A DNA stretch of 64,000 nucleotides. Origin: a phage. The stretch is from sequence record PZ445428.1, one strand, 5' to 3'. Made by a program: the position numbers and the translations under genes. The number at the start of each line of letters is the position of its first letter. Positions within the stretch are counted from its first letter, which is position 1. Shown one piece after another: positions 1-64,000 of this stretch. The notes under the pieces are model-generated. The model did not search any database, was not told where the DNA came from, and worked only from the letters and a program-made list of their open reading frames with translations.

Positions 1-162
1 GTTTGTAAACTTGTATTCGGCATAATTTCGTAGACTTAAAATTCCTAGATATTCTGCCAGTTGTCTATTAGACAGTTTGCGTGGATTATCAACTATCGTT
101 GATTCATTCAAAATGAATGAGGAGCCGACCAGCAATTGGTGAGCATCAGGCTCTGCAAGCAT
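1..162 (-). CDS. hypothetical protein, partial (continues beyond window start); HTH-like segment LSNRQLAEYLGIL
   Basis: Minus-strand frame is stop-free from 258 down to 1; ATG at 162, or possible ATT start at 240 placed 9 nt after GAGGAG. Two tandem promoters lie upstream. Absent from ORF track because it is truncated. Confidence 0.4.
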   Translation of the reverse strand, partial: MLAEPDAHQLLVGSSFILNESTIVDNPRKLSNRQLAEYLGILSLRNYAEYKFTN

Positions 163-269
163 TCTATTAAATAACTTAACAATCAGGTCGGAATTTCCTC
201 TAGCTAGTAAGTATAGCTTTTCATAGTCGAAGAATTTAATTTTTGTTTTCTCCTCGAATTTATGTATAT

Positions 270-299
270 ATTATACTAGATTTCGAGAGAATTTAGCAA
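270..299 (-). promoter_or_regulatory. sigma70-type early promoter (TTGCTA-18-TATAAT)
   Basis: Reverse complement reads TTGCTAaattctctcgaaatctagTATAAT followed by ATAAATTCGAGGAG. Confidence 0.6.
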
Positions 300-370
300 G
301 TACAATTTTTATTTTTCTGCTTCGGACTTTCTTATCAATCCGAAACTTTCTCTCTCAAATTTATGTATAT

Positions 371-399
371 ATTATACAATAATTATGAACTGTTGCCAA
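371..399 (-). promoter_or_regulatory. sigma70-type promoter (TTGGCA-17-TATAAT), tandem with 270-299
   Basis: Reverse complement reads TTGGCAacagttcataattattgTATAAT; shares a 20-bp direct repeat (aatttatgtatatattatac) with the promoter at 241-260. Confidence 0.5.
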
Positions 400-1735
400 A
401 TGCAATTTTAGCTAACTGTACTGCTTTCTCCGGAGTCATAGTAATAGTTTTCCATGCATTATTGCGATACACGGCCATACGTCCGGAAGCCTGTCTTAAA
501 CCAGTGCCACCTTTCATAATTAGGTCTACTACTATCGGATCTAACTTCCCATCAACTATACGTTGTACACGACCTGCTAACTGTTCTATTAACGATTCGT
601 TATTAATGAGACTTCCCATTATTAAACAAGACAGCTCGTTAAGAGAAATACCTTCGGAGAAGATACTTTGTGCAGCAGCAAGACAACATGGACCACCTTC
701 TGCTACTTCCTTCTGGATTCGCAGACGATCATCGAGTGGAGTTGCACCAATAATCTCGTAGGTTGTAACACCTCGCTGAGACAGTGCTTCTAGTATCGTT
801 TGTATTAGTTCTGTCCTGTCACTCACAAACAGAACCTTATGTCCCATGTTCACATACAGATGCGCCAGATTAATAATAGTCTGACGATATTCAGGGTTAG
901 AATACACATCATTAGCACGTAAAGCCCACGGAACGTTCTGGTTTCCAGACAATTCAACCGGTACGGAGTACCTGTGGATTGTAGGAGCGACAGTATTATT
1001 AACCGGAGGGCTAAAGATCTTATATCCAAAGAAATCTTTGAACATAACCTGCAAACCATCCTTACGTTTTAACGTACCGGATAGCCCAATCTTGTAGCGG
1101 GCACAGGAAATTTCCAAGAAATTAGTAAATGTAGTTGCAACACAATGGTGAACTTCATCCACAATAACTGTTCCAAACACTTTGGACAGCTGATTAGCGT
1201 GTTTATTTACTGTTTGTATATTACTAACCACAATAGGTGGGTCAATATTATACTTTCCTGAACCAATAACTCCAGGTTCAAACCCAAACCATTTACGAAC
1301 TTCGGCCATCCACATTTCACGGATGGAAGTATTCGTACAGATTACCAGAGTTTTCTGTCCAAACTTATACGCAAGTGCTAATGCTAGGATAGTTTTACCA
1401 AATCCTGGCTTACCATTGATAATGCAGGTATCATCACACTCTTCATAAATAGGTAACTGATCTTCTTCACGCAGTTTAAAAGATGGTTCTGGAATATAAA
1501 CCGGAGCCAATGTGCGTTTATCAACCAGTTCGTACTTCACTCCCTTAGCATCTAGTAAATCCAGACGTGTAATGGGAATCCACTTAATCTCTTTAGCAAC
1601 AACACCGCTATTCTTATACATAATAGGGTATTTACTTGTCATTGTCTCGACATGGTAAGTGGTTTGCTTACTACAATAATCCCAAAGTTCATCATCGGGC
1701 TTGAAATAGGCTTTATTAGATATAACAACCTTCAT
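383..1735 (-). CDS. SF2 DNA helicase (T5 D10-like)
   Basis: Walker A GKPGFGKT and DEVH box VIVDEVHH in a 450-aa ORF adjacent to the DNA polymerase. Confidence 0.8.
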   Translation of the reverse strand: MKVVISNKAYFKPDDELWDYCSKQTTYHVETMTSKYPIMYKNSGVVAKEIKWIPITRLDLLDAKGVKYELVDKRTLAPVYIPEPSFKLREEDQLPIYEECDDTCIINGKPGFGKTILALALAYKFGQKTLVICTNTSIREMWMAEVRKWFGFEPGVIGSGKYNIDPPIVVSNIQTVNKHANQLSKVFGTVIVDEVHHCVATTFTNFLEISCARYKIGLSGTLKRKDGLQVMFKDFFGYKIFSPPVNNTVAPTIHRYSVPVELSGNQNVPWALRANDVYSNPEYRQTIINLAHLYVNMGHKVLFVSDRTELIQTILEALSQRGVTTYEIIGATPLDDRLRIQKEVAEGGPCCLAAAQSIFSEGISLNELSCLIMGSLINNESLIEQLAGRVQRIVDGKLDPIVVDLIMKGGTGLRQASGRMAVYRNNAWKTITMTPEKAVQLAKIAFGNSS

Positions 1736-2229
1736 AATTTTATTCTAAGTCTAGGAATTTCAGGCTCCTCTTGATGGACTTGATAAATAACAGGGCTATT
1801 ATTTACCAGAATATAGCTTATATAAGCTGGTACACTAGAAAGCACGAATGGATACGGAACCTTCGCTACGTAACATTGATACTTTCCATTATAAATTCTT
1901 GCAGAATGCAGAACTTTCGCAGTCACAACATCATAGAACGTAGTTTTCTTCCAGTTAATAAGATTTCCATCAGAATCTATAAACTGGGTACGTTTCGATC
2001 CCACTAACTGGGACAGCATTGATATTCTACCACGAATAGGATAGAGTTTGTAAGGTAATTCCTTTCGTTCCTCGTATAGAACAAGCCTACGTTGAGAAAA
2101 TGTGCCAGGCAACTTCCTGTTATCCAGCACATATTTGTTATATCTTGTAGTTATTACGGAATAATCACCTTCTTGCTCAATTCTTTCAAAAGCCCGCAGT
2201 GCGTATACGGGCAGTTTGAAATTAAGCAC
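1732..2229 (-). CDS. hypothetical protein
   Basis: 165-aa ORF between polymerase and helicase; stop/start overlaps with both neighbours. Confidence 0.55.
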   Translation of the reverse strand: MLNFKLPVYALRAFERIEQEGDYSVITTRYNKYVLDNRKLPGTFSQRRLVLYEERKELPYKLYPIRGRISMLSQLVGSKRTQFIDSDGNLINWKKTTFYDVVTAKVLHSARIYNGKYQCYVAKVPYPFVLSSVPAYISYILVNNSPVIYQVHQEEPEIPRLRIKL

Positions 2230-4789
2230 CGAGAATCCTTTTCACGTTATCCAGATCTTTACATACAGCGATAAACTTATCATCCTTGTACTTGCTGTGG
2301 TCTGGATGCTCTTTATCCATAGCTGCTAACTTCTTGTATTCGAAGTCTGCGTCTAATAATACACCCTTAACATAACGAGTATATTCATCATCATCGATAC
2401 ACGCAATAGACGGGTGCTGTTTCTTCATCTTACCGCAGGAGTAGTCACGAGAACCCCCAGCTTCGGAGTCAGAATCAATACCGATTGGGCAATCAGGAAT
2501 ACTGATACCACGGTCTTTCTGAATGTTACGAATCAGAATCTGGTTATACTGCTCAATCAGATCTTCACGTACAATGGCAACCACGGAGTCGTGAACCAAC
2601 ATGACGATCTTCATCTCCTTTCCTAGACCCAGGGACAGGATTTCTTCATCAGCATCAATAGCACCTAATAGGAGACTGTCAGAAGATGCAGACTGAATGA
2701 TTGCGTTAAATCCAGAACGGATTTCTTCACCCTGAACACCACGATCTTCGGAGTGGATGTTGTGAAGACGACGTTTACGACCAAAGTGACTATAGATGAA
2801 TCCAAAGTTCTTGATCTGATCGTGGCACTTATCAATCCAACGCTTAAGCTGAGGGAACTGACCGAAGTAAGTTTCGATGTAATCTTTCGCATCTGCAACA
2901 GTACATTCAGTGAACGGTTCACCAGTTTTAGCTGCTTGCTCAAGCAATGCTTCGTTAACAGAATGAGCTACCTTAGCTGGGCCAGAACCATACAGAATAC
3001 CGAAGGTAATTGCCTTAGCTGCCTGACGCAGGGCTGGGAACAGTTTCTTAACATCACGTGGTTCACAGGATAACTTAAATACCATGTGGGCGATGTTAGA
3101 GTGGAAGTCAGGATACTTATCCGGCTCATTTTTCATGTTGATGAATACTTGTTGCATGTTTCTGTCACCAGACAGTACAGCAGCATAGTAAACTTCAGCA
3201 GTTGTTAAGTCCCATGCGATTACACGATATCCAGGTGGTGCAACTACACAACCCTTGATAATAGATTCATCACGAGGTAACTGTTGCAAGTTCAGTTTAC
3301 CAGAAGAACTCAGACGACCAGAAGTAGTCATGTGTTCGTGGAAACCTGTACGGATGCAACCATCGGCATCGATACTCAGAAGAATCTTCTCAACATAAGT
3401 AGAGATCAGCTTAGTCAGCTTACGAATCTCTAGCAGAGTCTTAGCAATCGGATGTTGAGTTGCTAATTCATTCAGAGCTTCTGCGTTCGTAGAATCTGCA
3501 CCAGTATCCGTCAACTTACCAGTTGGAGCCAAACCAACATAATCGAACAGAAGAACACGGAGCTGCTTAACAGAGTTCGGGTTAAACGCTTCATTCTGAT
3601 CCTGTTCTAGTTGCTTAACTTCTGGATAAGTATACAGATGCTCACGAGCCTTATTCAGACGATGAGTCAATTGATACTGAGCTTCTTTCAGACGATCTAC
3701 GGAAATAGGTACACCACGATCTTCAACACGTTGCAGGAATACACAACCGGGCATCAGAACTTCGTAATACAGATCACGCAGTTTCTCGTTCTTCTCAATC
3801 TTCGGTAAGAAGAAATTGTGCAGACGCAGAGTCGCATCGGTATCCTTCGCAGCATATGGCCACATAATATCAAATGGAATCAGATCATAGCTGAAATCCT
3901 CTTTCTTGATCTTATGCGCTTTGCAATAATCGTCCTTGAACTTATCGAGTTCAAAGTCGTAGTCACCCATGTCAGTATACTTCATAGCCAAAGATTTCAG
4001 GCCGTGAGTACCACGACGTTCATCGAGAACATAGTGCTGTAACATGGTATCATGAAGTCTACGCTCTTTACTTGCTTTCTCGAAGGAAAGTCCTAGATGG
4101 TAGGAGTAAAAGTGCATATCGAACTTCAAGTTATGGAAAACAATGTCATGCTTCTCACTGTCCAGGATCTTCTGGAGATAATGGACTGTCACTTCCGTAA
4201 GCACATCGGCATCAATATAAACACCCTGATACTCTTGGTGAGAAATGGAAACACCAAGCAGATAACCATCACGGCAATACAGAGCCGAGGTTTCGGAGTC
4301 AAATGCGATCGGGCCGATAACCATGGTATACACCATCTTGATGTATTCTTCGGCTTCATCAGGATCTGTAATCGGGCGATAATCACCAGCTTTAGCAATT
4401 TTCTCCCGACCATTAATAATGTCATGAATGCTTTCAACAGTTGCTTCAAAGACTGGTTTCATTTCAGGTTTAAAGTGTAACTGGGCTGGACTAATACTTG
4501 CAATCCAGTTCGCATAGCCATTATGCTCTACACGTTTACCGGTATAATCACCAATACCTTTCTTGCCTGCAAAATACAGGAAAGGTTCAGCACCAACTAG
4601 TACAACAAAATCGTAATCATTCGGATCGAATGGATTCTCTGGAGTTCCAATGGTAATATGCTTTTTCAGCAAACGCCCAGATAACTTCTCGTTACACATA
4701 TGGAATACATCAACTTCCTCACCGTAAAGCTGGAAGTGTTTATCATAACGAGTATTATTTAGAGCTTTATCAACTACTGCAATTTTCAA
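2222..4789 (-). CDS. DNA polymerase, family A, with 3'-5' exonuclease domain
   Basis: 855 aa; exo motif FDSETSALY; Pol I-like motif B RQAAKAITFGILYGSG; motif C LVHDS. Confidence 0.95.
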   Translation of the reverse strand: MKIAVVDKALNNTRYDKHFQLYGEEVDVFHMCNEKLSGRLLKKHITIGTPENPFDPNDYDFVVLVGAEPFLYFAGKKGIGDYTGKRVEHNGYANWIASISPAQLHFKPEMKPVFEATVESIHDIINGREKIAKAGDYRPITDPDEAEEYIKMVYTMVIGPIAFDSETSALYCRDGYLLGVSISHQEYQGVYIDADVLTEVTVHYLQKILDSEKHDIVFHNLKFDMHFYSYHLGLSFEKASKERRLHDTMLQHYVLDERRGTHGLKSLAMKYTDMGDYDFELDKFKDDYCKAHKIKKEDFSYDLIPFDIMWPYAAKDTDATLRLHNFFLPKIEKNEKLRDLYYEVLMPGCVFLQRVEDRGVPISVDRLKEAQYQLTHRLNKAREHLYTYPEVKQLEQDQNEAFNPNSVKQLRVLLFDYVGLAPTGKLTDTGADSTNAEALNELATQHPIAKTLLEIRKLTKLISTYVEKILLSIDADGCIRTGFHEHMTTSGRLSSSGKLNLQQLPRDESIIKGCVVAPPGYRVIAWDLTTAEVYYAAVLSGDRNMQQVFINMKNEPDKYPDFHSNIAHMVFKLSCEPRDVKKLFPALRQAAKAITFGILYGSGPAKVAHSVNEALLEQAAKTGEPFTECTVADAKDYIETYFGQFPQLKRWIDKCHDQIKNFGFIYSHFGRKRRLHNIHSEDRGVQGEEIRSGFNAIIQSASSDSLLLGAIDADEEILSLGLGKEMKIVMLVHDSVVAIVREDLIEQYNQILIRNIQKDRGISIPDCPIGIDSDSEAGGSRDYSCGKMKKQHPSIACIDDDEYTRYVKGVLLDADFEYKKLAAMDKEHPDHSKYKDDKFIAVCKDLDNVKRILGA

Positions 4790-4851
4790 ATTTAGTCTCC
4801 TTTTGGTAAGTAAGTATAACTTCAGTGTTTCTTCTCTAACTTACCAATATA

Positions 4852-5742
4852 TTATACCAAATCTTTAAGCGATTCAGCAACTAAAATTTCAATACGTTGT
4901 GCTAACGTATCGATCTCTTCTTTATTAAGATCACCTGGGTCTTTTCCTTCAGGAAGAAGGAAGTTACCAACTACAGGTGTTAAACGTGTTTTTGTACGGA
5001 TTAATTTAGCCAATGCTTGGGCAGCTTTATTACCCGAAGCATCGTTATCTAGTAAGATAACTACTACTCTAACTCCAGCAATAATATATGGGCTGAACTT
5101 ATCTGCAATGTTATCAGAAGTAAACTGATGTGTACCAAAGCAACAAGAGGCATAGTTTATCCCATTATCTTCTAGGTTCAACATATCAAAGATGCCTTCA
5201 ACTAGAACGAGAACTGGAGTATTATATCGTACAGGAAAAATCGGGGGTGAAACTTGTTTAGGTTTTACTAAGTATTTAGGAGGGGCAGAACTGTTTATAG
5301 AACGACCCAGGAATAGGATATTACGTCCAACAGCATCTGTTATTGGGAACACGATTCTGCCTTCCCAGTCTGCTTGATGTTGGAAAGCAAAATATTTCTT
5401 CAAGGTCTTAGAACTGATACCTCGGAAATCACCTTCGAAAAGGTAAGCAGATTCAGGAATTGCAAGATTCGTAGATCCATTCCTGATCTCTGAAATCTTT
5501 TTACGTACTTGTGACAATCTTGGTGACTGTCTGTACTGAGTCTCATTAAAATAATGGTAAATGCTCGGTATACCTTTACCGAAGCCGCAACTCAAGCAAT
5601 GCATAACTCCTGATTCAGGATCAATACGTAAACTTGGGTGCTTATCATCATGATCTGGGTTGAGACAACAGATGAGGATGTCCCCACCTGTGTCTTTGTA
5701 TTCAATGCCTTTCAGATCAAGTAGTTCTGTTATCCTACTCAT
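4852..5742 (-). CDS. DNA primase (DnaG-like, zinc finger plus TOPRIM)
   Basis: Zinc-binding CLNPDHDDKHPS...HCLSCGFG; TOPRIM motifs VLVEGIFDMLN and ILLDNDASG. Confidence 0.85.
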   Translation of the reverse strand: MSRITELLDLKGIEYKDTGGDILICCLNPDHDDKHPSLRIDPESGVMHCLSCGFGKGIPSIYHYFNETQYRQSPRLSQVRKKISEIRNGSTNLAIPESAYLFEGDFRGISSKTLKKYFAFQHQADWEGRIVFPITDAVGRNILFLGRSINSSAPPKYLVKPKQVSPPIFPVRYNTPVLVLVEGIFDMLNLEDNGINYASCCFGTHQFTSDNIADKFSPYIIAGVRVVVILLDNDASGNKAAQALAKLIRTKTRLTPVVGNFLLPEGKDPGDLNKEEIDTLAQRIEILVAESLKDLV

Positions 5743-7211
5743 ATATCTTTGGCCTCTTCACCTGAGGAATTTTCTGGTTTTTCTTTCTTAGCACGTTTAG
5801 GTTGGGCTGGTTTATCCTTCTCGATCGGAATAACAAATTCAGCTTCCATTTGAGTGATATCTTCCATTGCCAAGTTAGTAGTGTTATCCATTCGTAGAGT
5901 TTCCCAGTTCATCTTAGGCATAAACTTCACACTATCAGAGGAACGAGTCTTAACGAAGTCAAACATAATAGCACCCTGACCATTATCAGCTTTAGCAGCA
6001 TTAAGGTTGGCAGCCATGTCTGCGGAATCAAGGATACCTTTAGACATACGAGTTCTACCGTCTTGATCAATCTGGTAAGGAGCTACACCAGCAACATTAT
6101 GTTTCTGGCATATAGATTTGAAAGATGAACTTACAACCATCTGCTCTTTCCAGTCATACATGTCAATGGTTTTGGAATCTGGAAGTCTAGTCTGGTTAAT
6201 GTAGTCCAGTAGAGCTACAGTAACTTTATCACCATACTTAGCAACTAGTTTGTTTAGTTCTACGTCTACTGTAGTAATGGAGAGTTCGGGATCATACACA
6301 ACGATCATTGGAGTATGTAACTCATGACTTTCTAACAGCTTACTTTCCATATCATAGAAGTCGCTCATTCTAGCCATTGTGTACTGCTTAACGAAGTTAT
6401 CGAAAAGTTCTTCACCACCATTAAACATTCTAGCCCTAGTTCTTGCTAATCTCAAAAGAGGAGCGCCATCAAGGGTGTTGTTACGCATTGCCAGTGCAGA
6501 TACACCAGCTAACATTGCTAAATTACGCCTAAACACTTCGTGCTCTTTCATCTCAATTGAGAAATATGGAGCAATGTCTCCATTCAAATATTGCTGAACC
6601 TGTATGTTTGAACAGATAATGGATTTACCAGTACCACGCCAACCACCAAGCAGTAACGTTTCTGTACGAGCTAAACCAATTTGCGCGTCGAACTCATTAC
6701 AAATACCAAGAGCAATCATGTTAAGTTTGGTATCTTCTTCTCTCTGGAAAATACGCATTGTGTCTGCGTTGAATACCTTTCCAGTATTCGTTACTTTCTC
6801 TTCTAATTTTAAGTGAAGGGAGGCAACCCTGTTGAGAATTTCTCCCTGATCCAGCATTGTTAAATCTTGAAGCACGTCTGTTTCTAGAAGTTTCAGGAAT
6901 AGATCCTGTGTATATTCAGCTTCTAGGACTTCAAGTGCCTGTTCCATGCTCACTTCTGGAATTTGAGTGTTAGCTAAGACGACTAGAGCTTGAGAAAGGC
7001 GGGCGTTCCTGTTGGCCTCAAGCATAAGTGCGTCAATGGACGGCATTGCGTTATATTTTTTATAATAATTCTGGACGGCTTGGTAAATTGAGGAGAAAGC
7101 GTCATTAAAATGATCTTTATGCAGTTTTGAGAATGTTTCCAATGCTATTTGTTTCTGTTCAGAAGCCAGAAGCATCTTCAACACTACAGCTTGCACGTTA
7201 AACAAGGTCAT
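5739..7211 (-). CDS. DnaB-like replicative helicase (RecA-fold ATPase)
   Basis: P-loop GGWRGTGKS; track start 7262 lies inside a terminator hairpin, so the start is moved to the Met at 7211 (AGGAG just upstream). Confidence 0.65.
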   Translation of the reverse strand: MTLFNVQAVVLKMLLASEQKQIALETFSKLHKDHFNDAFSSIYQAVQNYYKKYNAMPSIDALMLEANRNARLSQALVVLANTQIPEVSMEQALEVLEAEYTQDLFLKLLETDVLQDLTMLDQGEILNRVASLHLKLEEKVTNTGKVFNADTMRIFQREEDTKLNMIALGICNEFDAQIGLARTETLLLGGWRGTGKSIICSNIQVQQYLNGDIAPYFSIEMKEHEVFRRNLAMLAGVSALAMRNNTLDGAPLLRLARTRARMFNGGEELFDNFVKQYTMARMSDFYDMESKLLESHELHTPMIVVYDPELSITTVDVELNKLVAKYGDKVTVALLDYINQTRLPDSKTIDMYDWKEQMVVSSSFKSICQKHNVAGVAPYQIDQDGRTRMSKGILDSADMAANLNAAKADNGQGAIMFDFVKTRSSDSVKFMPKMNWETLRMDNTTNLAMEDITQMEAEFVIPIEKDKPAQPKRAKKEKPENSSGEEAKDI

Positions 7212-7244
7212 TCTCCTTTGCACGCTTTCGTGCCTTCTAAATGC

Positions 7245-7277
7245 AAAAAGGGGAAGGAGCATAGCCCCCTCCCCTTA
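7245..7277 (-). terminator. intrinsic terminator downstream of 7294-8061 gene
   Basis: Minus-strand RNA forms GGGGA...TCCCC stem followed by TTTTT. Confidence 0.5.
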
Positions 7278-7293
7278 GGTTTAATTTACCAGA

Positions 7294-8061
7294 TTATTCA
7301 GCAGCCGCAGCTTTTGCATCCAGTTTAGCACGCTTAGCAGCACCATCATAGTCCTTAGCAACCAGACCACGACGAGACAGCATAGATTTAACACCGCGCT
7401 CAGACTTACCAGTTTTCTCAGCGATATCAGCAACAGTCATGTTAGCCAGATCCAGACCTTCTAACAGATCTTCGCGAGTTTTAGCGCTTGAAGTTTCCTG
7501 TACCGGCATTGCAGCGATACGACCTTCACGAAGCAGGCTCAGAGCTTTACCACGGATCTGCTTGATATTGCGACCGAAGTGAGCAGCGATAGCTTCAATA
7601 GTTGCACCAGCAACAACCTGATTAACGAAATCAGTTTCTTCGTCAGGAGTGAAGGAACGAACGGCAGCAGCTTTTTCAGTTGGCTTAACAGCAGCAGTCA
7701 TTTCCAGACTCAGAATCTTACCCTGTACCTGCTTAGCACCGAACTGACCACCAGCTACAGCAGCAGCGATTTCAGCGTAGGTATACTGACCAGCATGAGA
7801 GTTCAGGAAATCAACCAGTTCAGCTTCCTGCTCAGGAGTCCACGGGGATTTCTGTACTTCGTTAGCTTTCTGTACTTCGAAGCCTTCTTTACGCAGCTTA
7901 GAACCAACAGAGCGGGCGGTTACGTCCTTGCCAGTTTCAGCAGCCAGTTCTACAGCGATAGCAGCAACTTGTTCTTGAGAGATTACAGCTACACCCAGAG
8001 CAACGGCTTTAGCTTTCAGAGACTCGGTTACACCTTCTACGTTCCAGTTCAGTTTAGACAT
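7294..8061 (-). CDS. DNA-binding protein with four tandem HTH-like repeats
   Basis: 255 aa, Ala-rich; four repeats of the form acidic-x-[TI]xxEIAxxxGxxxxxV[RK]xKxxSLxRxG. Confidence 0.6.
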   Translation of the reverse strand: MSKLNWNVEGVTESLKAKAVALGVAVISQEQVAAIAVELAAETGKDVTARSVGSKLRKEGFEVQKANEVQKSPWTPEQEAELVDFLNSHAGQYTYAEIAAAVAGGQFGAKQVQGKILSLEMTAAVKPTEKAAAVRSFTPDEETDFVNQVVAGATIEAIAAHFGRNIKQIRGKALSLLREGRIAAMPVQETSSAKTREDLLEGLDLANMTVADIAEKTGKSERGVKSMLSRRGLVAKDYDGAAKRAKLDAKAAAAE

Positions 8062-8063
8062 TA

Positions 8064-8837
8064 TTATTTTTTCTCCAATAGTTCTTTAATCGACAGGATT
8101 TCTATCCCATTCGTTTCGGCTTTCTTATAAGATGAGGAAGAACGCTTTGATTCATCCTCACAGATGAGGTAGTTTACGTCTTTGGTAACGGACTTCTTAA
8201 CCGTATATCCTAGACTTTCTAAGTAGTTTGTTGCATCCGTTCTATTTGCAAAATCTTGCAAAGAACCGGTAATACATACCACGATTCCGTTCGGTTGAGC
8301 AACTAAATCATCGATAAAGATGATATCAGCTTTTGTGCCCCGAATACCAGAACTAAATTTCCATGGTAGTTCGATAACATCCTTGCCTTGTGGGGAATTT
8401 AGCCAGGCTTTATAATTTTCTCCAGCTTTGCCGTCAGCCTTAACATCATTAAAACTAATGCAACCCTGGGATAGCTTTTTAGCAGCAACCTCTCCAATCA
8501 GAGGGATTCCTAAAGAACCGAGAACTGAACCAAAGTCAATGTCTCCGCGAACCTTAGTATTTAACTCGCTAATTAACTTAGCGGCAACCTTACTTCCCAC
8601 AGCTCCGACCAAATCTTCTTCGGTCAGGTAAAACAGTTCTGAGATCTTAGTCAGTTCCAGCTTTTCAATTGTTTTCGGGCCAAAGCCCTTTAACTTCATC
8701 TTTGTGCAGAAGTTCTCAATTAACTTACTTGACTGAGCTGGACAGTTGGACTTATTCCGACAGAATAATTGTCCGTTGACAAGATCTAGCTTAGAACCAC
8801 AAGAGGGACATTGTGTTGGAATTTCGATTTTCATCAA
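8064..8837 (-). CDS. ligB: NAD-dependent DNA ligase, C-terminal subunit (Zn finger, HhH, BRCT)
   Basis: CPSCGSKLDLVNGQLFCRNKSNCPAQ zinc finger followed by HhH-like and BRCT-like segments; located downstream of the adenylation subunit. Confidence 0.75.
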   Translation of the reverse strand: MMKIEIPTQCPSCGSKLDLVNGQLFCRNKSNCPAQSSKLIENFCTKMKLKGFGPKTIEKLELTKISELFYLTEEDLVGAVGSKVAAKLISELNTKVRGDIDFGSVLGSLGIPLIGEVAAKKLSQGCISFNDVKADGKAGENYKAWLNSPQGKDVIELPWKFSSGIRGTKADIIFIDDLVAQPNGIVVCITGSLQDFANRTDATNYLESLGYTVKKSVTKDVNYLICEDESKRSSSSYKKAETNGIEILSIKELLEKK

Positions 8838-8864
8838 ATTTCTTCCTTATCAATTTATATAACT

Positions 8865-8893
8865 ATTATAGCAAGTATTTAAGCATTTAGCAA
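8865..8893 (-). promoter_or_regulatory. sigma70 promoter between the two ligase genes
   Basis: Reverse complement reads TTGCTAaatgcttaaatacttgcTATAAT then ATAAATTGATAAGGAAG. Confidence 0.6.
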
Positions 8894-9040
8894 CTACAAT
8901 TTTAACTAACTTTGCTTACCCTCGCCATAACTTTCTATCCCTCAACTGAATGATAATAGTATATACCTAAGCGGCGAAAATGTCAATAACCACTTTATAA
9001 TTCCGACATGGGAAACGGGTAGCAAAGGGTTATGAATTAC

Positions 9041-10054
9041 TTAATCTACTCGCTCTACAATACATGGGATTACACCACCAGCACGAATCACTCGAATCTG
9101 GCAACCGATCTCTAAATCGAGAGCGTTAATGTAATCAACGTTATTGAGAGTTGCTTTAATAATCTTGGCATCGTCAATAATTACCGGTTCGAAATATCCA
9201 ACAGGAGTTACTTTACCAGAAGCCCCTACCTGCCACTCAACTTTGAGAAGAGTTGTAATTTCGCCTTCTTCATCTTGTTTAATTGCATAAGCACCACGAG
9301 GATGTTTATTTGTCCAACCTTCACGGAAGAATTTGTTGTTGTCATTAATACGAACAACTTTACCATCCATTGGATACCAGTTGAAGTAGTTTTTAATATT
9401 CAGTACAGTGATGAAATCTTCGTTAGCTAACCAAGACATATCATCTAAGTAAGAGCCTGTAATACCTACAGAATCTTCGGAACACTGAATACCATAAGCT
9501 ACAAAGATCAATCCACCTTCCGCAATACGTTCGATGAAGTCATCTTCTTCTTTTAAGTTAATAGCACCAGAAGCGTAGTTACGTTTGTTTTCTACTTCTT
9601 TAGTGATAAGAACTTCACCAGTGATTTGAGTTGGTACTTTCTGAGAAATCTTTTTCGGAATGTTCAGCAATCTAACGTTGCTTGTGACATCATTTCCTAG
9701 AATACCATTACCACGAGTTAACGCTTGAACAAACGTTCCGTCGATATACAACAGAGAAATTGCGCAACCGTCTAGCTTATCAGTTTCTACATCATCAAGA
9801 GTAGTGAATGGAGCTTTATCACCCCGATCGAAGTAAACTTTCTGCAAAGAATACATACGATACAGATGTGGGATATCACCTTTCGGACCGATGGCATCTT
9901 CCGCTGTTGGGAAACGTTTAAGCAGACGATCATACTCAGCATCAGAGATAATACTATAACCCTGATAATACGCTTCTTGACAACGTTGGATAAACTCTTT
10001 TACATTATTCATCGTCGGCGATTTCCATCTTGAGTTCTTTATTATACTGCGCAA
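9041..10054 (-). CDS. ligA: NAD-dependent DNA ligase, N-terminal adenylation/OB subunit
   Basis: KxDG adenylation motif in VETDKLDGCAISLLY; 337 aa. Confidence 0.8.
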   Translation of the reverse strand: MRSIIKNSRWKSPTMNNVKEFIQRCQEAYYQGYSIISDAEYDRLLKRFPTAEDAIGPKGDIPHLYRMYSLQKVYFDRGDKAPFTTLDDVETDKLDGCAISLLYIDGTFVQALTRGNGILGNDVTSNVRLLNIPKKISQKVPTQITGEVLITKEVENKRNYASGAINLKEEDDFIERIAEGGLIFVAYGIQCSEDSVGITGSYLDDMSWLANEDFITVLNIKNYFNWYPMDGKVVRINDNNKFFREGWTNKHPRGAYAIKQDEEGEITTLLKVEWQVGASGKVTPVGYFEPVIIDDAKIIKATLNNVDYINALDLEIGCQIRVIRAGGVIPCIVERVD

Positions 10055-10205
10055 CCATACCAGCTAAATCAGCAGATTCTTTCAGAAACGCATCTCTGTA
10101 CGCTTTTTGATTTACTGTGCCGATACTATCTTGATATTTAATGCGAGCCATTGAAAGCAAATTAAGTTTTGCTTGAATTTTGGGAAGTGTTACTGTCATT
10201 GCCAT
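10005..10205 (-). CDS. hypothetical small protein
   Basis: Start moved to ATG at 10205, 6 nt after GAGAGGA of the promoter module; overlaps the ligA start. Confidence 0.4.
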   Translation of the reverse strand: MAMTVTLPKIQAKLNLLSMARIKYQDSIGTVNQKAYRDAFLKESADLAGMVAQYNKELKMEIADDE

Positions 10206-10234
10206 AATTGATCCTCTCATCAATTTATATAAAT

Positions 10235-10263
10235 ATTATATATTAAAATTGAGCTGAAAGCAA
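10235..10263 (-). promoter_or_regulatory. sigma70 early promoter
   Basis: Reverse complement reads TTGCTTtcagctcaattttaataTATAAT then ATAAATTGATGAGAGGA. Confidence 0.6.
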
Positions 10264-10290
10264 GTACATTTATAAAGAAAAAGCCAAGAA

Positions 10291-10599
10291 CTATTCAGTC
10301 TTGGCTTTGAGTTCCTCAGCTCTTTTCTGAACTTCGGCAAGAACCTCAGATTCACTAAGGATTTGCGTAAAAGCATAGAATAGCTGTGAAGTAGTTTCTA
10401 GAGTGTACGGAAAAGAGAAGCCGGATTTCGTTGGAAACCATTCTCCAGTAATATCCTGGAGCCAATATCTAATTCCCATGTATAGATTCCCACGAAATTC
10501 AGATACTGTCAATCTTACTTGTTCACCTTCCTTTTCCCATAGAAGGATTGACTGATCATCAATGTGTCCTTCATAGTTTTGGTTTACCTGATCGCTCAT
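10291..10599 (-). CDS. hypothetical protein
   Basis: 102-aa ORF. Confidence 0.5.
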   Translation of the reverse strand: MSDQVNQNYEGHIDDQSILLWEKEGEQVRLTVSEFRGNLYMGIRYWLQDITGEWFPTKSGFSFPYTLETTSQLFYAFTQILSESEVLAEVQKRAEELKAKTE

Positions 10600-10649
10600 T
10601 TACGTTTCTCAAATAGACAAAAAGCCCCATATAGGGGCTAATTGCTTTC

Positions 10650-10946
10650 TTATCGGCCTACTGGAGAAGCACGATCTAACTCTGACTGAAGGCTCGTAAT
10701 GCGACGAACTTTCGCAACAGGAATGAAACGGAAGCTATCGTTAGTACGGGAGAAAACGAGGATCTCGTCGTCTTTATCCTTACGAATACGTTCACGTTTA
10801 ATGCGCTCTGCTAGGTATTTATCCTGAGCAGGATCAAACTCCATCGTACCCTGAAGATACGTGGTTCCTTTCTGACGCAGTTTCTCATAATGGAGATAAA
10901 ACTCACCAAATTTGTTGCATTGTGCAATGATTTCAGCTTTATTCAT
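10650..10946 (-). CDS. hypothetical protein
   Basis: 98-aa ORF. Confidence 0.5.
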   Translation of the reverse strand: MNKAEIIAQCNKFGEFYLHYEKLRQKGTTYLQGTMEFDPAQDKYLAERIKRERIRKDKDDEILVFSRTNDSFRFIPVAKVRRITSLQSELDRASPVGR

Positions 10947-10983
10947 AACTGTATTTCCTTGTGTGGTGGATTTATCTTGAGAA

Positions 10984-11394
10984 TTATTTAGTGATAGCTC
11001 GGACAGCTTCTGCCAGATGAGCAGCTGCTTTACCAGTCAGCTTGTCGATAATCGCTGAATCCAGGAAGTCTGGAGCCAGACCTGCATCAGAGAATGCAGA
11101 CAGAAGATCGGCATGAGCCTGAGCTTTAGAAGTACGAGAACCGCCAGAAGCTTTTTCTCCAGTAGATGCAGTTGATTTGGAAGCAGAGCCAGCAGCTTTC
11201 TTGATATACAGACCCGCTTTAGTCAACTTCATACGGAAGCCGTTCGGAGTTACACCGTTTTCCTGAGCGATTTCGCTAACAATTTCCATGCTAACGCCCG
11301 GACGCTCATCTTCTGGGAATTGCTCCATACGAGCAACGTAATCGGAAGACATTTTTTCGAACAGTTCATCAGTCCACTGAGTTGGAGTAGTCAT
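10984..11394 (-). CDS. hypothetical protein
   Basis: 136-aa ORF downstream of the promoter at 11453-11481. Confidence 0.5.
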   Translation of the reverse strand: MTTPTQWTDELFEKMSSDYVARMEQFPEDERPGVSMEIVSEIAQENGVTPNGFRMKLTKAGLYIKKAAGSASKSTASTGEKASGGSRTSKAQAHADLLSAFSDAGLAPDFLDSAIIDKLTGKAAAHLAEAVRAITK

Positions 11395-11452
11395 ATTTTT
11401 GAATTTCCTTAATTAAGAATTAAACAGAATAGTTCTTTCAAACTATGAGAAT

Positions 11453-11481
11453 ATTATATCAAGAATTACAGGATTAAGCAA
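11453..11481 (-). promoter_or_regulatory. sigma70 early promoter
   Basis: Reverse complement reads TTGCTTaatcctgtaattcttgaTATAAT. Confidence 0.55.
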
Positions 11482-11731
11482 CTGAAATTTTTCAGTAACT
11501 GCTACACATCAAGCTCAACGATCTCCCAATCATCGGCCAGTGCTTCTTCTAGGGTCAGCTCACACACTTCGTCACTAGGCATTAGTGACGTATCGGAGGG
11601 CATCCACACGTACTGGCGTACGGTGTTGCTATCTACGAAGAATTTCAGGATTACTGTGTAATCCTTGTTGTTTTCCCAACTAGTCCGCTGGAGATATTTT
11701 TACGTCTCTAGCTTTTAACAGATCAGTTAAT

Positions 11732-12436
11732 TTACTCGCTGCGTCTTCCTTTTTCTTTATCAAGTTTCAGGGCAGCCTTAACAGCTTCATTAACTAACGT
11801 GATTACTTCTTCACGAGTATATTTGAAACCTAAAGCCTTAACATCGACTCCCAGCTCTTGCAGATGTTTTACAGAAGCTAATTCGTAGTTCATATAATGA
11901 ACGTTCTGTTGTTTACCCTCGCTTAACAACCAAACACGATAAGCTCCTACCGGATTAGTCAATGCTTTCTTAACTTCACCGATACACTGATAGCCAGGAA
12001 CCCAAACAAGCTCACCAACTTCAAATTCTTCTGCCATTGCATCATCTGGAACCAGCGGTGGATTCAACGGATCAACGATATCATTGATACGAAGCAGAGC
12101 ACCATAACGTTCAAGGACAGATTTAACCATAGCTACAGAACGATAGTTACGATCGGCAATTTCTTCGAAAGAATCACCAGATAAATACTGTTCAATTACG
12201 TTTGCGAGCTCAACACCTTGAATTAGTGTGCCACGCTTCTTTTTCTTCATTTCCGCGACTTGAACTTGGCGATCCTGCCATTCTTCAATCATTCGTTCCA
12301 TCGTCGGGTTAGAAGAAACTCCCAGCATTTCACAAGCAGCTTTCTTCGTTCCACCGTTCTCTAGATGTTCAATAACCTTCTTGAATACATCATCGGAGAT
12401 TTCGTGGATTTGCTTTTTTCTACGAGAACCAGCCAT
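11732..12436 (-). CDS. hypothetical protein transcribed from N25-like promoter
   Basis: 234 aa beginning MAGSRRKKQ; start context matches the first gene downstream of T5 promoter N25. Confidence 0.6.
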   Translation of the reverse strand: MAGSRRKKQIHEISDDVFKKVIEHLENGGTKKAACEMLGVSSNPTMERMIEEWQDRQVQVAEMKKKKRGTLIQGVELANVIEQYLSGDSFEEIADRNYRSVAMVKSVLERYGALLRINDIVDPLNPPLVPDDAMAEEFEVGELVWVPGYQCIGEVKKALTNPVGAYRVWLLSEGKQQNVHYMNYELASVKHLQELGVDVKALGFKYTREEVITLVNEAVKAALKLDKEKGRRSE

Positions 12437-12467
12437 TTAAATACTCCTCTCTCAAATTTATGAATCT

Positions 12468-12496
12468 ATTATACAGAAAATTTTTGCAAGATGCAA
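12468..12496 (-). promoter_or_regulatory. T5 N25-like strong early promoter
   Basis: Reverse complement reads TTGCATcttgcaaaaattttctgTATAATAGATTCATAAATTTGAGAGAGAGGAG, nearly identical to the classical T5 PN25 sequence. Confidence 0.7.
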
Positions 12497-12504
12497 ATAA
12501 ATTT

Positions 12505-12738
12505 TTACGATTCCTTGAGCAAAGAAGCCAGCTCAGCATAAACTTTATCTAACTCAAATCCAACGCGAAGGGACACACGAGTCTTCCGTTGTTTCAGAAG
12601 CCATATAGATACGTTAGGGATACCAGCGAGACGAGGTGGTACAACCCTACATAACTTTTCCGCAGTGTCATATCCGGAACGTTTACTCTCTTTTACGGGG
12701 AACTTCCTTGTTTCCCATTTTTTATTCTTCGCTGTCAT
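12505..12738 (-). CDS. hypothetical basic protein
   Basis: Start moved to internal Met with GGGAG 6 nt upstream; the track start would overlap the upstream gene by 68 nt. Confidence 0.45.
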   Translation of the reverse strand: MTAKNKKWETRKFPVKESKRSGYDTAEKLCRVVPPRLAGIPNVSIWLLKQRKTRVSLRVGFELDKVYAELASLLKES

Positions 12739-15577
12739 TTCTAGCTCCCAGTTCTGCCAAAGCCTCTTCATGCATCTGACGTTCTTCATCAGTCATGAAC
12801 TTAACTGGAATCGGCATACACTCGATCTTACAGTAAGTTCTGTACCAGTCCACAATCTTTTCTGTATCCAAATCCTTTCCGATACCCATCATTCCCAAGT
12901 ACATACGAGCATACTTTGGGTTTGCACTCTGACCTGTTTTAAGGAAGAAATCTTTCTTCTTACCTTTCAGAGCTTCGATAAATGGTTTGATTGTGACATT
13001 TGAACACTTCTTAATATCTTCCCAGAACATCTCGTGCATCTTATGGAAGAATGCAGCCCGATCGTTTGGTTTATCCTTGATATACTGTTCAACATGTTCA
13101 ACTGTTACATCTTTAATAGAATCAAGATGATAGTAACGAACTAGCAGAAGTTTTGCTTCATAAGCATCAGCATGACGTGGTGCACAATAATCAGGAGTTG
13201 AGTGCAGGATAGCTTTAATTCGCTCTTCTGTGTACTCTTTGTTTGCACCTTCGATAGTCCCCCAGCTTTCACTGAAGATATCAATAGTCGCACCCTGATC
13301 AAGCAGATAATAGCGTAGAGTACTAGTATAATTCCTAGACTCCAGCTCACGACGACGTGCATAAAGTTGCTGTGCTAACTCAATCCAACCTTCGTCAATA
13401 TTATACTGCTCGGAACCCGCAGAAAATCCACTTGTAGACTTATCAATAAAGTAATAGATATTCTGAGCACCACGGTCGCGCCTGATTGCTTGAAAACGCA
13501 TGTTTGGCGCTTGGTTACTGGTTCGAGTAATAACGAATACGTTATCGAAATAGTTAAAGTCAACCCCACTCGTTACAGAGGGACTACATAATAAACAATC
13601 AATCTGCTGATCAATTAGCTCATTAGTTGTGTAATCCAGAATACGACGAATATCCACATCTGATGTGGAATTTGAGTGAATTTCTTTAACTAACGCACCA
13701 GTATTACGACGTAACGCCATACCTTTTTCGTTCAGTTCATCCGGACCACAGTCAGATACTAGGATAGATTTCTCACCCATCTCTAGAGATGTTTGTAAGG
13801 CAACCCAAATGCTGGATTCATCAGGGAACTCATAAGCATGAGCTTTTGCCAGCATTTTACGGTGATGATTATAGAACGCTACCGGTTTATCAAAGTCGAT
13901 CAGAGAGCCATAGGCTTCAATCGTTTCAGCACTAATATCACCATCAGACAGAATAACTGTTTTAGCTGTCATGAGAATATCACGAAGAACCTGAATACAT
14001 TCACGACGGTTCTTAACAACTGGAGCAAACAACAGGTCATTCATTACCGCGTCACATTCATCGATAAAGATTGTATCAATCTGACCAACAAAACTCTTGA
14101 ATTTATGGATTGAGTGAATCGTAGTTGACATACGATCAATCGCACCACGCTTGAAGTTCAGCATATCTACAGACTTATCATACTGACCAGCACTAAATTT
14201 CTTTGCGTTTGAAGATACCAGAGCACGAGTGTTTGTTACCGCGATGAAATTCCCAGGAAGAACGCCAGCATCCAGCCACTTCGTTACCGCCGTAGTTTTA
14301 CCTGTACCAAGACTTGCCTTAACAAATGTTAGGTGATCTTTTGGAGGTACAATGTTAATCTTCAGATATGGGACTTCCGCTGGAGAATCCGTATTTAACT
14401 GTTTTAGAGGAACACCTTTCAAGTTTTGTGGAATATCTCTACGACTATTGTTAACAAACGCTTTTAACGCCTGTTTACGACCGTTATTGAAGTAATCCTG
14501 AATATTACGACTATTATCTTTAGTTGCAATGTATTCAGACAAGGCAGGTTTAATCTCACGTTCTAACCACGCAAAATCAACACCATCCTCTAACGCTCGG
14601 TGATATAGTTTTGGAATAATACGCAGGTACACTCCATCCTCAGCTTCTTCTAATTCGCTGATGGTTTCCTCTACTTTTTCAGAAGCAGCCTTCTTACCTT
14701 TGATTTGATCGAGTAAAGAGTAGAACTCTTCTTTGAACTCACCCCTAGTTGTTTCATAGTCAACTAGGTTGTTTGGCAGATTTACTTTCGAACCCTTAAC
14801 ATACACAAGGCGTGGCTTATTCTCCGCTTTAAACGGATCAACTATACCATCGCTAAATAAAGGGTCGGCAAAATAGTGAAGCTGTACAGAAGAATAATAA
14901 GCTAAGTCAGCAATATCAAAACCATACTTTTGCTTACTACTATCGTTGATAGACGTAAATAAGAACTTTAACTGTCCCTGCGTCACCTTAACATTAGATT
15001 CCAGCATTAAGTGCATTCGGATACCTGATTTTAATCCAGCCGAAGACGATGCATGAGCAATAAACCCTGCATCAAGAGGAAACATATCCTCACTAATACT
15101 ATGTAACATCTTAATGATATGACGTGCCATGCCAACAAGATTAAACTTGTCGTAACCACCAGTATCCTGAATACCATCCACGTCCATTGCAATAATGTGA
15201 CTAGGATTAGAAACGTTAAAGTTTCCACGAGTACGACGGACATTATCCTTTGGAGCCAAACATTTACCACGAATAGCCACAATATGAGGATCTTGGGTTA
15301 GCCTACGCATAATAGGCAGCATTTCAGCAAGGCTTTGCGGGTCAAGCTCTTCAAGTACATCAAATTTGAAGGGCATGGAAGCTGGTTTACCTTCCGGATG
15401 CTCTTTCGAGAATCGCTTAGCAAAGGTGTAATCTTCCACTTTAATTTCTTTCCAGATGCCTGTTGCTTTATCTCTGGAAAATCCTGCATGACCTTGTAGG
15501 ATTGAGAACACAACAATACTCCTATGCTGGTTATTCGAATACTTTTCTTTAGGACTATTCAAAAAAGAATAGAACAA
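12722..15577 (-). CDS. large P-loop NTPase, helicase or replication-initiator-like
   Basis: 951 aa; Walker A LGTGKTTAV and Walker B FIDECDAV in the central region; N-terminal MDVDG segment may be primase-like. Confidence 0.65.
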   Translation of the reverse strand: MFYSFLNSPKEKYSNNQHRSIVVFSILQGHAGFSRDKATGIWKEIKVEDYTFAKRFSKEHPEGKPASMPFKFDVLEELDPQSLAEMLPIMRRLTQDPHIVAIRGKCLAPKDNVRRTRGNFNVSNPSHIIAMDVDGIQDTGGYDKFNLVGMARHIIKMLHSISEDMFPLDAGFIAHASSSAGLKSGIRMHLMLESNVKVTQGQLKFLFTSINDSSKQKYGFDIADLAYYSSVQLHYFADPLFSDGIVDPFKAENKPRLVYVKGSKVNLPNNLVDYETTRGEFKEEFYSLLDQIKGKKAASEKVEETISELEEAEDGVYLRIIPKLYHRALEDGVDFAWLEREIKPALSEYIATKDNSRNIQDYFNNGRKQALKAFVNNSRRDIPQNLKGVPLKQLNTDSPAEVPYLKINIVPPKDHLTFVKASLGTGKTTAVTKWLDAGVLPGNFIAVTNTRALVSSNAKKFSAGQYDKSVDMLNFKRGAIDRMSTTIHSIHKFKSFVGQIDTIFIDECDAVMNDLLFAPVVKNRRECIQVLRDILMTAKTVILSDGDISAETIEAYGSLIDFDKPVAFYNHHRKMLAKAHAYEFPDESSIWVALQTSLEMGEKSILVSDCGPDELNEKGMALRRNTGALVKEIHSNSTSDVDIRRILDYTTNELIDQQIDCLLCSPSVTSGVDFNYFDNVFVITRTSNQAPNMRFQAIRRDRGAQNIYYFIDKSTSGFSAGSEQYNIDEGWIELAQQLYARRRELESRNYTSTLRYYLLDQGATIDIFSESWGTIEGANKEYTEERIKAILHSTPDYCAPRHADAYEAKLLLVRYYHLDSIKDVTVEHVEQYIKDKPNDRAAFFHKMHEMFWEDIKKCSNVTIKPFIEALKGKKKDFFLKTGQSANPKYARMYLGMMGIGKDLDTEKIVDWYRTYCKIECMPIPVKFMTDEERQMHEEALAELGARNDSEE

Positions 15578-16010
15578 CTATTACTAACGTCAACACAAAT
15601 ATTAATCATCATCAAGCAGTATGGATAAGTTACCATACCTCAGTGCTGTGCTCTCTATACTCATATCCAGAATAGAAATTAGGTCTATCGGCCGCTAAGC
15701 CATTTCTATTTGTCCTCACTATCCTATTGGTAGGTGACTACTGGACGTGTTACCATTCGCAGCTCTTTTCGTTCGCACCCCCATAAAAGCCTCTCCCTAT
15801 CTAACGAAGCTAATATGCACGGTTTGGATTTACCTTTCCGAATTCAGGGTACACAGATCACTTAATTGACAACCAACTAATATCGTATAAACATTAGTAA
15901 TAGTTAAAACAACCTTTAATGGGGCAGCCGAACTGTTCCGTATTGCGGATTGTAAACAAGAAAAATTAGTAAAATCAATTTTTACTAATGTCTCTCAATT
16001 CAATATAAAT

Positions 16011-16040
16011 ATTATATCAACTTTTGGAGCATCCTGCAAG
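16011..16040 (-). promoter_or_regulatory. sigma70 promoter facing the ORF-free region 15578-16010
   Basis: Reverse complement reads TTGCAGgatgctccaaaagttgaTATAAT. Confidence 0.5.
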
Positions 16041-16130
16041 TAAAATTTTCCCGACGGTGCTATCAGTGGCCTTGAGTACGGAGAAAACCGAGCCAAAGTG
16101 ACTCGGTAATCAGGATTGTGCTAAGGAAAA

Positions 16131-16538
16131 TCAATCATCATTTAGACCTGGAACATAGATTCCAATACGGTTTAATTGATGTTTGGCTTCTTCGAGAATA
16201 TCTGGAGTGTACTCCCAAATATCATCTTCCACAAATAACAAATAAGGGGACTCACCTGTTTCGGGGTCACGTGTAATGGCGTAACCGCGTGGGTGGAACA
16301 GGGAGAAGTTTAGGGCAACAATAAGACCCATACGAGATAGCTCATTCCAGTGCATCTCAAAATCTACAGGAACATCATTTTGATCTCTACTGGTAACAAA
16401 GATTCCTAGACAAGGATCTGTCGGGTCAGTAAAGGGGAAAGTTACACTAACCTTTTCAACCCCCAACCAACGTGCAAGGAGCCCTTCAGCCCGCTCCACT
16501 AAACTAGGATCAATAAGACGCCAAGATACTTGTTCCAT
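16131..16538 (-). CDS. hypothetical protein, paralog of 16549-16977
   Basis: C-terminal half aligns with the neighbour: WNELSRMGLIVALNFSLF against WKELDYMGLVFALNYKLF, both ending IPGL/VPGL. Confidence 0.6.
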   Translation of the reverse strand: MEQVSWRLIDPSLVERAEGLLARWLGVEKVSVTFPFTDPTDPCLGIFVTSRDQNDVPVDFEMHWNELSRMGLIVALNFSLFHPRGYAITRDPETGESPYLLFVEDDIWEYTPDILEEAKHQLNRIGIYVPGLNDD

Positions 16539-16548
16539 TCTGCCTCCT

Positions 16549-16977
16549 TTAAGCAGTTAAACCAGGGATCTGATAGCCGAAATGACGCAGCTTCTGGATA
16601 CCCTCATTTATTTCTTCGGGCGAATAATGCCAGCCCTCACGTTCATTTACCTGGAAAGCCGGAGCCTCCCCATTACGATAGTTTACTATCAAACGATGTT
16701 TAATAGGCATGAACAGTTTGTAGTTCAATGCAAAAACCAATCCCATGTAGTCCAGTTCTTTCCAGTCTACAATCTCTTCTACCCCATCTTCCAACATTAC
16801 ACTGATACCAATGCAGCTAGCTTCATCAGAGTCTGAAGTAAACGCGAAAGCAATCTCATTATTCTCACACCAAATCTTGAGAGTATTAATGGCTTCCTCA
16901 AACAGATTATCCGGCAGAGAACGCCAGAAGTTGATAAGAAGTGGATTGATATTGGTTTCAAATAGGTTATTAAACAT
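16549..16977 (-). CDS. hypothetical protein, paralog of 16131-16538
   Basis: Tandem duplicate, 142 aa. Confidence 0.6.
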   Translation of the reverse strand: MFNNLFETNINPLLINFWRSLPDNLFEEAINTLKIWCENNEIAFAFTSDSDEASCIGISVMLEDGVEEIVDWKELDYMGLVFALNYKLFMPIKHRLIVNYRNGEAPAFQVNEREGWHYSPEEINEGIQKLRHFGYQIPGLTA

Positions 16978-16979
16978 AG

Positions 16980-17519
16980 CTATACCTTTAAGTTTTGAAG
17001 GGCTTTACACATTGCAAGATCAGGACTAAACTCCAGCATATAGCTGATAGCATTCAGATCCTGCATATTTATTCCAGTTCTACCATTGACAATAACTGTT
17101 GGATACTGGTACATCATAGCTCCAGCATCATCTAGGACACACCAGTGCTTGAGTTTGTACTTTTCCACAAACCGAAGAACAGAATTGCCTCTAGATAATC
17201 CACCACCAGTAAAATCAGTAGTACCAAGAAAACGATCAACCAGACCTAACGCGGTCATGATCTCAACATTCTCCACCTCGTTACGTACTGTAAACCATGA
17301 TGAAACCCCAACAATCATTATACCGGATGGTTTTAAGAAGTTCTGGAAAGCCTGTAGTAAAGGTTTGAAAACCCAGTCTCCACCAAAGAAGATCTTCTCT
17401 TCATCTGGAGCATGGTGGTGAGAGATGCTCGAATTGAGCACCCCATCAATATCCAGAAAAATAATTGGAGTATTACTTAGATCCACCGGATTTGTCCCAT
17501 TGCAGAGTTTTAGCTTCAT
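16980..17519 (-). CDS. HAD-superfamily phosphatase-like protein
   Basis: HAD motif I FLDIDGVL; motif II VGVSSW; later VLDDAG. Confidence 0.6.
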   Translation of the reverse strand: MKLKLCNGTNPVDLSNTPIIFLDIDGVLNSSISHHHAPDEEKIFFGGDWVFKPLLQAFQNFLKPSGIMIVGVSSWFTVRNEVENVEIMTALGLVDRFLGTTDFTGGGLSRGNSVLRFVEKYKLKHWCVLDDAGAMMYQYPTVIVNGRTGINMQDLNAISYMLEFSPDLAMCKALQNLKV

Positions 17520-17658
17520 CGGAGAAAGGAATATGGTAGTCTACCTTACCCTTACCAAACATAGCCGCCAAAAATACAGTATAGATAGTAATCATACCAA
17601 TCAGGTTTACAGTCCACACCAATACTTTCCAGATACCCTTAAAAATCTTCTTCACCAT
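17473..17658 (-). CDS. hypothetical small membrane protein
   Basis: 61 aa with one hydrophobic helix; overlaps the HAD gene start. Confidence 0.35.
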   Translation of the reverse strand: MVKKIFKGIWKVLVWTVNLIGMITIYTVFLAAMFGKGKVDYHIPFSDEAKTLQWDKSGGSK

Positions 17659-17821
17659 ATTCTTCCTCCTTAATCAGGAATTCTTTCCATTCTGCTGTAT
17701 CCTCATAGATAACGCAGAAATCATCACTCTTGCACGAGAAATCATCAGTAGCATATTCAAAACGGTAGCACCAACTACCATCTGGCCATACTAAAAGATC
17801 ACACATGCTTTTGCGGTGCAT
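17639..17821 (-). CDS. hypothetical small acidic protein
   Basis: 60-aa ORF overlapping neighbours by about 20 nt. Confidence 0.35.
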   Translation of the reverse strand: MHRKSMCDLLVWPDGSWCYRFEYATDDFSCKSDDFCVIYEDTAEWKEFLIKEEEYGEEDF

Positions 17822-18575
17822 AAATAGTTCCTTCCATAAAAGCCCCTACTTGGCCAATAAAGTGTTTGTTACCAAAAACTTCGGCAGCCCCAGCACGCCA
17901 TACAGTAACACCACGTTTCTCATACAAGGACTGTTCTAAGTAGTTGATAGTTGGGTTAACAACCATCATCTTAGTACCCCGTGCCACCGCAGGAAATAGT
18001 TCCCAGTTGAAGTTGATAACTTGGTTACTGCACCCAACCACGATAACCATATCATTAGCCGTAAGACTATCGAAAGTAGCGTTCATCAAAGCGTATTCAG
18101 GGGCTACTTCACCGAAGAATACAACGTTAGGCTTAGCCCAATAAAACTCATCAGGATCTATGGCAGTATAACCCACATCTAGGATATACTCTTTTCGATC
18201 TGGCAATTCCTTAATACGAACTTCTGGTAAATAACCATGAACGTGTAGAACTTCACTTTTTGGCACACCAGCCCTTTCCAGTAGATCATCCACGTTAGTA
18301 GTGATGTTCAGTACAGTCTCTGGATATCGTTGGAACCACTCCCCAATGCGGAGATGCGCAATGTTAGGTTCAACAGTCTGCAATTCCTGACGACGCTTGT
18401 TGTAGAACTCGTGGGTTTTCCAGTAGAACTGTCCACGGAAAGCATGAATATCACATACTTCTTCCAGATCGTATTCATCCCACATTGCCTTGCCACTAGC
18501 AGTATCTGTACGGAATGCACGGATACCACTATCAACACTTAAACCTGCACCACTAACAATAATTAGTCTACGCAT
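17799..18575 (-). CDS. SIR2-family (sirtuin-like) NAD-dependent protein
   Basis: N-terminal IVSGAGLSVDSGIRAFR matches the sirtuin GAGxSxxxGIPxFR NAD-binding motif. Confidence 0.65.
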   Translation of the reverse strand: MRRLIIVSGAGLSVDSGIRAFRTDTASGKAMWDEYDLEEVCDIHAFRGQFYWKTHEFYNKRRQELQTVEPNIAHLRIGEWFQRYPETVLNITTNVDDLLERAGVPKSEVLHVHGYLPEVRIKELPDRKEYILDVGYTAIDPDEFYWAKPNVVFFGEVAPEYALMNATFDSLTANDMVIVVGCSNQVINFNWELFPAVARGTKMMVVNPTINYLEQSLYEKRGVTVWRAGAAEVFGNKHFIGQVGAFMEGTIYAPQKHV

Positions 18576-18813
18576 TTTTCACCTGCTCTCGGAAATTTTG
18601 ACCAATACTATCTAATAGCTCAGCTAATTCTTTATTACCTTTTTCTACTAAGGTATTAGCAATAACTTCCAGCATAGTAGCACAAGATTCAACACCATCT
18701 TTGTAACCAGTTTCCCAGTGTTTCATTAAAACACCCTGAAACTCTTCATTGAGCTTGTTTAGGTCAATGAGGCTAACATTTTCACTTGGTAGCTTCTGAC
18801 TCGAGAATGCCAT
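18568..18813 (-). CDS. hypothetical protein
   Basis: Start moved to ATG at 18813, 9 nt after GGAGG; the upstream part of the track ORF looks non-coding. Confidence 0.45.
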   Translation of the reverse strand: MAFSSQKLPSENVSLIDLNKLNEEFQGVLMKHWETGYKDGVESCATMLEVIANTLVEKGNKELAELLDSIGQNFREQVKNA

Positions 18814-18985
18814 ACAGTTTGTCCTCCAGTTCCATAATACGATTTTCATAGGAAGCACGCAGCTTCTCGATGGATAAAGCACGAACCGTAACCTCATCTG
18901 AGTTAATCGCCAGTTGAGCGAGGTCTTCCGTTTCCATGCGGCCATTGTAAATTAAGCGATATTTAAGATGTTTTACGTTTTTCAT
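18782..18985 (-). CDS. hypothetical protein
   Basis: 67-aa ORF. Confidence 0.45.
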   Translation of the reverse strand: MKNVKHLKYRLIYNGRMETEDLAQLAINSDEVTVRALSIEKLRASYENRIMELEDKLYGILESEATK

Positions 18986-18994
18986 TCTTCTTCC

Positions 18995-19276
18995 TTAGTT
19001 CTGTACTGTAAATGCGTTTTTATCGGCATGAGCATTATAAGGATCATTCATGCGATAGATTTTCACAGCTTTAGTAGACCCTTTTGATTCTTCATAATCA
19101 ATCCAGAGCCACTTGTCTTTGCCTACATAATGTACCCGAAATTTCTTAACTTTCTTATCGTTCCACGTTGCTACAACTCTACGATAATCAAAGCCACCTA
19201 ACCAATCAAGAGCCTTACGTTCTTCACTAGGCTCTCCCAAATGTGAAACGTCCACTTTAGGAAGCAATTCGCTCAT
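18995..19276 (-). CDS. hypothetical protein
   Basis: 93 aa, downstream of the N25-like promoter at 19295-19323. Confidence 0.55.
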   Translation of the reverse strand: MSELLPKVDVSHLGEPSEERKALDWLGGFDYRRVVATWNDKKVKKFRVHYVGKDKWLWIDYEESKGSTKAVKIYRMNDPYNAHADKNAFTVQN

Positions 19277-19294
19277 AGCTTTCTCCTCTCAAAT

Positions 19295-19323
19295 TTATAA
19301 ATCTATTATACACAAATTTTTAG
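19295..19323 (-). promoter_or_regulatory. N25-like early promoter
   Basis: Reverse complement reads TTGCTTTCAGctaaaaatttgtgTATAATAGATTTATAAATTTGAGAGGAG. Confidence 0.65.
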
Positions 19324-19357
19324 CTGAAAGCAAATAAAATAAAAGCCAGGTCGACTA
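19322..19357 (-). terminator. intrinsic terminator after nrdD
   Basis: Minus-strand RNA forms AGCCAGGT...ACCTGGCT hairpin followed by TTTTATTTT. Confidence 0.6.
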
Positions 19358-19375
19358 GCAACCTGGCTGATTCAC

Positions 19376-21250
19376 TTATTTAGCGCGAACGTCTCTATGT
19401 TTCACTCGACCCATAACCTCATGTTGTTTACCAGGGTTAAAAGGACGTGCTCCTGGGTTCCCAAGATAACCACAAACTCGACGAGTTACCTCTAAAGTTT
19501 CAGGATCATGGTTTCCACAGATAGGACATTTGAATCCATCCTCAGAAGCGATAGTCTCACCCAAGAATCCACACTCACCACAGGAATCTACGGGGGTATT
19601 AATACCGAAGTAATGAACCTTACTTGCAGCATAATTAATAACCCATTCCAATGCATCAGGGAATTTCTTCATATCAGGTAATTCCACATAGGAAATGCAC
19701 CCACCAGAAGCAATTGGGGTAAAGTTAGACTCATAATCAAACTTCACGTTTGGAGCAACCTTACGTTCCACATCAAGGTGATGTGAGTTAGTATAGTATC
19801 CTTTACCAAGAATATCTTCATGCTCTGGGAAATATTCACGGTCTAGACGACAGAAGCGATCACATAGGGATTCAGAAGGCGTTGCATACAAACTGTACCC
19901 TAACTGAGTTTCTTCCTTCTTCTGATCTGCACGATCACGCATATATTGTAAAACACGCTGTACAAACTTAATGCAGGTGTCAGACATTGTATCTACATCC
20001 TTACCAAACATAAACTGTAACATTTCATGGCAGCCAATGTACCCTAGTGATACAGAAGCACGCTTGTAGAAATGATCAAACACATATTCATCGGGCCCCA
20101 GACGTAATCCAAAGGCTCCTGACATATAGAGGATGGGCGCAGCTTTAGCTTGAATGTATTTTAAGCGATCAACCCTCCACTCCAATGCTTTAAGTGCAGT
20201 ATCAACACGCAGCTCAAGCAGATCGAAAAACAGATCAATATCTCCATCGGCTTCGATAGCGATTCGAGGAAGGTTTACAGAAACGACACCTAAGTTATTA
20301 CGACCTGATGTTTCTCCATCTTCCGCAGCAGCTAAGAATGAGCGGCAGCCCATAGAAACTTTGTAGTCTCCAGTAACTTCAACTACCTTATCATAGCTGA
20401 TATAGTCAGGATACATACGTTCGGCAGTACACTTCATAGCTAACTTCTTGATATCGTAGTTTACATCACCAGGTTTCATATTAACGCCATCACGAAGTAC
20501 AAATACCAGTTTAGGGAAGATTGCAGTACGTTTATTGATACCCAGACCATCCATACGTACTTCTAGGATTGCTTTCTGTACAAGACGAGCTTCCCAAGAA
20601 GTTCCTAAACCAAAGCCAAAGGTGATAAAAGGACTCTGACCATTAGAGTTGAACATCGTATTGATCTCATACTCTAGACCCTGACAGGCGTCGTAAACTT
20701 CTTTCTCAGTCATTTCCGTAGCCATTACAGATGCTTTGGCTTCGTCCTTAGTCCAACGCTTAGCGAACGCATGGTTCTTATCATAAGATTTACGAACGTA
20801 AGGGGCTAATACTTCATCAAGACGGTCAACAGAAGTACCGCCATATTGATGGGAGCTAACCTGAGTAATAATCTGAGCTGTAATAGCAGCCGCAGTAGTG
20901 ATAGAATTTGGCGTACTGATTTCAGCATTACCAACCTTCATACCATTCTTCAACATATCTTCCAAAGCAACGAGGCAACAGTTAGTCATACCTAAAGCTG
21001 CATAGTCAGCATCGTGGAAGTGAATATCACCAATCATATGAGCATTTCGAATCTGAATCGGCATTTCTTCTAGAATCAGATACTTACTCAACTCACCTGC
21101 TAGCATATCCCTTTGAGTAGGGAAGCGTTCTGAAGGTTTATTGGCGTTATTAAACAGCAGCTCTTCATCTGCTGAACCTTCGATAATTTCCTTGCAGTTT
21201 GTAATTAAAGACTGCATTCTTTTAATCTTCATCTGATCATTGTGATTCAT
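19376..21250 (-). CDS. nrdD: anaerobic ribonucleoside-triphosphate reductase (class III)
   Basis: 624 aa; C-terminal Cys cluster and glycyl-radical motif RVCGYLG. Confidence 0.9.
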   Translation of the reverse strand: MNHNDQMKIKRMQSLITNCKEIIEGSADEELLFNNANKPSERFPTQRDMLAGELSKYLILEEMPIQIRNAHMIGDIHFHDADYAALGMTNCCLVALEDMLKNGMKVGNAEISTPNSITTAAAITAQIITQVSSHQYGGTSVDRLDEVLAPYVRKSYDKNHAFAKRWTKDEAKASVMATEMTEKEVYDACQGLEYEINTMFNSNGQSPFITFGFGLGTSWEARLVQKAILEVRMDGLGINKRTAIFPKLVFVLRDGVNMKPGDVNYDIKKLAMKCTAERMYPDYISYDKVVEVTGDYKVSMGCRSFLAAAEDGETSGRNNLGVVSVNLPRIAIEADGDIDLFFDLLELRVDTALKALEWRVDRLKYIQAKAAPILYMSGAFGLRLGPDEYVFDHFYKRASVSLGYIGCHEMLQFMFGKDVDTMSDTCIKFVQRVLQYMRDRADQKKEETQLGYSLYATPSESLCDRFCRLDREYFPEHEDILGKGYYTNSHHLDVERKVAPNVKFDYESNFTPIASGGCISYVELPDMKKFPDALEWVINYAASKVHYFGINTPVDSCGECGFLGETIASEDGFKCPICGNHDPETLEVTRRVCGYLGNPGARPFNPGKQHEVMGRVKHRDVRAK

Positions 21251-21279
21251 TATATTCTCCTTCTCTAACTAAGACTACT

Positions 21280-21308
21280 ATTATAGCTCATTTGAAGGCG
21301 TATGTCAA
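21280..21308 (-). promoter_or_regulatory. consensus sigma70 promoter for nrdD
   Basis: Reverse complement reads TTGACAtacgccttcaaatgagcTATAAT. Confidence 0.6.
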
Positions 21309-21366
21309 TATAAATTTTCTAAAGAGCTAAGTAACTTGATCTGGCTCAATTTTTGGAAAATTGTTG

Positions 21367-21396
21367 TTGACACCTTACCCTATTTTATACTATAAT
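21367..21396 (+). promoter_or_regulatory. consensus sigma70 promoter, divergent from the nrdD promoter
   Basis: TTGACAccttaccctattttatacTATAAT. Confidence 0.55.
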
Positions 21397-21508
21397 CCCG
21401 CGCCCATGTACGCGATATAAAATGATTATCTAGTATCATACATCTCCCTCTATAAGCAAGCAAATTTTTTATTTAACTGCAATGTCATAGGCTTATTTAA
21501 AATTGTAG

Positions 21509-21537
21509 TTGCTTTTTACTGTAGATATTGGTATAAT
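21509..21537 (+). promoter_or_regulatory. sigma70 promoter for phoH
   Basis: TTGCTTtttactgtagatattggTATAAT. Confidence 0.55.
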
Positions 21538-21610
21538 ATATTTGTAAGTTGATAAACAAGATCTTTTTGTTGATCCTCTGTTAGCGAAGTACACTATAGG
21601 AGTGTTATTT

Positions 21611-22360
21611 ATGGGAAAACTGCGTCAGAAAAGAGAAACCCGTAACGGGTCAAGAAAGCGTAACAGCAACTACGAAGATAACATTATTCAGGGAAACTTC
21701 TCTGATTTTGCTATTCCCGTTGCTAAGTCCCTAGAAGGTAAAAACAAAGAGCAAAAATCATATATCAATATGATCAAGAACAACACCATTACCGTTGGTA
21801 TTGGTGAACCAGGTACGGGTAAGACTTTTATCCCTTCCGTTCTTGCTGCTCAGGAACTTACTAATCCTCGCTCTAATATTGAGCAAGTGATTTTAGTGCG
21901 TCCTAACGAACCTCTAGGCAAATCTCTTGGGATGCTACCGGGTGACCTGGCTGAGAAGCTAGAACCTTGGCTGGAACCGATTGCAGATGGCATGAAATGG
22001 GCTATAGGTGATCAGGCATATAAAGGGTATGTAGAACGTCAGAAAGTTAAATTCCTGGCTATCGAGCATGCTCGTGGACGAACTTTCAACAACTCCTATG
22101 TGATTGTCGATGAAGCTCAGAATATCTCAGTCGAAGCAATGATCTGTCTCCTAACTCGTGTAGGACAAGATTGTCGCTTAGTCATTTGCGGAGATATCGC
22201 TCAGAAAGACATTAAGGGTGACTCAGGCTTAGCACTTCTAATGGAAGTGTATAAGAGGTATGATTACTCTCCATTCTCAATGATTGAACTTATTGAGAAC
22301 GTACGTTCCCGAGAATCTAAAGCATTCTATGACATCTTTAAAGAGATGGGGCTGGTGTAA
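21611..22360 (+). CDS. phoH: PhoH-like ATPase
   Basis: Walker A GIGEPGTGKTF and Walker B VIVDEAQN; start moved to ATG after TAGGAG. Confidence 0.85.
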   Translation: MGKLRQKRETRNGSRKRNSNYEDNIIQGNFSDFAIPVAKSLEGKNKEQKSYINMIKNNTITVGIGEPGTGKTFIPSVLAAQELTNPRSNIEQVILVRPNEPLGKSLGMLPGDLAEKLEPWLEPIADGMKWAIGDQAYKGYVERQKVKFLAIEHARGRTFNNSYVIVDEAQNISVEAMICLLTRVGQDCRLVICGDIAQKDIKGDSGLALLMEVYKRYDYSPFSMIELIENVRSRESKAFYDIFKEMGLV

Positions 22361-22361
22361 T

Positions 22362-22604
22362 ATGGGAAATGTCGTACATCTACATCGCAAAACTAAAATT
22401 CACCGCACTTCGCTGAGTGCTGCAAACATGATTACCCGTAAAGAGGGTGAAGAAAGTCCTAAGACTTCTCTAGCATGGAAAATTGTAGCCTCTAATCCAA
22501 ATCGACCGTTCAACTATAATGAATTGAATACTTCCGTAGATATTTTAATGGCTAAGGAAATACGAGAGAAATTAAGAGATATGGCCGATAAAATTAAACG
22601 GTAA
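22362..22604 (+). CDS. hypothetical protein
   Basis: 80 aa; ATG directly after phoH stop. Confidence 0.45.
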   Translation: MGNVVHLHRKTKIHRTSLSAANMITRKEGEESPKTSLAWKIVASNPNRPFNYNELNTSVDILMAKEIREKLRDMADKIKR

Positions 22605-22609
22605 GACAG

Positions 22610-22645
22610 ATGAGCCTGGGTATGAAAATATCCGGGCTCTTTTTA
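22610..22645 (+). terminator. intrinsic terminator
   Basis: GAGCCTGG...CCGGGCTC hairpin followed by TTTTTA. Confidence 0.5.
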
Positions 22646-22660
22646 TCTGTAAAATTGTAC

Positions 22661-22689
22661 TTGCATAATGACTCAAAACAAAGTAGAAT
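22661..22689 (+). promoter_or_regulatory. sigma70 promoter for nrdA
   Basis: TTGCATaatgactcaaaacaaagTAGAAT. Confidence 0.45.
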
Positions 22690-22727
22690 ATTTCCTAAAT
22701 CCTGAGAACTACAAAAAGGAAACTGCA

Positions 22728-25061
22728 ATGGACTTTCGAATCACAAAAGTAATTAAACGCGACGGTACGATCCAGGACTTTGCTCCTGAAAAACTCAACG
22801 ACTGGGCTGCGTGGGCATGTAAGAATGCTAACGTTAGCTGGTCTGCCGTAGTTATGGCTGCACTGAAAAATCTACCTAAAGGGGTTGTAGATTCCGATAC
22901 ACTTCAAGATGTATTAATCAAAGCAGCAGAAGGTTTGATCAAAGATAACCCTGCGTATGATGAAGTAGCGAAGGAATTACGTCTTGCACAGATGCGTAAA
23001 CGCCTGTATGATTCCTATGAACCACCTTCTTTACGTTTCTTCCATGACCACATGGTTAAAGTTGGGGCTTGGGAAGATATGAGTGCATGGATTTCCGATG
23101 AACAGTTTGACGCTTTGAATGGTGTTATTGATCATGAACGTGATCGTCTCTTCACTAGCGGTGGTCTGAAACAGTTCTTCGATAAGTATTCCCGTCGTAA
23201 TATCGCAACTGGCGAAATTTACGAAACCCCGCAATTTGCCTACATGGGTATGGCAATGGCGATGTTATCTCAACCTAACTGGACAATTCTGGATGCAATC
23301 GACCTCTACAATGCAATGTCGCTCCATAAAATCAACGTTCCTACTCCGCCACTGGTTGGTCTGCGCTCTAGTGACCGTGGATTTGCTAGTTGCTGCCTCG
23401 TGGATTCCACGGACACGCTGGATTCAATCGACACAGCCGAGCACATCGTTTTCAAAATGGTCGCAGCCAGAGCGGGAATCGGGTATCATCTTGAAAGCCG
23501 ATCAATTGCTGATCCGGTGCGAAATGGGGCGTTCCCGCATTCCGGAAAACTGCCATATTATAGACACATCGACCGTTCAGTAAAAGCGAACACTCAGCAA
23601 ACCCGTGGTGGTTCTGCTACTGTATCTTATCCGTACTTCGATCCTGAAATCATTCAGTTGATGCAGGTTAAACAGCAACGTGCTACAGACGAGAACAAAA
23701 TCGATAAGATGGACTACTCTCTGAGCTTTAACAACCTTCTATTGAAACGTTATCTGAAAAACGAAGATATTACGCTCATGTCTTACTTCTATGCACCAGA
23801 AGTCCACGAAGCGTTTTATGGGGAAGATGAGGCTAAGTTTGAAGAAATCTATGTGGCAGCGGAGAAACGTGTGGCATCTCTTACAAAGATCGACCACGAA
23901 GGAAAAACAATTCCAGCAGCTCCTAAAATCCCTGCAAAAGAAATCCTAGATACTTGGTTACGTATCCGTATGGAAACAGGTCGTATGTACGCTCATCACA
24001 TTGGGGAATCTAACCGTCATGGTAACTTCCTTGACCCGATTCGTATGACCAACCTTTGTGTAGAGATTACCCAGCCAACTCGTCCATTCCAGCACATTAC
24101 GGAACTGTACAAAACTCCAGATCAACTGGATGATATGCGTCCAGAAGATATTGGTGAAGTATCTCTGTGTAACCTGGGTGGTGTTGTTCTAGGCCGTATG
24201 AGTTCTCTGGCAGAATGGGAGAAAACTTGCTACATCCTTCTGAAATTCGTTGATACTATCATTGAAATTCAGGACTATCCGTTCCCAACTATGGAATACA
24301 CGGCTAAGAAGCGTCGTAACGTAGGTATTGGTCTGATGAATGCAGCAGGTGCAATGGCAGCAGAAGGTCTGGCTTACGAAGGTGAAGAAGCTCGTAACTG
24401 GATTCACCGTGAAGCTGAGAAGCTCTCTTACTTCCTGCATAAAGCCTCTGTACGTCTGGCAAAAGAACAAGGTGCATGTGATTGGTTTAACCGTACCAAA
24501 CCTTCTCAAGGAACTCTGGTAATCGACACCTATAAGAAAACTGTTGATGAACTGGTATCCGTAGGTCTAGAAATGGATTGGGAATCTCTGCGTGCAGATA
24601 TCCTGAAATACGGTATGCGTAACTCTGTTCTGACAGCTCAGATGCCTGGTGAAAGTTCTTCTGTACTGTTAGGTGTTACCAACTCAATTGAGCCACCTCG
24701 TAAGATTGTATCTATCAAGGGTAGTGCAGTGAACAAAGTAATTGCAATTGCTCCAGGTGCAACTGATTGGGATACTCTCATGAGCTATAAACTAGCCTAT
24801 GATGTAGATCGCATTGAGTGGATCAAGTGGGTAGCAACTATGCAGAAATTCTTCAGCCAGTCTATTAGTACGAACATGTACTATGACTACACCAAGTTTG
24901 AGAATGAAATCATTCCTGGCCCAGTAGTAGTTCGTGATTTCATGACTGCTGTTAAGTACGGATGGAAGACTTGGTACTACGCTAACTTCAACACTGAAAA
25001 CGGTGGTGGAGCAGGTGAAGAAGCCGCAGCTGGTTGTGCATCAGGTGGTTGCCAACTTTAA
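22728..25061 (+). CDS. nrdA: ribonucleoside-diphosphate reductase alpha subunit (class Ia)
   Basis: ATP-cone start MDFRITKVIKRDG; active-site TNLCVEI; C-terminal CASGGCQL. Confidence 0.9.
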   Translation: MDFRITKVIKRDGTIQDFAPEKLNDWAAWACKNANVSWSAVVMAALKNLPKGVVDSDTLQDVLIKAAEGLIKDNPAYDEVAKELRLAQMRKRLYDSYEPPSLRFFHDHMVKVGAWEDMSAWISDEQFDALNGVIDHERDRLFTSGGLKQFFDKYSRRNIATGEIYETPQFAYMGMAMAMLSQPNWTILDAIDLYNAMSLHKINVPTPPLVGLRSSDRGFASCCLVDSTDTLDSIDTAEHIVFKMVAARAGIGYHLESRSIADPVRNGAFPHSGKLPYYRHIDRSVKANTQQTRGGSATVSYPYFDPEIIQLMQVKQQRATDENKIDKMDYSLSFNNLLLKRYLKNEDITLMSYFYAPEVHEAFYGEDEAKFEEIYVAAEKRVASLTKIDHEGKTIPAAPKIPAKEILDTWLRIRMETGRMYAHHIGESNRHGNFLDPIRMTNLCVEITQPTRPFQHITELYKTPDQLDDMRPEDIGEVSLCNLGGVVLGRMSSLAEWEKTCYILLKFVDTIIEIQDYPFPTMEYTAKKRRNVGIGLMNAAGAMAAEGLAYEGEEARNWIHREAEKLSYFLHKASVRLAKEQGACDWFNRTKPSQGTLVIDTYKKTVDELVSVGLEMDWESLRADILKYGMRNSVLTAQMPGESSSVLLGVTNSIEPPRKIVSIKGSAVNKVIAIAPGATDWDTLMSYKLAYDVDRIEWIKWVATMQKFFSQSISTNMYYDYTKFENEIIPGPVVVRDFMTAVKYGWKTWYYANFNTENGGGAGEEAAAGCASGGCQL

Positions 25062-25069
25062 TAAAACTA

Positions 25070-25096
25070 AGGAGATCTTCGGGTCTCCTTTTTCTT
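25070..25096 (+). terminator. intrinsic terminator with UUCG tetraloop
   Basis: AGGAGATC-ttcg-GGTCTCCT followed by TTTTCTTT. Confidence 0.65.
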
Positions 25097-25107
25097 TGAA
25101 ATTTTAC

Positions 25108-25136
25108 TTGCTAATCGCGACCTGATTTGCTATAAT
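25108..25136 (+). promoter_or_regulatory. sigma70 promoter for the HNH endonuclease gene
   Basis: TTGCTAatcgcgacctgatttgcTATAAT. Confidence 0.6.
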
Positions 25137-25160
25137 ATCTCTATATTAAGGAGATATACT

Positions 25161-25679
25161 GTGAAACCTCAATTAACAAAAGAATTTCTAGAGAAATACC
25201 TAGAACTCAGAGAAGATACACTCTATTGGAAGCCAAGAGAAACTAACAAGGGTGGATTTAACACTAGATTTGCTGGAAAACCTGTAGGAGCCGTCAATGG
25301 AAATGGCTACCTATGCTTCCGACTTAATGTGGAAGGTTATAGATGGGAGTTAAGAAATCATGTAGTAATCTTCTGTCTCTATTATGGATATTACCCTACT
25401 AAGACAGTAGATCATAAAGATACAAATAAACTTAATAACCACCCTTTAAGTCTAAGGGAATCAACCGATGCTGGTAACGCCCAAAATAGAGGAGCTGGTA
25501 AAAACAATACTCATGGGCATAAAAACCTAGAGCCTCTTAGTTCAGGAAACTGGAGGGTTAGGATAACACACAACGGTACTGTTTATAGATCTTCCGCAAT
25601 GCCTTTAGAAAAAGCTCTAGAACATAGAGATATTAAACTTAAAGAATTTCATGGTGAATACGCTAATAATGGAGAATAA
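25161..25679 (+). CDS. HNH homing endonuclease, free-standing between nrdA and nrdB
   Basis: GTG start after AAGGAGA; NUMOD-like YWKPRE...GYLCFRL and HNH region TVDHKDTNKLNNHPLSLRE. Confidence 0.7.
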   Translation: MKPQLTKEFLEKYLELREDTLYWKPRETNKGGFNTRFAGKPVGAVNGNGYLCFRLNVEGYRWELRNHVVIFCLYYGYYPTKTVDHKDTNKLNNHPLSLRESTDAGNAQNRGAGKNNTHGHKNLEPLSSGNWRVRITHNGTVYRSSAMPLEKALEHRDIKLKEFHGEYANNGE

Positions 25680-25682
25680 TTA

Positions 25683-26828
25683 ATGACAACCTTACTAAAT
25701 CTGAACTGGAATCCTGATTCTGAAGAGCTATTTCTGGGTGATGCTTTGGGAGTAGCAGACTATGTTCGTGTTGCTCATCCAGAGCTAGAACGACTTGCAC
25801 TATTGCAGAGGAGCCAGTTTTGGACTGAAACAGAAATCAGTCTAGAAAGTGACAAAAAGCAATGGCCTAATCTCCCAAGAGAAATACAAGAAATCACTCT
25901 GCTGAATTTAGCTTGGCAGGTTCAAACAGATTCATTTATTAGTAGAGCACCAGAAGCCGCAGTACTTCCTTTGGTTAGTCGCCCTGAGTTAGAGGGAATG
26001 CTAAAGCAGTGGAGCTACTTCGAAGATCTGCACAGCCGTGCTTATAGCAACATTATCCGTAACGTTCTGACTGATCCAGCAGAATTTATCGATTCTGTTA
26101 CAAAAAACCAAGAAGCATTCGCACGTATCGCTGATTCCGTAGAACTGTTCGATGAACTGTATCAATTAGGTCAGTATTTCATCGCAGTACGTGACCATCG
26201 TGGTGACAATACTTATCCAGAAACCGAGTTTCCTGAAGTTAAACGTGAAACTCAGGCTAAACTGTTAGATGCCTATTTTGCAATCTATGGTCTGGAAGCA
26301 ATGCAGTTCTACGCATCTTTTGCTTGTACCTTTGCTCTAGCAGAAAACGATATTCTGCAAGGTATTGCTAAGAACCTGCAATTGATTGCTAAAGATGAAG
26401 CTCTGCATACTCAAATGTCCAAAGCAGTTATCCAGATCATGTTCCAGCAGTTCGACCAAGATCTGATTGATGAAGCTCTGGCTAAAGCACCAGCGCAGCT
26501 TTTGAAAACTCTGCAAACTGAAATCAACTGGGGCCACTTTATCTTTAAAGGCCGTAGTCTGATTGGTCTGAACGCAGAACTTCTGGAAGAATACCTTTAC
26601 TTTGTAGGACGTAACGCATTTATGCATATTGGCGTAGAATGGCCGAGCAATCTGCCAGTAATTACTAAGAACCCAATTCCGTGGATCATGAACTGGCTGG
26701 ATACTACCTCTTTACAACCTGCTCCACAGGAAATCCAGATTGGTGCAGCTTATCGTGTAGGTCAGGTAACTGAGACTTCAACTGATACCTTGAAAGACCT
26801 GGGTAATGAATTTGAGGGCATGTTCTAA
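25683..26828 (+). CDS. nrdB: ribonucleoside-diphosphate reductase beta subunit
   Basis: 381 aa; di-iron ligand motif KDEALHT. Confidence 0.9.
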   Translation: MTTLLNLNWNPDSEELFLGDALGVADYVRVAHPELERLALLQRSQFWTETEISLESDKKQWPNLPREIQEITLLNLAWQVQTDSFISRAPEAAVLPLVSRPELEGMLKQWSYFEDLHSRAYSNIIRNVLTDPAEFIDSVTKNQEAFARIADSVELFDELYQLGQYFIAVRDHRGDNTYPETEFPEVKRETQAKLLDAYFAIYGLEAMQFYASFACTFALAENDILQGIAKNLQLIAKDEALHTQMSKAVIQIMFQQFDQDLIDEALAKAPAQLLKTLQTEINWGHFIFKGRSLIGLNAELLEEYLYFVGRNAFMHIGVEWPSNLPVITKNPIPWIMNWLDTTSLQPAPQEIQIGAAYRVGQVTETSTDTLKDLGNEFEGMF

Positions 26829-27364
26829 TGATAGCAGCAATCTATGCAACTGGGCCGAAAGGGGAGTTCGGCCTCAATGGTAGACTCCCTTGGGGTTCCT
26901 TCAAAGAGGAACTAGATATATTTTATGCCACACTAGATTCTCTAGCACCTGATAACATCATCATTGGTGCAGGTACGTGGTTGGGCTTTCCTGAAACGCT
27001 TCAAAAGCGGATTTTAGGGGATTCTGATCTGTTTATTTATGCCAATGCCCACAAGCCTTTACCAGAAACTATTGGGTGCCCTACTCGAATTACTAGCATT
27101 GGGTATACTTTGCCTGAATTCTTTAAGGAAGAAGTAACAGTAGTATTGGGCGGAGCAGCTTTGCTCCTAGAGATGTATGCTAAAAATCACTTAGACATGG
27201 CATATGTTTCGACAATCGCATCAGCAACACCATTATCAGCTGATGTACACTTGCATCCACATATTACTATGACTAACTCGATGGCAACCAGAATGGAGTA
27301 TGCATCAGGGGAGAATGCGGATAAAACCCTTTCCTTCCTACAGGAGCTGGTAACGTTTAAATGA
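26828..27364 (+). CDS. folA: dihydrofolate reductase
   Basis: N-terminus [22 protein letters not shown] and VVLGGAALL resemble FolA; ATGA overlap with nrdB. Confidence 0.65.
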
Positions 27365-28215
27365 AACAATATATTGAAACAGGAAAACGTATTCTCGAAG
27401 AAGGTCAGTGGGTAACTAATCCTAGAACAGGTGTACGTTGCCTCACTATTATTGATGCAGATTTCACTTTTAATGTGGGGGCTAATGAATTTCCTCTTAT
27501 TACTACTCGTAAGGCATTTGCAAAACAAGCAATAATGGAAATGATTGGCTATCTACGTGGTTATGACTCCGCAGCACAATTCCGCGATATCGGGGTTAAT
27601 ACGTGGAACGCTAATGCAAATGAAAACCTTGCATGGTTGGATAATCCATATCGTAAAGGCGAGGATGATATGGGACGGGTCTATGGTGTTCAAGGACGTC
27701 ATTGGACAAACTCTGATGGTCTTATGTTTGACCAATTATCCAAGATCTATCGTAACCTGAAAAGAGGGATTGATGATCGTGGGGAAATTCTAACTTTCTG
27801 GAATCCGGGGGAGTTCTCAAAGGGCTGCTTGCGTCCTTGTATGCACACCCATCAGTTCTCTATTCTAGGTGATACCTTATATCTGAATTCATTTCAGAGG
27901 TCTAATGACTTCCTGCTAGGCCAGGTATTTAACATGGTTCAATGCTACGCTTTGCTTGCAATCATGGCTCAAATCACTGGATATAAACCTGGGATCGCTC
28001 GCCAAAAGATCGTGAATCTTCACATCTATGAGAATCAGTATGAAGTTCTAATGGAACACAAACAGTTTGATCGTGAACCTTTTGAGCCGCCTCATCTGAT
28101 TATTAATCCAGATATTCGAACTTTGGATGATGTATTAACTTGGGTAAGTAAGGATGATTTTACTGTTCGTGGCTATGAACATCATCCTGCTATTGCATAT
28201 CCATTTACGGTGTAA
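27361..28215 (+). CDS. thyA: thymidylate synthase
   Basis: [15 protein letters not shown] start, PLITTRK, and active-site Cys in [10 protein letters not shown] resemble ThyA. Confidence 0.85.
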
Positions 28216-28218
28216 CAT

Positions 28219-28572
28219 ATGTTAATTATACTATTATTTGTAATATTCTTTCTAAAACATTTTATGGCCGATTATCCTCTCCAAACACCATATATGCTAA
28301 GAAAGACTCATAAAATAGGGTGGAAACTTCCATTATTAACCCATTCTCTAGTACATGCTGTATTAACATTTGCAATTCTAATTCTATTCACATCACTAGG
28401 GATGGCTATAGCTTTAGCTATTATGGAATTAATTTTACACTTTATTATAGATTATTGGAAAGCACAACGCTGTAAGTACGCTATAAGCGATGCTAAGTTT
28501 TGGATAGCTTTAGGATTTGATCAGTTACTGCACTATCTGACATACGCCTTAATAATCTTGATTATAATCTAA
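28219..28572 (+). CDS. hypothetical integral membrane protein
   Basis: 117 aa, strongly hydrophobic. Confidence 0.5.
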   Translation: MLIILLFVIFFLKHFMADYPLQTPYMLRKTHKIGWKLPLLTHSLVHAVLTFAILILFTSLGMAIALAIMELILHFIIDYWKAQRCKYAISDAKFWIALGFDQLLHYLTYALIILIII

Positions 28573-28577
28573 CTCAA

Positions 28578-28601
28578 ATAGCCCTTCGGGGCTATTATAT
28601 T
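28578..28601 (+). terminator. intrinsic terminator with UUCG tetraloop
   Basis: ATAGCCC-ttcg-GGGCTAT followed by a T-rich run. Confidence 0.55.
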
Positions 28602-28611
28602 TAAATTTCAT

Positions 28612-28640
28612 TTGCTTACTGAGTGAAATTCAAATATAAT
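28612..28640 (+). promoter_or_regulatory. sigma70 early promoter
   Basis: TTGCTTactgagtgaaattcaaaTATAAT. Confidence 0.6.
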
Positions 28641-28664
28641 ATATTTTATAAATTGGAGACACCT

Positions 28665-28919
28665 ATGGGACTCTTTAAAAAGAAAGTTTATTTAACACAA
28701 AGTCAAGAACGCAGGTTCTTAACTCTGTCTCAGTATTATCACTTACCTTTCGATCATTTCGTAGAACGGGCGATAGAACAATTCCTAGAAAAGGAACTAA
28801 GGGCAATAAGACCCGAACCGCCAAGAGTACCCAATGATGCACAGAGAGGCCACCCACGTATTCCTCCTATGCCGCCAATTCCTCAGGCGACTAGGGTCAT
28901 TGTAGAGGGCGAAAAATAA
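28665..28919 (+). CDS. hypothetical protein
   Basis: Start moved to ATG after GGAGAC; the track start lies inside the promoter. Confidence 0.45.
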   Translation: MGLFKKKVYLTQSQERRFLTLSQYYHLPFDHFVERAIEQFLEKELRAIRPEPPRVPNDAQRGHPRIPPMPPIPQATRVIVEGEK

Positions 28920-29188
28920 TGTCTATTCTTTTATCTGCTTTAGAAGCAAAACAAAATACTATTGCTGTTATTAAACAGGAAGTAATTGACCTAGAATCAC
29001 TTATTGCCGTAGAGATTGATAAAGCAATCAAAGAAAAAGAATTTAACTGCCATATTCAGGGATTAACTGAATATTCAGAAAACGCCAGAAACAGCGTTAT
29101 GCAACGACTTACTAAACTAGGCTATATCGTAGAGGCTAAGTATGAGCAGCGTGAAGGTTTTTGGCTTGAAATTGACTGGAGCAAATAA
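28919..29188 (+). CDS. hypothetical protein
   Basis: 89-aa ORF with ATG overlapping the upstream stop. Confidence 0.5.
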   Translation: MSILLSALEAKQNTIAVIKQEVIDLESLIAVEIDKAIKEKEFNCHIQGLTEYSENARNSVMQRLTKLGYIVEAKYEQREGFWLEIDWSK

Positions 29189-29664
29189 TGTCGGTTTTCC
29201 ACATATATACAGATGGTGCATGTAAAGGTAATCCTGGGTTAGGCGCTTGGGGTTTTGTAGTATATGATCCTACTGATGAACGTTTAGGTTCTAAATCCGG
29301 TTTTAATCCAAAAACCACAAATAATGAGATGGAACTCACAGCTATTGTTGAAGTTCTACGTTGGGCTACTAAAAATGATAAGCGCCCAGCTATGATCTAC
29401 ACTGACTCTACATACTGTAAAAATGGCATGGAAAGCTGGGTTTTCTCCTGGCAGAAAAAAGGCTGGAAGAAAGCCGATGGAGAAGCCCCTCTTAACCTAG
29501 AGTTGTGGAAAGAAGCATTCTCATTACTACAAAAATACATAAACTTCCACGACACCACACCGACCTTCGTTAAAGTCAAGGGGCACTCAGGTGGTCCTAG
29601 AAATGACGAAGTAGACGCTCTATGTAATACAGTTATAACAGAGCAAGAGTTAGCTGAGATGTAA
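29188..29664 (+). CDS. rnhA: ribonuclease H
   Basis: FTDGACKGNPGLGAWG, TTNNEMEL, YTDSTY, KGHSG and DEVDALC align with E. coli RNase HI. Confidence 0.85.
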   Translation: MSVFHIYTDGACKGNPGLGAWGFVVYDPTDERLGSKSGFNPKTTNNEMELTAIVEVLRWATKNDKRPAMIYTDSTYCKNGMESWVFSWQKKGWKKADGEAPLNLELWKEAFSLLQKYINFHDTTPTFVKVKGHSGGPRNDEVDALCNTVITEQELAEM

Positions 29665-29684
29665 TAAATAAATTAAAAATTCAG

Positions 29685-29713
29685 TTGCTTAAAGCCCTCG
29701 ATTTTAGTATAAT
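29685..29713 (+). promoter_or_regulatory. sigma70 early promoter
   Basis: TTGCTTaaagccctcgattttagTATAAT; spacer GCCCTC is complementary to the downstream GAGGAGGGC. Confidence 0.6.
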
Positions 29714-29740
29714 ATTCATATTGAAAGTGAGGAGGGCTTT

Positions 29741-30019
29741 ATGCGAATTTATAACTCAAATTCATTAGGTTTCAAACCATTGAGAAAACGTGCACAATCT
29801 CCGCGTCAGATCAGAAAGGCTAATATCGGAGAACCAGAAACGCGTCTTCCGCCACCTCCTGAACAACGTTTAGTTTATCTAGACGAGGAATTGGCAGAAC
29901 GTGAACGTAAAGCTCAAGAAGAAATTGAGCGTAAGAAGATGTGTACTGCTCCGGCATATAATAAAGGTGCATATCAATACGTTTCTGATGAAGAACAAGC
30001 TAAGATGGTCGGCAGATAA
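29741..30019 (+). CDS. hypothetical protein
   Basis: 92-aa ORF. Confidence 0.5.
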   Translation: MRIYNSNSLGFKPLRKRAQSPRQIRKANIGEPETRLPPPPEQRLVYLDEELAERERKAQEEIERKKMCTAPAYNKGAYQYVSDEEQAKMVGR

Positions 30020-30035
30020 TTTTTAAAAAATTCAT

Positions 30036-30064
30036 TTGCTAAACGCTTCAAAATCTCGTATAAT
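30036..30064 (+). promoter_or_regulatory. sigma70 early promoter
   Basis: TTGCTAaacgcttcaaaatctcgTATAAT. Confidence 0.6.
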
Positions 30065-30102
30065 ATACTTCATAAATTGATCAACAAAAAGGAAAATAAA
30101 TA

Positions 30103-30618
30103 ATGGCTAAGCAGAAAAACGCAAAAACTCAGGCAGCTCCAGCAGTTAAGACTTTCCCGCAGACCGAAGCTAATCGTAAGGCTCGTCTGGAACGTCATCT
30201 GCGTAAGCATCCTGAAGATGTTCAGGCTGCACAAGCTCTGGGTCGTCCGGCTCCTGTTCGTCAGAAACCGAAGGCTAAAAACTCAACCCGAGCTGTAGCT
30301 AAACAGGTTGTGTTCATCAAAGGTGAAGGCCACAAGTCTGTACCTGTAACCCTGGGCTTCAACGGTGGAGCTGAAATGTTCTCCCGTAAGGACATGTCCC
30401 CGAAAGAGTACGAAAAAGCAGTTAATCAGAAACGTAAGCCAATGGCCGACGTATTCCGTGAAACTCGCGGCCAGTTCGGCTCTGTTAAACCGAATATCTT
30501 CGGTGTAGAGTATAGCCGTGACAACGTTCGCGCTCTGTGCTACGGCATTGGCATCAAGTTCACTGGTGCTTCTGATCGTAAATCCGCTAAACCGGCTCGT
30601 AAGCGTAAAGCGAAGTAA
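30103..30618 (+). CDS. hypothetical highly basic protein
   Basis: 171 aa, Lys/Arg-rich, possibly nucleic-acid binding. Confidence 0.55.
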   Translation: MAKQKNAKTQAAPAVKTFPQTEANRKARLERHLRKHPEDVQAAQALGRPAPVRQKPKAKNSTRAVAKQVVFIKGEGHKSVPVTLGFNGGAEMFSRKDMSPKEYEKAVNQKRKPMADVFRETRGQFGSVKPNIFGVEYSRDNVRALCYGIGIKFTGASDRKSAKPARKRKAK

Positions 30619-30676
30619 TGATTGATGGGGCGAAAGCCCCATATACTAACTCTCTTTCTAACTAAGGATATTTTTT

Positions 30677-30892
30677 ATGTTCTCTAAGAAACCACGTTCC
30701 GTTACTGAAATCGTTGCTTCCTTTACCACAATTACTGACGAACTTCAAGCTCGTATTGATGCTGATCAGAAAACCGCTGCTGAAATTCAGAAACAGCAGG
30801 AAGAACTTGCTCTGAAATTGGCTGAAACCAATAAGAGCGAAAAATCTGCTCAAACTATTAAGGAAAACATCCTTAAACTGCTGGGTAAGTAA
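30677..30892 (+). CDS. hypothetical protein
   Basis: 71-aa ORF, helical. Confidence 0.45.
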   Translation: MFSKKPRSVTEIVASFTTITDELQARIDADQKTAAEIQKQQEELALKLAETNKSEKSAQTIKENILKLLGK

Positions 30893-30893
30893 T

Positions 30894-31154
30894 ATGAGAC
30901 ATAATAACTCACGTATTATGTCTGGTATGCTTCAACGACTATTTAACGATGGAGCGGTGAGGGCTTATCGGACAGACATTACCAATATTTGGAAACTAGA
31001 GTTTAGGTTATCAGATGATTCCGAAGCCATAAACAACCGTACCTTTACTTGGTATGAATTTGAAGATGAAGTTCAGCAGTTTAGCGAGGGTTACTTTGTA
31101 ACACCTGGAGAAGCTCAGGCTGCCCTAGAGCACTACTGTAGGACTTATCTCTGA
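30894..31154 (+). CDS. hypothetical protein
   Basis: 86-aa ORF. Confidence 0.45.
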   Translation: MRHNNSRIMSGMLQRLFNDGAVRAYRTDITNIWKLEFRLSDDSEAINNRTFTWYEFEDEVQQFSEGYFVTPGEAQAALEHYCRTYL

Positions 31155-31193
31155 TATACTAGGGGGCGAAAGCCCCTCTCATTTGGAGAAACT

Positions 31194-31409
31194 ATGCGTA
31201 ACTTCGTTGCAAAGAATGATTTTAACCGTGCTAGCACTCATAAGTCTGCTAGAGATTATACTCGTCTTTCTAAACATGAGCTTCTAGAAGAAATCATGGA
31301 AGAAAACTGGGATGTTAATGAAAATGGAACAGACCTGTTTGAAGAAGAAGAAATTCCCTTGAAAGACCCCAAGCAGTGGGAGTCTAACAAAGAGACCACT
31401 CTTTGTTAG
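31194..31409 (+). CDS. hypothetical acidic protein
   Basis: 71-aa ORF. Confidence 0.45.
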   Translation: MRNFVAKNDFNRASTHKSARDYTRLSKHELLEEIMEENWDVNENGTDLFEEEEIPLKDPKQWESNKETTLC

Positions 31410-31433
31410 TTTTCTACACAATAAGGATAAGTT

Positions 31434-32135
31434 ATGAAAGTAAAACCATTTGGTATGCTGGACATTGAATCCCTAGGGACTCCAGATAACTGTGGAACAA
31501 CCCATATCGCAATGCCGTCTTTCGCTTTCGTAGCCATGCACGGAATTGATACAGACCCTGACCTGATCTTCGTAACCCTAGACGTTCAAGATCAACTTAA
31601 TGCAGGTGCTAAAGTTACTGCATCTACATTTGCTTTCTGGATGGATCAGGCTAAAAATAGCCCATCTGCCCTCCACATTATGGAAGCTTTACAAAGCAAA
31701 GGTGCAAAACTCATTGCATTCCGTGATGGTAAACACCAGTGCACTAATGAACTAGGTTCAAACTATGGAGCTTACCTCATGGCTAAGAACATGATGGAAA
31801 TCTTCCTAGACGAAAATGCACTGTACTACGGCAATGGCCCAGAATTTGATATGACTATCTACTCTGCTAATACGTTCCATGCTGGAACTAATGAAGCAGT
31901 CGTTCCATGGAAATTCTGGAATCTGGGTAACGTTCGTTCTTTCCGTAATCTGTGGATGCAAGCAGGTTATAATTACAAAGAACTGGAAGCCGAAGGTGCT
32001 AGCTGGGCTAAGGCTAAAATGGAGAAGATGGACACCATTCGTTATGGAATCTATCCAGTTAAGCATGATCCAGCATTCGATGCATTAGTTGAAAGTTACT
32101 GCGTTGCGCGCATGATCGAAAAAATCAAAATTTGA
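31434..32135 (+). CDS. putative DEDDh-type 3'-5' exonuclease
   Basis: N-terminal MLDIESLG (DxE) and C-terminal YPVKHDPAFDALVESY (H-x4-D). Confidence 0.5.
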   Translation: MKVKPFGMLDIESLGTPDNCGTTHIAMPSFAFVAMHGIDTDPDLIFVTLDVQDQLNAGAKVTASTFAFWMDQAKNSPSALHIMEALQSKGAKLIAFRDGKHQCTNELGSNYGAYLMAKNMMEIFLDENALYYGNGPEFDMTIYSANTFHAGTNEAVVPWKFWNLGNVRSFRNLWMQAGYNYKELEAEGASWAKAKMEKMDTIRYGIYPVKHDPAFDALVESYCVARMIEKIKI

Positions 32136-32136
32136 T

Positions 32137-32165
32137 TTGCTTTCAGCTCCAAAATTCTGTATAAT
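32137..32165 (+). promoter_or_regulatory. N25-like early promoter
   Basis: TTGCTTTCAGctccaaaattctgTATAAT then ATTCATAAATTTGAGA. Confidence 0.65.
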
Positions 32166-32205
32166 ATATTCATAAATTTGAGAAAACAAACAAAAGGAAA
32201 ACACA

Positions 32206-32388
32206 ATGCCAGTATCTAAAAACACTCGTAAAAATGGTAAGAAAGCTACTCGTAACCTGGGCCTGCGTCGTATGGCTGAACGTCAGTCCGGCATCCAGAA
32301 AATCTTTAACGTGCTGAATCGCGCTAATCCAAACATTGATAACAGTTCTGATACTGTTCTGCGCACTCTGCTGGCAATCGGTCTGTAA
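32206..32388 (+). CDS. hypothetical small basic protein
   Basis: 60-aa ORF downstream of promoter and SD. Confidence 0.4.
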   Translation: MPVSKNTRKNGKKATRNLGLRRMAERQSGIQKIFNVLNRANPNIDNSSDTVLRTLLAIGL

Positions 32389-32441
32389 TAGACCGCTTTT
32401 AAAACAAATTCAAATCTCAAACTTCATATAAGGAAGAAATA

Positions 32442-33080
32442 ATGACTACTCGTATGTCTAAAACTCGTGCTCTGGCAACCATCAAGTCTCTGGAAGCTAA
32501 AATCCGTAAAGCCACTGAACAACAGCTTCTGGTTGCAGTTGGTGAAGGTAAAGACCACAACCAAGTTGTTGTTGGTGCTGCAATCGAAGTAGATGCTCTG
32601 TCTACTCGTATTGCGAATGACTTCCAGTCTCTGCTGGATATGATGTCTCAGCGCGATCGCATCAAAGCTGCCCTGATTCAGAGCAACGCAGAAACGATTG
32701 TTGAAATCGGTTCTCGCAAAATGACCGTAGCGGAAGCTATCGAAGCCAAGCGTTCTATGGAACTCAAGGCACAGCTGTTGGCTAACATGCGTAAGCAGTT
32801 CCATGCTGCAACTGTTAAGTTCAACACTCAGAAAGCTCAATTTGATGCTAAGTACGAACGTCTTCAGGATAATATGTCCACCCGTGACAAGAAGACTTCC
32901 GAAGATGAAATCAAAATGCAGATCAACCTGCTGGAACTGAAGCACACTCCGTTCCTGATCGATCCTCTGGGTCTGGAAGCGTTGATCAAGCAGCATGACG
33001 AAGACTATCAGGACTTTGCAACTAACGTTGACTTTGTTCTGTCTGAGTCCAACGCCTCTACTTTCATCGAAGTAGAGTAA
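32442..33080 (+). CDS. hypothetical protein
   Basis: 212 aa; the opposite-strand ORF 32424-32996 is judged a shadow. Confidence 0.55.
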   Translation: MTTRMSKTRALATIKSLEAKIRKATEQQLLVAVGEGKDHNQVVVGAAIEVDALSTRIANDFQSLLDMMSQRDRIKAALIQSNAETIVEIGSRKMTVAEAIEAKRSMELKAQLLANMRKQFHAATVKFNTQKAQFDAKYERLQDNMSTRDKKTSEDEIKMQINLLELKHTPFLIDPLGLEALIKQHDEDYQDFATNVDFVLSESNASTFIEVE

Positions 33081-33463
33081 TGAATTAAAAGTCTAGCAAA
33101 TCGGTAGACGAAAGCCCAAGCATCTTACCTCGCAGCAGCGGTTGAAATACGAGGTTAAATAAGACCGCTGACCATACTATAAAGTATAATCTATTGGAGA
33201 TTATGTTTATTACATCAGACTCTTAATCTGACACGTAAAAACAAAGGTCGTTGGTAGTACCAACACAACTTCAAAGATCAACGCTCAAGTATGAAAGCTG
33301 AAAAGTTAAAAGCACTCAAACTTCTAACCTTCTAAAGCTAAAAGATGCAAAGTATTCGTTGATGATTCAAACCCTAGGTCAAAGGTACATGGCTCATAAG
33401 ATATGGCCTGTGGCGCCTCTAGGCTGTTTATCGGTTTGCTAGTCTCTCAATCTAAAAATGTAT

Positions 33464-33492
33464 TTGCGAAAACACTTTCACTTCTGTATAAT
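33464..33492 (+). promoter_or_regulatory. sigma70 early promoter
   Basis: TTGCGAaaacactttcacttctgTATAAT. Confidence 0.55.
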
Positions 33493-33522
33493 ATATTTTT
33501 AAATTGATGAGACGAGGCTATT

Positions 33523-33840
33523 ATGACTTTCCATATTCTGATTGATGATGTTCGTAACTTAAATGGAATGGATATTATCATTCGAACCCCCGAAGCCGCT
33601 GTTGAGTTTCTGAATACAACCGATACCACTGGTCATTTCGTTTATATGGACAACGATCTGGCTGTAGATGGTATGGAAGGTTATCAAATTCTTCGTTTAC
33701 TCTTAGAATTTGGCCAGAGACCCAAGAAAGTGGTACTAGTAACCTCTAACCCGGTAGCTAAAGAGACCATGCGTAATGATCTCCTAGACGAAGGGTATCA
33801 AGAAAGCCCTAATCGTATTGAGTACGATTGGCCGGAGTAA
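33523..33840 (+). CDS. hypothetical protein with receiver-domain-like acidic pocket
   Basis: ILIDDVR...VYMDNDL...VVLVTSNP arrangement is CheY-like; 105 aa. Confidence 0.45.
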   Translation: MTFHILIDDVRNLNGMDIIIRTPEAAVEFLNTTDTTGHFVYMDNDLAVDGMEGYQILRLLLEFGQRPKKVVLVTSNPVAKETMRNDLLDEGYQESPNRIEYDWPE

Positions 33841-33847
33841 ACAAAAG

Positions 33848-34297
33848 ATGAAGGCAGCACTGCTACTAACTGCTGCCCTAGCCTTTAGCTTTAATAGTCA
33901 TGCCACACATGATGCAAAAGAAATAGAATGTATTGCTAAAAACATCTATTTTGAGAGCCGAGGTGAGGGCACGAAGGGAATGCTCGCAGTTGCACAGGTT
34001 ACTAAAAACCGTGTTAACTCTGGTAAGTTCCCTGATACTTACTGTAAAGTAGTATATCAGTCTAACCAGTTTTCTTGGGTATCCAAGAACCCAAAAGTTG
34101 ATAAAACCGATGAGGCTTGGCAAGTTGCTAAGAATTTAGCTAGAGTGATATACTACGTTGATTTACCACAAGATCCAACACATGGAGCGTTATACTTCCA
34201 TAGTGGTAAAGACAAACCTTATTGGACTAAAGTATTTAAGAAAACAACTAAGATCAAAGGACACACGTTCTATAAACCTGTCTCCCAAGAAACTTAA
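33848..34297 (+). CDS. secreted cell-wall hydrolase (SleB/Hydrolase_2-like)
   Basis: Signal peptide MKAALLLTAALAFSFNSHA; NIYFESRGEGTKGMLAVAQVTKNR motif. Confidence 0.6.
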   Translation: MKAALLLTAALAFSFNSHATHDAKEIECIAKNIYFESRGEGTKGMLAVAQVTKNRVNSGKFPDTYCKVVYQSNQFSWVSKNPKVDKTDEAWQVAKNLARVIYYVDLPQDPTHGALYFHSGKDKPYWTKVFKKTTKIKGHTFYKPVSQET

Positions 34298-34305
34298 AAA
34301 TTCGG

Positions 34306-34334
34306 TTGCTTAATGCTTTAAAAACCTGTATAAT
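34306..34334 (+). promoter_or_regulatory. sigma70 early promoter
   Basis: TTGCTTaatgctttaaaaacctgTATAAT. Confidence 0.6.
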
Positions 34335-34365
34335 ACTTTCATAAATTAATGAGAGGAAGCGAAAC

Positions 34366-34536
34366 ATGAAATCAGTTGTAATTATTGGTGTTAATACTCG
34401 TGGTATTCGTACTACTAAAACTGTTAAAACTGCTAAGATTTCTGATGTTACATCAAACCCTAGCAAGTTTGATTTCGCTAAAGTCTCGGCAGTTATGACT
34501 GAAAAATCTTTTAATCAAACACTGGAAGCAAAATAA
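34366..34536 (+). CDS. hypothetical small protein (56 aa, not in ORF track)
   Basis: ATG after GAGAGGAAG; reads MKSVVIIGVNTRGIRTTK...; stop overlaps next ATG. Confidence 0.4.
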   Translation: MKSVVIIGVNTRGIRTTKTVKTAKISDVTSNPSKFDFAKVSAVMTEKSFNQTLEAK

Positions 34537-34979
34537 TGGAAGAGAATATCCTAGACGTTCTGCGTAGAGCTTTACAAGCATCTAAAGTAAATGGTTCTGA
34601 TAAAGAAGTAGTGAAGAGCTACCAGACTATAATTGGCGATCTTCAGCGGGTAGATAAAGACTTTATCACTTCTGAACAATTTGTAAATTATCTGAAAGCT
34701 CAGTTAAAGAGCATTGAAGCAACTAAAGCAAAACTGCAGGGTGCTGATCTGCAAAACTATAGTCTGCAATCTGCTCAGTATGAATATGTACTTAACAGTT
34801 ATTTAGAGAAGTATCTGCCTCCGCAGATGTCCTCTACTGAAATACGCAATTACTTTGCAGAATTAGTTAAACTGAATCCAGGTATTACCAAAGGTACCCT
34901 GATGAAAGCGATTAAGGAAGAATTTTCTGGTCGTTATGATGGTAAACTTGCAGCTCAAGTTGCTGGCGAATTTAATTAA
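34536..34979 (+). CDS. GatB/YqeY-domain protein
   Basis: C-terminal YLEKYLPPQMSSTEIRNYFAELV...GTLMKAIKEEFSGRYDGKLAAQVAGE resembles the YqeY family. Confidence 0.55.
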   Translation: MEENILDVLRRALQASKVNGSDKEVVKSYQTIIGDLQRVDKDFITSEQFVNYLKAQLKSIEATKAKLQGADLQNYSLQSAQYEYVLNSYLEKYLPPQMSSTEIRNYFAELVKLNPGITKGTLMKAIKEEFSGRYDGKLAAQVAGEFN

Positions 34980-34987
34980 AAATTGAT

Positions 34988-35016
34988 TTGCTAAATGCTT
35001 CAAAAGTTGATATAAT
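34988..35016 (+). promoter_or_regulatory. sigma70 early promoter driving the ORF-free structured region
   Basis: TTGCTAaatgcttcaaaagttgaTATAAT. Confidence 0.6.
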
Positions 35017-35021
35017 AGTTA

Positions 35022-36144
35022 CATAAATTAGAGAGAACAGCGAGCCGATTACGCTGAGTGCAGAATCCCAACCGGAGCGCATTGAATAGAGTCGGTGAGT
35101 TGTACTAGGATTCCTGATTAGAGAGGTTCCAGGCACCGCAGGGTTTACTCTGTACCGCTTCCAGCTATCGATATCAGGAATGAATAGTGCGCAAAACTCG
35201 GGAGCTGTCCCGAAACCTCGTAAACTCTTCTCTCTAATTTAATTAAACGATGGATCTCAGCACGAGCCAGTCACAGTGTGAAACATGGTGCGTGACCCAG
35301 GGGTAGAAGACTAGGAGTTGGCTTGAGAAACCCATGTAACTCCTAACGCTGACCCGTCTAGGTTGCAAATCGAGACATGTGTATATCACAATGAGGTAAG
35401 TGACCATCAAATAGTGGGTAGCGTAATTTTTAGGTGAATGATGGAGGTCTAACGACTGAGGGCATCATCTCGGGATTACCAGCCACGAAATAGTGGGGTG
35501 TCGAACTGACTTATGTAATAACACTGCCGTCCTAGTATAAACGGTAATATCAAGCCGTAACTGGTGGAAGATGTAGGTTCGAATCCTACGGTCGGTAAGA
35601 ATTAGATAACTCGGGCTTATACCGGATAAGCATTCGCTGCGGAAGTACATACTATGACGGTTCAGGAGGTACGCCGCCTGATCAGTATGAGGTTAGAATC
35701 GAAACCGCTAAACCACGAGGAAACCTGACGGCCTCAGCCAAACTCGGAAACTCAGGATCGCTGCTTAGTGCGTGCCCTGTTTTAACCTAGAGACTAAGCA
35801 CTCCAGCTTCGCATCGAAAATCGGAGGTGCGATTCTACTAGACCGCGTAACTATGAGAGGGGGAAATGCTCACATGAAACATGTGACTAATGGTGCACAA
35901 TAGAACAGGTAAACGCGATAAGTCCTGTTGAGTAGCAGCAGAAGGCTGGGAGTCATGACCTGAGCCTAACCGAGTTCTCCACATAGGGAGGACATAACCA
36001 CGAAGTCACCTTGACTTAAACTGGAAGATATTGTCTGACGGCAGGGCTGAAGAGCTTAATCTGAGGGGGCTGACCCTACCTACCGCCGGGTATCTTTAAG
36101 AGCTTTTGAGAGAGTTCTTAAAAATACCTAACAAAATCTATTTT
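35022..36144 (+). ncRNA. candidate structured stable RNA(s) or tRNA-like elements, about 1.1 kb ORF-free
   Basis: No ORF on either strand apart from one spurious minus ORF; higher GC; many hairpins (TAGGAGTT...AACTCCTA; AGAGAGAA...TTCTCTCT about 200 nt apart); T-arm-like GTAGGTTCGAATCCTAC at 35573-35589. Confidence 0.4.
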
Positions 36145-36219
36145 CGGGGTGTAGTCTAAGGGATAGGCAGGAGTCTTCTAAATTCCTTTATGCAGGTTCG
36201 AATCCTGTCACCTCGGCCA
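36145..36219 (+). tRNA. tRNA-Arg (anticodon TCT)
   Basis: Hand-folded cloverleaf: acceptor CGGGGTG/CACCTCG, anticodon loop CTTCTAA, T-arm GCAGG-TTCGAAT-CCTGT, encoded CCA. Confidence 0.8.
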
Positions 36220-36245
36220 ATTTTATTAACTAGTAGGAAAATAAA

Positions 36246-36446
36246 ATGAAAACACGATATATAGTAAAAGCAGTAGGTGAACATTCTCAAGTAAATACCA
36301 CTGATGTTACAGCACTAGCGTTTGAAGTAGTCTCCGGTATAGTTATATTTCATAATGGAGATATTAAAGCACCTGAATTTGCTGTGGATTCTGGCCTGTT
36401 TATTTCTGCCACTAAAGTAACTGTAGTATCTAACTCTTCTAAATAA
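36246..36446 (+). CDS. hypothetical protein
   Basis: 66-aa ORF. Confidence 0.4.
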   Translation: MKTRYIVKAVGEHSQVNTTDVTALAFEVVSGIVIFHNGDIKAPEFAVDSGLFISATKVTVVSNSSK

Positions 36447-36457
36447 TAAGGAAATAT

Positions 36458-37402
36458 ATGTTTACTAAAAACACTAAAGAACTAACTTCTGAACAAAAAG
36501 TAATTCGTACTATTAAACGTTGGGGTGTTGGTGCTGTAGTTGGTCTTGGTGCTCTTATTCTGGCTCTCAATTCCTATACAGTTGTTCAGGACGGTACTGT
36601 AAAGACTCAGACATTCTTGGGTAAAGTTAACCCGAACCCTGTACTGCCAGGGTTTCACATTGTCAACCCATTCGCTTCTTTTGATACTTTTAGTACGAAA
36701 GATATTTCCATGAAACTGGATAAGCTTCAGGTTCCTAGCCAGGATAAGTTTAAGTCCACTGTTGATATTACTGTTATGTTGCAGTTCGATGGTGCTAAAG
36801 CTCCGATGAACCGTGTTAACGCAGGTACTCAGGATCAGGCGCTGAACAAGTATGTTGAAGAGAAGATGCTGTCTACTATCCGTGAATTTGGTAAGTCTGT
36901 ACCGAAAGCACAGGATCTGTTCGACGCTAAGATTCAGGCACAGCTGCAAACTGCAATTCAGCAGGAAGTTGAAGAATATGCTCGTCCTTATGGTTACACC
37001 GTGAAGCAAGTATTCCTTCAGGATATTACACTTCCGCCAGTAATCATGGAACAGGTTCAGAACACAAAAGTTCGTGAAGAACAAGTTAACGCCGCTAAAG
37101 CTGAACTAGCTCGTGTTGAACAAGAAGCACAGCAGAAAGTTAAGCAAGCTGAAGCAGATCGTTCTGCTCGTGAAAACATGGCAGTAGCTAACGAACGTGA
37201 CGCAGATGCTAAACTGTACGCAGCTAAGAAAGAAGCTGAAGCTAACGCCGCACTGCAACGTACCATTACCCCTGAAATGATTCGTTGGAAACAGCTGGAA
37301 GTTGAAATGCTTCGTGCTGAGAAATATCAGGGTGGTGTACCGCAGACTGTAGTTGGTACTGGTTATGATGGCCAGATGATCATGGATATGCGTAACAAGT
37401 AA
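36458..37402 (+). CDS. SPFH/band-7 (stomatin/prohibitin-like) membrane protein
   Basis: N-terminal TM segment, SPFH-like core, long C-terminal coiled coil (EQEAQQKVKQAEADR). Confidence 0.6.
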   Translation: MFTKNTKELTSEQKVIRTIKRWGVGAVVGLGALILALNSYTVVQDGTVKTQTFLGKVNPNPVLPGFHIVNPFASFDTFSTKDISMKLDKLQVPSQDKFKSTVDITVMLQFDGAKAPMNRVNAGTQDQALNKYVEEKMLSTIREFGKSVPKAQDLFDAKIQAQLQTAIQQEVEEYARPYGYTVKQVFLQDITLPPVIMEQVQNTKVREEQVNAAKAELARVEQEAQQKVKQAEADRSARENMAVANERDADAKLYAAKKEAEANAALQRTITPEMIRWKQLEVEMLRAEKYQGGVPQTVVGTGYDGQMIMDMRNK

Positions 37403-37427
37403 TAGACATACGTAACATCTGAAGTAA

Positions 37428-37460
37428 GCCCGCGTTTCCTCCGAGAGCGCGGGCTTTTCT
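37428..37460 (+). terminator. intrinsic terminator after the SPFH gene
   Basis: GCCCGCG...CGCGGGC hairpin followed by TTTTCT. Confidence 0.65.
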
Positions 37461-37474
37461 GTATTTAAGGCAAA

Positions 37475-37510
37475 AGAAAAGCCCCTTACCTTTCGGCAGG
37501 GGCTTTGTTT
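37475..37510. terminator. bidirectional terminator at convergent junction
   Basis: GCCCCT...AGGGGC hairpin flanked by T-runs on both strands. Confidence 0.55.
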
Positions 37511-37720
37511 TTGGTTTAGAACCATACTCTCTTGTTACAGCAACCACCCATACGGGAGACCAATCTTGACTGAAAATCTACTCTAGGGGGCAGGATAAGA
37601 GTAGGCTTAAAGGCAAACGGATTGAACACCGGTATTTGCGTAAACATTGCTGGAGAGCAACAACGTGCTACAGGCATTGGGCAGCATGATGTAGGCTTTC
37701 TACAACACATTTAAACCTCC

Positions 37721-38149
37721 TTAGGAGTTATTCCCATTGTTTTGAGCTTTTGCAATCTGACTCTGGCAGTAGCTGTTAAACTTCCCCATGTAAGAGACAA
37801 GAAGCTTTCCATCCTCTGTTTTAGCGAATTCTTCGAAAAGGGACAATACGGCCTGTCCCTCAGCAGAAACTTGCTGTTGTTGAGGTTGTTGAACCTGCTG
37901 CTGTTGAGGCATTTGCATCTGCTGCTGAGGCTGCATTTGTTGAGGCATTTGCGGCTGCCCGCTCATTTGCTGCATCATCTGCATAGGGTTTACACTTCCA
38001 GGATTCTGCTGGAATTGCTGTTGCATATTCTGAGCTTCTGCCAAACGCTGTTGCAACTGCTGTAGGTAAGGGTTATCCAGACCCGGAACGGGCTGCTGGG
38101 AGCCCATTGGTTGATTAAATCCGTTGTTTACAAAACCATATTTACTCAT
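37721..38149 (-). CDS. Gln/Pro/Met-rich low-complexity protein
   Basis: 142 aa with a long QQMQPQQQMQMPQQQQVQQPQQQQ tract; on the opposite strand to all surrounding genes. Confidence 0.55.
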   Translation of the reverse strand: MSKYGFVNNGFNQPMGSQQPVPGLDNPYLQQLQQRLAEAQNMQQQFQQNPGSVNPMQMMQQMSGQPQMPQQMQPQQQMQMPQQQQVQQPQQQQVSAEGQAVLSLFEEFAKTEDGKLLVSYMGKFNSYCQSQIAKAQNNGNNS

Positions 38150-38170
38150 AATGGGCTCCTCCCCTTAATA

Positions 38171-39166
38171 TTAAGCTGGCAGCTTAGCTTGTAGGCCAGC
38201 CAGCGTCTGAGTGATAGCACCTAGGCTAACAGCGATCTGGTTGATTACCTGACCGTTTGCACCACTACCCTGAGCGATTGCTTCGCGTAGACGACATTCG
38301 TTCAGTTCGTCCTGGATACGCGCAGTAGTTACACCAGCGATCGCAGACTGAAGTTCACAGCAGCACTCAGCAATCTGACGTTCCAGAGAGTTCTGGTTAG
38401 CACACATCTGAGCCTGAACAGCGGCGAACTGGTTGTTTGTCTGGATAGACTGAGCAAAAGAGATCTGTGCAGCATCAAACTTGTCCTGTGCACGAGCGAT
38501 CTGGTTAGCAGCGAAAGCTTGATCCATCTGACGAGAAAGATCGAACTGACCCTGAATAACGTTACGAGTTTCCTGACAGATCTGGTTGGACAGGTTAGCA
38601 CCAGTACCATACACAGTAGTCAGAATCTGTTGAGTGCTAGAAGCTTGAGCAGCACCTACACCATTAACAGCGTTTAGAACAGCACCAGTACCTTGATTTG
38701 CTTCAGTACGAGTAGTGTTGATTGCAGCTAGAATACTTGCAGTATCCTGGTTGGAAAGGATAGCGTCCACAGCAGTTCCCTCAGTGGCAACACCAGCACC
38801 ACGACCTAAACCACCGAAACCACCGAATCCGCCTGTTAATAGAGCACCAATCAGGATAGCTCCGAATAGACCCATACCTTCACCACCGAAAGCACCCTGT
38901 GCAGCAGCTGGGTAACCACCCATCAGACCTGGGAAGCCGCTAGTGAATACGTTTACTGGTTCTTGCATTTTATGTTTCCTATGTTTATGACAGCCCTCAT
39001 GGTCGTCATCTTCTTCATCGTCATCATCGTGATCACGATGTTTCTTTTCGTAGGCTTTGACCTTCTCCCACTTATGTTTGTCTGATTCCTCATGACGTCT
39101 CAGTTCTGCTGCGACTTCACTTACGGTCTCAGGTTTCTTAGTTACTTCATCTGTCATTTTTGACAC
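38171..39166 (-). CDS. hypothetical protein: His/Asp-rich N-terminus, glycine-zipper hydrophobic segment, Ala/Gln-rich C-terminus
   Basis: 331 aa; HRDHDDDDEEDDDHEGCHKHRKHK, then GLFGAILIGALLTGGFGGFGGLG, then a Q/A-rich helical region with CCC cluster. Confidence 0.55.
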   Translation of the reverse strand: MSKMTDEVTKKPETVSEVAAELRRHEESDKHKWEKVKAYEKKHRDHDDDDEEDDDHEGCHKHRKHKMQEPVNVFTSGFPGLMGGYPAAAQGAFGGEGMGLFGAILIGALLTGGFGGFGGLGRGAGVATEGTAVDAILSNQDTASILAAINTTRTEANQGTGAVLNAVNGVGAAQASSTQQILTTVYGTGANLSNQICQETRNVIQGQFDLSRQMDQAFAANQIARAQDKFDAAQISFAQSIQTNNQFAAVQAQMCANQNSLERQIAECCCELQSAIAGVTTARIQDELNECRLREAIAQGSGANGQVINQIAVSLGAITQTLAGLQAKLPA

Positions 39167-39218
39167 CTCCTAGTATATAGAAAATGTGTGTCTCTTTGAT
39201 CACTCATCCATAACATAT

Positions 39219-39248
39219 ACTTTACACTACCCCAGCGAAAATGTCAAG
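39219..39248 (-). promoter_or_regulatory. atypical promoter for the minus-strand island (TTGACA-18-TAAAGT)
   Basis: Reverse complement reads TTGACAttttcgctggggtagtgTAAAGT; lacks the conserved early-promoter downstream box. Confidence 0.35.
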
Positions 39249-39364
39249 GGGTCTTTAAAAATTGCCCCCGGATTTTTATTGGGGTAATAATTTTGGGGTC
39301 TGCCCACTCACCTGCTACCCTTAAGTGCCCTACTATTTTCCTACAAAAAGTTTAAAAATTCGAT

Positions 39365-39392
39365 TGCTTGAACGCTAAATTCTCTGTATAAT
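39365..39392 (+). promoter_or_regulatory. sigma70 early promoter
   Basis: TTGCTTgaacgctaaattctctgTATAAT. Confidence 0.6.
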
Positions 39393-39423
39393 ATATTTAT
39401 AAATTAATGAGAAGGAAGTAAAT

Positions 39424-39888
39424 ATGAACAAGTTCAAAGGCATTCGAGTTATTCCTTGTCTTATTCCTAAAACCTTCAAAAGATTCGCTGAATGGCGTGG
39501 TGATGAAGAAGAACTTAGTCATTGCTTCCATAAATATAAAGAAATAGAGTGTGAACCACGTTTCAATCGTCCAGGTCTTTACATGGATCGTATTAACAAA
39601 GAAGCATGGTACGAACTAGAAATGCTTGATGGTACTATTCGAGCTTTCAGCACAGAATATGAGCATCAAGAATGGGTCTGGAAGTATAAGTACTCTCACG
39701 GTGATCGTATTCTGAACAAAGGCGAATATGAAGAAATGCGCCGTATGTTCCAACTATATAACGTGCCTCTAGAGCAGCAGCCAGATGTATACAGAGCTAG
39801 CCGTGAATACTGGCATGATAAAGCAATAGGACGAGATATGGAGTTGTGTTTACTTCGTTCTTCTAAACGAAAAGCTGAGAAGGAATAA
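39424..39888 (+). CDS. hypothetical protein
   Basis: 154-aa ORF. Confidence 0.5.
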   Translation: MNKFKGIRVIPCLIPKTFKRFAEWRGDEEELSHCFHKYKEIECEPRFNRPGLYMDRINKEAWYELEMLDGTIRAFSTEYEHQEWVWKYKYSHGDRILNKGEYEEMRRMFQLYNVPLEQQPDVYRASREYWHDKAIGRDMELCLLRSSKRKAEKE

Positions 39889-39893
39889 AAATA

Positions 39894-40184
39894 ATGAAAC
39901 ACTACGCAGAACGTGAAATTGATGAATTAGACTTTGCTGGCGGGTTTTATTCCACCCATGTTAGTGCTATGACCGCAGAAGGACTTAATTCTAAGTCGGC
40001 TATTGCGGCAGAATTAGCATTTCGTGATTTTACTATTGCTGAAATGCAAGAGCATATTATGCGACTAGAGAATCAGGTGGATGAACTCCTGAAGCACAAT
40101 GAGGAACTAGGTGAAGATCTCCATGAACTCACAGAAGAACGTGATACTCTTTACATGAAGTTAGCCGGTCATGAATCTTTTTAA
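39894..40184 (+). CDS. hypothetical protein
   Basis: 96-aa ORF. Confidence 0.5.
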   Translation: MKHYAEREIDELDFAGGFYSTHVSAMTAEGLNSKSAIAAELAFRDFTIAEMQEHIMRLENQVDELLKHNEELGEDLHELTEERDTLYMKLAGHESF

Positions 40185-40190
40185 ATTTAT

Positions 40191-40219
40191 TTGCTAAATA
40201 ACTTGAATTTCTATATAAT
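40191..40219 (+). promoter_or_regulatory. sigma70 early promoter
   Basis: TTGCTAaataacttgaatttctaTATAAT then ATAAATTTGAGAGAGGAAG. Confidence 0.6.
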
Positions 40220-40249
40220 ATACTTATAAATTTGAGAGAGGAAGCAAAT

Positions 40250-41314
40250 ATGATTAAGACTGGTCTAGTAATTGGTAAATTCGCACCATTAACTCGTGGT
40301 CATATCAACCTTATTAATACTGCGGCGACAATGTGTGAGCGCGTTATCGTTGTAGTTAGCCACGACAATCGTTGGCTGGATAAGCAAAACTCTAGGGATC
40401 AAGAAGTCCTACAGTTGAAGAATCGTTTACGATGGCTTGAGCAGACTTATGCAGATATTGAGCATGTGGAAATCCACGATCTTATCGAAGATGATATTCC
40501 TGAGTACCCTAATGGATGGGAAGCATATACCAAGATACTCCAGGAGTGTTATGGTATGTATCCTGAAATCACTATCTTTTCTAGTGAAATTGGGTATGAT
40601 GCGGAGTACAAAAAGTATCTGCCAAACTTCGGCCATTATATTGTAGACTCGGAACGCACTCGTGTACCAATCTCTGCTACTATGATTCGTGAGAATCTGA
40701 TGAAGTATTGGGAGTTCCTGCCTAGCATAGTTCGTAAAGACTATGTTCGCAAGGTAGTTGTTATCGGTACTGAAAGCTCTGGCAAGACAACTTTAACAAA
40801 GTATCTTGCGAAGTTATATAATACTTCATGGGTTGAAGAGTATGGTCGTACATACTGTGAAGTTGACTTAGTAGGCAACGAAAGCCTACTGACTAGCGAC
40901 GACTACACGAAGATTGCATTTAGGCACAAAGAGCTAGAGTTTGAAGCAGAATGTACTGCAAATAAGATCATGTTTGTGGATACCAATGCTTTCATTACTG
41001 AGTTCTACCATAGACTCTACGAACATCGTAAGAATCCTGTGGTTACGGCTATTGCGAAAGAAGAACATTACGATTTAGTTATTGTTCTAGCACCTACTGT
41101 GAAGTGGGTAGATGATGGTTTACGTATTAACTCAGATCGTTCTATTACTTCAGAACTATTCGAGCAGATGAAGGAGGAGTTCCCTAACCAATTCCCAGAG
41201 GGACGCACTGTTTATATCGACTCACCGGACTACAAAGTTCGTATGGACGAAGCTGTAAATGCTGTAGACTGGTTAATTCATTATGTTGACGCGGGAGCTA
41301 TCCAATATGACTAA
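40250..41314 (+). CDS. nadR: bifunctional NMN adenylyltransferase / ribosylnicotinamide kinase (NadR-like, no HTH)
   Basis: GKFAPLTRGHINLI, NRLRWL, YPNGWEAY, ISATMIRENLMKYWEFLP and kinase P-loop VVVIGTESSGKTTL align along E. coli NadR. Confidence 0.85.
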   Translation: MIKTGLVIGKFAPLTRGHINLINTAATMCERVIVVVSHDNRWLDKQNSRDQEVLQLKNRLRWLEQTYADIEHVEIHDLIEDDIPEYPNGWEAYTKILQECYGMYPEITIFSSEIGYDAEYKKYLPNFGHYIVDSERTRVPISATMIRENLMKYWEFLPSIVRKDYVRKVVVIGTESSGKTTLTKYLAKLYNTSWVEEYGRTYCEVDLVGNESLLTSDDYTKIAFRHKELEFEAECTANKIMFVDTNAFITEFYHRLYEHRKNPVVTAIAKEEHYDLVIVLAPTVKWVDDGLRINSDRSITSELFEQMKEEFPNQFPEGRTVYIDSPDYKVRMDEAVNAVDWLIHYVDAGAIQYD

Positions 41315-41984
41315 TTATCTTGTAAATGACTTTAAAAACTGGAAACCTCTGGAATATCTGTGGCTGTTCATTGCAGTGGCCTTCATTAGTTTGGCTAACT
41401 ATAATGGTACAGCACTAGATTGGGCAACAGCAATCACCAACGTTGTTTGTGTTATTCTGGTTGCAAAGGGGCGTGTTTCTAACTATGTCTGGGGTTTGGT
41501 AGGTGTTCTGACCTACGGAATTACAGCTCTAAATGCTGATCTTTATGGTAACGCAGCGCTAAACCTGTTGTACTACGTCCCTATGCAGTTCTACGGAATG
41601 TACTTGTGGCATAAAAATAAGCCAAGTAATCTGCCGGATGTTCCAACTAAAGTTCTGACAAAAGCTCAAGCTTTGCTGACTCTAGGGATTTTAGCAGTAG
41701 CAACATTAGGTTATGGTAGTTTCCTTGCTACTACGGCTGATCCATTCCCAATGTTAGACGCATTTACCGCGGTTGGCAGTGTGATTGCTATGTGGCTTAT
41801 GGTTAAGCAGTATGCTGAACAGTGGCTGATCTGGATTGCCATTAACTTTGGTACTGTGTACATCTGGCTTGTAACTGCCCAATCTACGGGTGCATCTTAC
41901 GCAATCCTGGCAATGTGGCTGGTATTCTTAGGTAACTCTATTATGGGAGCCTATAAAGGCTACTTTGTAAGAGTTAACAAGTAA
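41307..41984 (+). CDS. pnuC: nicotinamide riboside transporter PnuC
   Basis: Multi-TM protein; DAFTAVGSVIAMWLMVKQYAEQWLIWIAINFGTVYIWL matches the PnuC conserved core. Confidence 0.8.
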   Translation: MTNYLVNDFKNWKPLEYLWLFIAVAFISLANYNGTALDWATAITNVVCVILVAKGRVSNYVWGLVGVLTYGITALNADLYGNAALNLLYYVPMQFYGMYLWHKNKPSNLPDVPTKVLTKAQALLTLGILAVATLGYGSFLATTADPFPMLDAFTAVGSVIAMWLMVKQYAEQWLIWIAINFGTVYIWLVTAQSTGASYAILAMWLVFLGNSIMGAYKGYFVRVNK

Positions 41985-41993
41985 TTGAATTTA

Positions 41994-42014
41994 TAGCCCT
42001 CTACCTGAGGGCTA
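41994..42014 (+). terminator. hairpin after pnuC
   Basis: AGCCCTC-tacct-GAGGGCT with a weak T-run. Confidence 0.4.
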
Positions 42015-42033
42015 TTATACAGAAAATTTCACT

Positions 42034-42061
42034 TGCTAATTGCCGAAATTTTCTGTATAAT
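42034..42061 (+). promoter_or_regulatory. sigma70 promoter driving tRNAs
   Basis: TTGCTAattgccgaaattttctgTATAAT; tRNA-Ser starts about 15 nt downstream. Confidence 0.6.
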
Positions 42062-42075
42062 ATATTCATAAATTC

Positions 42076-42169
42076 GGAAGATTAACCCTAAAGGTAAGGG
42101 AGTTGTTTGCTAAACAACCAGTAGCTGTGGAGACACGGTGTATCAGTTCGAGTCTGGTATCTTCCTCCA
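42076..42169 (+). tRNA. tRNA-Ser (GCT)
   Basis: Acceptor GGAAGAT/ATCTTCC, anticodon loop TTGCTAA, long variable arm, T-arm ATCAG-TTCGAGT-CTGGT, CCA. Confidence 0.8.
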
Positions 42170-42176
42170 AATTCAT

Positions 42177-42254
42177 GGTTCCTTAGCTCAATCAGGTTAG
42201 AGCATTCCCCTCATAAGGGACAGGTTCTCGGATCATACCCGAGAGGAGCCACCA
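42177..42254 (+). tRNA. tRNA with CAT anticodon (Met or Ile2)
   Basis: Acceptor GGTTCCT/AGGAGCC, D-arm GCTC...GAGC, loop CTCATAA, atypical T-loop ATCATAC, CCA. Confidence 0.65.
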
Positions 42255-42271
42255 ATTAACTAGGAGACTTT

Positions 42272-42460
42272 ATGTCTAAATTCCAAGAACTAATGAGAGA
42301 GTTGGGTGAGCATCGCTGCAAGGATTGTTATGGGTCTGGAGAGCAAAACGATGCAGAGCCTGGAGATACTCGATTCAATAAGTGGACTTGTCCTACCTGC
42401 GAAGGTACAGGTATCAACCCTCTTTACACTATTTCTATCTACGTGGGAATTGCTAAATAA
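42272..42460 (+). CDS. zinc-ribbon small protein
   Basis: CKDCYGSG...CPTCEGTG; 62 aa. Confidence 0.45.
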   Translation: MSKFQELMRELGEHRCKDCYGSGEQNDAEPGDTRFNKWTCPTCEGTGINPLYTISIYVGIAK

Positions 42461-42798
42461 TGGATATTTTTACTACTCCAGCAGTCAACCTTTTAGGTGT
42501 AGGTCTGTTCCAAGCTACCATCTATCGTACTGATGATTCTACTGATGTGGTAATGTTCATCGTACCTGAATTCTTCCTAGAAAAGTTCTTTGAAGAGTTT
42601 GAGCAGTTCCGTGAAGAACATAATGCTCACTCCGATATGGAAGATCTAGCAGCTATGTTCCCTGCAGTTTACGGCTATATCTTTGAAAGTAATGGTCTGG
42701 ATCTTAATAAATCTGAGCTGGTCGAACTTAATTGGGGAATTAGTTTTGAAGTTGGCTCTCCATTCCCCCGATACTTCCAGGGTTTAGAGATCCGCTAA
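42460..42798 (+). CDS. hypothetical protein
   Basis: 112-aa ORF. Confidence 0.5.
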   Translation: MDIFTTPAVNLLGVGLFQATIYRTDDSTDVVMFIVPEFFLEKFFEEFEQFREEHNAHSDMEDLAAMFPAVYGYIFESNGLDLNKSELVELNWGISFEVGSPFPRYFQGLEIR

Positions 42799-42806
42799 GA
42801 TTACAT

Positions 42807-42883
42807 GGGGGTGTAATCGAATTGGCATAGGTACTGGACTTAAAATTCAGGTTTTGTGGGTTCGAATCCCACCACCCCTACCA
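42807..42883 (+). tRNA. tRNA with TAA anticodon (Leu by anticodon, short variable arm)
   Basis: Acceptor GGGGGTG/CACCCCT, loop CTTAAAA, T-arm GTGGG-TTCGAAT-CCCAC, CCA. Confidence 0.6.
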
Positions 42884-42900
42884 AATAAAAGGAAACTGAT

Positions 42901-43068
42901 ATGTATCAGAGACCGTCACCACCAGCTCGAAGATCAAGAGAAACTCTTTTGATGGAGTTGGCGAAAAACTTCAAGGCTAAACTTGAAGACGATAATTTTA
43001 CTACAGATGAAGATATTGACTTCATTTGCAAACTATTAAAAATGAAATTGGAGAAAAAACATGGCTAA
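42901..43068 (+). CDS. hypothetical small protein (55 aa, not in ORF track)
   Basis: ATG after AAAGGAAA; MYQRPSPPARRSRETLL... Confidence 0.35.
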   Translation: MYQRPSPPARRSRETLLMELAKNFKAKLEDDNFTTDEDIDFICKLLKMKLEKKHG

Positions 43069-43267
43069 TCCAGAAGTAGTTACACAGCGTTTGCTGATTA
43101 AAGGTGTAGTAGCTGAAGCAGGTCTTACCGAAGCTGTTGCAGATTTTCAGGCACAGTTCACAGCTATTCTCACCCAAGCTAAAGAAACTGGTGCGGAGGA
43201 GTATGCTGCTGCAACTCTAGCGCTCACGTTAGCTGGACTTGATCTGGCAGAAGAAGCCGGAGTTTAA
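43061..43267 (+). CDS. hypothetical protein
   Basis: 68-aa ORF. Confidence 0.4.
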   Translation: MANPEVVTQRLLIKGVVAEAGLTEAVADFQAQFTAILTQAKETGAEEYAAATLALTLAGLDLAEEAGV

Positions 43268-43297
43268 CTCCTCCAAGCAGAAATTTTAAAAATGTAC

Positions 43298-43327
43298 TTG
43301 CTTTTTACTTAAGATTTCTGCTATAAT
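43298..43327 (+). promoter_or_regulatory. sigma70 early promoter
   Basis: TTGCTT-18 nt-TATAAT. Confidence 0.55.
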
Positions 43328-43356
43328 AGTTATATAAATTGATGAGAGGAATCAGA

Positions 43357-43632
43357 ATGTCAAAACGTGTTACAGCAACTGGTATTGAAAGCTCAGTATG
43401 TAAATCCTGGGGTGGTTGGGAAGGTGAGATTGAATGGCTTTATTTCTACAATGTAGAACTTCTGCCTGAAATTAAAGCCCACTGTATCGAAGCTGGTATG
43501 TCTCCTGATGCTAAAGCAGATATCGAAATTACTATGACTAAACTAGAAGGTCGTGTAATTACTGTTAGTGATGAAGGTGAAGAGGTCTTCGAACTTCCAT
43601 TCACCTTGAAAGTCACTCCTTCGTTTGATTAA
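43357..43632 (+). CDS. hypothetical protein
   Basis: Start moved to ATG after GAGAGGAATCAGA. Confidence 0.5.
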   Translation: MSKRVTATGIESSVCKSWGGWEGEIEWLYFYNVELLPEIKAHCIEAGMSPDAKADIEITMTKLEGRVITVSDEGEEVFELPFTLKVTPSFD

Positions 43633-43640
43633 CTGATACA

Positions 43641-43679
43641 GCACTGAGCAAGTTCTTTAAAATTTGACTTGCTCAGTGC
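43641..43679 (+). terminator. 12-bp perfect inverted repeat overlapping the next promoter -35
   Basis: GCACTGAGCAAG...CTTGCTCAGTGC; the 3' arm contains the TTGCTC -35 element. Confidence 0.45.
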
Positions 43680-43698
43680 CTTAAAACTTGATATAATA
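43669..43698 (+). promoter_or_regulatory. sigma70 promoter driving a small RNA and tRNAs
   Basis: TTGCTCagtgccttaaaacttgaTATAAT. Confidence 0.55.
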
Positions 43699-43721
43699 GT
43701 TATCTAATTTGGAAAACATAT

Positions 43722-43820
43722 CTGAATGAGAAGTAACTAAGCGAGTTGCTTTGAGGGGTAAGGTCAGGATAGCCTGAAATATTCCACCTTGAGTTTAACC
43801 GACTTACTTTTCATTCAAAT
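43722..43820 (+). ncRNA. candidate about 100-nt structured RNA upstream of tRNA-Tyr
   Basis: Terminal stem GAATGAGAAGTAA...TTACTTTTCATTC enclosing about 75 nt; no ORF. Confidence 0.3.
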
Positions 43821-43902
43821 ATGTTGGATTAGTATCGTAGAGGTAGCGAAGCAGACTGTAAATCTGCCGACTCGGAAGGGTCTCGGGTGGTTCGACTCCA
43901 TC
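43812..43902 (+). tRNA. tRNA-Tyr (GTA)
   Basis: Acceptor GTTGGAT/ATCCAAC, anticodon arm GCAGA-CTGTAAA-TCTGC, long variable arm, CCA. Confidence 0.75.
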
Positions 43903-43921
43903 ATCCAACACCAAATTTAAT

Positions 43922-43996
43922 GCACCTATCGTCTATCGGTTAGGACATCAGGTTTTCAACCTGAGAAGCTCGGTTCGATTCCGTGTGGGTGTACCA
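43922..43996 (+). tRNA. tRNA-Glu (TTC)
   Basis: Acceptor GCACCTA/TGGGTGT, anticodon arm TCAGG-TTTTCAA-CCTGA, CCA. Confidence 0.7.
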
Positions 43997-44003
43997 AATT
44001 AAT

Positions 44004-44080
44004 GTTCTGCTAGACAAACAGGTAAAGTCCCTACCCTTTCAAGGTAGGGTTTGCGGGTTCGATCCCCGCACAGAACGCCA
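44004..44080 (+). tRNA. tRNA with TTC anticodon (second Glu-type)
   Basis: Anticodon arm CTACC-CTTTCAA-GGTAG, T-arm GCGGG-TTCGATC-CCCGC, CCA. Confidence 0.6.
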
Positions 44081-44088
44081 TATTCTGC

Positions 44089-44165
44089 ATTCCTAGAGTG
44101 TTACTGGACAGCATGTCGGTCTCCAAAACCGTACGGTCTAGGTTCGAGTCCTAGTAGGTTTGCCA
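44089..44165 (+). tRNA. tRNA-Trp (CCA), acceptor stem with U-U mismatches
   Basis: Anticodon loop CTCCAAA, T-arm CTAGG-TTCGAGT-CCTAG, CCA. Confidence 0.55.
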
Positions 44166-44171
44166 ATATTT

Positions 44172-44246
44172 GCACCTTTAGCTGAGATGGATTAGCGCTT
44201 GCCTGAAGAGCTTGAGAGGTTGGATCGTTACCAACGGGGTGCACCA
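44172..44246 (+). tRNA. tRNA-Phe (GAA)
   Basis: Acceptor GCACCTT/GGGGTGC, D-arm GCTG...TAGC, loop CTGAAGA, CCA. Confidence 0.6.
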
Positions 44247-44263
44247 ATTTGAAGGAGATGCTG

Positions 44264-44536
44264 ATGCATCCTGAAAACTTCTTTATATACTGTACTAGTC
44301 CTTTGCTTAAACGCCGGATTAATAAAGTATATCACTACAGAGCTAGTCAACAGCCTTATATTTATGATTCTAGTGGAGATCACATTCCACTTGAGCAACT
44401 AGGGACTGATTATATGGTTTTGAAGCACTTTAATGAGGCAAAGATCTCAAGCGTTCATAACCGACAAAACTCTAAAACGTGGTGGTATAAGAAGCGTAAG
44501 AAAGGCATCAAATTTCTGAAAAATGTAGTTGCTTAA
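44264..44536 (+). CDS. hypothetical protein
   Basis: Start moved to ATG 6 nt after AAGGAG; the track start is TTG. Confidence 0.45.
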   Translation: MHPENFFIYCTSPLLKRRINKVYHYRASQQPYIYDSSGDHIPLEQLGTDYMVLKHFNEAKISSVHNRQNSKTWWYKKRKKGIKFLKNVVA

Positions 44537-44585
44537 ATCCTTAAAGTTCTGTATAATTATTACATAAATTGAACTGGAGAACTAG

Positions 44586-44774
44586 ATGAAAGCACCTAAA
44601 CCGAAATTAGTTAAGTTCGACTGCTGTGACACTGAAATCTTATTTACTAAGTTTGGTGAATTTAAGATGTGTGAATGTGGAACATGTGGTTACGATCATG
44701 GTGATGGATATTATTGCAGAACCCTCGGGCCTTCTGAACTAATCCACTTCTCATGGCCGGAAAGTAAAGAATAA
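44586..44774 (+). CDS. Cys-rich small protein
   Basis: FDCCDTE...CECGTCGYDHGDGYYC; 62 aa. Confidence 0.45.
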   Translation: MKAPKPKLVKFDCCDTEILFTKFGEFKMCECGTCGYDHGDGYYCRTLGPSELIHFSWPESKE

Positions 44775-44776
44775 TA

Positions 44777-44852
44777 CGACCGTTGGCTGAATGGCTTAGG
44801 CGGGGGCCTGCAAAACCTCCTTATGTGAGTTCGAATCTCATGCGGTCGTCCA
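44777..44852 (+). tRNA. tRNA-Cys (GCA)
   Basis: Acceptor CGACCGT/GCGGTCG, loop CTGCAAA, T-arm GTGAG-TTCGAAT-CTCAT, CCA. Confidence 0.65.
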
Positions 44853-44859
44853 AATTTAT

Positions 44860-44942
44860 GGGTCGTTAGCCAAGCGGTTTGGCGGTGGACTGTTAATCCA
44901 TGTCGAAAGACAACGTAGGTTCGAATCCTGCACGGCCCGCCA
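44860..44942 (+). tRNA. tRNA with GTT anticodon (Asn) and extended variable arm
   Basis: Anticodon arm GTGGA-CTGTTAA-TCCAT, extra arm GTCGAAAGAC, T-arm GTAGG-TTCGAAT-CCTGC, CCA. Confidence 0.6.
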
Positions 44943-44970
44943 TTTTTCACTAAAAACTGAGGAAATAGAT

Positions 44971-45156
44971 ATGACAACTCATGCAATTGCTCGACTAGAA
45001 GCTGATCGCGATAGTATTAAGAACAATATTAAAGTTCGTGATCAAATCATTAAGGTTTTAAAGGCAGAACTGCTTGAAGAACTTCAACATCAAGTAGATC
45101 GTCGTGAGTCTTTAAAAGAAGTCGAGGAAGCTCTGTCTAAACTCAAAGCTGAATAA
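44971..45156 (+). CDS. hypothetical coiled-coil protein
   Basis: 61-aa ORF. Confidence 0.4.
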   Translation: MTTHAIARLEADRDSIKNNIKVRDQIIKVLKAELLEELQHQVDRRESLKEVEEALSKLKAE

Positions 45157-45165
45157 ACAAATTAT

Positions 45166-45242
45166 GCGATCGGGGCTGGCTTGGTAATGGTACTCCCCTG
45201 TCACGGGAGAGAATGTGGGTTCGAATCCCATCGGTCGCGCCA
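45166..45242 (+). tRNA. tRNA-Asp (GTC)
   Basis: Acceptor GCGATCG/CGGTCGC, anticodon arm CTCCC-CTGTCAC-GGGAG, CCA. Confidence 0.8.
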
Positions 45243-45248
45243 AATTAT

Positions 45249-45324
45249 ACATCCATAGCTCAATGGTTAGAGCTACCGCCTCTTAAGCGGAGGGTTCTAG
45301 GTTCAAGTCCTAGTGGGTGTACCA
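45249..45324 (+). tRNA. tRNA-Lys (CTT)
   Basis: Acceptor ACATCCA/TGGGTGT, D-arm GCTC...GAGC, loop CTCTTAA, T-arm CTAGG-TTCAAGT-CCTAG, CCA. Confidence 0.65.
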
Positions 45325-45329
45325 AATAC

Positions 45330-45668
45330 TGGGGTCTTAGCTAATCGGTTAAGCGTCATGGATAGCGGTGAATTCCGGCCTATGAAGGGAGTAACACGTA
45401 GTCTCCCAGACTCCACCAAATTTCAGTGCAGAACACGGAGCTAGCAATTCGGAAGTGCTGACGCGCGATAAGCTGCCTATGTACTTGCAAAGCGGACGTG
45501 TCCTAGACTCGGACTCTTGCACTGAAACCAATTAAACATTCTAGCGTGGTGGAGAGGGGACACCAGCTTGCCGAGGGTAGAAGCTCGTTCGATTCGAGTG
45601 AAAGAATGGTTCTCGTAAATCCGCACAAGTGATAGTAGGTTCAAGTCCTGCCTAGATTGACTTATTAT
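45330..45668 (+). ncRNA. cluster of tRNA-like / structured RNA elements, non-canonical
   Basis: Acceptor-like stems with encoded CCA (GGGGTCT...AGACTCCACCA; TTCAGTG...CACTGAAACCA) and T-arm-like motifs, but no canonical cloverleaf by hand folding. Confidence 0.35.
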
Positions 45669-45742
45669 GCGTCCATAGTTAAAAGGTATAATTTCTGGTT
45701 GCCAACCAGATGTTGAGAGTTCGATTCTCTCTGGCCGCACCA
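45669..45742 (+). tRNA. tRNA-Gly (GCC)
   Basis: Anticodon arm TCTGG-TTGCCAA-CCAGA, T-arm GAGAG-TTCGATT-CTCTC, CCA. Confidence 0.75.
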
Positions 45743-46050
45743 AATTTAGGTTTATGCTTCCTAGAGAACGTACTCCTAAATAAACAAGGCGATGAGTTTC
45801 CGGCCGGTTCTAGTCGCTGAAAATCCTCCCGACCAGGTAGGTGTAGGTAAACGAAAGTTTACTTATTAAGTAAGTCCGACACATCGGCGGGTGTGTTCTA
45901 GTATTTAAAGAAGGTCTCGCAAACTTTCTCGCTAGCATGAGTTCATAGCTCGGTGACTTACCTAATAAGTAAATTTATTAAAAATGTAATTGCTATTTAG
46001 CTTAATTCTCTGTATAATATATTTTATAAAGTGATGAGAAGGAAAGCAAA

Positions 46051-46209
46051 GTGAAATTAAAAATTGCAGATGTACTTATGTGTACTTGGGTAATTCCAAT
46101 CATAATTGTTGGTTTTAACGCAGATATACTTTCCACAGCGTGGAAGATTGTAGGGCTAAGTACAGGGTTCACAATGCTAGGGTTAAGCATGTTGTGGACG
46201 AAAAACTAA
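46051..46209 (+). CDS. hypothetical small hydrophobic peptide (GTG start)
   Basis: 52 codons after promoter and GAGAAGGAAAG; not in ORF track. Confidence 0.3.
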   Translation: MKLKIADVLMCTWVIPIIIVGFNADILSTAWKIVGLSTGFTMLGLSMLWTKN

Positions 46210-46213
46210 TATT

Positions 46214-46290
46214 CTCCGATTAGCTCAATTGGCTAGAGTACACCGTTTGGGGTGGTGGGGTTGAAGGTTCGAGTCCTTCATTGGAGACCA
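46214..46290 (+). tRNA. tRNA-Pro (TGG)
   Basis: Acceptor CTCCGAT/ATTGGAG, anticodon arm CACCG-TTTGGGG-TGGTG, T-arm GAAGG-TTCGAGT-CCTTC, CCA. Confidence 0.8.
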
Positions 46291-46305
46291 AATAAGAGGT
46301 TAATA

Positions 46306-46458
46306 ATGCGTCATTTAAATAGGCAAAAAACAAAAGCACCTAAAAGGTTTAAGACTTGGTGCGGTTGTGATAGAGAACTCGTTTCTCTAGGAGAGAAATG
46401 TTCTGTTTGTGGTGTACGCTTTGTTAAGTTCAAACAAAGATTTAAATTTGCGAGTTAG
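46306..46458 (+). CDS. zinc-ribbon small protein
   Basis: 50 aa, CGCDRE...CSVCG; its 3' end overlaps the 5' end of the next tRNA. Confidence 0.35.
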   Translation: MRHLNRQKTKAPKRFKTWCGCDRELVSLGEKCSVCGVRFVKFKQRFKFAS

Positions 46459-46526
46459 ATCTCTGGTAGAGATCACTAGTCTCATAAGCTAGTAAGAGGT
46501 CGGTTCGATTCCGACACTCGCATCCA
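46449..46526 (+). tRNA. tRNA with CAT anticodon (Met or Ile2)
   Basis: Acceptor TGCGAGT/ACTCGCA, D-arm GATC...GATC, anticodon arm CTAGT-CTCATAA-GCTAG, CCA. Confidence 0.75.
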
Positions 46527-46537
46527 AAAAGTATTAA

Positions 46538-46615
46538 GGGTTGCTAGCTCAACTGGTTTAGAGCACTGGTCTTTTAAACCATAGGTTACAGGTTCGAGTC
46601 CTGTGCAACCCACCA
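46538..46615 (+). tRNA. tRNA-Lys (TTT)
   Basis: Acceptor GGGTTGC/GCAACCC, loop CTTTTAA, T-arm ACAGG-TTCGAGT-CCTGT, CCA. Confidence 0.75.
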
Positions 46616-46619
46616 AATT

Positions 46620-46693
46620 GCTCGGTTAGTTTAATGGGAGAACCCCGTCTTTACACGGCGGTTGCGATAGTTCGATTCTATCACCGAGTACCA
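46620..46693 (+). tRNA. tRNA-Val (TAC)
   Basis: Anticodon arm CCGTC-TTTACAC-GGCGG, T-arm GATAG-TTCGATT-CTATC, CCA. Confidence 0.7.
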
Positions 46694-46717
46694 CTTAACT
46701 AAAATAAGGAATTGCAA

Positions 46718-47077
46718 ATGCAATTATCATCTAAAGTTCAAGGTTTCTTCACACATGCAACAGCAGAATTTGCTATTAGCAAGGGTTGGGACTTTGAGCA
46801 AGAACTTTCTGAGTTCTATAAAGATATAGATATGAATACACCATACATGGCCTTAGCTTCTGGACAAGAGTTCTCAGAAGGTGATCTTTTCAAGGCAAGT
46901 CAAGGCGAGGTAACGCCTGGTTTTGCCGCTTTTTGGAGTGGCTTCACAATTAAAGAAGAAGCTCCAGATGATGATGTATTTATGCAAAGCATGCACTCTG
47001 GGAGTTCTGATATGTTATTCGTTAAAGATGTACGACATATCCAAGAAGTGGTAAAAACGTATTTGCAAAATGCTTAA
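46718..47077 (+). CDS. hypothetical protein
   Basis: Start moved to ATG 7 nt after TAAGGA. Confidence 0.5.
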   Translation: MQLSSKVQGFFTHATAEFAISKGWDFEQELSEFYKDIDMNTPYMALASGQEFSEGDLFKASQGEVTPGFAAFWSGFTIKEEAPDDDVFMQSMHSGSSDMLFVKDVRHIQEVVKTYLQNA

Positions 47078-47331
47078 TTTCTTGTTATAATATTTATATA
47101 AATTGATGGGGAGAAATCCTCATCAAAGTTCACTAAGGTATTAGCTCGACCTAGGACTGGCTGCCACCAAGCACGATCCCTACGACTCGGGAGAAGTTCT
47201 AGATTAGTCCACTAGATTCAGCGGCAACTGAATAGTGTATCGGGTTTGTGAAGAGCGGGTATCCAAGCCTGGCTAATGGCACTGGGTATTACGCACACCG
47301 AGCTAATAGCCTTAGTAAACTTGAAGAATTT

Positions 47332-47406
47332 GGGCGAATAGTGTCAGCGGGAGCACACCAGACTTGCAATCTGGTAGGGAGGGTTCGAGTCCCTCTTTGT
47401 CCACCA
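47332..47406 (+). tRNA. tRNA-Ala (TGC)
   Basis: Acceptor GGGCGAA/TTTGTCC, anticodon arm CCAGA-CTTGCAA-TCTGG, T-arm GAGGG-TTCGAGT-CCCTC, CCA. Confidence 0.75.
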
Positions 47407-47412
47407 AATTTT

Positions 47413-47488
47413 GGGGTCATAGGTTATTTGGTTAAACTTACTGCCTTGCAAGCAGTAGAACTCAGTTCAATTCTGAGTGACTCCACCA
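47413..47488 (+). tRNA. tRNA with TGC anticodon (second Ala-type)
   Basis: Acceptor GGGGTCA/TGACTCC, anticodon arm ACTGC-CTTGCAA-GCAGT, T-arm CTCAG-TTCAATT-CTGAG, CCA. Confidence 0.6.
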
Positions 47489-47507
47489 AACAAATTAAGG
47501 AAATAAT

Positions 47508-47726
47508 ATGGTATTCTTAGCAGCCTCTGTAGTTCTTGCATCTTTAGCGTTAGCTATCTATTTTAGAACTGCTAAAGATTTATCTAAAGAAAAGAAAACT
47601 TTCTTTACTGATTACTCTTGGGGTGCTCCATACGCTATCAATTCTATCAGTCTAGAAGCTATGTTGATAATGGTATTCAGTGGTATAGGTTCTATCGTTG
47701 CTGGATTACTTTTTATTTCTAACTAA
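47508..47726 (+). CDS. hypothetical small membrane protein
   Basis: 72 aa, two hydrophobic segments; AAGGAAA upstream. Confidence 0.45.
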   Translation: MVFLAASVVLASLALAIYFRTAKDLSKEKKTFFTDYSWGAPYAINSISLEAMLIMVFSGIGSIVAGLLFISN

Positions 47727-47733
47727 ACAAAAT

Positions 47734-47814
47734 GGGGATGTGGCGAAATTGGCAGACGCGCTAGATTTAGGTTCTAGTCTTCGGGTGTGGGTTCGAGTCC
47801 CTCCATCCCTACCA
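47734..47814 (+). tRNA. tRNA-Leu (TAG)
   Basis: Acceptor GGGGATG/CATCCCT, anticodon arm CTAGA-TTTAGGT-TCTAG, extended variable arm, CCA. Confidence 0.7.
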
Positions 47815-47834
47815 TTTTAAAATAGGATTAATTA

Positions 47835-47999
47835 ATGTTAAAGATGCCAGTAAAACATATTTGGTTAGCTAGAAATAGGGCTACTAATGAATTTGTCTTT
47901 ATTGATACAGGAATGACATATGATCAACGAATATATGATCTTCTGTATTCCGTGTCTGCTGAAGAAGTACACAAATTAATTCTAAAAGATGCAACATAA
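47835..47999 (+). CDS. hypothetical small protein (54 aa, not in ORF track)
   Basis: ATG after TAGGA; the minus-strand track ORFs here overlap tRNAs and are rejected. Confidence 0.3.
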   Translation: MLKMPVKHIWLARNRATNEFVFIDTGMTYDQRIYDLLYSVSAEEVHKLILKDAT

Positions 48000-48001
48000 T
48001 T

Positions 48002-48094
48002 GGAAGAGCAAATCGACTTGGTGACGAAAACCGCTTGGAAAGTGGCTGACTTGTGAAAGCAGGCTTGAGAGTTCGAATCTCTCTTCTTCCGCCA
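48002..48094 (+). tRNA. class II tRNA, probably Ser (GGA)
   Basis: Acceptor GGAAGAG/TTCTTCC, candidate loop TTGGAAA, long variable arm, T-arm GAGAG-TTCGAAT-CTCTC, CCA; anticodon arm is imperfect. Confidence 0.5.
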
Positions 48095-48101
48095 AACAAT
48101 T

Positions 48102-48191
48102 GGAAGTACGGGCGTAGTGGTATGCAACTAGTCTTGAAAACTAGCCCGCTGTAGCGATATGGTGATGGTTCGACTCCATGTGCTTCCGCCA
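48102..48191 (+). tRNA. tRNA-Ser (TGA)
   Basis: Acceptor GGAAGTA/TGCTTCC, anticodon arm CTAGT-CTTGAAA-ACTAG, long variable arm, CCA. Confidence 0.7.
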
Positions 48192-48196
48192 AATCT

Positions 48197-48327
48197 TGGA
48201 ATATGCCGGAATTGGTAGACGGGACTGCCGAATAGGTTTACTAGGAACATCCACTCCTAGAAATATACCTTAAAAGCGGTTGAGTTAAATGGTCTAACTC
48301 GTGAAGGTTCAAGTCCTTCTATTCCTT
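48197..48327 (+). ncRNA. tRNA-like element, about 131 nt, non-canonical
   Basis: Perfect T-arm GAAGG-TTCAAGT-CCTTC and acceptor-like TGGAATA/TATTCCT, but no CCA and no canonical anticodon arm. Confidence 0.35.
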
Positions 48328-48434
48328 GATACATCAATGGCTCAAAGAGTAACGGTGCACCTTTCTAGAGAATTTCCTGGGCGAGAATCCAGGTGTAATC
48401 AACTAGTCGTTAGTGTGATGAGTTTCGGAGAGCC

Positions 48435-48581
48435 GCCACAATTGAAGATCATTGTCTGTTTGAGTCTACCATTTAGGGTCGTTACTTGTAGCGCCTATCT
48501 GCTAGGTCTAATCACTAGGTAAAGGCATGCAAGCTTCTAGTGTAGAGAGTTCGCTACTCCTCGATGGTTTTCAATTGTGGC
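48435..48581 (+). ncRNA. candidate structured RNA closed by a 12-bp long-range stem
   Basis: GCCACAATTGAA (48435-48446) pairs perfectly with TTCAATTGTGGC (48570-48581); the 3' arm overlaps the tRNA-His 5' end. Confidence 0.3.
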
Positions 48582-48653
48582 TATATCATAATTGGTTAAT
48601 GATCCTGATTGTGAATCAGGCCTATGTGGATTCGAGTTCCACTAGCCACCCCA
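48577..48653 (+). tRNA. tRNA-His (GTG)
   Basis: Acceptor GTGGCTA/TAGCCAC, D-arm TCAT...ATGA, anticodon arm CCTGA-TTGTGAA-TCAGG, CCA. Confidence 0.8.
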
Positions 48654-48659
48654 AATATT

Positions 48660-48734
48660 GCGTCCTTATTTCAACGGAAAGAATGTAAAGCTACGAACTT
48701 TACGATCGGGGTTCGATTCCCTGAGGATGCACCA
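48660..48734 (+). tRNA. tRNA-Arg (ACG)
   Basis: Acceptor GCGTCCT/AGGATGC, anticodon arm TAAAG-CTACGAA-CTTTA, T-arm CGGGG-TTCGATT-CCCTG, CCA. Confidence 0.8.
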
Positions 48735-48758
48735 ATTAACTTAAACAGGAAAATAATA

Positions 48759-48959
48759 ATGGCTGATTTCTGTAAAGAATGCTCTATCGATATGTGGGGC
48801 AAAGATACACAAGATCTTTCTGGTCTTATCACTGAAGCTGAAGTTAAAGAAGGCTATGGTGCTGTAGTAATCTGCGAAGGTTGTGGTATTATCCGTGTTG
48901 ATCATGAAGGCAAACGCCTTGAAGAACCTGAGCCAATCGCAACGGTTCCTGTAGAGTAA
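48759..48959 (+). CDS. zinc-ribbon small protein
   Basis: MADFCKECSID...CEGCG; start moved to ATG after AGGAAA. Confidence 0.45.
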   Translation: MADFCKECSIDMWGKDTQDLSGLITEAEVKEGYGAVVICEGCGIIRVDHEGKRLEEPEPIATVPVE

Positions 48960-48967
48960 CAAATTAT

Positions 48968-49043
48968 TGGGATGTAGATCAATTGGCAGATCGTCGGCCT
49001 CTGACTCCGAAGGTTCCTGGTTCGATCCCAGGCATCCCAGCCA
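48968..49043 (+). tRNA. tRNA-Gln (CTG)
   Basis: Acceptor TGGGATG/CATCCCA, D-arm GATC...GATC, loop CTCTGAC, T-arm CCTGG-TTCGATC-CCAGG, CCA. Confidence 0.7.
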
Positions 49044-49050
49044 AACAATT

Positions 49051-49125
49051 GGAGAATAGTGTAGTGGTTCGCACAACGGCCTTTGACTCCGTTAGTGGTA
49101 GGTTCAATTCCTCCTTCTCCTGCCA
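49051..49125 (+). tRNA. tRNA-Gln (TTG)
   Basis: Acceptor GGAGAAT/TTCTCCT, loop CTTTGAC, T-loop TTCAATT, CCA. Confidence 0.65.
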
Positions 49126-49131
49126 ATTTAT

Positions 49132-49206
49132 GCGTGATTAGTTCAGTGGCTAGAATAACTGGCTTCCAACCAGTAGACACGAGTTCGACTCTCGTATCCC
49201 GCACCA
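49132..49206 (+). tRNA. tRNA-Gly (TCC)
   Basis: Anticodon arm ACTGG-CTTCCAA-CCAGT, T-arm ACGAG-TTCGACT-CTCGT, CCA. Confidence 0.75.
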
Positions 49207-49220
49207 AATAAGGAAACGTT

Positions 49221-49442
49221 ATGCACGTTTTTGAGTTTCGTAATAAAAGCCCCAATAGACGCGTTTTGATTATTGGTGAAACATATCGAGCTTACGAGCA
49301 AGAAGATGGTTCAGTTTTACTAAACGATGAAAAGCAAGGTTATAGCTTTCATCCAGAAGAAACGTATGAAGAGTTTCGTACTAAGTTTCTTTTACCAGAC
49401 TGGCTAGCAGTAGCCGAGCAACGAGAATCCGAAGATGGCTGA
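49221..49442 (+). CDS. hypothetical protein
   Basis: 73-aa ORF after AAGGAAA. Confidence 0.45.
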   Translation: MHVFEFRNKSPNRRVLIIGETYRAYEQEDGSVLLNDEKQGYSFHPEETYEEFRTKFLLPDWLAVAEQRESEDG

Positions 49443-49599
49443 TAACCTGAAACTAAAGGTTGACAAACAGAAGAAACGTGTAGAGATTGAGCTTGGTGAC
49501 GAACGCCTAGCACTATCCTTCGAGTTTCTTCAGCAGTTGGCGATGACAGTAATGTCTGATAAGTCTCCTGTATTTGAAAAAGAAATCCCGTTGAAATGA
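49435..49599 (+). CDS. hypothetical small protein (54 aa, not in ORF track)
   Basis: ATG overlapping the upstream stop; MADNLKLKVDKQKK... Confidence 0.35.
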   Translation: MADNLKLKVDKQKKRVEIELGDERLALSFEFLQQLAMTVMSDKSPVFEKEIPLK

Positions 49600-49609
49600 C
49601 GGGTTTATT

Positions 49610-49684
49610 GCTCCTAAAGCATTGCTGGCGATGCAGTTGCCTTGTAAGCATCTGAACCGGGTTCGATTCCTGGTGGGAGCACCA
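49610..49684 (+). tRNA. tRNA-Thr (TGT)
   Basis: Acceptor GCTCCTA/TGGGAGC, D-arm GCAT...ATGC, loop CTTGTAA, T-arm CCGGG-TTCGATT-CCTGG, CCA. Confidence 0.75.
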
Positions 49685-49758
49685 AATTTAAAAATTCATT
49701 TGCCTTCTCTCTTATTTCTTGTTATAATATTTATATAAATTAATGAGAGGGAAACCAA

Positions 49759-50052
49759 ATGAAACGTTATCTTTCTGTCGTGTTCCAAACTGGTGGTCAG
49801 CGTTATACCTACGAATTTCCAGAGTCTTGGAAAATCAAAGAAGGTGATCAGGTTGTTGTACTGACACCGCGTGAAGGCTTCAAAGTGGTTACGGTTAAAC
49901 AAGTATTTCCTAAAGATCACGAACCATCTAAATCTATTAATTATAAGATGATTCATGGTCTGGTACGAAAAGTACCACGGACGGAAGTTGAAGTAGATAA
50001 AGATGGTGAAGCTAAATACCAGTATACTTCTTACCTAGACGAGATGCGATAA
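49759..50052 (+). CDS. hypothetical protein
   Basis: 97-aa ORF after promoter and GAGAGGGAAACC. Confidence 0.5.
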   Translation: MKRYLSVVFQTGGQRYTYEFPESWKIKEGDQVVVLTPREGFKVVTVKQVFPKDHEPSKSINYKMIHGLVRKVPRTEVEVDKDGEAKYQYTSYLDEMR

Positions 50053-50276
50053 TGAGAATTACCTTTACTGAGAAGATAATATGTAATGGGATTATGATCA
50101 TTACAGCGTGGGAAGGTAAACAATGGTGCAGTATAACGGGTCTTAAAGCAGAAGATCAAACACCAGAAAACATTCTCAAAATAAAACAAAACATGGCAAA
50201 ACATGCTAAACGTCCTGGTGCTCCTAGGAATGGCATACGTTTTGCAGCAAAATGCTCCGATAGTTCAAACGGTTAG
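50052..50276 (+). CDS. hypothetical protein; 3' end overlaps tRNA-Ile
   Basis: 74-aa ORF; last 7 codons overlap the tRNA 5' half. Confidence 0.4.
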   Translation: MRITFTEKIICNGIMIITAWEGKQWCSITGLKAEDQTPENILKIKQNMAKHAKRPGAPRNGIRFAAKCSDSSNG

Positions 50277-50329
50277 AACAGGCGACCGATAATCGTCAAA
50301 TCTTGGTTCGATCCCAAGTTGGAGTACCA
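50254..50329 (+). tRNA. tRNA-Ile (GAT)
   Basis: Acceptor GCTCCGA/TTGGAGT, D-arm GTTC...GAAC, anticodon arm GGCGA-CCGATAA-TCGTC, T-arm CTTGG-TTCGATC-CCAAG, CCA. Confidence 0.75.
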
Positions 50330-50373
50330 AAACAACGGAGAGTCACTACCGTAAGTGTGAAGTTGAAAAATAT

Positions 50374-50449
50374 AGTTAGTTGGCAGATCGGTTATGCACC
50401 TCCTTCATACGGAGCGATCAGAGTGGTTCGATTCCACTACTAACTACCA
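50374..50449 (+). tRNA. tRNA with CAT anticodon (third CAT tRNA)
   Basis: Acceptor AGTTAGT/ACTAACT, loop TTCATAC, T-arm AGTGG-TTCGATT-CCACT, CCA. Confidence 0.7.
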
Positions 50450-50818
50450 AACAGAAGATCAGGCCATAGTGCCAGATCCTGCTGAGAAGAGAGTCCACAT
50501 TCTATAAATGGACGGGCGTGACAGCAGGAAGTAGACTGCAACTCGATGCTATCTAAGAGTATAAATGTAGAAGCTAAGACTTTAGATAGTCATTGTCTTA
50601 GCGTGAGTAATCACGTAGTTGCAACAGACCAGGAAGATCGCAACGTTAAAATCAAAGCTCCTGTGCTTTTCTTCTTAATCGAGACCATCAATCTCACCGG
50701 AATGCTAGCACCCCAACAGTAGCTAGTGATTAAGAGAAAAGCAAACCTGCCTTCCAGTTTTTATCTTGCTTCTGGGTTATCAAAAAGCTGAGCCAATTTC
50801 TAACATCAGGGAGATCTA

Positions 50819-51187
50819 ATGAAAGCATATCAAAGTCTTAAATCCGGCGTAATTAACCTTGTTCATGACAATCAGATCATTCAGCTATACTCTAAAGACG
50901 GCGAACTTAAACAGAAAGTTCTAGTTGAAGATCTAGAAGGTATCACACCTCACTTTGATCCTGAAGCCTTCCGCATCGTGGATGTTAAAGTAGTTCCTCA
51001 AGTCGAGGGTGGTCAACACCTAAATGTCAACGTATTAAGTCGTGATCAGCTTTTGGATGCTCAGAAACATCCTGAAAAATATCCTCAGTTGACCATTCGT
51101 GTCTCTGGTTATGCTGTTCGATTTAATGCACTGACGCGTGAACAACAGAACGACGTTATTAGTCGTACATTTACTCAGGCGATCTAA
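50819..51187 (+). CDS. grcA: autonomous glycyl-radical cofactor (GrcA/YfiD-like)
   Basis: [12 protein letters not shown]...[37 protein letters not shown] is near-identical in pattern to E. coli GrcA, including the RVSGY glycyl-radical motif. Confidence 0.8.
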
Positions 51188-51268
51188 TGGGGTTTGGATA
51201 CGATTTCTCCCAGCTACGCAAGGTAGTCGAGCAAACTCCATTTATCTCCGAAGTTTTAGGAGAACTTA

Positions 51269-51568
51269 GTGGACAGAGCATTAAGACGTCACCACCGTCA
51301 ACGTGTCAAGAACAATCGCAAGAAGTATTGGACAGTCTTCCCTCATGAAGAAAGTCCTAAACGGTTAGGTATTATTACTACCACTCCTTGTATTTGCTCT
51401 TGCTGGATGTGTGGCAACCCACGCAAATACTATAAAAATAGTAAAGCAGCAATGAAAATCTCGGAGATTAAAAAGATGGATTCAGGATATAATGAAATCA
51501 CGTTTACAGGTGGTATCTCTGATGAGTTCGATGGTTTTGTATCACAAGACGTTATCGAAATTATCTAA
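51269..51568 (+). CDS. minimal radical-SAM activase, NrdG-like
   Basis: GTG start; FPHEESPKRLGIITTTPCICSCWMCGNP carries a CxxxCxxC cluster and aligns with the NrdG N-terminus; TFTGGISDEF resembles the SGGDP region. Confidence 0.5.
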   Translation: MDRALRRHHRQRVKNNRKKYWTVFPHEESPKRLGIITTTPCICSCWMCGNPRKYYKNSKAAMKISEIKKMDSGYNEITFTGGISDEFDGFVSQDVIEII

Positions 51569-51634
51569 TTAAATAACAAACCCCGGCTATTGAATAAGTA
51601 GTTGGGGTTTTCTTATATACACAGGATTTTCAAA

Positions 51635-51820
51635 ATGAAAATTTTTAAAGTGAACTACCGTGGACTATGGTTAGGTGGTACAGCTATTGTTGTTGCGGAA
51701 ACTGCGGAAAAAGCAATCGAACTGGCTAGAAACCATAGATCTTCTATAGAGTTTGAAGGTGTGACAGTAGAAGAACTCCCTAGCAGTGGGGTAGTATACA
51801 ACGATAACGGGAATTACTGA
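51635..51820 (+). CDS. hypothetical protein
   Basis: 61 aa from an internal Met. Confidence 0.4.
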   Translation: MKIFKVNYRGLWLGGTAIVVAETAEKAIELARNHRSSIEFEGVTVEELPSSGVVYNDNGNY

Positions 51821-51877
51821 TGTTATATTTTAAAGTTCGACCACATTAAGTTAATTCACAGACTTAATGGAGAAAAT

Positions 51878-52273
51878 ATGAGCCGTACTTATCGCAAACA
51901 ATCTGGAAATCATTACTGGCGTGACAAACATCGTTGCACTTATAACTTCCACAGCACTAATGTGCGTATTCCCTATGTTTACACAGATCGTGAAGGTAAA
52001 CAGTGGAAATACTACAAAGTTCGCTCTAATGAAGCATGGGCTATGTCTTGGGATGAAGTTGATGCAGAAATTCAGGAAGGCATCCTGAATAACGAAAAGA
52101 AAGATGGTCACTGGTGGGATTCTATCAACCAGAGTGTTAAATGGCACTCTAACAAAATGGTTCGACAGGGAAATCGCCGTGAGTTACATCGTGTAATGAA
52201 AGATCCAGAAAATTACGACTACAATCGAGATCACGACCTTCGTAAGAAAGGCATCTGGTGGATCTACGACTAA
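51878..52273 (+). CDS. hypothetical protein
   Basis: 131-aa ORF, Trp/His-rich. Confidence 0.5.
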   Translation: MSRTYRKQSGNHYWRDKHRCTYNFHSTNVRIPYVYTDREGKQWKYYKVRSNEAWAMSWDEVDAEIQEGILNNEKKDGHWWDSINQSVKWHSNKMVRQGNRRELHRVMKDPENYDYNRDHDLRKKGIWWIYD

Positions 52274-52349
52274 TTTCGTAAATAATTCATTTGCTAAAAC
52301 CCTCTCCTTTTGATATAATATTTATATAAATTGATGAGAGGGCTTTGAA

Positions 52350-52622
52350 ATGAAAGAAGCAGAAATTAATGAAATGGCTAGGGTTTTCGTAGTTTCCTAT
52401 ATGCAAGGTAGCTGCAATAGTCTTTTCGATTCAGCAGTAGTATTTCAGGAAGAATTAGCTGAGAAAGGTATACATATGGAAGATACTGAAATTGAGGATC
52501 TTCTGATGGAAGCTGCAAGTAGTGCAGAAGTATTCTTGTGTGATAATTGTGGTTGGTGGTGTCCTGAGCATGACCGTTCTGAAGAAGGCTCTTACTGTTC
52601 TGACTGTGAGGGAGAAGAATAA
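52350..52622 (+). CDS. acidic protein with C-terminal zinc ribbon
   Basis: CDNCGWWCPEH...CSDCEG; 90 aa. Confidence 0.5.
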   Translation: MKEAEINEMARVFVVSYMQGSCNSLFDSAVVFQEELAEKGIHMEDTEIEDLLMEAASSAEVFLCDNCGWWCPEHDRSEEGSYCSDCEGEE

Positions 52623-52918
52623 TGAATAAGTTTACTATTGCACTGATGATTTCCGCAGTTAGTTTCAGTTCTCTGGCATCCACCAAAGTTTCTATGAAAA
52701 ATGGTAATGTTAAAGTTCAGCAGAACGGCATTACCACTGAGTATGGTAAAGTCAGATTAGTAAAGGAGCGTAATGGTAATATAGAAATTATGACCAATAA
52801 AAACTTCTCTACTCCAGCTATTACCATTCAGCGTAACGGTAATATTACTACCCAACGTTCCAACAATTCTGACTCGTTTACTTGTCGTTATGATTGTGGT
52901 GTGGAAGTAGAAGAATGA
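52622..52918 (+). CDS. secreted small protein
   Basis: Signal peptide MNKFTIALMISAVSFSSLA; NGN repeats. Confidence 0.5.
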   Translation: MNKFTIALMISAVSFSSLASTKVSMKNGNVKVQQNGITTEYGKVRLVKERNGNIEIMTNKNFSTPAITIQRNGNITTQRSNNSDSFTCRYDCGVEVEE

Positions 52919-53442
52919 TTACTCAAGAAAGGTTAAAAGAACTGCTAGAGTATAATCCTGAGACAGGACAATTTACTAATAAAATCCTAAGAGGTAGACT
53001 AAAGGTAGGTGCATTTGCAGGCACGTTAAGGTCTGATGGGTATATCCAAATAAGGCTTGATAAAAAAGCATATTATGCACAACAACTAGCTTTCCTATAT
53101 ATGACAGGTATACTTCCAGAGGAAGTTGATCACATTAATAGGATTAGGTCGGATAACAGATGGGTTAATCTTAGAGAATCTAACAGACAAGAAAATAGTA
53201 GAAATCGTAAATCCACTAGTAACTCTGGATACTTAGGTGTGTCTTGGAATACAAAGGCACAGAAATGGCAAGTAATGGTGCGAAATTCCACGGGAAATAA
53301 TATATTTGGTGGTTATTTTAACTATGAAGATTTAGATTATGCCGTTGCTAAAGCTAATGGATTACGACTAGAATTGCATGGAACTCTAGCAGTTATCGAA
53401 GAGTTTAGCGGTTTTCCACAAGAAAGAGAGAGAAGAACGTGA
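52915..53442 (+). CDS. HNH homing endonuclease with AP2-like DNA-binding domain
   Basis: EVDHINRIRSDNRWVNLRESNRQEN (HNH) and YLGVSWNTKAQKWQVMV (AP2-like); start moved to ATG overlapping the upstream stop. Confidence 0.7.
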   Translation: MITQERLKELLEYNPETGQFTNKILRGRLKVGAFAGTLRSDGYIQIRLDKKAYYAQQLAFLYMTGILPEEVDHINRIRSDNRWVNLRESNRQENSRNRKSTSNSGYLGVSWNTKAQKWQVMVRNSTGNNIFGGYFNYEDLDYAVAKANGLRLELHGTLAVIEEFSGFPQERERRT

Positions 53443-53732
53443 AAGAAATAAACTTAAACAGTTACGCGAGGATTCTAGCGACGGAACCAGTTCTGGAGTT
53501 CCTTCGTAAAGAACATACTGAATTCTGGCAAGAGTACAGCTTTGAGCATGGTTCAGAAGCAGCCGCAGCCTTTGCTAGAAAAAGAATTGACGAGTATGTT
53601 GACCCAGTAATTACTGATGGATTTATCAAGATGCCCCTTTGGGATCTGATGCAAAAATTCGGTGACACAATGGTAATGGGACGAGTTCCTTACTTCACTG
53701 AAATCTACTTTGACGAAAAGGATATTAAATGA
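53439..53732 (+). CDS. hypothetical protein
   Basis: 97-aa ORF. Confidence 0.5.
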   Translation: MKEINLNSYARILATEPVLEFLRKEHTEFWQEYSFEHGSEAAAAFARKRIDEYVDPVITDGFIKMPLWDLMQKFGDTMVMGRVPYFTEIYFDEKDIK

Positions 53733-54013
53733 TTGTTTCTCCGTTTGCTCTTTGGTTTATTATTGGTGCAGTCGTTGCGATTTACAGCTGTGTTGACGAT
53801 GTGTTCTTCTCGAAAAACAAGGCTGTATTGTTAGAGCATATGCGGCGAACTTCCTCAGATATCTTAACCTTCTTTGGTGAGGAAAAGGCATACAAGATCG
53901 CTCTAGCAATATTTATTATATTTGACACATTATTCGGGCCGGTAGCTCTCTACGGATTCTATCGTAAAACCCGCAAGATGAAACAACTCAAAGCTGAATA
54001 CTTTGGGAAGTAA
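53729..54013 (+). CDS. hypothetical membrane protein
   Basis: 94 aa, two hydrophobic helices. Confidence 0.5.
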   Translation: MIVSPFALWFIIGAVVAIYSCVDDVFFSKNKAVLLEHMRRTSSDILTFFGEEKAYKIALAIFIIFDTLFGPVALYGFYRKTRKMKQLKAEYFGK

Positions 54014-54130
54014 AGAACTCGCGTAGGACCGAGTTAGTGTCACCTACTAACGTTACGGAGGGGAGTCGTGCCCCCGACAGGCAAAAGTGGTGAGTTGGTC
54101 GCTGACCTCAATTTTAACTTAGGAGCTAAC

Positions 54131-54475
54131 ATGACTTTTCTTTTAATTATTCTTGTTGCATGGCTGTTGATCGGAGCTGGTTATGCAATTGCACTTACTC
54201 GTCATCTTGATGAATACTCCGCTGAGTGGTTTGTAAAGTATCTACGACTAGACGATAAAGCTGAATCTTTTTCTAGTGAAGATGAACGAAAAGCTGTTAT
54301 GGAAATGACCCCGAAGCAATGTTTACGTTACATGCGTGTTGTTGGCTTCTTTGGTCTATTATTCCTTGGGCCGATTGGTACTACAATCGCCCCGTACAAA
54401 GAAACAGTTGCCGACATCAAACTATGGAGAACTGCTGGATCGCTACGTCGTGCTAGAGAATTGAGTACCAAATAA
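54131..54475 (+). CDS. hypothetical membrane protein
   Basis: Start moved to ATG after TTAGGAGCTAAC; N-terminal TM helix. Confidence 0.45.
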   Translation: MTFLLIILVAWLLIGAGYAIALTRHLDEYSAEWFVKYLRLDDKAESFSSEDERKAVMEMTPKQCLRYMRVVGFFGLLFLGPIGTTIAPYKETVADIKLWRTAGSLRRARELSTK

Positions 54476-54509
54476 GATTGATCTCAAATCAACTTACTAG
54501 CAAAACAAT

Positions 54510-54545
54510 AATGACAAAGCCCAGCCTGCACTTTTGCGACTGGGC
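54510..54545 (+). terminator. intrinsic terminator
   Basis: GCCCAG...CTGGGC hairpin followed by TATTTTT. Confidence 0.45.
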
Positions 54546-54627
54546 TATTTTTGTAATAAAATTTCAGTTGCGTAGATGCCCAAAGTCTTGTATAATATGT
54601 TTATAGATTGAGGCAAAAGGATAATTT

Positions 54628-55326
54628 ATGAGAATCATTTCAAAGTTTAATGATGTTTATGATTTACAGAACAGTTTATTTGACCCCGACCGTGTTTGGG
54701 AACGTAAATCAGACGAGATTCTGGTAAAAGTAACTGAAGATGTAGAAAAGAACATCGTTCATGATCGCCAAGTATTTCAAGAAGGCTCTATGTCCTTCCG
54801 CGGTGACTTCGAGTATCATGTAAATCCACTATTCGTTGCAGGTGAAGTGTACTGGTTACATGGGTTATACTGCTGGCATCCAAAATTCAGCTTCAAAACG
54901 TTTAATCTCGATGCAGTGTTCGACAAAATGGAAGAAATGGGATTACACGCTCGCTCTTACTTACTAGACAAAAGTCGTGGTGATGTTCGAGAATCCATGC
55001 GAGATATGCTGATTGAGGCAAAACCAAAAGCAGAACGTATCTTATCTGAGCTGAGAGTACCGATTGCGTATGTGAAGGGTATTAAGAAGAACGACAACGA
55101 TGATATTCGTAACTTCGTTATTCAGACCAACATTCGTTTCCATCAGTCAGGTATTCCGTGGCAGGAAATTGAAAGTAACTTATATCGTTTACACCAAGTT
55201 CTCGAACAGTATATCTTCGGAGTGCTAGGAACTGGTGAGCCTGATATGATCACCGTATCAGATAAAGACAGGTTAGCAGCTCATGGTTTCGATACAAAAA
55301 CTTCTTTCAGGAATATGGCAAGGTAA
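54628..55326 (+). CDS. hypothetical protein
   Basis: 232-aa ORF after promoter TTGCGT-17-TATAAT. Confidence 0.55.
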   Translation: MRIISKFNDVYDLQNSLFDPDRVWERKSDEILVKVTEDVEKNIVHDRQVFQEGSMSFRGDFEYHVNPLFVAGEVYWLHGLYCWHPKFSFKTFNLDAVFDKMEEMGLHARSYLLDKSRGDVRESMRDMLIEAKPKAERILSELRVPIAYVKGIKKNDNDDIRNFVIQTNIRFHQSGIPWQEIESNLYRLHQVLEQYIFGVLGTGEPDMITVSDKDRLAAHGFDTKTSFRNMAR

Positions 55327-55732
55327 GTGGTATATTCTGGGAGCTGGACTAGCGATAGGCATCGGATTTGGTGCTTATCATCTAGTAAATAAGGTAGAGA
55401 CTTTAGCAGGAGATCTAGCGGTAGCTACTAAAAAGATCTCAACTCTAGAAACTTCCTTAAACAAGGTGAAAGCAGAGAGTGAACAGCGTGAAACACGCAT
55501 GAATCAATACTTCACTTTCCACAACATTTCACAACAAGATCTTGATAAAAAGATCGCCCAGCTTGATAAAGCTCTTAGTCGTCAAGACATTATAGCTGCA
55601 AAGCCTGGACTGGTAACATTAATAGCTAAAAAGCAGAGTAAAGAGTTCGAGGAAAGATTAGCATGTTTAACTGGAAACTTGGAATACTGCTCGCAGCCGC
55701 AATCACCGTCACAGGCTGCGCAGAAACGGTAG
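55283..55732 (+). CDS. candidate i-spanin-like protein (N-terminal TM plus coiled coil)
   Basis: TM segment WYILGAGLAIGIGFGAYHLV followed by heptad-rich region; 3' end overlapped out-of-frame by the lipoprotein gene. Confidence 0.4.
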   Translation: MVSIQKLLSGIWQGKWYILGAGLAIGIGFGAYHLVNKVETLAGDLAVATKKISTLETSLNKVKAESEQRETRMNQYFTFHNISQQDLDKKIAQLDKALSRQDIIAAKPGLVTLIAKKQSKEFEERLACLTGNLEYCSQPQSPSQAAQKR

Positions 55733-56016
55733 TACCAGAGCCGTCACATGAGTTAAAGCAAGCCCATGTGGATTGGCCTAAAGGACTTCAGCCTTGTAGC
55801 TTTGATTTCAAATTCGAAAAGAAACTAGCTACAAATGGTGAAGATGGCGTAGTAGTTGTTGTACCGTATAAAGATTGGAATATGTTAGCGAAATGTCGTG
55901 AGGCAGAATTTTCGTATATTTCAAGACTGACTAGTATGGTTTGCTTCTACCGCCAAGATTTACAAGAACAACGTTGCTTAGTTTACTATCCACCCATTAC
56001 AAATAGGAAAGATTAA
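55663..56016 (+). CDS. lipoprotein, candidate o-spanin-like
   Basis: Signal peptide with lipobox LAAAITVTGC; five further Cys; overlaps the upstream gene by about 70 nt in another frame. Confidence 0.4.
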   Translation: MFNWKLGILLAAAITVTGCAETVVPEPSHELKQAHVDWPKGLQPCSFDFKFEKKLATNGEDGVVVVVPYKDWNMLAKCREAEFSYISRLTSMVCFYRQDLQEQRCLVYYPPITNRKD

Positions 56017-56762
56017 TGTCAGTATTAGTCGGTTTACATGGTGAGGCTGGTGCGGGGAAAGATACCGTAGCAAAATTGATGTTAGAATGGTGCAATGATA
56101 CGTTCCCAACGTATTTAGCCCGCCAATACAGTTTTGCTAAACCCGTTTACGAACTTGCATCCGTAATCCTCGGGGTAACTCCAGAGTTTCTGGGAGAGCG
56201 CAGGGGAAAAGAGGTTAGTCAATGGTTTAATGTGACTCAATCTCAATTGGAGCGAGCTAGGGATGTGTGGTTTAAATACGGAATCGACAAATATGAAGAC
56301 TTCTCGTACGTTTGGCCGATTTTTGAAGGAAAATACCTTGATCCTCAGCAGCTTATCAGTCAGGAGGAAGCACTATATAGTGTATTTATCTCCCCAAGAA
56401 AGATGCTACAGCTTGTAGGTACTGAGTTAGGAAGGCAGCTGGTGCATGAACGCATTTGGCTCATAATTCTGGAGCAATCCATCGCTAAAGACGACCCAGA
56501 CGTCGCCGTAGTAACAGATGTGAGATTCCCTAATGAAGGAGAGTTGATCAGAGAAACAAATCGTCTAGATATGGATTCTCTGTTAGTAAATGTCGTACCC
56601 GCGGAACGTGAATATACTATAAAGACAAACCATCCGTCAGAAAATGGTATTCCCGTTAAATACATTACTCACGAATTTGTTAATACATTCGAGGGTATGC
56701 ACAACCTTAAACTAGAAGTAAATAACTTCTGTGACTTAGAGCTAGAACCACTAGTTGGATAA
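56016..56762 (+). CDS. deoxynucleoside monophosphate kinase
   Basis: P-loop GLHGEAGAGKDT of the T4 gp1 type. Confidence 0.6.
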   Translation: MSVLVGLHGEAGAGKDTVAKLMLEWCNDTFPTYLARQYSFAKPVYELASVILGVTPEFLGERRGKEVSQWFNVTQSQLERARDVWFKYGIDKYEDFSYVWPIFEGKYLDPQQLISQEEALYSVFISPRKMLQLVGTELGRQLVHERIWLIILEQSIAKDDPDVAVVTDVRFPNEGELIRETNRLDMDSLLVNVVPAEREYTIKTNHPSENGIPVKYITHEFVNTFEGMHNLKLEVNNFCDLELEPLVG

Positions 56763-56775
56763 TTAAAGGATCACT

Positions 56776-57375
56776 ATGACTAATAAGAAAGAAGAGAAGA
56801 CTAACCTGTTTCACACTGTTCGCCAATCTAACGAATATACCTTTTTCTTTGACGAAGAATTAGGTTCACCAGATGAGTATCGTGATCTTTCAATGATACT
56901 GATGCAGGCTGGTGAAGAAGATGAAATTAATCTGATGATTAATGGGCCTGGTGGTTATGTTGATACTGCTGCACAGCTATCTAACCTGATTGCCAACTGT
57001 CGTGGAACGGTTATTGGACACCTGCTCGGTCCTAGTGCCTCTGCTTACTGCACAATCTTCCTGTCTTGCCACGGTTGGGTTGTACATCCACATGCTACGC
57101 TTATGGGACATACGTTCTCTGGCGGATTCTGTGAGAAAGGTCAAGAAATCAAGAAAGCCTATGAATCTTACAACCAGTTCGTAGAAGATATGATGCTCGA
57201 TGTTTACTTCCCGTTCTTCTCCATCGATGAAATCGAGGATATGGTAAAAGAGAATAAAAATATCTATCTCGACAGCAAAGAAATCAATAAGCGTATTGAA
57301 GTATTGGCGAACTATCGCAAAGAGCAGTACAGTAAAGCTCAATGCCCTCATCCAGAAGAACATGGAGAAGTGTAA
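56776..57375 (+). CDS. ClpP/S14-family peptidase-like protein
   Basis: INGPGGYVDTAAQLSNLI, GPSASAYCTIFL and MGHTFSGGF align with ClpP catalytic-core segments. Confidence 0.6.
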   Translation: MTNKKEEKTNLFHTVRQSNEYTFFFDEELGSPDEYRDLSMILMQAGEEDEINLMINGPGGYVDTAAQLSNLIANCRGTVIGHLLGPSASAYCTIFLSCHGWVVHPHATLMGHTFSGGFCEKGQEIKKAYESYNQFVEDMMLDVYFPFFSIDEIEDMVKENKNIYLDSKEINKRIEVLANYRKEQYSKAQCPHPEEHGEV

Positions 57376-57385
57376 GTAATTTTAA

Positions 57386-57416
57386 GCCAGAGTTTAACGA
57401 CTCTGGCTTTTCTTTT
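57386..57416 (+). terminator. intrinsic terminator
   Basis: GCCAGAG...CTCTGGC hairpin followed by TTTTCTTTT. Confidence 0.7.
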
Positions 57417-57531
57417 GCCTAAAATTCTTCTTGACAACGATAAAAAATTGTGCTCCAGAAGTGAACTTTAAAAACACGTTGTAATTTTCCTCTAGACTTA
57501 GTATAATGGTAATGGTTAGAGGAGGTTACAA

Positions 57532-58188
57532 GTGGAAAAGTTTCTACAACTATTAACGGTACTGCTCCAAGAAGCGAAAGATCCAGCTTCGCTTCTAAAA
57601 CGTCTGCTAACTATCTTAGTTGCTGTCATTATTTTCTTATTTGTTAGTAATACTAGCGAGGTGATGTCATTTTTAAAGACTTTCTCCACGTCTGCGGTTT
57701 TACAGGATGTTCAAACCCAAAGGATCGATAACTTTCCTAATATAGCTCGAGAAAAGAGTATGGTGCTTTTCTCGCAAACGGGTGCGGATGCTGTTTTTGT
57801 AGTCAAGTATAAACCCGATGCTATTAATGATTATTCCAACATTATCGCATGGGAGAGCAATGCGCAATTAGATAGGGCTGACTTGGCCGATAAAGCAGTA
57901 AATAAGACGTCTGAAATGTATAGACGTCACCTGGAAGGCTTTAACTACGCTTCGGACTTAACTGTAAAGATTAATAAATATATGGGGGCAAATATCCCTA
58001 CGTTTAAGAACGTTACATTTAATTATATTTACACGTGTCCGTATTTCAACCTGAATAATATCTACGCTGGATATGTAGGTATTGCATGGAAGGATAAACC
58101 CGTAGATACAGCTGACTCGGAACAATTTAACGAGTACTTAACAAAGCTTTGCTCACCGCAGCAAAGATCATTAGGTAGATCTATATGA
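57532..58188 (+). CDS. holin-like membrane protein
   Basis: GTG start; N-terminal TM LLTILVAVIIFLFV; immediately upstream of and overlapping the endolysin gene. Confidence 0.5.
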   Translation: MEKFLQLLTVLLQEAKDPASLLKRLLTILVAVIIFLFVSNTSEVMSFLKTFSTSAVLQDVQTQRIDNFPNIAREKSMVLFSQTGADAVFVVKYKPDAINDYSNIIAWESNAQLDRADLADKAVNKTSEMYRRHLEGFNYASDLTVKINKYMGANIPTFKNVTFNYIYTCPYFNLNNIYAGYVGIAWKDKPVDTADSEQFNEYLTKLCSPQQRSLGRSI

Positions 58189-58598
58189 GTTTTAAATTTG
58201 GTAAAAATAGCGAAAAACAACTTGCTACTGTAAAACCCGAGCTACAAAAGGTAGCTCGGAGAGCATTAGAACTGTCTCCTTACGATTTTACTATCGTTCA
58301 AGGGATTCGTACTGTTGCTCAAAGTGCCCAAAACATTGCTAATGGCACATCATTCCTCAAAGATCCTAGTAAGAGTAAACACGTTACTGGAGATGCAATC
58401 GATTTTGCACCATATATTAATGGTAAGATTGATTGGAACGATCTTGAGGCATTTTGGGCTGTTAAGAAGGCTTTCGAACAAGCTGGAAAAGAATTGGGCG
58501 TGAAACTTCGTTTCGGGGCTGACTGGAATGCATCTAACGATTATCGTGATGAAATTCAACGTGGTACCTACGACGGTGGTCATGTAGAATTGGTTTAA
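58185..58598 (+). CDS. endolysin, M15-family L-alanyl-D-glutamate peptidase
   Basis: 137 aa; zinc-ligand motifs SKHVTGDAIDF and DGGHVEL; matches the size and family of the T5 endolysin. Confidence 0.8.
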   Translation: MSFKFGKNSEKQLATVKPELQKVARRALELSPYDFTIVQGIRTVAQSAQNIANGTSFLKDPSKSKHVTGDAIDFAPYINGKIDWNDLEAFWAVKKAFEQAGKELGVKLRFGADWNASNDYRDEIQRGTYDGGHVELV

Positions 58599-58610
58599 AT
58601 AGTAAGGTAA

Positions 58611-58631
58611 GGCGGGGTTCTCCCGCCTTTT
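58611..58631 (+). terminator. intrinsic terminator after endolysin
   Basis: GGCGGG-gttct-CCCGCC followed by TTTT. Confidence 0.65.
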
Positions 58632-58673
58632 AAAGCAAAGGGGGCTTTAATAACTTAATGATAGGAGAAAGCC

Positions 58674-59090
58674 ATGTTTGCAGAACTATTCACAATGACG
58701 CTATTAGGTATCTGGAAAATAAGTCTGATAGTGTTCGTCTTAATGATAATTTTAACTATAGTCGCACTAGTCACCCAAAATGACCTACTAAAAAGAGTCA
58801 TCCAAGGGCTAGAGTATATAATTATGGGCACATTCGGTGTTTGCAAATGTAAATGCCAGAGGAATACGAAATATTGTTGGTTATGGATGGAATTAGAAAG
58901 CTGTCTATCTGTCGCCTTGGCTGTCTCATTCGGTATGATTCTTATGGCCCTTACTCTAGCACTGATACCATTAATGCTGGCTGGGGGAGTCACGGCTTAT
59001 TTCACTCTTTTCTCCCCTATACTTATGTATTCAATCTACCCAATCACTATGTTCTTAGTGAGGAAGAGATTCCCGCATATTGCACATTAA
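58674..59090 (+). CDS. hypothetical multi-pass membrane protein
   Basis: 138 aa, three or four TM segments; AGGAGAAAGCC upstream. Confidence 0.5.
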   Translation: MFAELFTMTLLGIWKISLIVFVLMIILTIVALVTQNDLLKRVIQGLEYIIMGTFGVCKCKCQRNTKYCWLWMELESCLSVALAVSFGMILMALTLALIPLMLAGGVTAYFTLFSPILMYSIYPITMFLVRKRFPHIAH

Positions 59091-59163
59091 GATAAAAAAG
59101 TAATTGACTTCCTGCTTAAATTTTTATATAATATATGTATAAATTGAATCAGAGGAGTTCACT

Positions 59164-59574
59164 ATGTCAGATCGTTTCTATACTCAGATGGCCAACCATT
59201 ACAATATGGCTCCGTATGAATTGAACATCGCATTACGTGACCTCGATTCACCAGAGCGTCAGAAACTTGAGAAAAAGGCGGGAATTCGTATGTCTAGCAA
59301 GGGCAAAAAACTTACTCGTATTGACTTAAATACTATGCTAATGGAAGAGCTTGGCAGAAACATTGAAGGTCAAAAACTGCCTCTCAATGTGTTAGAATTG
59401 ATGCTGGATAAAGTCAAGAAGAAAACTTATAAGAAAGTAGAAGTACCAGAAGGCAGGCTAAAAGCCCCTTATCAGGCTGCTGTATCCGAGTGCTTGGGAG
59501 CTACTTTAGATATGAGCACTGCGACTGTTAAAGTAATGAAGGCATTTTTGGAGGCCATTAATAAACATGAGTAA
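59164..59574 (+). CDS. hypothetical protein
   Basis: 136-aa ORF after promoter TTGACT...TATAAT. Confidence 0.5.
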   Translation: MSDRFYTQMANHYNMAPYELNIALRDLDSPERQKLEKKAGIRMSSKGKKLTRIDLNTMLMEELGRNIEGQKLPLNVLELMLDKVKKKTYKKVEVPEGRLKAPYQAAVSECLGATLDMSTATVKVMKAFLEAINKHE

Positions 59575-59857
59575 ATTAGTATATCTGTTAAAGGGATCTA
59601 CCTGCAATCCGTGCAAACTTTTCGAGCCTGTGTTCGATAAAGTAGTGGATGAATACAGTTTGGAAGTCCATAAGGAAACTGATAATACTGAGCTAATGCA
59701 GAAGTTTGGTGTACGCCAAGTTCCTGTTGTGGTTCTAGCAGATCGTCTCCCGAACGGTCGTATTGAGGCTAATCATATTATGGTTGGTCGTCAGCTTCGT
59801 AAAGAAACTATGCACGAGGCTATCAAAACATTCCTGGAAGATAATCCAGAAGATTAA
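59567..59857 (+). CDS. thioredoxin/glutaredoxin-like protein
   Basis: CNPC dithiol motif near N-terminus and later VPVVVL element; 96 aa. Confidence 0.5.
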   Translation: MSKLVYLLKGSTCNPCKLFEPVFDKVVDEYSLEVHKETDNTELMQKFGVRQVPVVVLADRLPNGRIEANHIMVGRQLRKETMHEAIKTFLEDNPED

Positions 59858-59864
59858 TAATTCA

Positions 59865-59896
59865 ACCCAGATCTTAGCTGATCTGGGTTTTTTATT
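59865..59896 (+). terminator. intrinsic terminator
   Basis: ACCCAGATC...GATCTGGGT hairpin followed by TTTTTTATT. Confidence 0.75.
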
Positions 59897-59961
59897 AGTT
59901 GCTAAACGCTAAAATTTTTGATATAATATACATATAAATTGATGAGAGGAGTATCAAATAA

Positions 59962-60342
59962 ATGAATTACGCTTACTTAATAATCCATAATAACGTAGTT
60001 TGTGGTACTCGCGCTGTCGAAATGGGTATCACAGAAGAAAAGTATAACTCTTTGTCTGAATCGGAGCAAGAATACTATGTCGAACAAGCTGCTTGGGAAT
60101 ATGCTGAAGCTTATCCCGAAGAACGTGAAGGCCGCGTTACTATTGTTGTGTCTTTGGGCTTGGTTGGCTGTGATACCGAAGTTGATACAGATTTAGAAAC
60201 GCTTGAAGAATGGGAAGAGCTAGATATTGGCGAACAAAACGCTATTATCAAAACATCTTTCTGGGAAGCAGTAGACTGCCATGTAGTCTTTGAGCCTAAC
60301 GATAACGAAGCTGAAAAGCACACTAATTGGATGACTCGATAA
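59962..60342 (+). CDS. hypothetical acidic protein
   Basis: 126-aa ORF after promoter TTGCTA-17-TATAAT. Confidence 0.5.
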   Translation: MNYAYLIIHNNVVCGTRAVEMGITEEKYNSLSESEQEYYVEQAAWEYAEAYPEEREGRVTIVVSLGLVGCDTEVDTDLETLEEWEELDIGEQNAIIKTSFWEAVDCHVVFEPNDNEAEKHTNWMTR

Positions 60343-61205
60343 TGAAAAAAGAATTTAATGTACATGAAACGCTGGTAGTTCCTGATACCGCTAACCTGTT
60401 CTTCGTAGGTGATATTCATGGTTGCCATGATATGCTGGAAGATGCACTCAAACTAGCAGGATACAAGGATCGTCGTGACTATGTTGTTTGCGTTGGTGAT
60501 CTAATCGACCGTGGTAAGCAGAATTTACAGGTTCTAGCGAAGTTCCTTTACAACCCACGTTTCCGCAGCGTTCGTGGCAATCATGATCAGTTTATGATTG
60601 GTGGCGACTATGCCAACTGGATGTACAACGGTGGTAGTTGGGCAATGAATGATATGGATACTGATACCATTAAGGGTATTGCAGCAGATATGGCTGAAAA
60701 ACTTCCAGTATTCATGACTATTCTGCATCGTGGCAAGAAGTATGGCGTAGTTCATGGTGGTGTCCCATTCCAATATAAGGATAATGGGAATGATGTACAT
60801 AAACCTAACTGGGATACTATCATTCAGACTATCGAAGCCAGCAAACTCGATAAGAATGATCATCCAGCATATTACATCGAGCCTTATCTGTGGGATCGTG
60901 ATGTAATTCAGGAAATTGGGTTCAATCTGGCACGTCAAGGTGCTACAGATGAGTATTTCCAGCGGTACGCTAGCTTTAAGGCAGAATTAGTAATGGAAGT
61001 ACCTCCGGTGGATGGTGTGGATTTCGTATTCCATGGTCATACTGGTGTTCCATATCCAATTCTGTACCAGAACCGTGTTTACCTCGATACTGGCGGTGTT
61101 TTCAACGGCAAGTTGACGGTTGCGCAAGTTAGTGATGATGCTAACAAAATTATAACGTTTACCACAGATCGTGATGATAGCTGTGGTGTGCAGAGGGTTC
61201 TCTAA
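60342..61205 (+). CDS. Ser/Thr protein phosphatase (calcineurin-like)
   Basis: GDIHGCHD, GDLIDRG and GNHD motifs. Confidence 0.75.
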   Translation: MKKEFNVHETLVVPDTANLFFVGDIHGCHDMLEDALKLAGYKDRRDYVVCVGDLIDRGKQNLQVLAKFLYNPRFRSVRGNHDQFMIGGDYANWMYNGGSWAMNDMDTDTIKGIAADMAEKLPVFMTILHRGKKYGVVHGGVPFQYKDNGNDVHKPNWDTIIQTIEASKLDKNDHPAYYIEPYLWDRDVIQEIGFNLARQGATDEYFQRYASFKAELVMEVPPVDGVDFVFHGHTGVPYPILYQNRVYLDTGGVFNGKLTVAQVSDDANKIITFTTDRDDSCGVQRVL

Positions 61206-61579
61206 TGGAACGCGAAGAACGTTACATAGTTATAAAGCTAGCCGATATTGAGAAAGCCCTAGAATTAGGGCATATCAATCAAAGCAACATTACTACGCTA
61301 GAGCATATCGTTACTAAGATATGGTATAGTCGTAATCAGCGTGGTAAAGAGGATCTCAAAACTGTCGTGGTAGAACAAGATTGGCCTGAATATGAAAAAG
61401 TTTGGGAAATGCTTGAAGAACGGGATGAAAAAGAAGACTATGCCAACTCTGAGTATAATAGTGGGTGGGATAATGCATTAATGCATATAGGTAGTGGCGA
61501 GAAACCTTACCTAATAAGAGGTATTAGCCCTTACGCTACAGGTTGGAATACTTATATGAAATCCTTGAGGAATGAATAA
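61205..61579 (+). CDS. hypothetical protein
   Basis: 124-aa ORF. Confidence 0.5.
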   Translation: MEREERYIVIKLADIEKALELGHINQSNITTLEHIVTKIWYSRNQRGKEDLKTVVVEQDWPEYEKVWEMLEERDEKEDYANSEYNSGWDNALMHIGSGEKPYLIRGISPYATGWNTYMKSLRNE

Positions 61580-62202
61580 TGAAAGTTAAATTCTGGTCGG
61601 ATTTGCACTTAGACCACCCAGGGACATTACGTTTCCGTCCATGGTTTAAGAACATGAAAGAGCACGATGAATATATTCTGGATACCCTATCCAAGCACAT
61701 CGGCAAGCGTACTAAGCTCGTCCTGCTAGGAGACATTGCAGTAGGTCGTGAAGGTCTGGCAAAATTAAAATCGGTTATCTACAACGTGCCGAACCAACTT
61801 ATCCTGGGCAACCATGATGCTGAACGTCAGGGTCTGCGTATTAAAGATCTTGTAGACGTTTACGATGATATTCAGGCTCTAGGTAAGCAGACTGGTGGTG
61901 GCAAGAAGTTCTGGCTGTCACACTGCCCATTGCACGAAGCTGAACTTCGGGGTAAGGTAAACATCCACGGACACGTTCACACCAATTCTGTACGTGACCA
62001 ACGTTATATCAACGTTTCATTTGAAATGAGCAAGACACCGATTACTCTAGAAGATATCGTGTCTGGTAAGTATCAGACGTGGAACAAGATTGTTGACCCA
62101 ATTACTGGTGTTGTATCTGAAATTAGCCAAGATATGGTTGATATCCTTAGTAAGGGGTTTACTTTCGCTGATGGACACCCTGTGAGGACTAACAATGTTT
62201 GA
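61579..62202 (+). CDS. calcineurin-like metallophosphoesterase
   Basis: DLHLDH, LGDIAVG, GNHD and GHVH motifs. Confidence 0.65.
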   Translation: MKVKFWSDLHLDHPGTLRFRPWFKNMKEHDEYILDTLSKHIGKRTKLVLLGDIAVGREGLAKLKSVIYNVPNQLILGNHDAERQGLRIKDLVDVYDDIQALGKQTGGGKKFWLSHCPLHEAELRGKVNIHGHVHTNSVRDQRYINVSFEMSKTPITLEDIVSGKYQTWNKIVDPITGVVSEISQDMVDILSKGFTFADGHPVRTNNV

Positions 62203-62296
62203 TTTTGATGGAATGGCTCGTGAAATATTTATTGCGATAGCAATAGTAGTTCTTATTTCTTTCTTCACTGGCCTAGGAATAGGCCTTTTATTTTAA
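62195..62296 (+). CDS. hypothetical 33-aa hydrophobic peptide
   Basis: MFDFDGMAREIFIAIAIVVLISFFTGLGIGLLF; below the ORF-track size cut-off. Confidence 0.25.
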   Translation: MFDFDGMAREIFIAIAIVVLISFFTGLGIGLLF

Positions 62297-62363
62297 AACT
62301 TCAGTTGCTAAAATGCTTTAATTTCTGTATAATTACTTTATAAATTGATGAGAAGGAATCAAA

Positions 62364-62795
62364 ATGCAAAAGGTTGATAAAGCACTCTTAATCGCAGCAG
62401 CAGATAAGTTTGAACAAGTTAAAGCTACTTTTAGAGCAGTCTTCCAGACCTATGTTCAAGACAAATCAAACCCTATTTCTGAACGTTTGATGATGTGGGA
62501 ATGTTTTGCTTGTAATGCTCTGCTAATTTCCGATTATAAGGGAGAAGTATCTGAGGAGTTACACGAGATCTTTATTAATGAAGATACTCCACGCTATCAG
62601 TTAGTGAACTTCCAAGATCTGGCTGAGCAAGTTATTCCTGATGATCTTTGGGACAAGTATTACGGTGATCCTGAAGAAGATGGTATGGAACCTGAGAAGT
62701 GCATCGAACTGATCTGTAAAGATCATCCGCATATTGCGGAAAAGTTTGAAGCGGTATTTGCTTCTGAGTTCTCCGGTTTTGTGAATGACTGGTAA
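62364..62795 (+). CDS. hypothetical protein
   Basis: 143-aa ORF after promoter TTGCTA...TATAAT. Confidence 0.5.
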   Translation: MQKVDKALLIAAADKFEQVKATFRAVFQTYVQDKSNPISERLMMWECFACNALLISDYKGEVSEELHEIFINEDTPRYQLVNFQDLAEQVIPDDLWDKYYGDPEEDGMEPEKCIELICKDHPHIAEKFEAVFASEFSGFVNDW

Positions 62796-62873
62796 TTAAT
62801 TTAAAAATTCACTTGCTTGATGCTTCAAAATGCTGTATAATAGCTTCATAAATTAATGAGAGAGGATTCAAAC

Positions 62874-63125
62874 ATGGAAAACATGACTAAAAACGAAATG
62901 GCAAACGTATTGGCTATCCTGCTGGATATGCAGGGTCTGGAAGGTCAGCTGATGAAGATGTCCATTCCGGCAATGAAGAAGATGTATGATTCTCTGAACA
63001 AGAACGCTATGGCATTCAACCTCGCTAAACAAGAAGCACGTTTTGCGAAAGAGCATCAGGCAACTGCCGAACGTCGTGCAGCTTCCTTTGAGCGTGAAGT
63101 TAAACAACTGAAAGGTAAGAAATAA
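62874..63125 (+). CDS. hypothetical protein
   Basis: Start moved to ATG after GAGAGGATTCAAAC. Confidence 0.45.
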   Translation: MENMTKNEMANVLAILLDMQGLEGQLMKMSIPAMKKMYDSLNKNAMAFNLAKQEARFAKEHQATAERRAASFEREVKQLKGKK

Positions 63126-63523
63126 TGACTAATGGAAAATTCTTACTTGTACTAGGGCTGAATGCTCTAGTTTCTATAGCTATCACACTCGGTGTTACTG
63201 ATTTTATGCTCAACCAACATGAGAAGAAGGAAGCACTTGAGCAAGTATATATTAGCCCTGAAATTAAAGCACAGGCAGAACGTAATAAAATGCTCGCAGA
63301 AGCAAACCTTGTGCTTAATCAAGCAGAGTTTGATAAAGCTCTCTCGATATATTCAGGTGCTAAAATAAAAGATGCGCATGTGCTAAAGGATTTAGAAGAA
63401 ATAAAGCATCAAATTGAAGAGGCCAAAAGATTTTGTAAATCAATTGACCAATCTTTAGAAAAAATCACGTTCTATAGAACTATAAGCCCATATATTGAGT
63501 GTGGTCATGGAGTAGTTAAATGA
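63125..63523 (+). CDS. hypothetical membrane-anchored protein
   Basis: 132 aa, N-terminal hydrophobic segment. Confidence 0.5.
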   Translation: MTNGKFLLVLGLNALVSIAITLGVTDFMLNQHEKKEALEQVYISPEIKAQAERNKMLAEANLVLNQAEFDKALSIYSGAKIKDAHVLKDLEEIKHQIEEAKRFCKSIDQSLEKITFYRTISPYIECGHGVVK

Positions 63524-63801
63524 TAACAGAAATTCTAATTGGATTGCTAGTAATTACAACGATAGCAGCAATCGGTGGTATAATTGGCATCATTAATGCC
63601 AGTAAAAATATGGAAGCTATGAAGCTTACTAATGAAGGGTTACACAAACGTCTGGTCGAACAAGAAGAAGCTATTGAAATGGCTCAGCGAAGATCAGATA
63701 TTCTTAAAGATAAACTAACAACTGTCGAGTCTCTGGCCGGAAACGTTAAACTGCCTGTTAAAATATTACGTGCACAGATTATTACGGAGATTAAGAAATG
63801 A
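63520..63801 (+). CDS. hypothetical membrane-anchored protein
   Basis: 93 aa, N-terminal TM helix. Confidence 0.5.
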   Translation: MITEILIGLLVITTIAAIGGIIGIINASKNMEAMKLTNEGLHKRLVEQEEAIEMAQRRSDILKDKLTTVESLAGNVKLPVKILRAQIITEIKK

Positions 63802-64000
63802 TTATGTTCCTCCTAGCGATGTATCTTGTTGTTATTGCGGTTCTGGTTCAAAAGTACCACACCTGGACTATTAAGAACGTTGCAAAAGTAGCACTGTTTA
63901 TTATTCCAGTTCCGGTTCTTATCGTTGCCTTAGTTCTCACGATGATTGCGGGTAAGATCACCAAGACTAACGTTAAACGTATTATCGACGAAATACAGCA
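63798..64000 (+). CDS. hypothetical membrane protein, partial (runs off window end)
   Basis: ATG overlapping upstream stop; MIMFLLAMYLVVIAVLV... Confidence 0.4.
   Translation, partial: MIMFLLAMYLVVIAVLVQKYHTWTIKNVAKVALFIIPVPVLIVALVLTMIAGKITKTNVKRIIDEIQ

What the first reader, a model, noticed from the sequence alone, without database searches (positions are those of the whole stretch)
50450..50818. Structured ORF-free leader upstream of the grcA-like gene
About 370 nt between the last tRNA and grcA contain several 8-bp perfect stems (TCCTGCTG...CAGCAGGA; GCTAAGAC...GTCTTAGC) and no ORF. It may be a regulatory 5' leader, for example oxygen- or metabolite-responsive, or another stable RNA.
Basis: seen in the sequence. 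Interest (0 to 1): 0.4.

Follow-up and report, generated by a model that had tools for sequence, protein, structure and literature searches.

The report
Conserved structured RNA after phage tRNAs
The stretch between the last tRNA and the grcA-like gene of this T5-like phage encodes a roughly 300-base, multi-hairpin non-coding RNA that several genera of T5-like phages keep whatever gene follows it, so it is not a grcA switch but an unclassified RNA that databases often mislabel as a small protein.

Summary
The window is Escherichia phage TrudiGerster (BASEL Bas27, Demerecviridae, Epseptimavirus). Both quoted 8-bp stems are at the stated coordinates. Perfect 8-mer stems are enriched: 6 seeds against 0.73 expected, reached by 4 of 1000 shuffles.

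"No ORF" is literally wrong. A 58-aa ORF (50546-50722) is annotated in GenBank, but it shows no coding signature (variable columns by codon position 8:14:16, against 5:1:26 for grcA) and is lost in relatives.

Comparison of 18 relatives supports about a dozen helices on the + strand:
- 89% of cells are paired, against 29-40% in slid controls.
- 22 pairs changed on both sides, against 2-7.
- One hairpin loop is always GNRA.
- There is an entangled pseudoknot module, and self-folding inserts occur at one site.

Parts of the element recur in Serratia, Klebsiella and Pectobacterium T5-like phages, always in the tRNA cluster. There it lies upstream of unrelated genes, two of which have their own promoter. 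Two Epseptimaviruses keep it but lack grcA. T5 itself lacks it. Rfam 15 has no match.

Verdict: a real, unclassified, modular structured RNA co-transcribed with the tRNAs, resembling the stable RNAs annotated in the T5 tRNA region. It is not a grcA-specific sensor. Its function is unknown. Interest is moderate.

The parts
49700..49728 (+). Promoter-like site (TTGCCT-17-TATAAT, TG-extended) that probably drives the unit: 2 small ORFs, tRNA-Ile, tRNA-Met, the element, grcA. Context, not part of the RNA.
   Evidence: 10 of 12 matches. The same position is annotated 'putative promoter' in T5 st0 and in AKFV33. No other + strand promoter-like site lies between 50293 and the grcA start.
50374..50449 (+). 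tRNA-Met (CAT), the last tRNA. Its 3' processing would create the 5' end of the downstream RNA (inference).
   Evidence: (43.2 bits).
50457..50478 (+). H0: hairpin GATCAGGC / GCCAGATC with one A.A mismatch. It is replaced by another 5' module in STG2, UTK0009, Slocum and Sugarland.
   Evidence: C-G changes to U-A and to G.U. SP76 carries the exact reverse complement (an inversion). AKFV33 has a perfect version.
50477..50529 (+). H1 domain: 8-bp outer helix (50477-84 / 50522-29), a conserved 8x8 internal loop, an apical 5-bp helix (50493-97 / 50509-13) and the conserved loop CAUUCUAUAAA.
   Evidence: All changes in the outer helix give G.U pairs; S124 has three. That is tolerated only in + strand RNA. 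Homologous in Slocum.
50530..50536 (+). Conserved junction AGUAGAC, part of GGAAGUAGACUGC.
   Evidence: Invariant in 18 sequences including Slocum and Kamaji.
50537..50623 (+). H2 domain, closed by UGCA / UGCA (50537-40 / 50620-23). The domain is optional and is a hot spot for insertions.
   Evidence: Interior absent in UTK0009, short in Slocum. phiR2-01 has +38 nt and KKP 3953 has +160 nt, both self-folding and at the same site. Klebsiella VAC51 carries an insert resembling the phiR2-01 one just 5' of its H2 module (by eye).
50541..50560 (+). Hairpin 'ii': ACUCG / AGAGU (ACUCC / GGAGU in most relatives). Its loop holds the 5' strand of H2b.
   Evidence: the closing pair is C-G in most, U-A in S124 and A-U in DU_PP_V.
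50548..50590 (+). H2b: GCUAUC (50548-53) pairs with GAUAGU (50585-90). This is a pseudoknot with hairpin ii and H2c, or an alternative fold.
   Evidence: GCUAUC / GAUAGC becomes GCCGUC / GACGGU in Sugarland and VAC51 (two double changes).
50573..50602 (+).
   Evidence: A-U changes to G.U and G-C in Spoonbill, Sw2 and SP76; GCUAGGGC / GCCCUAGC in DU_PP_V.
50602..50615 (+). H2d: 5-bp hairpin capped by a GNRA tetraloop (GUAA here, at 50607-50610).
   Evidence: the loop is GUAA, GCAA, GCGA, GAAA or GAGA in different phages, always GNRA. The stem has a completely different sequence in DU_PP_V (GUUUGG / CCAGAC).
50630..50663 (+). H3: 5-6-bp helix (CAGGAA / CUCCUG) enclosing the 22-nt loop GAUCGCAACGUUAAAAUCAAAG (50636-50657).
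   Evidence: CAGGA / UCCUG, CUGGAA / UUCCAG, CAGGAG / CUCCUG, and CCCUAGA / UCUAGGG in Slocum. The loop is invariant in the first ten relatives aligned; UTK0009 changes two bases and Slocum and DU_PP_V have recognisable versions. The loop sequence occurs only once in the window.
50665..50742 (+). H4: 15-bp closing stem (50665-80 / 50728-42) on a three-way junction. H4b is 50681-50695 (loop CCAUCAA) and H4c is 50704-50727.
   Evidence: 11 of the 15 closing pairs show changes on both sides. Two sequence variants are each self-complementary. The H4b loop CYAUCAA is kept in AKFV33, Slocum, Sugarland and DU_PP_V. z = -3.1.
50742..50750 (+). CAARCCUGS motif at the 3' edge of H4. In other genera a terminal hairpin follows it (UUCG-capped in Sugarland and DU_PP_V).
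   Evidence: Epseptimavirus, Sugarland, VAC51, DU_PP_V; for the hairpins that follow.
50743..50818 (+). 3' block: conserved but unstructured spacer with the grcA Shine-Dalgarno sequence (GGGAG, 50809-50813). About 97% identical even in Tequintavirus AKFV33.
   Evidence: The fold of 50743-50850 gives z = +1.79, with 196 of 200 shuffles folding at least as well.
50546..50722 (+). 58-aa ORF annotated as a hypothetical protein. Judged spurious: it is an open frame running through the RNA.

Best explanation
Window 50450 to about 50750 encodes a non-coding, multi-domain structured RNA on the + strand (hairpins H0, H1, H2 with a pseudoknotted core, H3 and H4).

Shown:
- The helices are kept by compensatory and G.U changes.
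- One loop is always GNRA.
- Whole hairpin domains are inserted, deleted or swapped without loss of self-complementarity.
- The 58-aa ORF shows no sign of coding selection.
- Recognisable versions sit in the tRNA clusters of Epseptimavirus, Sugarlandvirus, Serratia Slocum-like and Pectobacterium Hongcheonvirus phages, upstream of at least five unrelated genes.

Inferred:
- It is transcribed from the early-type promoter at 49700-49728 as part of the tRNA-Ile/tRNA-Met precursor.
- tRNA 3' processing frees its 5' end.
- Its compact fold lets it persist as a stable RNA or RNP. This would make it the counterpart of the stable RNAs (RNA I, III, IV, 1, 2, 2H) annotated in the T5 tRNA region.
- Its invariant loops (GAUCGCAACGUUAAAAUCAAAG and CYAUCAA) would be the contact surfaces for an unknown protein or RNA partner.
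- In this phage no promoter or terminator separates it from grcA. It is therefore also the physical 5' end of the processed grcA mRNA and may protect that end from 5'-end-dependent decay, while the unstructured last 70 nt leave the ribosome-binding site open.

It is dispensable: phage T5 lacks it.
For: Identity and context: the window is 100% identical to MZ501108. All neighbouring genes and tRNAs are on the + strand.

Structure: on an 18-sequence alignment, 89.2% of cells are paired, against 29-40% when partners are slid. 22 pairs changed on both sides, against 2-7. The covariation score is 0.202 against 0.018-0.061, and 0 of 500 shuffles reach the observed values. There are 47 G.U cells against 19 A.C cells.

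Cross-genus compensatory changes occur in hairpin ii, H2b and H2c. H2d keeps a GNRA-capped hairpin (five loop variants) on a stem of different sequence in DU_PP_V.

Modularity: domains are deleted, inserted or replaced.

Not coding.

Homology across genera: nhmmer with the alignment profile gives Slocum E=1.5e-50, Sugarland 1.6e-15 and AKFV33 1.2e-13, and DU_PP_V 3.3e-14, collinear from H2 to H4b. BLAST finds 149 full-length records and 78 Klebsiella phage records for the Sugarland form.

Independence from grcA.

Precedent: misc_RNA features in T5 st0 (AY692264), with homologues elsewhere in this window.
Against: - There is no expression, 5'/3'-end or stability data. That the RNA accumulates on its own is inference by analogy.
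- It has no sequence similarity to any annotated T5 stable RNA. It also shows no evident 5'/3' terminal 'acceptor-like' stem such as those RNAs have (read by eye).
- Modules occur separately or in a different order: H0+H4 alone in AKFV33, and H2 next to an RNA1-like element in Sugarland. It may therefore be several small units rather than one RNA.
- Many sequences are closely related, so the cell counts overstate the number of independent events.
- H2b, hairpin ii and H2c cannot all be drawn without pseudoknots. The short linker between H2b and H2c (4 nt, or 1 nt if H2b is extended) is tight for a classical coaxial pseudoknot, so some may be alternative folds.
- T5 does without the element, so any function is accessory.
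Confidence: 0.6

Rival explanations
1. A purely cis-acting processing and insulation cassette. The hairpins would be RNase III/RNase E processing sites and protective end-structures that separate the tRNA precursor from the downstream mRNA, like the intercistronic RNase III hairpins of T7 early mRNA. There would be no trans-acting product.
For: It always sits at the junction between tRNAs or small ORFs and the next gene. H1 (8-bp stem, 8x8 internal loop, 5-bp stem) and H4 (15-bp stem) have the shape of phage RNase III sites (own knowledge of T7). H0 lies 7 nt after the tRNA, and about 12 nt after the orf057 stop codon in beppo and AKFV33. In other genera the element ends in a stable hairpin (UUCG-capped in Sugarland and DU_PP_V).
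Against: Simple processing hairpins do not need invariant 22-nt loops, a GNRA-capped hairpin, an entangled pseudoknot module and peripheral inserts conserved across genera. T5 and many Tequintaviruses process the same junction without H1-H3.
Confidence: 0.2
2. One reading: a cis-regulatory 5' leader (riboswitch, thermometer or redox-responsive structure) controlling grcA.
For: In TrudiGerster it lies directly upstream of grcA with no promoter or terminator between them. It is highly structured. A 9-nt perfect complement links 50575-83 to grcA codons 5-7 (I3).
Against: The element is retained without grcA in phiR2-01 and UTK0009, and precedes unrelated, separately promoted genes in Slocum and Sugarland. 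T5 grcA has no leader. The ribosome-binding-site region is unstructured, and there is no terminator or sequestering helix. The 9-nt complement is near chance level (about 0.7 expected for a 600-nt region, own estimate). It is also not kept: the H2c strand changes in Spoonbill and SP76 while the grcA sequence stays the same. No Rfam riboswitch or leader family matches at E<=10.
Confidence: 0.07
3. The region encodes a small protein (the 58-aa ORF, phrog_19031), and the stems are incidental.
For: The frame is open with the same ATG in most Epseptimaviruses (58-72 aa). It is annotated in several records and forms a PHROG.
Against: Substitutions are flat across codon positions (8:14:16, against 5:1:26 for grcA). 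No Shine-Dalgarno sequence precedes the ATG (sequence). It is frameshifted, deleted or absent in SenS-3, UTK0009 and Slocum. Annotations are inconsistent and even on the opposite strand. There is no Pfam match. Changes are compensatory in helices rather than synonymous.
Confidence: 0.04
4. The H2 module (about 60 nt, order A B A' C B' C') is a small self-cleaving ribozyme that helps process the tRNA-operon transcript. The rest of the element would be scaffold.
For: It has a hairpin whose 6-nt loop segment pairs with a downstream strand, inside a second helix. All three helices covary across genera. The size and the entangled topology recall pistol-type ribozymes (own knowledge). The module occurs autonomously in Sugarland and DU_PP_V.
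Against: Neither the Rfam Pistol model nor any other ribozyme model matches, even at E<=10 on the isolated region. The hairpin that pistol nests inside its second helix is outside it here. UTK0009 and Slocum lack the module. There is no biochemical evidence.
Confidence: 0.07
5. A DNA-level element: inverted repeats serving recombination, replication or protein binding.
For: One hairpin (H0) is found inverted in SP76, a DNA-level event. Modules are shuffled between genomes.
Against: G.U pairs outnumber A.C pairs 47:19, and the H1 outer helix changes almost only to G.U (17 G.U cells, 6 unpaired). Both point to one transcribed strand. GNRA loop conservation has no meaning in duplex DNA.
Confidence: 0.03

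Closest known systems
Stable low-molecular-weight RNAs of the phage T5 tRNA region (RNA I, RNA III, RNA IV, RNA1, rna2, RNA2H; misc_RNA features of GenBank AY692264)
   Same: They are non-coding, lie among the tRNA genes on the same strand and are presumably cut from tRNA precursor transcripts. Their function is unknown. This window carries homologues of several of them elsewhere.
   Different: There is no sequence similarity to any of them. The element is absent from T5. It is larger (about 300 nt against 103-172 nt) and multi-domain. It shows no evident paired 5'/3' terminal stem. Its accumulation as an RNA is untested.
Large ornate phage-associated RNAs (ROOL, GOLLD)
   Same: They are multi-domain RNAs with GNRA loops, pseudoknots and variable peripheral domains, often next to tRNA genes in phage genomes, and of unknown function (own knowledge; see also bioRxiv 10.1101/2024.12.08.627333, listed).
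   Different: No Rfam hit to either. This element is about half their size or less, and occurs in enterobacterial T5-like phages.
Pistol self-cleaving ribozyme (Rfam RF02679)
   Same: The H2 module has a hairpin whose loop forms a 6-bp pseudoknot with a strand lying inside a second helix. This architecture is recalled from memory, not tested against the family alignment.
   Different: There is no covariance-model match at E<=10. The third hairpin is not nested. The conserved nucleotides were not checked. No cleavage data exist.
Intercistronic RNase III processing hairpins of T7-like early transcripts
   Same: These are irregular hairpins with an internal loop, placed between cistrons of a phage early transcript (own knowledge). 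H1 and H4 have that shape.
   Different: This element is far more elaborate and has sequence-invariant loops. No cleavage evidence exists.
Riboswitch or leader RNAs upstream of glycyl-radical or pfl-type genes (e.g. the ZTP 'pfl' motif)
   Same: A structured RNA directly upstream of a PFL-family gene in this phage.
   Different: There is no Rfam match, no expression platform, and the linkage to grcA is not conserved.

Membership tests
Any Rfam 15 family (4227 covariance models) | Match to a family covariance model | tested here: not met
   There is no hit inside 50450-50818 in the 19-kb scan. On the isolated 411 nt at E<=10 the only hit is a minus-strand Flavi_CRE match of 14.6 bits against a gathering score of 42. 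The Slocum, STG2, UTK0009, Sugarland and KKP 3953 versions also give none.
T5 tRNA-region stable RNAs | Sequence homology to an annotated T5 stable RNA | tested here: not met
   BLAST of the six T5 misc_RNAs places them at other window sites. nhmmer with the element profile finds nothing in 13 kb of the T5 tRNA region. Element queries find no paralogue in window 35001-50440.
T5 tRNA-region stable RNAs | Encoded within the tRNA gene cluster, on the same strand as the tRNAs, non-coding | tested here: met
   position; non-coding.
T5 tRNA-region stable RNAs | Accumulates as a discrete stable RNA in infected cells | not testable with these tools
   Needs Northern blot or RNA-seq of infected cells.
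Conserved structured functional RNA (generic) | Base pairs maintained by compensatory change beyond controls | tested here: met
   observed against shuffles and slid partners; cross-genus changes in the H2 helices.
Conserved structured functional RNA (generic) | RNA-specific motifs: a GNRA tetraloop kept as a class, and G.U tolerated on one strand only | tested here: met
   (GUAA, GCAA, GCGA, GAAA, GAGA). (47 G.U against 19 A.C). One search, helix 2 (changes almost only to G.U).
Cis-regulatory leader or riboswitch of grcA | Conserved linkage to the regulated gene | tested here: not met
   Downstream genes include non-Gly_radical proteins, a DksA/TraR zinc finger and hypothetical proteins. Separate promoters follow the element in Slocum and Sugarland.
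Cis-regulatory leader or riboswitch of grcA | Expression platform (intrinsic terminator, or a helix sequestering the ribosome-binding site) | tested here: not met
   There is no terminator-like site between 49603 and 51578 on the + strand. The ribosome-binding-site region folds worse than shuffles.
Cis-regulatory leader or riboswitch of grcA | Ligand- or condition-dependent switching | not testable with these tools
   Needs reporter or in-line probing assays.
Protein-coding gene (58-aa ORF) | Excess of third-codon-position variation, and a conserved reading frame | tested here: not met
   8:14:16 against 5:1:26 for grcA. The frame is lost in SenS-3, UTK0009 and Slocum.
tRNA / tmRNA | Cloverleaf or tRNA-like domain detectable by ARAGORN or the Rfam tRNA and tmRNA models | tested here: not met
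Pistol ribozyme | Hairpin loop forming a roughly 6-bp pseudoknot with a downstream strand enclosed by a second helix | tested here: met
   (hairpin ii, H2b, H2c). The definition of the family is recalled from memory.
Pistol ribozyme | Match to RF02679, including the nested third hairpin and the conserved core | tested here: not met
   The H2d hairpin lies outside H2c.
Pistol ribozyme | Self-cleavage | not testable with these tools
   Needs an in-vitro transcription and cleavage assay.

The most novel reading that the evidence does not exclude
The element is the founding example of a new class of multi-domain non-coding RNA of T5-like phages, with an active role. Two versions are open: either its pseudoknotted H2 core is a new self-cleaving or otherwise catalytic fold, or the RNA acts in trans as a decoy or sponge for a host factor or defence system. 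The second would fit the tRNA region of T5-like phages being an 'anti-defence island' (bioRxiv 10.1101/2023.03.15.532788).
Probability: 0.15. Interest if true: 0.8.

Novelty: new member of a known kind. Interest (0 to 1): 0.5.

Why it matters
T5-like phages are model systems. TrudiGerster is Bas27 of the BASEL collection, and the tRNA region of T5-like phages is currently studied as an anti-defence island. Three practical points follow from this finding:
- A conserved RNA of about 300 nt with a defined architecture is hidden under inconsistent 'hypothetical protein' annotations in a couple of hundred genomes. This is a correctable annotation error.
- It is a candidate for Rfam.
- It is a tractable, dispensable locus for asking what the long-known but unexplained stable RNAs of phage tRNA clusters do.

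The finding also removes a tempting but wrong idea, that phage grcA is under riboswitch-like control.

Tried and rejected
- Rfam at gathering-free thresholds on the region and on five variant loci gave nothing.
- ARAGORN found no tmRNA or tRNA in the region.
- Homology to the T5 stable RNAs was not found by BLAST or nhmmer. Resemblances to RNA2H (GAGAAG...AGUCCAC, CAAGCCUGG) were seen by eye, but the profile searches did not support them.
- An RNase P-like reading (GAGAGUCC / ACAGACC against the conserved regions CR-I and CR-V), a ZTP 'pfl'-motif reading (CGUGAC, GCCUG) and a C/D-box or kink-turn reading of GUGAUGAG...GUGAC were considered by eye and dropped. Rfam gives no hit, and the kink-turn register does not fit.
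- A host origin is unlikely: there is no match in 5,426 complete E. coli genomes.
- No antisense target of the H3 loop exists within the window.
- H4b-type hairpins (stem, CYAUCAA loop, stem) are not recurrent: only one occurs in the window.
- The long-range pairing GG-CGGGC / GCCUGCC proposed by RNAalifold was not adopted. It is almost invariant, competes with H1b, and I found no counterpart in Slocum by eye.
- Exact-pattern scans of IMG/VR (two scans) and of metagenome contigs (one scan) added only copies of known isolates and one contig.
- Vibrio phage pVp-1 (Ermolyevavirinae) has no detectable homologue in record positions 15-64 kb, the stretch scanned.
- The library search found no paper describing the element.
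Full report
**Source and context.** Window 50200-51200 is 100% identical to Escherichia phage TrudiGerster (MZ501108; Demerecviridae, Markadamsvirinae, Epseptimavirus; host E. coli K-12). The finding lies at the downstream end of a cluster of 29 tRNA genes, all on the + strand. It sits between tRNA-Met (50374-50449) and a 122-aa gene (50819-51187) that carries the Pfam glycine-radical domain (PF01228, E=4e-18). The simple consensus scan finds a good sigma-70-type promoter at 49700-49728, the place where T5 and AKFV33 records annotate a promoter. It finds no + strand promoter-like site between 50293 and grcA, and no terminator-like site until 51578-51610. The region is therefore most simply read as part of one transcript: two small ORFs, tRNA-Ile, tRNA-Met, the 369-nt stretch, grcA, small ORFs, terminator. 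That reading is inference from sequence.

**Checking the observation.** Both quoted 8-bp stems exist at the stated places.
- The region has 6 perfect 8-mer stem seeds (five distinct stems), against 0.73 +/- 1.1 in 1000 dinucleotide-preserving shuffles. Only 4 shuffles reach 6.
- The MFE z-score is -2.25 for the + strand, and -2.5, -2.2 and -3.1 for three sub-domains.
- "No ORF" is not literally right. A 58-aa ATG ORF (50546-50722) is listed, annotated in GenBank, and forms a PHROG of unknown function with no Pfam match.

**Is the ORF a gene?** In nine phages that share both loci, the neighbouring grcA varies at codon positions 1:2:3 in 5:1:26 columns, the signature of purifying selection on a protein. 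The ORF varies in 8:14:16 columns. The frame is broken in vB_SenS-3, removed by a deletion in UTK0009 and absent in Slocum. Annotators of relatives call ORFs of other lengths, other frames, the opposite strand, or nothing. No Shine-Dalgarno sequence precedes the ATG. I treat it as an accidental open frame.

**Comparative structure.** BLAST finds the whole stretch in 149 phage records at 76-100% identity. I aligned 18 representatives, including two Serratia phages, and tested a hand-derived structure of 75 pairs in 13 helices.

| Measure | Observed | Partners slid by 1-3 columns |
|---|---|---|
| Cells forming standard pairs | 89.2% | 29-40% |
| Pairs changed on both sides | 22 | 2-7 |
| Covariation score | 0.202 | 0.018-0.061 |

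None of 500 column shuffles reaches the observed values for paired cells, double changes or covariation score. (The count of further pair types did not exceed the shuffles: 41 observed against a mean of 43.5.)

Strand evidence:
- Overall there are 47 G.U against 19 A.C cells.

The sequences are related, so cells are not independent events. The cross-genus comparisons below are the stronger evidence.

**Anatomy in window coordinates.**
- H0: 50457-50478.
- H1: 50477-50529. It has an 8-bp outer helix, a conserved 8x8 internal loop and an apical helix.
- Junction: AGUAGAC, conserved.
- H2 domain: 50537-50623, closed by UGCA / UGCA.
- H3: 50630-50663, with the 22-nt loop GAUCGCAACGUUAAAAUCAAAG. 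The loop is invariant in the first ten relatives aligned; UTK0009 differs at two bases.
- H4: 50665-50742. A 15-bp stem, 11 of whose pairs show double changes, carries two hairpins. One has the loop CCAUCAA.
- 3' block: a conserved spacer up to the grcA start.

Inside H2, three helices are interleaved in the order A B A' C B' C':
- hairpin ii: 50541-45 / 50556-60
- H2b: 50548-53 / 50585-90

H2d, a GNRA-capped hairpin (50602-50615), follows.

**Cross-genus evidence.**

| Helix | Usual form | Variants |
|---|---|---|
| Hairpin ii | ACUCC / GGAGU | ACUCU / AGAGU (S124); ACUCA / UGAGU (Pectobacterium DU_PP_V) |
| H2b | GCUAUC / GAUAGC | GCCGUC / GACGGU (Klebsiella Sugarland, VAC51) |
| H2c | GCUAAGAC / GUCUUAGC | G.U intermediates; GCUAGGGC / GCCCUAGC (DU_PP_V) |
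| H2d loop | GCAA | GUAA, GCGA, GAAA, GAGA (always GNRA); stem unrelated in DU_PP_V |

All three interleaved helices are therefore supported. They form either a double pseudoknot or alternative folds. The linker between the 3' strand of H2b and that of H2c is short (4 nt, or 1 nt if H2b is extended), which is tight for a classical coaxial pseudoknot. I leave this point open.

**Modularity.**
- UTK0009 lacks the whole interior of H2, and Slocum has a short hairpin there.
- Yersinia phiR2-01 has a 38-nt self-folding insert at the 5' edge of the H2 interior. Klebsiella VAC51 has an insert that looks homologous to it, just 5' of its own H2 module. Each contains a GAAA-capped hairpin whose stem covaries (GAAG / CUUC against GAGA / UCUC).
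- KKP 3953 has a 160-nt self-complementary insert at the same place as phiR2-01.
- STG2, UTK0009, Slocum and Sugarland replace H0 by another 5' module that contains its own GNRA-capped hairpins.
- KKP_3822 replaces H1 and H2.
- H4 exists in two sequence variants, each self-complementary.
- Tequintavirus AKFV33 has only orf057, H0, H4 and the 3' block.
- T5 itself has nothing: its tRNA-Met is 13 nt from the grcA homologue.

These points rest. Optional self-folding peripheral domains are typical of structured RNAs and are hard to reconcile with a protein gene.

**Distribution.** A profile of the alignment finds the following.

| Phage | nhmmer E-value |
|---|---|
| Slocum | 1.5e-50 |
| Sugarland | 1.6e-15 |
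| AKFV33 | 1.2e-13 |
| DU_PP_V (Mccorquodalevirinae), collinear from H2 through the H3 loop to the H4b hairpin | 3.3e-14 |

- The Sugarland form occurs in 78 Klebsiella phage records.
- Nothing is found in the T5 tRNA region, in Vibrio phage pVp-1 within the 15-64 kb scanned, or in 5,426 E. coli genomes.
- Exact-pattern scans of IMG/VR and metagenome contigs added only known isolates and one contig.

**Relation to grcA.** The gene after the element differs between phages.

| Phage | Gene after the element |
|---|---|
| TrudiGerster | grcA |
| phiR2-01, UTK0009 | 121-aa protein without a Gly_radical domain |
| Slocum | DksA/TraR-type zinc-finger protein, preceded by its own TTGCAA-17-TATAAT promoter |
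| Sugarland | hypothetical protein, preceded by TTGCTA-17-TATAAT |
| DU_PP_V | another hypothetical protein |

In Slocum, Sugarland and DU_PP_V the element ends with the motif CAAGCCUS and a stable hairpin, UUCG-capped in the latter two. In TrudiGerster the final 70-100 nt, including the Shine-Dalgarno sequence, fold worse than 196 of 200 shuffles. The element is thus gene-independent and shows no expression platform. This argues against an oxygen- or metabolite-responsive grcA leader.

**Comparison with what is known.**
- Rfam 15 has no match in a 19-kb scan, on the isolated 411 nt at E<=10, or on five variant loci.
- The closest known kind is the set of stable RNAs annotated in the tRNA region of T5 st0 (RNA I, III, IV, 1, 2, 2H). 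Homologues of these lie elsewhere in this window. The present element shares their setting but not their sequence.
- The H2 topology recalls the pistol ribozyme as I remember it, but the Rfam model does not match and the third hairpin is not nested.
- H1 and H4 have the shape of T7-type RNase III sites (own knowledge).
- The tRNA region of T5-like phages has been described as an anti-defence island (bioRxiv 10.1101/2023.03.15.532788). That motivates, but does not support, a defence-related role.
- I found no paper describing this element. It may be among the unnamed candidates of large-scale screens such as PMC10690425, which I could not check.

**Most likely mechanism.**
- Shown: this is a conserved, modular, + strand RNA structure. 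It is not coding, is not tied to grcA, and is embedded in the tRNA operon.
- Inferred: it is co-transcribed with tRNA-Ile and tRNA-Met and freed at its 5' end by tRNA processing. It persists through its compact fold as a stable RNA or RNP and presents invariant loops to an unknown partner. In TrudiGerster it also forms the structured 5' end of the grcA message.
- Rivals: a purely cis-acting processing and insulation cassette (0.2), a ribozyme core (0.07), a grcA leader (0.07), a small protein (0.04) and a DNA element (0.03).
- Confidence in the main statement: about 0.6. This reflects high confidence that the RNA structure is real and gene-independent, and low knowledge of its function.

**Verdict.** Interest: 0.5.

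Noticed in passing
window 48195-48438: Homologues of T5 stable RNA1 (48195-48338, 96.5% identical) and of the two ends of RNA I (48339-48358 and 48417-48438). The GenBank record annotates a hypothetical CDS (bas27_0126, window 48337-48522) over the RNA I homologue. This may be another RNA mislabelled as a protein.
   Followed up: partly
window 47063-47312: Homologue of T5 RNA2H (47139-47312), just downstream of a promoter-like TTGCAA...TATAAT and upstream of tRNA-Ala. It contains CAAGCCTGG (47264-47272), the motif that marks the 3' edge of the element in all genera. Profile searches did not support homology between the two RNAs.
   Followed up: partly
window 45537-45661 and 45875-45926: Homologues of T5 'rna2' (88.8% identical, tRNA-like 3' half) and of part of RNA IV.
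   Followed up: no
window 44172-44243, 48002-48090, 48102-48187: tRNA-like Rfam hits that ARAGORN did not report: 33.4 bits to the tRNA model, and 25.4 and 38.3 bits to the tRNA-Sec model. The GenBank record annotates two tRNA-Ser genes at about the positions of the latter two. The cluster therefore holds more than 29 tRNAs.
   Followed up: partly
L014 (Salmonella phage SP76), about 418-437; aligned to window 50458-50477: Hairpin H0 is present as its exact reverse complement (ATCTGGTACAATGACCTGAT against ATCAGGTCATTGTACCAGAT). This is a small inversion across the stem-loop.
   Followed up: partly
L004 1005-1370 (Yersinia phiR2-01); L061 973-1338 (Salmonella UTK0009): These Epseptimaviruses lack grcA. 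The element is followed by a 121-aa protein that resembles the small ORFs 51187-51348 and 51269-51568 of the window joined into one. Those two window ORFs may be a split gene.
   Followed up: partly
L005 1283-1355 (Klebsiella phage Sugarland): An unannotated tRNA (Rfam 39.7 bits; annotated as tRNA-Val in relatives) lies under the annotated CDS gp156. Further downstream an element like T5 RNA1 is embedded between the H2 module and the H4b-like hairpin.
   Followed up: partly
L065 769-1504 (Pectobacterium phage DU_PP_V): A gap of about 740 nt has no annotated feature. It contains an unannotated small ORF with a good ribosome-binding site (about 783-950), then about 550 nt of structured RNA that includes the H2, H3 and H4b homologues and a UUCG-capped terminal hairpin.
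   Followed up: partly
L060 about 560-720 (Salmonella phage KKP 3953); L004 about 690-728; L064 about 545-582: Self-folding inserts occur at the 5' edge of the H2 module: 160 nt in KKP 3953, and a 38-nt GAAA-capped hairpin in phiR2-01 that has a look-alike in Klebsiella VAC51, a different genus.
   Followed up: partly
window 37417-37519: Weak Rfam hits to leader or sRNA families on both strands (anti-hemB 28 bits, Thr_leader 22.9 bits, Leu_leader 20 bits) suggest a terminator-like or attenuator-like structure here.
   Followed up: no
window 50052-50276: A 74-aa ORF (phrog_9814, E=3e-37) runs 23 nt into tRNA-Ile (50254-50329). It is not annotated in the TrudiGerster record, while relatives annotate a shorter version that ends just before the tRNA.
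   Followed up: no

What the first reader, a model, noticed from the sequence alone, without database searches (positions are those of the whole stretch)
50819..51568. GrcA-like glycyl-radical cofactor next to a minimal NrdG-like activase, 30 kb from nrdD
The 122-aa protein matches the E. coli autonomous glycyl-radical cofactor GrcA/YfiD including RVSGY, as reported for T4 Y06I. The adjacent 99-aa ORF has a CxxxCxxC cluster and aligns with the NrdG N-terminus but is much shorter than canonical NrdG. nrdD itself (19376-21250) has no adjacent activase gene.
Basis: partly seen in the sequence, partly recalled or inferred. Interest (0 to 1): 0.6.

Follow-up and report, generated by a model that had tools for sequence, protein, structure and literature searches.

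The report
Phage GrcA spare part; no activase
This T5-like phage carries an already-annotated copy of the small "spare part" protein that repairs oxygen-damaged pyruvate formate-lyase, and the cysteine-rich gene next to it belongs to an unrelated, widespread family of tiny phage proteins of unknown function, so it is not a miniature radical-generating activase.

Summary
The window is Escherichia phage TrudiGerster, a T5-like phage (Demerecviridae). Three parts of the finding hold.
- The 122-aa ORF at 50819-51187 is a genuine GrcA/YfiD-type autonomous glycyl-radical protein with RVSG97Y. Its C-terminal domain is 79-85% identical to the C-termini of E. coli GrcA, PflB and TdcE. Other T5-like records already annotate this gene as grcA or pyruvate formate-lyase.
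- The 99-aa ORF at 51269-51568 is a real gene, shown by third-codon-position variation. GenBank mis-calls this stretch as two 53-aa ORFs.
- nrdD has no activase next to it, and none exists anywhere in the genome. This is a published feature of T5-like phages.

The "minimal NrdG-like activase" reading fails.
- Similarity to NrdG and PflA is confined to the cysteine cluster and is at chance level (hhalign probability 0.1%).
- The first Cys of CxxxCxxC is present in only about a third of family members. The conserved motif is CxCxxC.
- The "ITFTGG" stretch lies in a variable acidic tail.
- The family (phrog_4499, about 2,150 clusters at 50% identity; the best 150 are 69-183 aa) occurs in many unrelated phages with no GrcA or NrdD nearby.
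- More than 1,000 phage records, T4-likes among them, carry GrcA without this gene.

The GrcA-like protein is most likely activated by host PflA, and the phage NrdD by host NrdG. This is ordinary and of low interest.

The parts
50819..51187 (+). GrcA/YfiD-type autonomous glycyl-radical protein, 122 aa. Residues 1-60 are a phage-type N-terminal region. Residues 61-122 are the glycyl-radical domain, with the radical site at Gly97 in RVSGY.
   Evidence: Pfam Gly_radical 4e-18. phrog_1209 over the full length, 9e-47. NCBIfam GrcA 2.3e-34, but 118 bits against a cutoff of 170. PDB 6OWR and PflB. Identity of the C-domain: 85% to TdcE, 79% to GrcA, 78% to PflB. Variable sites by codon position across 30 T5-like genomes: 17/6/71.
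51188..51268 (+). Conserved 81-nt leader between the two genes. It carries the AGGAG ribosome-binding site of the downstream gene. GenBank annotates it as the first half of a 53-aa ORF (51187..51348), which is probably not a real gene.
   Evidence: Against the GSP001-type phage there are only 2 substitutions in 78 nt, both nonsynonymous in the annotated frame and none synonymous. In the same comparison 18% of GrcA third positions differ. Variable sites in that frame are 8/3/7, with no third-position bias. Predicted hairpins include one that covers the SD, dG -31 kcal/mol, z -2.08. Covariation support is weak.
51269..51568 (+). Small basic, Cys-rich protein, 99 aa, GTG start, member of phrog_4499 (T5 ORF053 / T5.055). 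It has an Arg-rich N-terminal helix, the motif TP-x-x-C-S-C-W-M-C-G-N-P-R-K, and a variable acidic tail. It is not a radical-SAM activase.
   Evidence: phrog_4499 8e-36. Third-position bias 3/2/17, 2/1/13 and 7/8/19 in its frame. Start codon and RBS are conserved. Family alignments. 2,156 cluster representatives, the best 150 being 69-183 aa. No Pfam family.
51578..51610 (+). Intrinsic-terminator-like hairpin followed by a T run, closing the GrcA-like / small-gene unit.
   Evidence: 14-pair stem, 5 of them G-C, followed by TCTTATATAC.
19376..21250 (-). nrdD, class III ribonucleotide reductase, 624 aa. It lacks the N-terminal ~85 residues of E. coli NrdD and has no phage activase.
   Evidence: NCBIfam NF006732, 842 bits. 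52% identical to E. coli NrdD residues 86-705, with a near-identical glycyl-radical tail. No NrdG-like ORF in the window or in the rest of the genome.

Best explanation
Two unrelated genes sit side by side and are probably co-transcribed in the tRNA-rich early region of a T5-like phage.

(1) The 122-aa protein is a phage version of the GrcA/YfiD 'spare part'. When oxygen cleaves the host's activated pyruvate formate-lyase (and probably TdcE) at the radical glycine, the protein's C-terminal domain (residues 61-122) replaces the lost C-terminal glycyl-radical domain. The host activase PflA then installs the radical on Gly97, which restores the conversion of pyruvate to acetyl-CoA and formate, and so energy supply, in microaerobic infected cells. 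The homology is shown here. The mechanism is inferred from the experimentally validated E. coli YfiD and T4 Y06I.

(2) The 99-aa protein belongs to a large, uncurated family of small phage proteins (phrog_4499). These have an arginine-rich N-terminal helix and a conserved CxCxxC cluster. My best guess is a small metal-binding (probably zinc) protein that binds nucleic acid or has a regulatory role. It has no specific link to glycyl-radical enzymes.

(3) The phage encodes no activase at all. Its NrdD, whose glycyl-radical tail is almost identical to that of E. coli NrdD, presumably relies on host NrdG.
For: GrcA identity. Purifying selection on the gene. The same gene occurs in about 1,580 phage records and is annotated grcA or pyruvate formate-lyase in several T5-likes and T4-likes (vs.6). 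YfiD and T4 Y06I are activated by the host PFL-AE and rescue cleaved PFL (PMC8683613, citing Wagner et al. 2001).

Small gene is real. Small gene is not an activase:
- No Pfam hit.
- phmmer with T4 NrdG, E 1.5.
- BLASTP and shuffle tests.
- hhalign probability 0.1%.
- No relative in the PDB.
- C41 is present in about a third of 30 diverse members, while C43 and C48 are invariant and C45 is nearly invariant.
- The 'ITFTGG' region is indel-rich even among T5-likes.
- Weak radical-SAM hits appear in only 4 of 21 members.
- The 150 best of 2,156 representatives are 69-183 aa.
- The AlphaFold model is all-helical, at low confidence.

Independence of the two genes: about 50 non-T5 viral loci carry the small gene with no GrcA or NrdD within 3 kb and no shared neighbour family. 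A further locus has Cpn10 and a DNA methylase as neighbours. GrcA is found in 1,584 phage records against 490 for the small gene, and only the 438 T5-like records appear to have both. The neighbours of T4 vs.6 are unrelated to the small gene.

No activase in the genome. nrdD-only plus nrdAB with phoH between them is described for T5, EPS7 and SPC35 (PMC3653736). NrdD tail similarity.
Against: No experiment exists for the T5-type GrcA. It scores below NCBIfam's GrcA equivalog cutoff (118 against 170 bits), because its N-terminal 60 residues differ from E. coli GrcA, and that region matters for activation by PFL-AE (PMC8683613). The two genes are adjacent in every T5-like genome examined and share a terminator, so some functional coupling within this lineage cannot be excluded. 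One weak radical-SAM hit (HxsC, E 0.0014) is nominally below 0.01. The function of the small protein is a guess: metal binding and nucleic-acid binding were not tested, and the structure models are of low confidence (pLDDT 52 and 66).
Confidence: 0.8

Rival explanations
1. One reading: the 99-aa protein is a minimal NrdG-like radical-SAM activase that activates the phage GrcA and/or the distant orphan NrdD.
For: A CxxxCxxC string is present. It is the only real ORF in the genome with that motif. There are weak hits to radical-SAM models: HxsC E 0.0014, CofH 0.024, phrog_14086 0.023. It is adjacent to GrcA in all T5-likes. The phage has nrdD but no nrdG.
Against: The first Cys of the motif is not conserved in the family. 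The GGE-like stretch lies in a variable tail that many close homologues lack. There is no significant similarity to NrdG or PflA. At 99 aa it is too short for the SAM-binding partial barrel, whereas phage NrdGs down to 35% identity still cover more than 80% of the 156-aa T4 NrdG. The family occurs without GrcA or NrdD, and GrcA occurs without the family. YfiD and Y06I are known to use the host PFL-AE.
Confidence: 0.02
2. The small ORF is a decayed remnant of a once full-length activase gene.
For: It shows short, weak radical-SAM-like matches and sits in a region full of small ORFs.
Against: There is clear third-position bias. The start codon and RBS are conserved. The family has 2,156 clusters, and all 150 listed representatives are small stand-alone proteins with no long radical-SAM protein among them.
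Confidence: 0.01
3. The annotated 53-aa ORF 51187..51348 (bas27_0141, phrog_31464) is a real gene that overlaps the start of the small gene.
For: The ORF is open in all 31 T5-like loci inspected. Its ATG overlaps the GrcA stop codon (TAATG). Its first 26 residues are nearly invariant. It has its own PHROG.
Against: In the overlap, variation falls on its first codon position (17/3/2), which means selection acts on the other frame. In its unique part there is no third-position bias (8/3/7). Against the most diverged relative, both changes are nonsynonymous and none is synonymous. One independent gene call omits it.
Confidence: 0.15
4. The GrcA-like protein is a spare part for the phage's own NrdD rather than for host PFL or TdcE.
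For: The phage carries an oxygen-sensitive NrdD. The literature notes that spare parts for other glycyl-radical enzymes are conceivable.
Against: The C-domain is 78-85% identical to the PflB and TdcE C-termini and has no significant similarity to the phage NrdD (E 2.5). Its motif is RVSGY, against RVCGY in NrdD.
Confidence: 0.04

Closest known systems
E. coli GrcA (YfiD) and phage T4 Y06I (vs.6), autonomous glycyl-radical cofactors
   Same: A stand-alone protein of about 120 aa. The C-terminal 62 residues are 79% identical to GrcA and 77% to RB27 vs.6, with the RVSGYAVRF radical motif. The overall layout is an N-terminal region of about 60 residues followed by a glycyl-radical domain. The N-terminus shares 'MKAYQ' with T4-like vs.6, and phrog_1209 matches over the full length.
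   Different: The C-domain is closest to TdcE (85%) rather than GrcA, whereas the T4-like vs.6 C-domain is 97% identical to E. coli GrcA. The N-terminal 60 residues show no significant similarity to E. coli GrcA, and the protein scores below NCBIfam's GrcA cutoff. It has not been tested biochemically.
NrdG / PflA glycyl-radical activating enzymes (radical SAM)
   Same: Only a CxxxCxxC string in this particular sequence, plus a preceding hydrophobic stretch.
   Different: There is no significant sequence or profile similarity. The motif is not conserved in homologues. No SAM-binding motifs are conserved. The length is 99 aa, against 154-156 aa for NrdG and 246 aa for PflA. The predicted structure is all-helical. 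The gene is not next to nrdD.
phrog_4499 (T5 ORF053 / T5.055 family), function unknown
   Same: Full-length match at 8e-36. All 30 diverse relatives tested also match it. They share the R-A-x-R-R-H-H-x-x-R-x-K-x-x-R helix and the TPxxCSCWMCGNPRK motif.
   Different: T5-like members carry an extra, variable acidic C-terminal tail. There is no Pfam model and no experimental characterisation.

Membership tests
GrcA/YfiD autonomous glycyl-radical cofactor | C-terminal glycyl-radical domain homologous to PflB 696-759, with the RVSGY radical glycine | tested here: met
   Pfam Gly_radical 4e-18. 6OWR 5.7e-29 and PflB 698-758 1.7e-26. Gly97, 78-85% identity.
GrcA/YfiD autonomous glycyl-radical cofactor | Small stand-alone protein without the 10-stranded catalytic barrel | tested here: met
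   122-aa ORF bounded by stop codons, under purifying selection.
GrcA/YfiD autonomous glycyl-radical cofactor | Scores above the curated NCBIfam equivalog cutoff (TIGR04365) | tested here: not met
   118.4 bits against a cutoff of 170. Only residues 54-121 match, and the N-terminal half is phage-specific. It does match the phage family phrog_1209 over its full length.
GrcA/YfiD autonomous glycyl-radical cofactor | Radical installation by PFL-AE and rescue of oxygen-cleaved PFL | not testable with these tools
   Shown for YfiD and T4 Y06I only (PMC8683613).
NrdG/PflA radical-SAM activase | CxxxCxxC cluster conserved across homologues | tested here: not met
   The first Cys (C41) is present in about a third of 30 diverse members. 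The conserved triad is C43-x-C45-x-x-C48.
NrdG/PflA radical-SAM activase | Significant sequence or profile similarity to known activases or radical-SAM models | tested here: not met
   No Pfam hit at E<1. phmmer E 1.5. hhalign probability 0.1%. BLASTP E 0.35-0.8 over the Cys cluster only. Sporadic weak NCBIfam hits in 4 of 21 members.
NrdG/PflA radical-SAM activase | SAM-binding motifs (GGE and others) and a partial TIM-barrel core of at least ~150 aa | tested here: not met
   The 'ITFTGG' stretch lies in an indel-rich tail that most homologues lack. The best 150 family representatives are 69-183 aa. The model is all-helical, pLDDT 66. Foldseek against the PDB finds no match.
NrdG/PflA radical-SAM activase | Genomic association with its glycyl-radical substrate across lineages | tested here: not met
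   About 50 non-T5 loci lack GrcA and NrdD nearby. T4-likes have GrcA without this gene.
phrog_4499 small Cys-rich phage proteins | Full-length profile match and the shared RRHHR...CSCWMCGNPRK signature | tested here: met
   8e-36 over residues 1-87. Alignments. Profile search.

The most novel reading that the evidence does not exclude
Within T5-like phages, the phrog_4499 protein has been recruited as a metal-binding accessory that tunes how host activases (PflA, NrdG) act on the phage's GrcA or its orphan NrdD, for example as an adaptor or a regulator. Its translation would be gated by the unusually conserved leader that can sequester its ribosome-binding site. Strict adjacency and a shared terminator in all T5-likes are compatible with this. 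The wide distribution of the family without any glycyl-radical gene argues that the adjacency is lineage-specific synteny only.
Probability: 0.03. Interest if true: 0.6.

Novelty: already known. Interest (0 to 1): 0.15.

Why it matters
A 99-aa radical-SAM activase would have been a remarkable minimal enzyme, and it would have explained how T5-like phages use an orphan NrdD. The evidence says it is not one. What remains is modest.
- The GenBank annotation needs correcting: one 99-aa gene instead of two 53-aa ORFs.
- T5-like phages depend on host PflA and NrdG for their glycyl-radical proteins.
- A large family of small CxCxxC phage proteins (about 2,150 clusters at 50% identity) has no Pfam model and no known function.

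Tried and rejected
- AlphaFold2 of the 99-aa protein with 21 and with 30 homologues gave pLDDT 52 and 66. This is too low for fold assignment. Foldseek against the PDB returned nothing.
- hmmsearch of the family profile against PDB sequences found only a chance hit to cellulose synthase, E 0.67.
- Pfam and PHROG scans of 30 diverse family members gave no annotated family.
- Cluster look-up for 10 representatives gave only 'hypothetical protein'.
- All-against-all clustering of neighbours in about 50 non-T5 loci found no neighbour family shared beyond one prophage clade.
- Rfam on 50300-52000 found nothing.
- The covariation check of the leader hairpins was inconclusive because there is too little variation.
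- The simple sigma-70 scan found no plus-strand promoter near the genes.
- A literature search for T5 nrdG gave only the general statement that T5-type phages carry nrdD without nrdG.
- I considered whether T4's vs.5 or vs.7 might be counterparts of the small gene. They show no similarity to it.

Full report
**Source and context.** The 1.4-kb stretch is 100% identical to Escherichia phage TrudiGerster (MZ501108.1). This is a T5-like phage of Demerecviridae, genus Epseptimavirus, with a 114-kb genome. The finding lies at the end of the tRNA-rich early region. In that record the GrcA-like ORF is annotated 'putative formate acetyltransferase'.

**The GrcA-like gene (50819-51187).**
- The product matches Pfam Gly_radical (4e-18, residues 62-103) and phrog_1209 over its whole length (9e-47).
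- It matches the solved structure of E. coli GrcA (6OWR, 5.7e-29) and PflB residues 698-758 (1.7e-26).
- The radical glycine is Gly97 in RVSGY.
- Residues 61-122 are 85% identical to the C-terminus of E. coli TdcE, 79% to GrcA, 78% to PflB and 77% to the T4-like vs.6 protein.
- The N-terminal 60 residues show no significant similarity to E. coli GrcA. They resemble the T4-like vs.6 N-terminus weakly (38% over 42 residues, shared MKAYQ start).
- Because of this N-terminus the protein stays below NCBIfam's GrcA equivalog cutoff (118 against 170 bits).
- Across 30 distinct T5-like sequences the variable sites fall 17/6/71 on codon positions 1/2/3, so the gene is under purifying selection.
- tblastn finds the gene in 1,584 phage records. 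In 438 of them identity is at least 80% (T5-likes). More than 1,000 are T4-likes and jumbo phages, where the gene is vs.6. Several records already call it grcA, pyruvate formate-lyase or autonomous glycyl radical cofactor.
- The literature states that YfiD and T4 Y06I are the two validated spare-part proteins. The host activase PFL-AE installs the radical, and the proteins rescue oxygen-cleaved PFL (PMC8683613, citing Wagner et al. 2001).

This half of the finding is correct and already known.

**Which ORF is real downstream of it.**
- In the 80-nt overlap between the annotated 53-aa ORF and the 99-aa ORF, variable sites fall 3/2/17 on the codon positions of the 99-aa frame. In the 53-aa frame 17 of the 22 fall on position 1.
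- The bias continues through 51349-51406 (2/1/13) and 51407-51480 (7/8/19).
- The GTG (once ATG) start at 51269, with AGGAG eight bases upstream, is conserved in all T5-like loci.
- All homologous proteins begin with the same M-[DN]-R-A-L-R-R-H-H sequence.

The 99-aa gene is therefore real, and 51407..51568 is a truncated call of it.

The unique part of the annotated 53-aa ORF (51187-51268) shows no third-position bias (8/3/7). Against the most diverged T5-like relative it has two substitutions in 78 nt. Both are nonsynonymous and none is synonymous, although 18% of GrcA third positions differ in the same comparison. I read it as a conserved leader, not a gene. It can fold into a long hairpin plus a small hairpin that covers the ribosome-binding site (dG -31 kcal/mol, z -2.08). 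There is too little variation to test covariation. A strong terminator-like hairpin follows the 99-aa gene.

**Is the 99-aa protein an NrdG-like activase?** The literal string C41-x3-C45-x2-C48 is present. Among real ORFs it is unique in the genome. Everything else argues against the idea.

(a) Similarity:
- No Pfam family at E<1.
- phmmer with T4 NrdG scores this ORF at E 1.5, among unrelated ORFs.
- BLASTP against E. coli NrdG and PflA aligns only the Cys cluster (E 0.8 and 0.35).
- Smith-Waterman scores against those two are ordinary for shuffled sequence. T4 NrdG is marginal (3 of 500 shuffles), which I attribute to cysteine-cysteine scores.
- As a control, T4 NrdG finds E. coli NrdG at 8e-52 and PflA at 1.7e-13.
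- hhalign of the family profile against T4 NrdG gives probability 0.1%.
- The weak NCBIfam and PHROG radical-SAM hits (E 0.0014-0.024) depend on this sequence's own tail. They appear in only 4 of 21 homologues.

(b) Conservation:
- In 21 close to moderately distant homologues, the region containing 'ITFTGG' (the supposed GGE motif) is an indel-rich acidic tail that most lack.
- In 30 diverse family members the invariant residues are R17, T39, C43, C48 and R52.
- Nearly invariant are R3, R7, H9, R12, P40, S44, C45, G49, N50 and E66.
- The first Cys of the radical-SAM motif, C41, is replaced by A, T, K, H, I or Q in about two-thirds of them.
- The family signature is therefore CxCxxC inside TPxxCSCWMCGNPRK, not CxxxCxxC.

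(c) Size and fold:
- A profile search of 1.84 billion representatives finds 2,156 clusters (519 at E<=1e-10).
- The best 150 are all 69-183 aa, and none is a long radical-SAM enzyme.
- Phage NrdGs down to 35% identity still cover more than 80% of the 156-aa T4 protein.
- AlphaFold models are all-helical but of low confidence (pLDDT 52 and 66). They have no PDB fold match.

(d) Context:
- All 31 T5-like loci have GrcA followed by the small gene.
- None of about 50 unrelated viral contigs (GC 31-62%) that carry a homologue has GrcA or NrdD within 3 kb.
- Those contigs share no other neighbour family. One further locus has Cpn10 and a DNA methylase as neighbours.
- In the isolate collection the small gene occurs in 490 records, 438 of them at T5-like level. 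This equals the number of T5-like GrcA records, although the two counts come from separate searches and not from a join. Other carriers include Erwinia and Rhizobium jumbo phages.
- GrcA occurs in more than 1,000 further records without it.
- In T4-like phages, vs.6 is flanked by vs.5 and vs.7, which are unrelated to the small gene. T4's nrdG sits beside nrdD, about 17 kb away.

The two genes are independent, and their adjacency is synteny within one phage lineage.

**The orphan nrdD.**
- nrdD at 19376-21250 is a bona fide class III reductase (842 bits).
- It is 52% identical to E. coli NrdD residues 86-705, so it lacks the N-terminal ~85 residues. Its glycyl-radical tail is almost identical to the host's (VTRRVCGYLG-P-ARPFN-GKQ-EV--RVKH).
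- Its neighbours are Sir2, HAD, PhoH, DUF7430 and three small ORFs with no Pfam hit.
- No NrdG-like ORF or further CxxxCxxC ORF exists in the window or the rest of the genome.
- Dwivedi et al. [quoted passage not shown]

Dependence on host NrdG is the obvious inference.

**What the small protein may do.** Residues 1-60 are very basic (pI 10.4, 15 K+R) and carry the Cys cluster. Residues 61-99 are acidic (pI 4.1). An arginine-rich helix plus a conserved CxCxxC and a nearly invariant His suggests a small metal-binding, nucleic-acid-binding or regulatory protein. This is inference only. No database names the family.

**Verdict.** The GrcA part is right but already known and annotated. The leftovers are minor: a mis-annotation, a conserved leader and an uncharacterised small-protein family.

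Noticed in passing
window 51187-51568: The GenBank annotation (bas27_0141 at 51187..51348 and bas27_0142 at 51407..51568) appears wrong. Codon-position variation supports a single 99-aa gene at 51269..51568 with a GTG start.
   Followed up: yes
window 51186-51268: The leader between the GrcA-like gene and the small gene is more conserved than neutral sites nearby: 2 changes in 78 nt, against 18% at GrcA third positions. It can form a long hairpin plus a hairpin (UCUCC...GGAGA) that sequesters the Shine-Dalgarno sequence. It may be a translational control element.
   Followed up: partly
window 19376-21250 (-): The phage NrdD aligns to E. coli NrdD residues 86-705 at 52% identity, so it lacks the N-terminal ~85 residues (the ATP-cone region of the host enzyme, from general knowledge). 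The whole phage genome has no nrdG.
   Followed up: partly
window 50999-51187: The glycyl-radical domain of the T5-type protein is closest to host TdcE (85% aa; best DNA hit in all 5,426 E. coli genomes is tdcE at ~76%). The T4-like vs.6 domain is 97% identical to host GrcA. This suggests separate acquisitions or gene conversion of the C-terminal domain on a shared phage-type N-terminus.
   Followed up: partly
window 51878-52273 (+): A 131-aa protein that matches DUF7295 over its full length (7e-57) and phrog_5021. It has a basic N-terminus and unknown function. It diverges sharply (about 52-55% identity) between T5-like subgroups, while the flanking genes stay above 90%.
   Followed up: no
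window 16980-18575 (-): A Sir2-family protein (258 aa, 2e-23) and a HAD-domain protein of the 'Swiss Army Knife RNA repair' type (179 aa, 9e-19) lie downstream of nrdD on the same strand.
   Followed up: no
L058-L080 (IMG/VR prophage-like contigs, GC ~0.34): In one clade of low-GC prophage-like contigs, the phrog_4499 homologue sits downstream of a conserved 122-aa ORF and a cysteine-rich ORF that I judged by eye to resemble NinG, and upstream of small ORFs with hydrophobic stretches. None of these neighbours was run through a family search. If my reading is right, the gene lies near the junction between the regulatory and lysis regions of a lambdoid genome.
   Followed up: no
window 52350-52622 (+): A 90-aa acidic ORF ending in CDNCGWWCPEH...CSDCEGEE, a four-Cys zinc-ribbon-like cluster. 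It is annotated as hypothetical.
   Followed up: no
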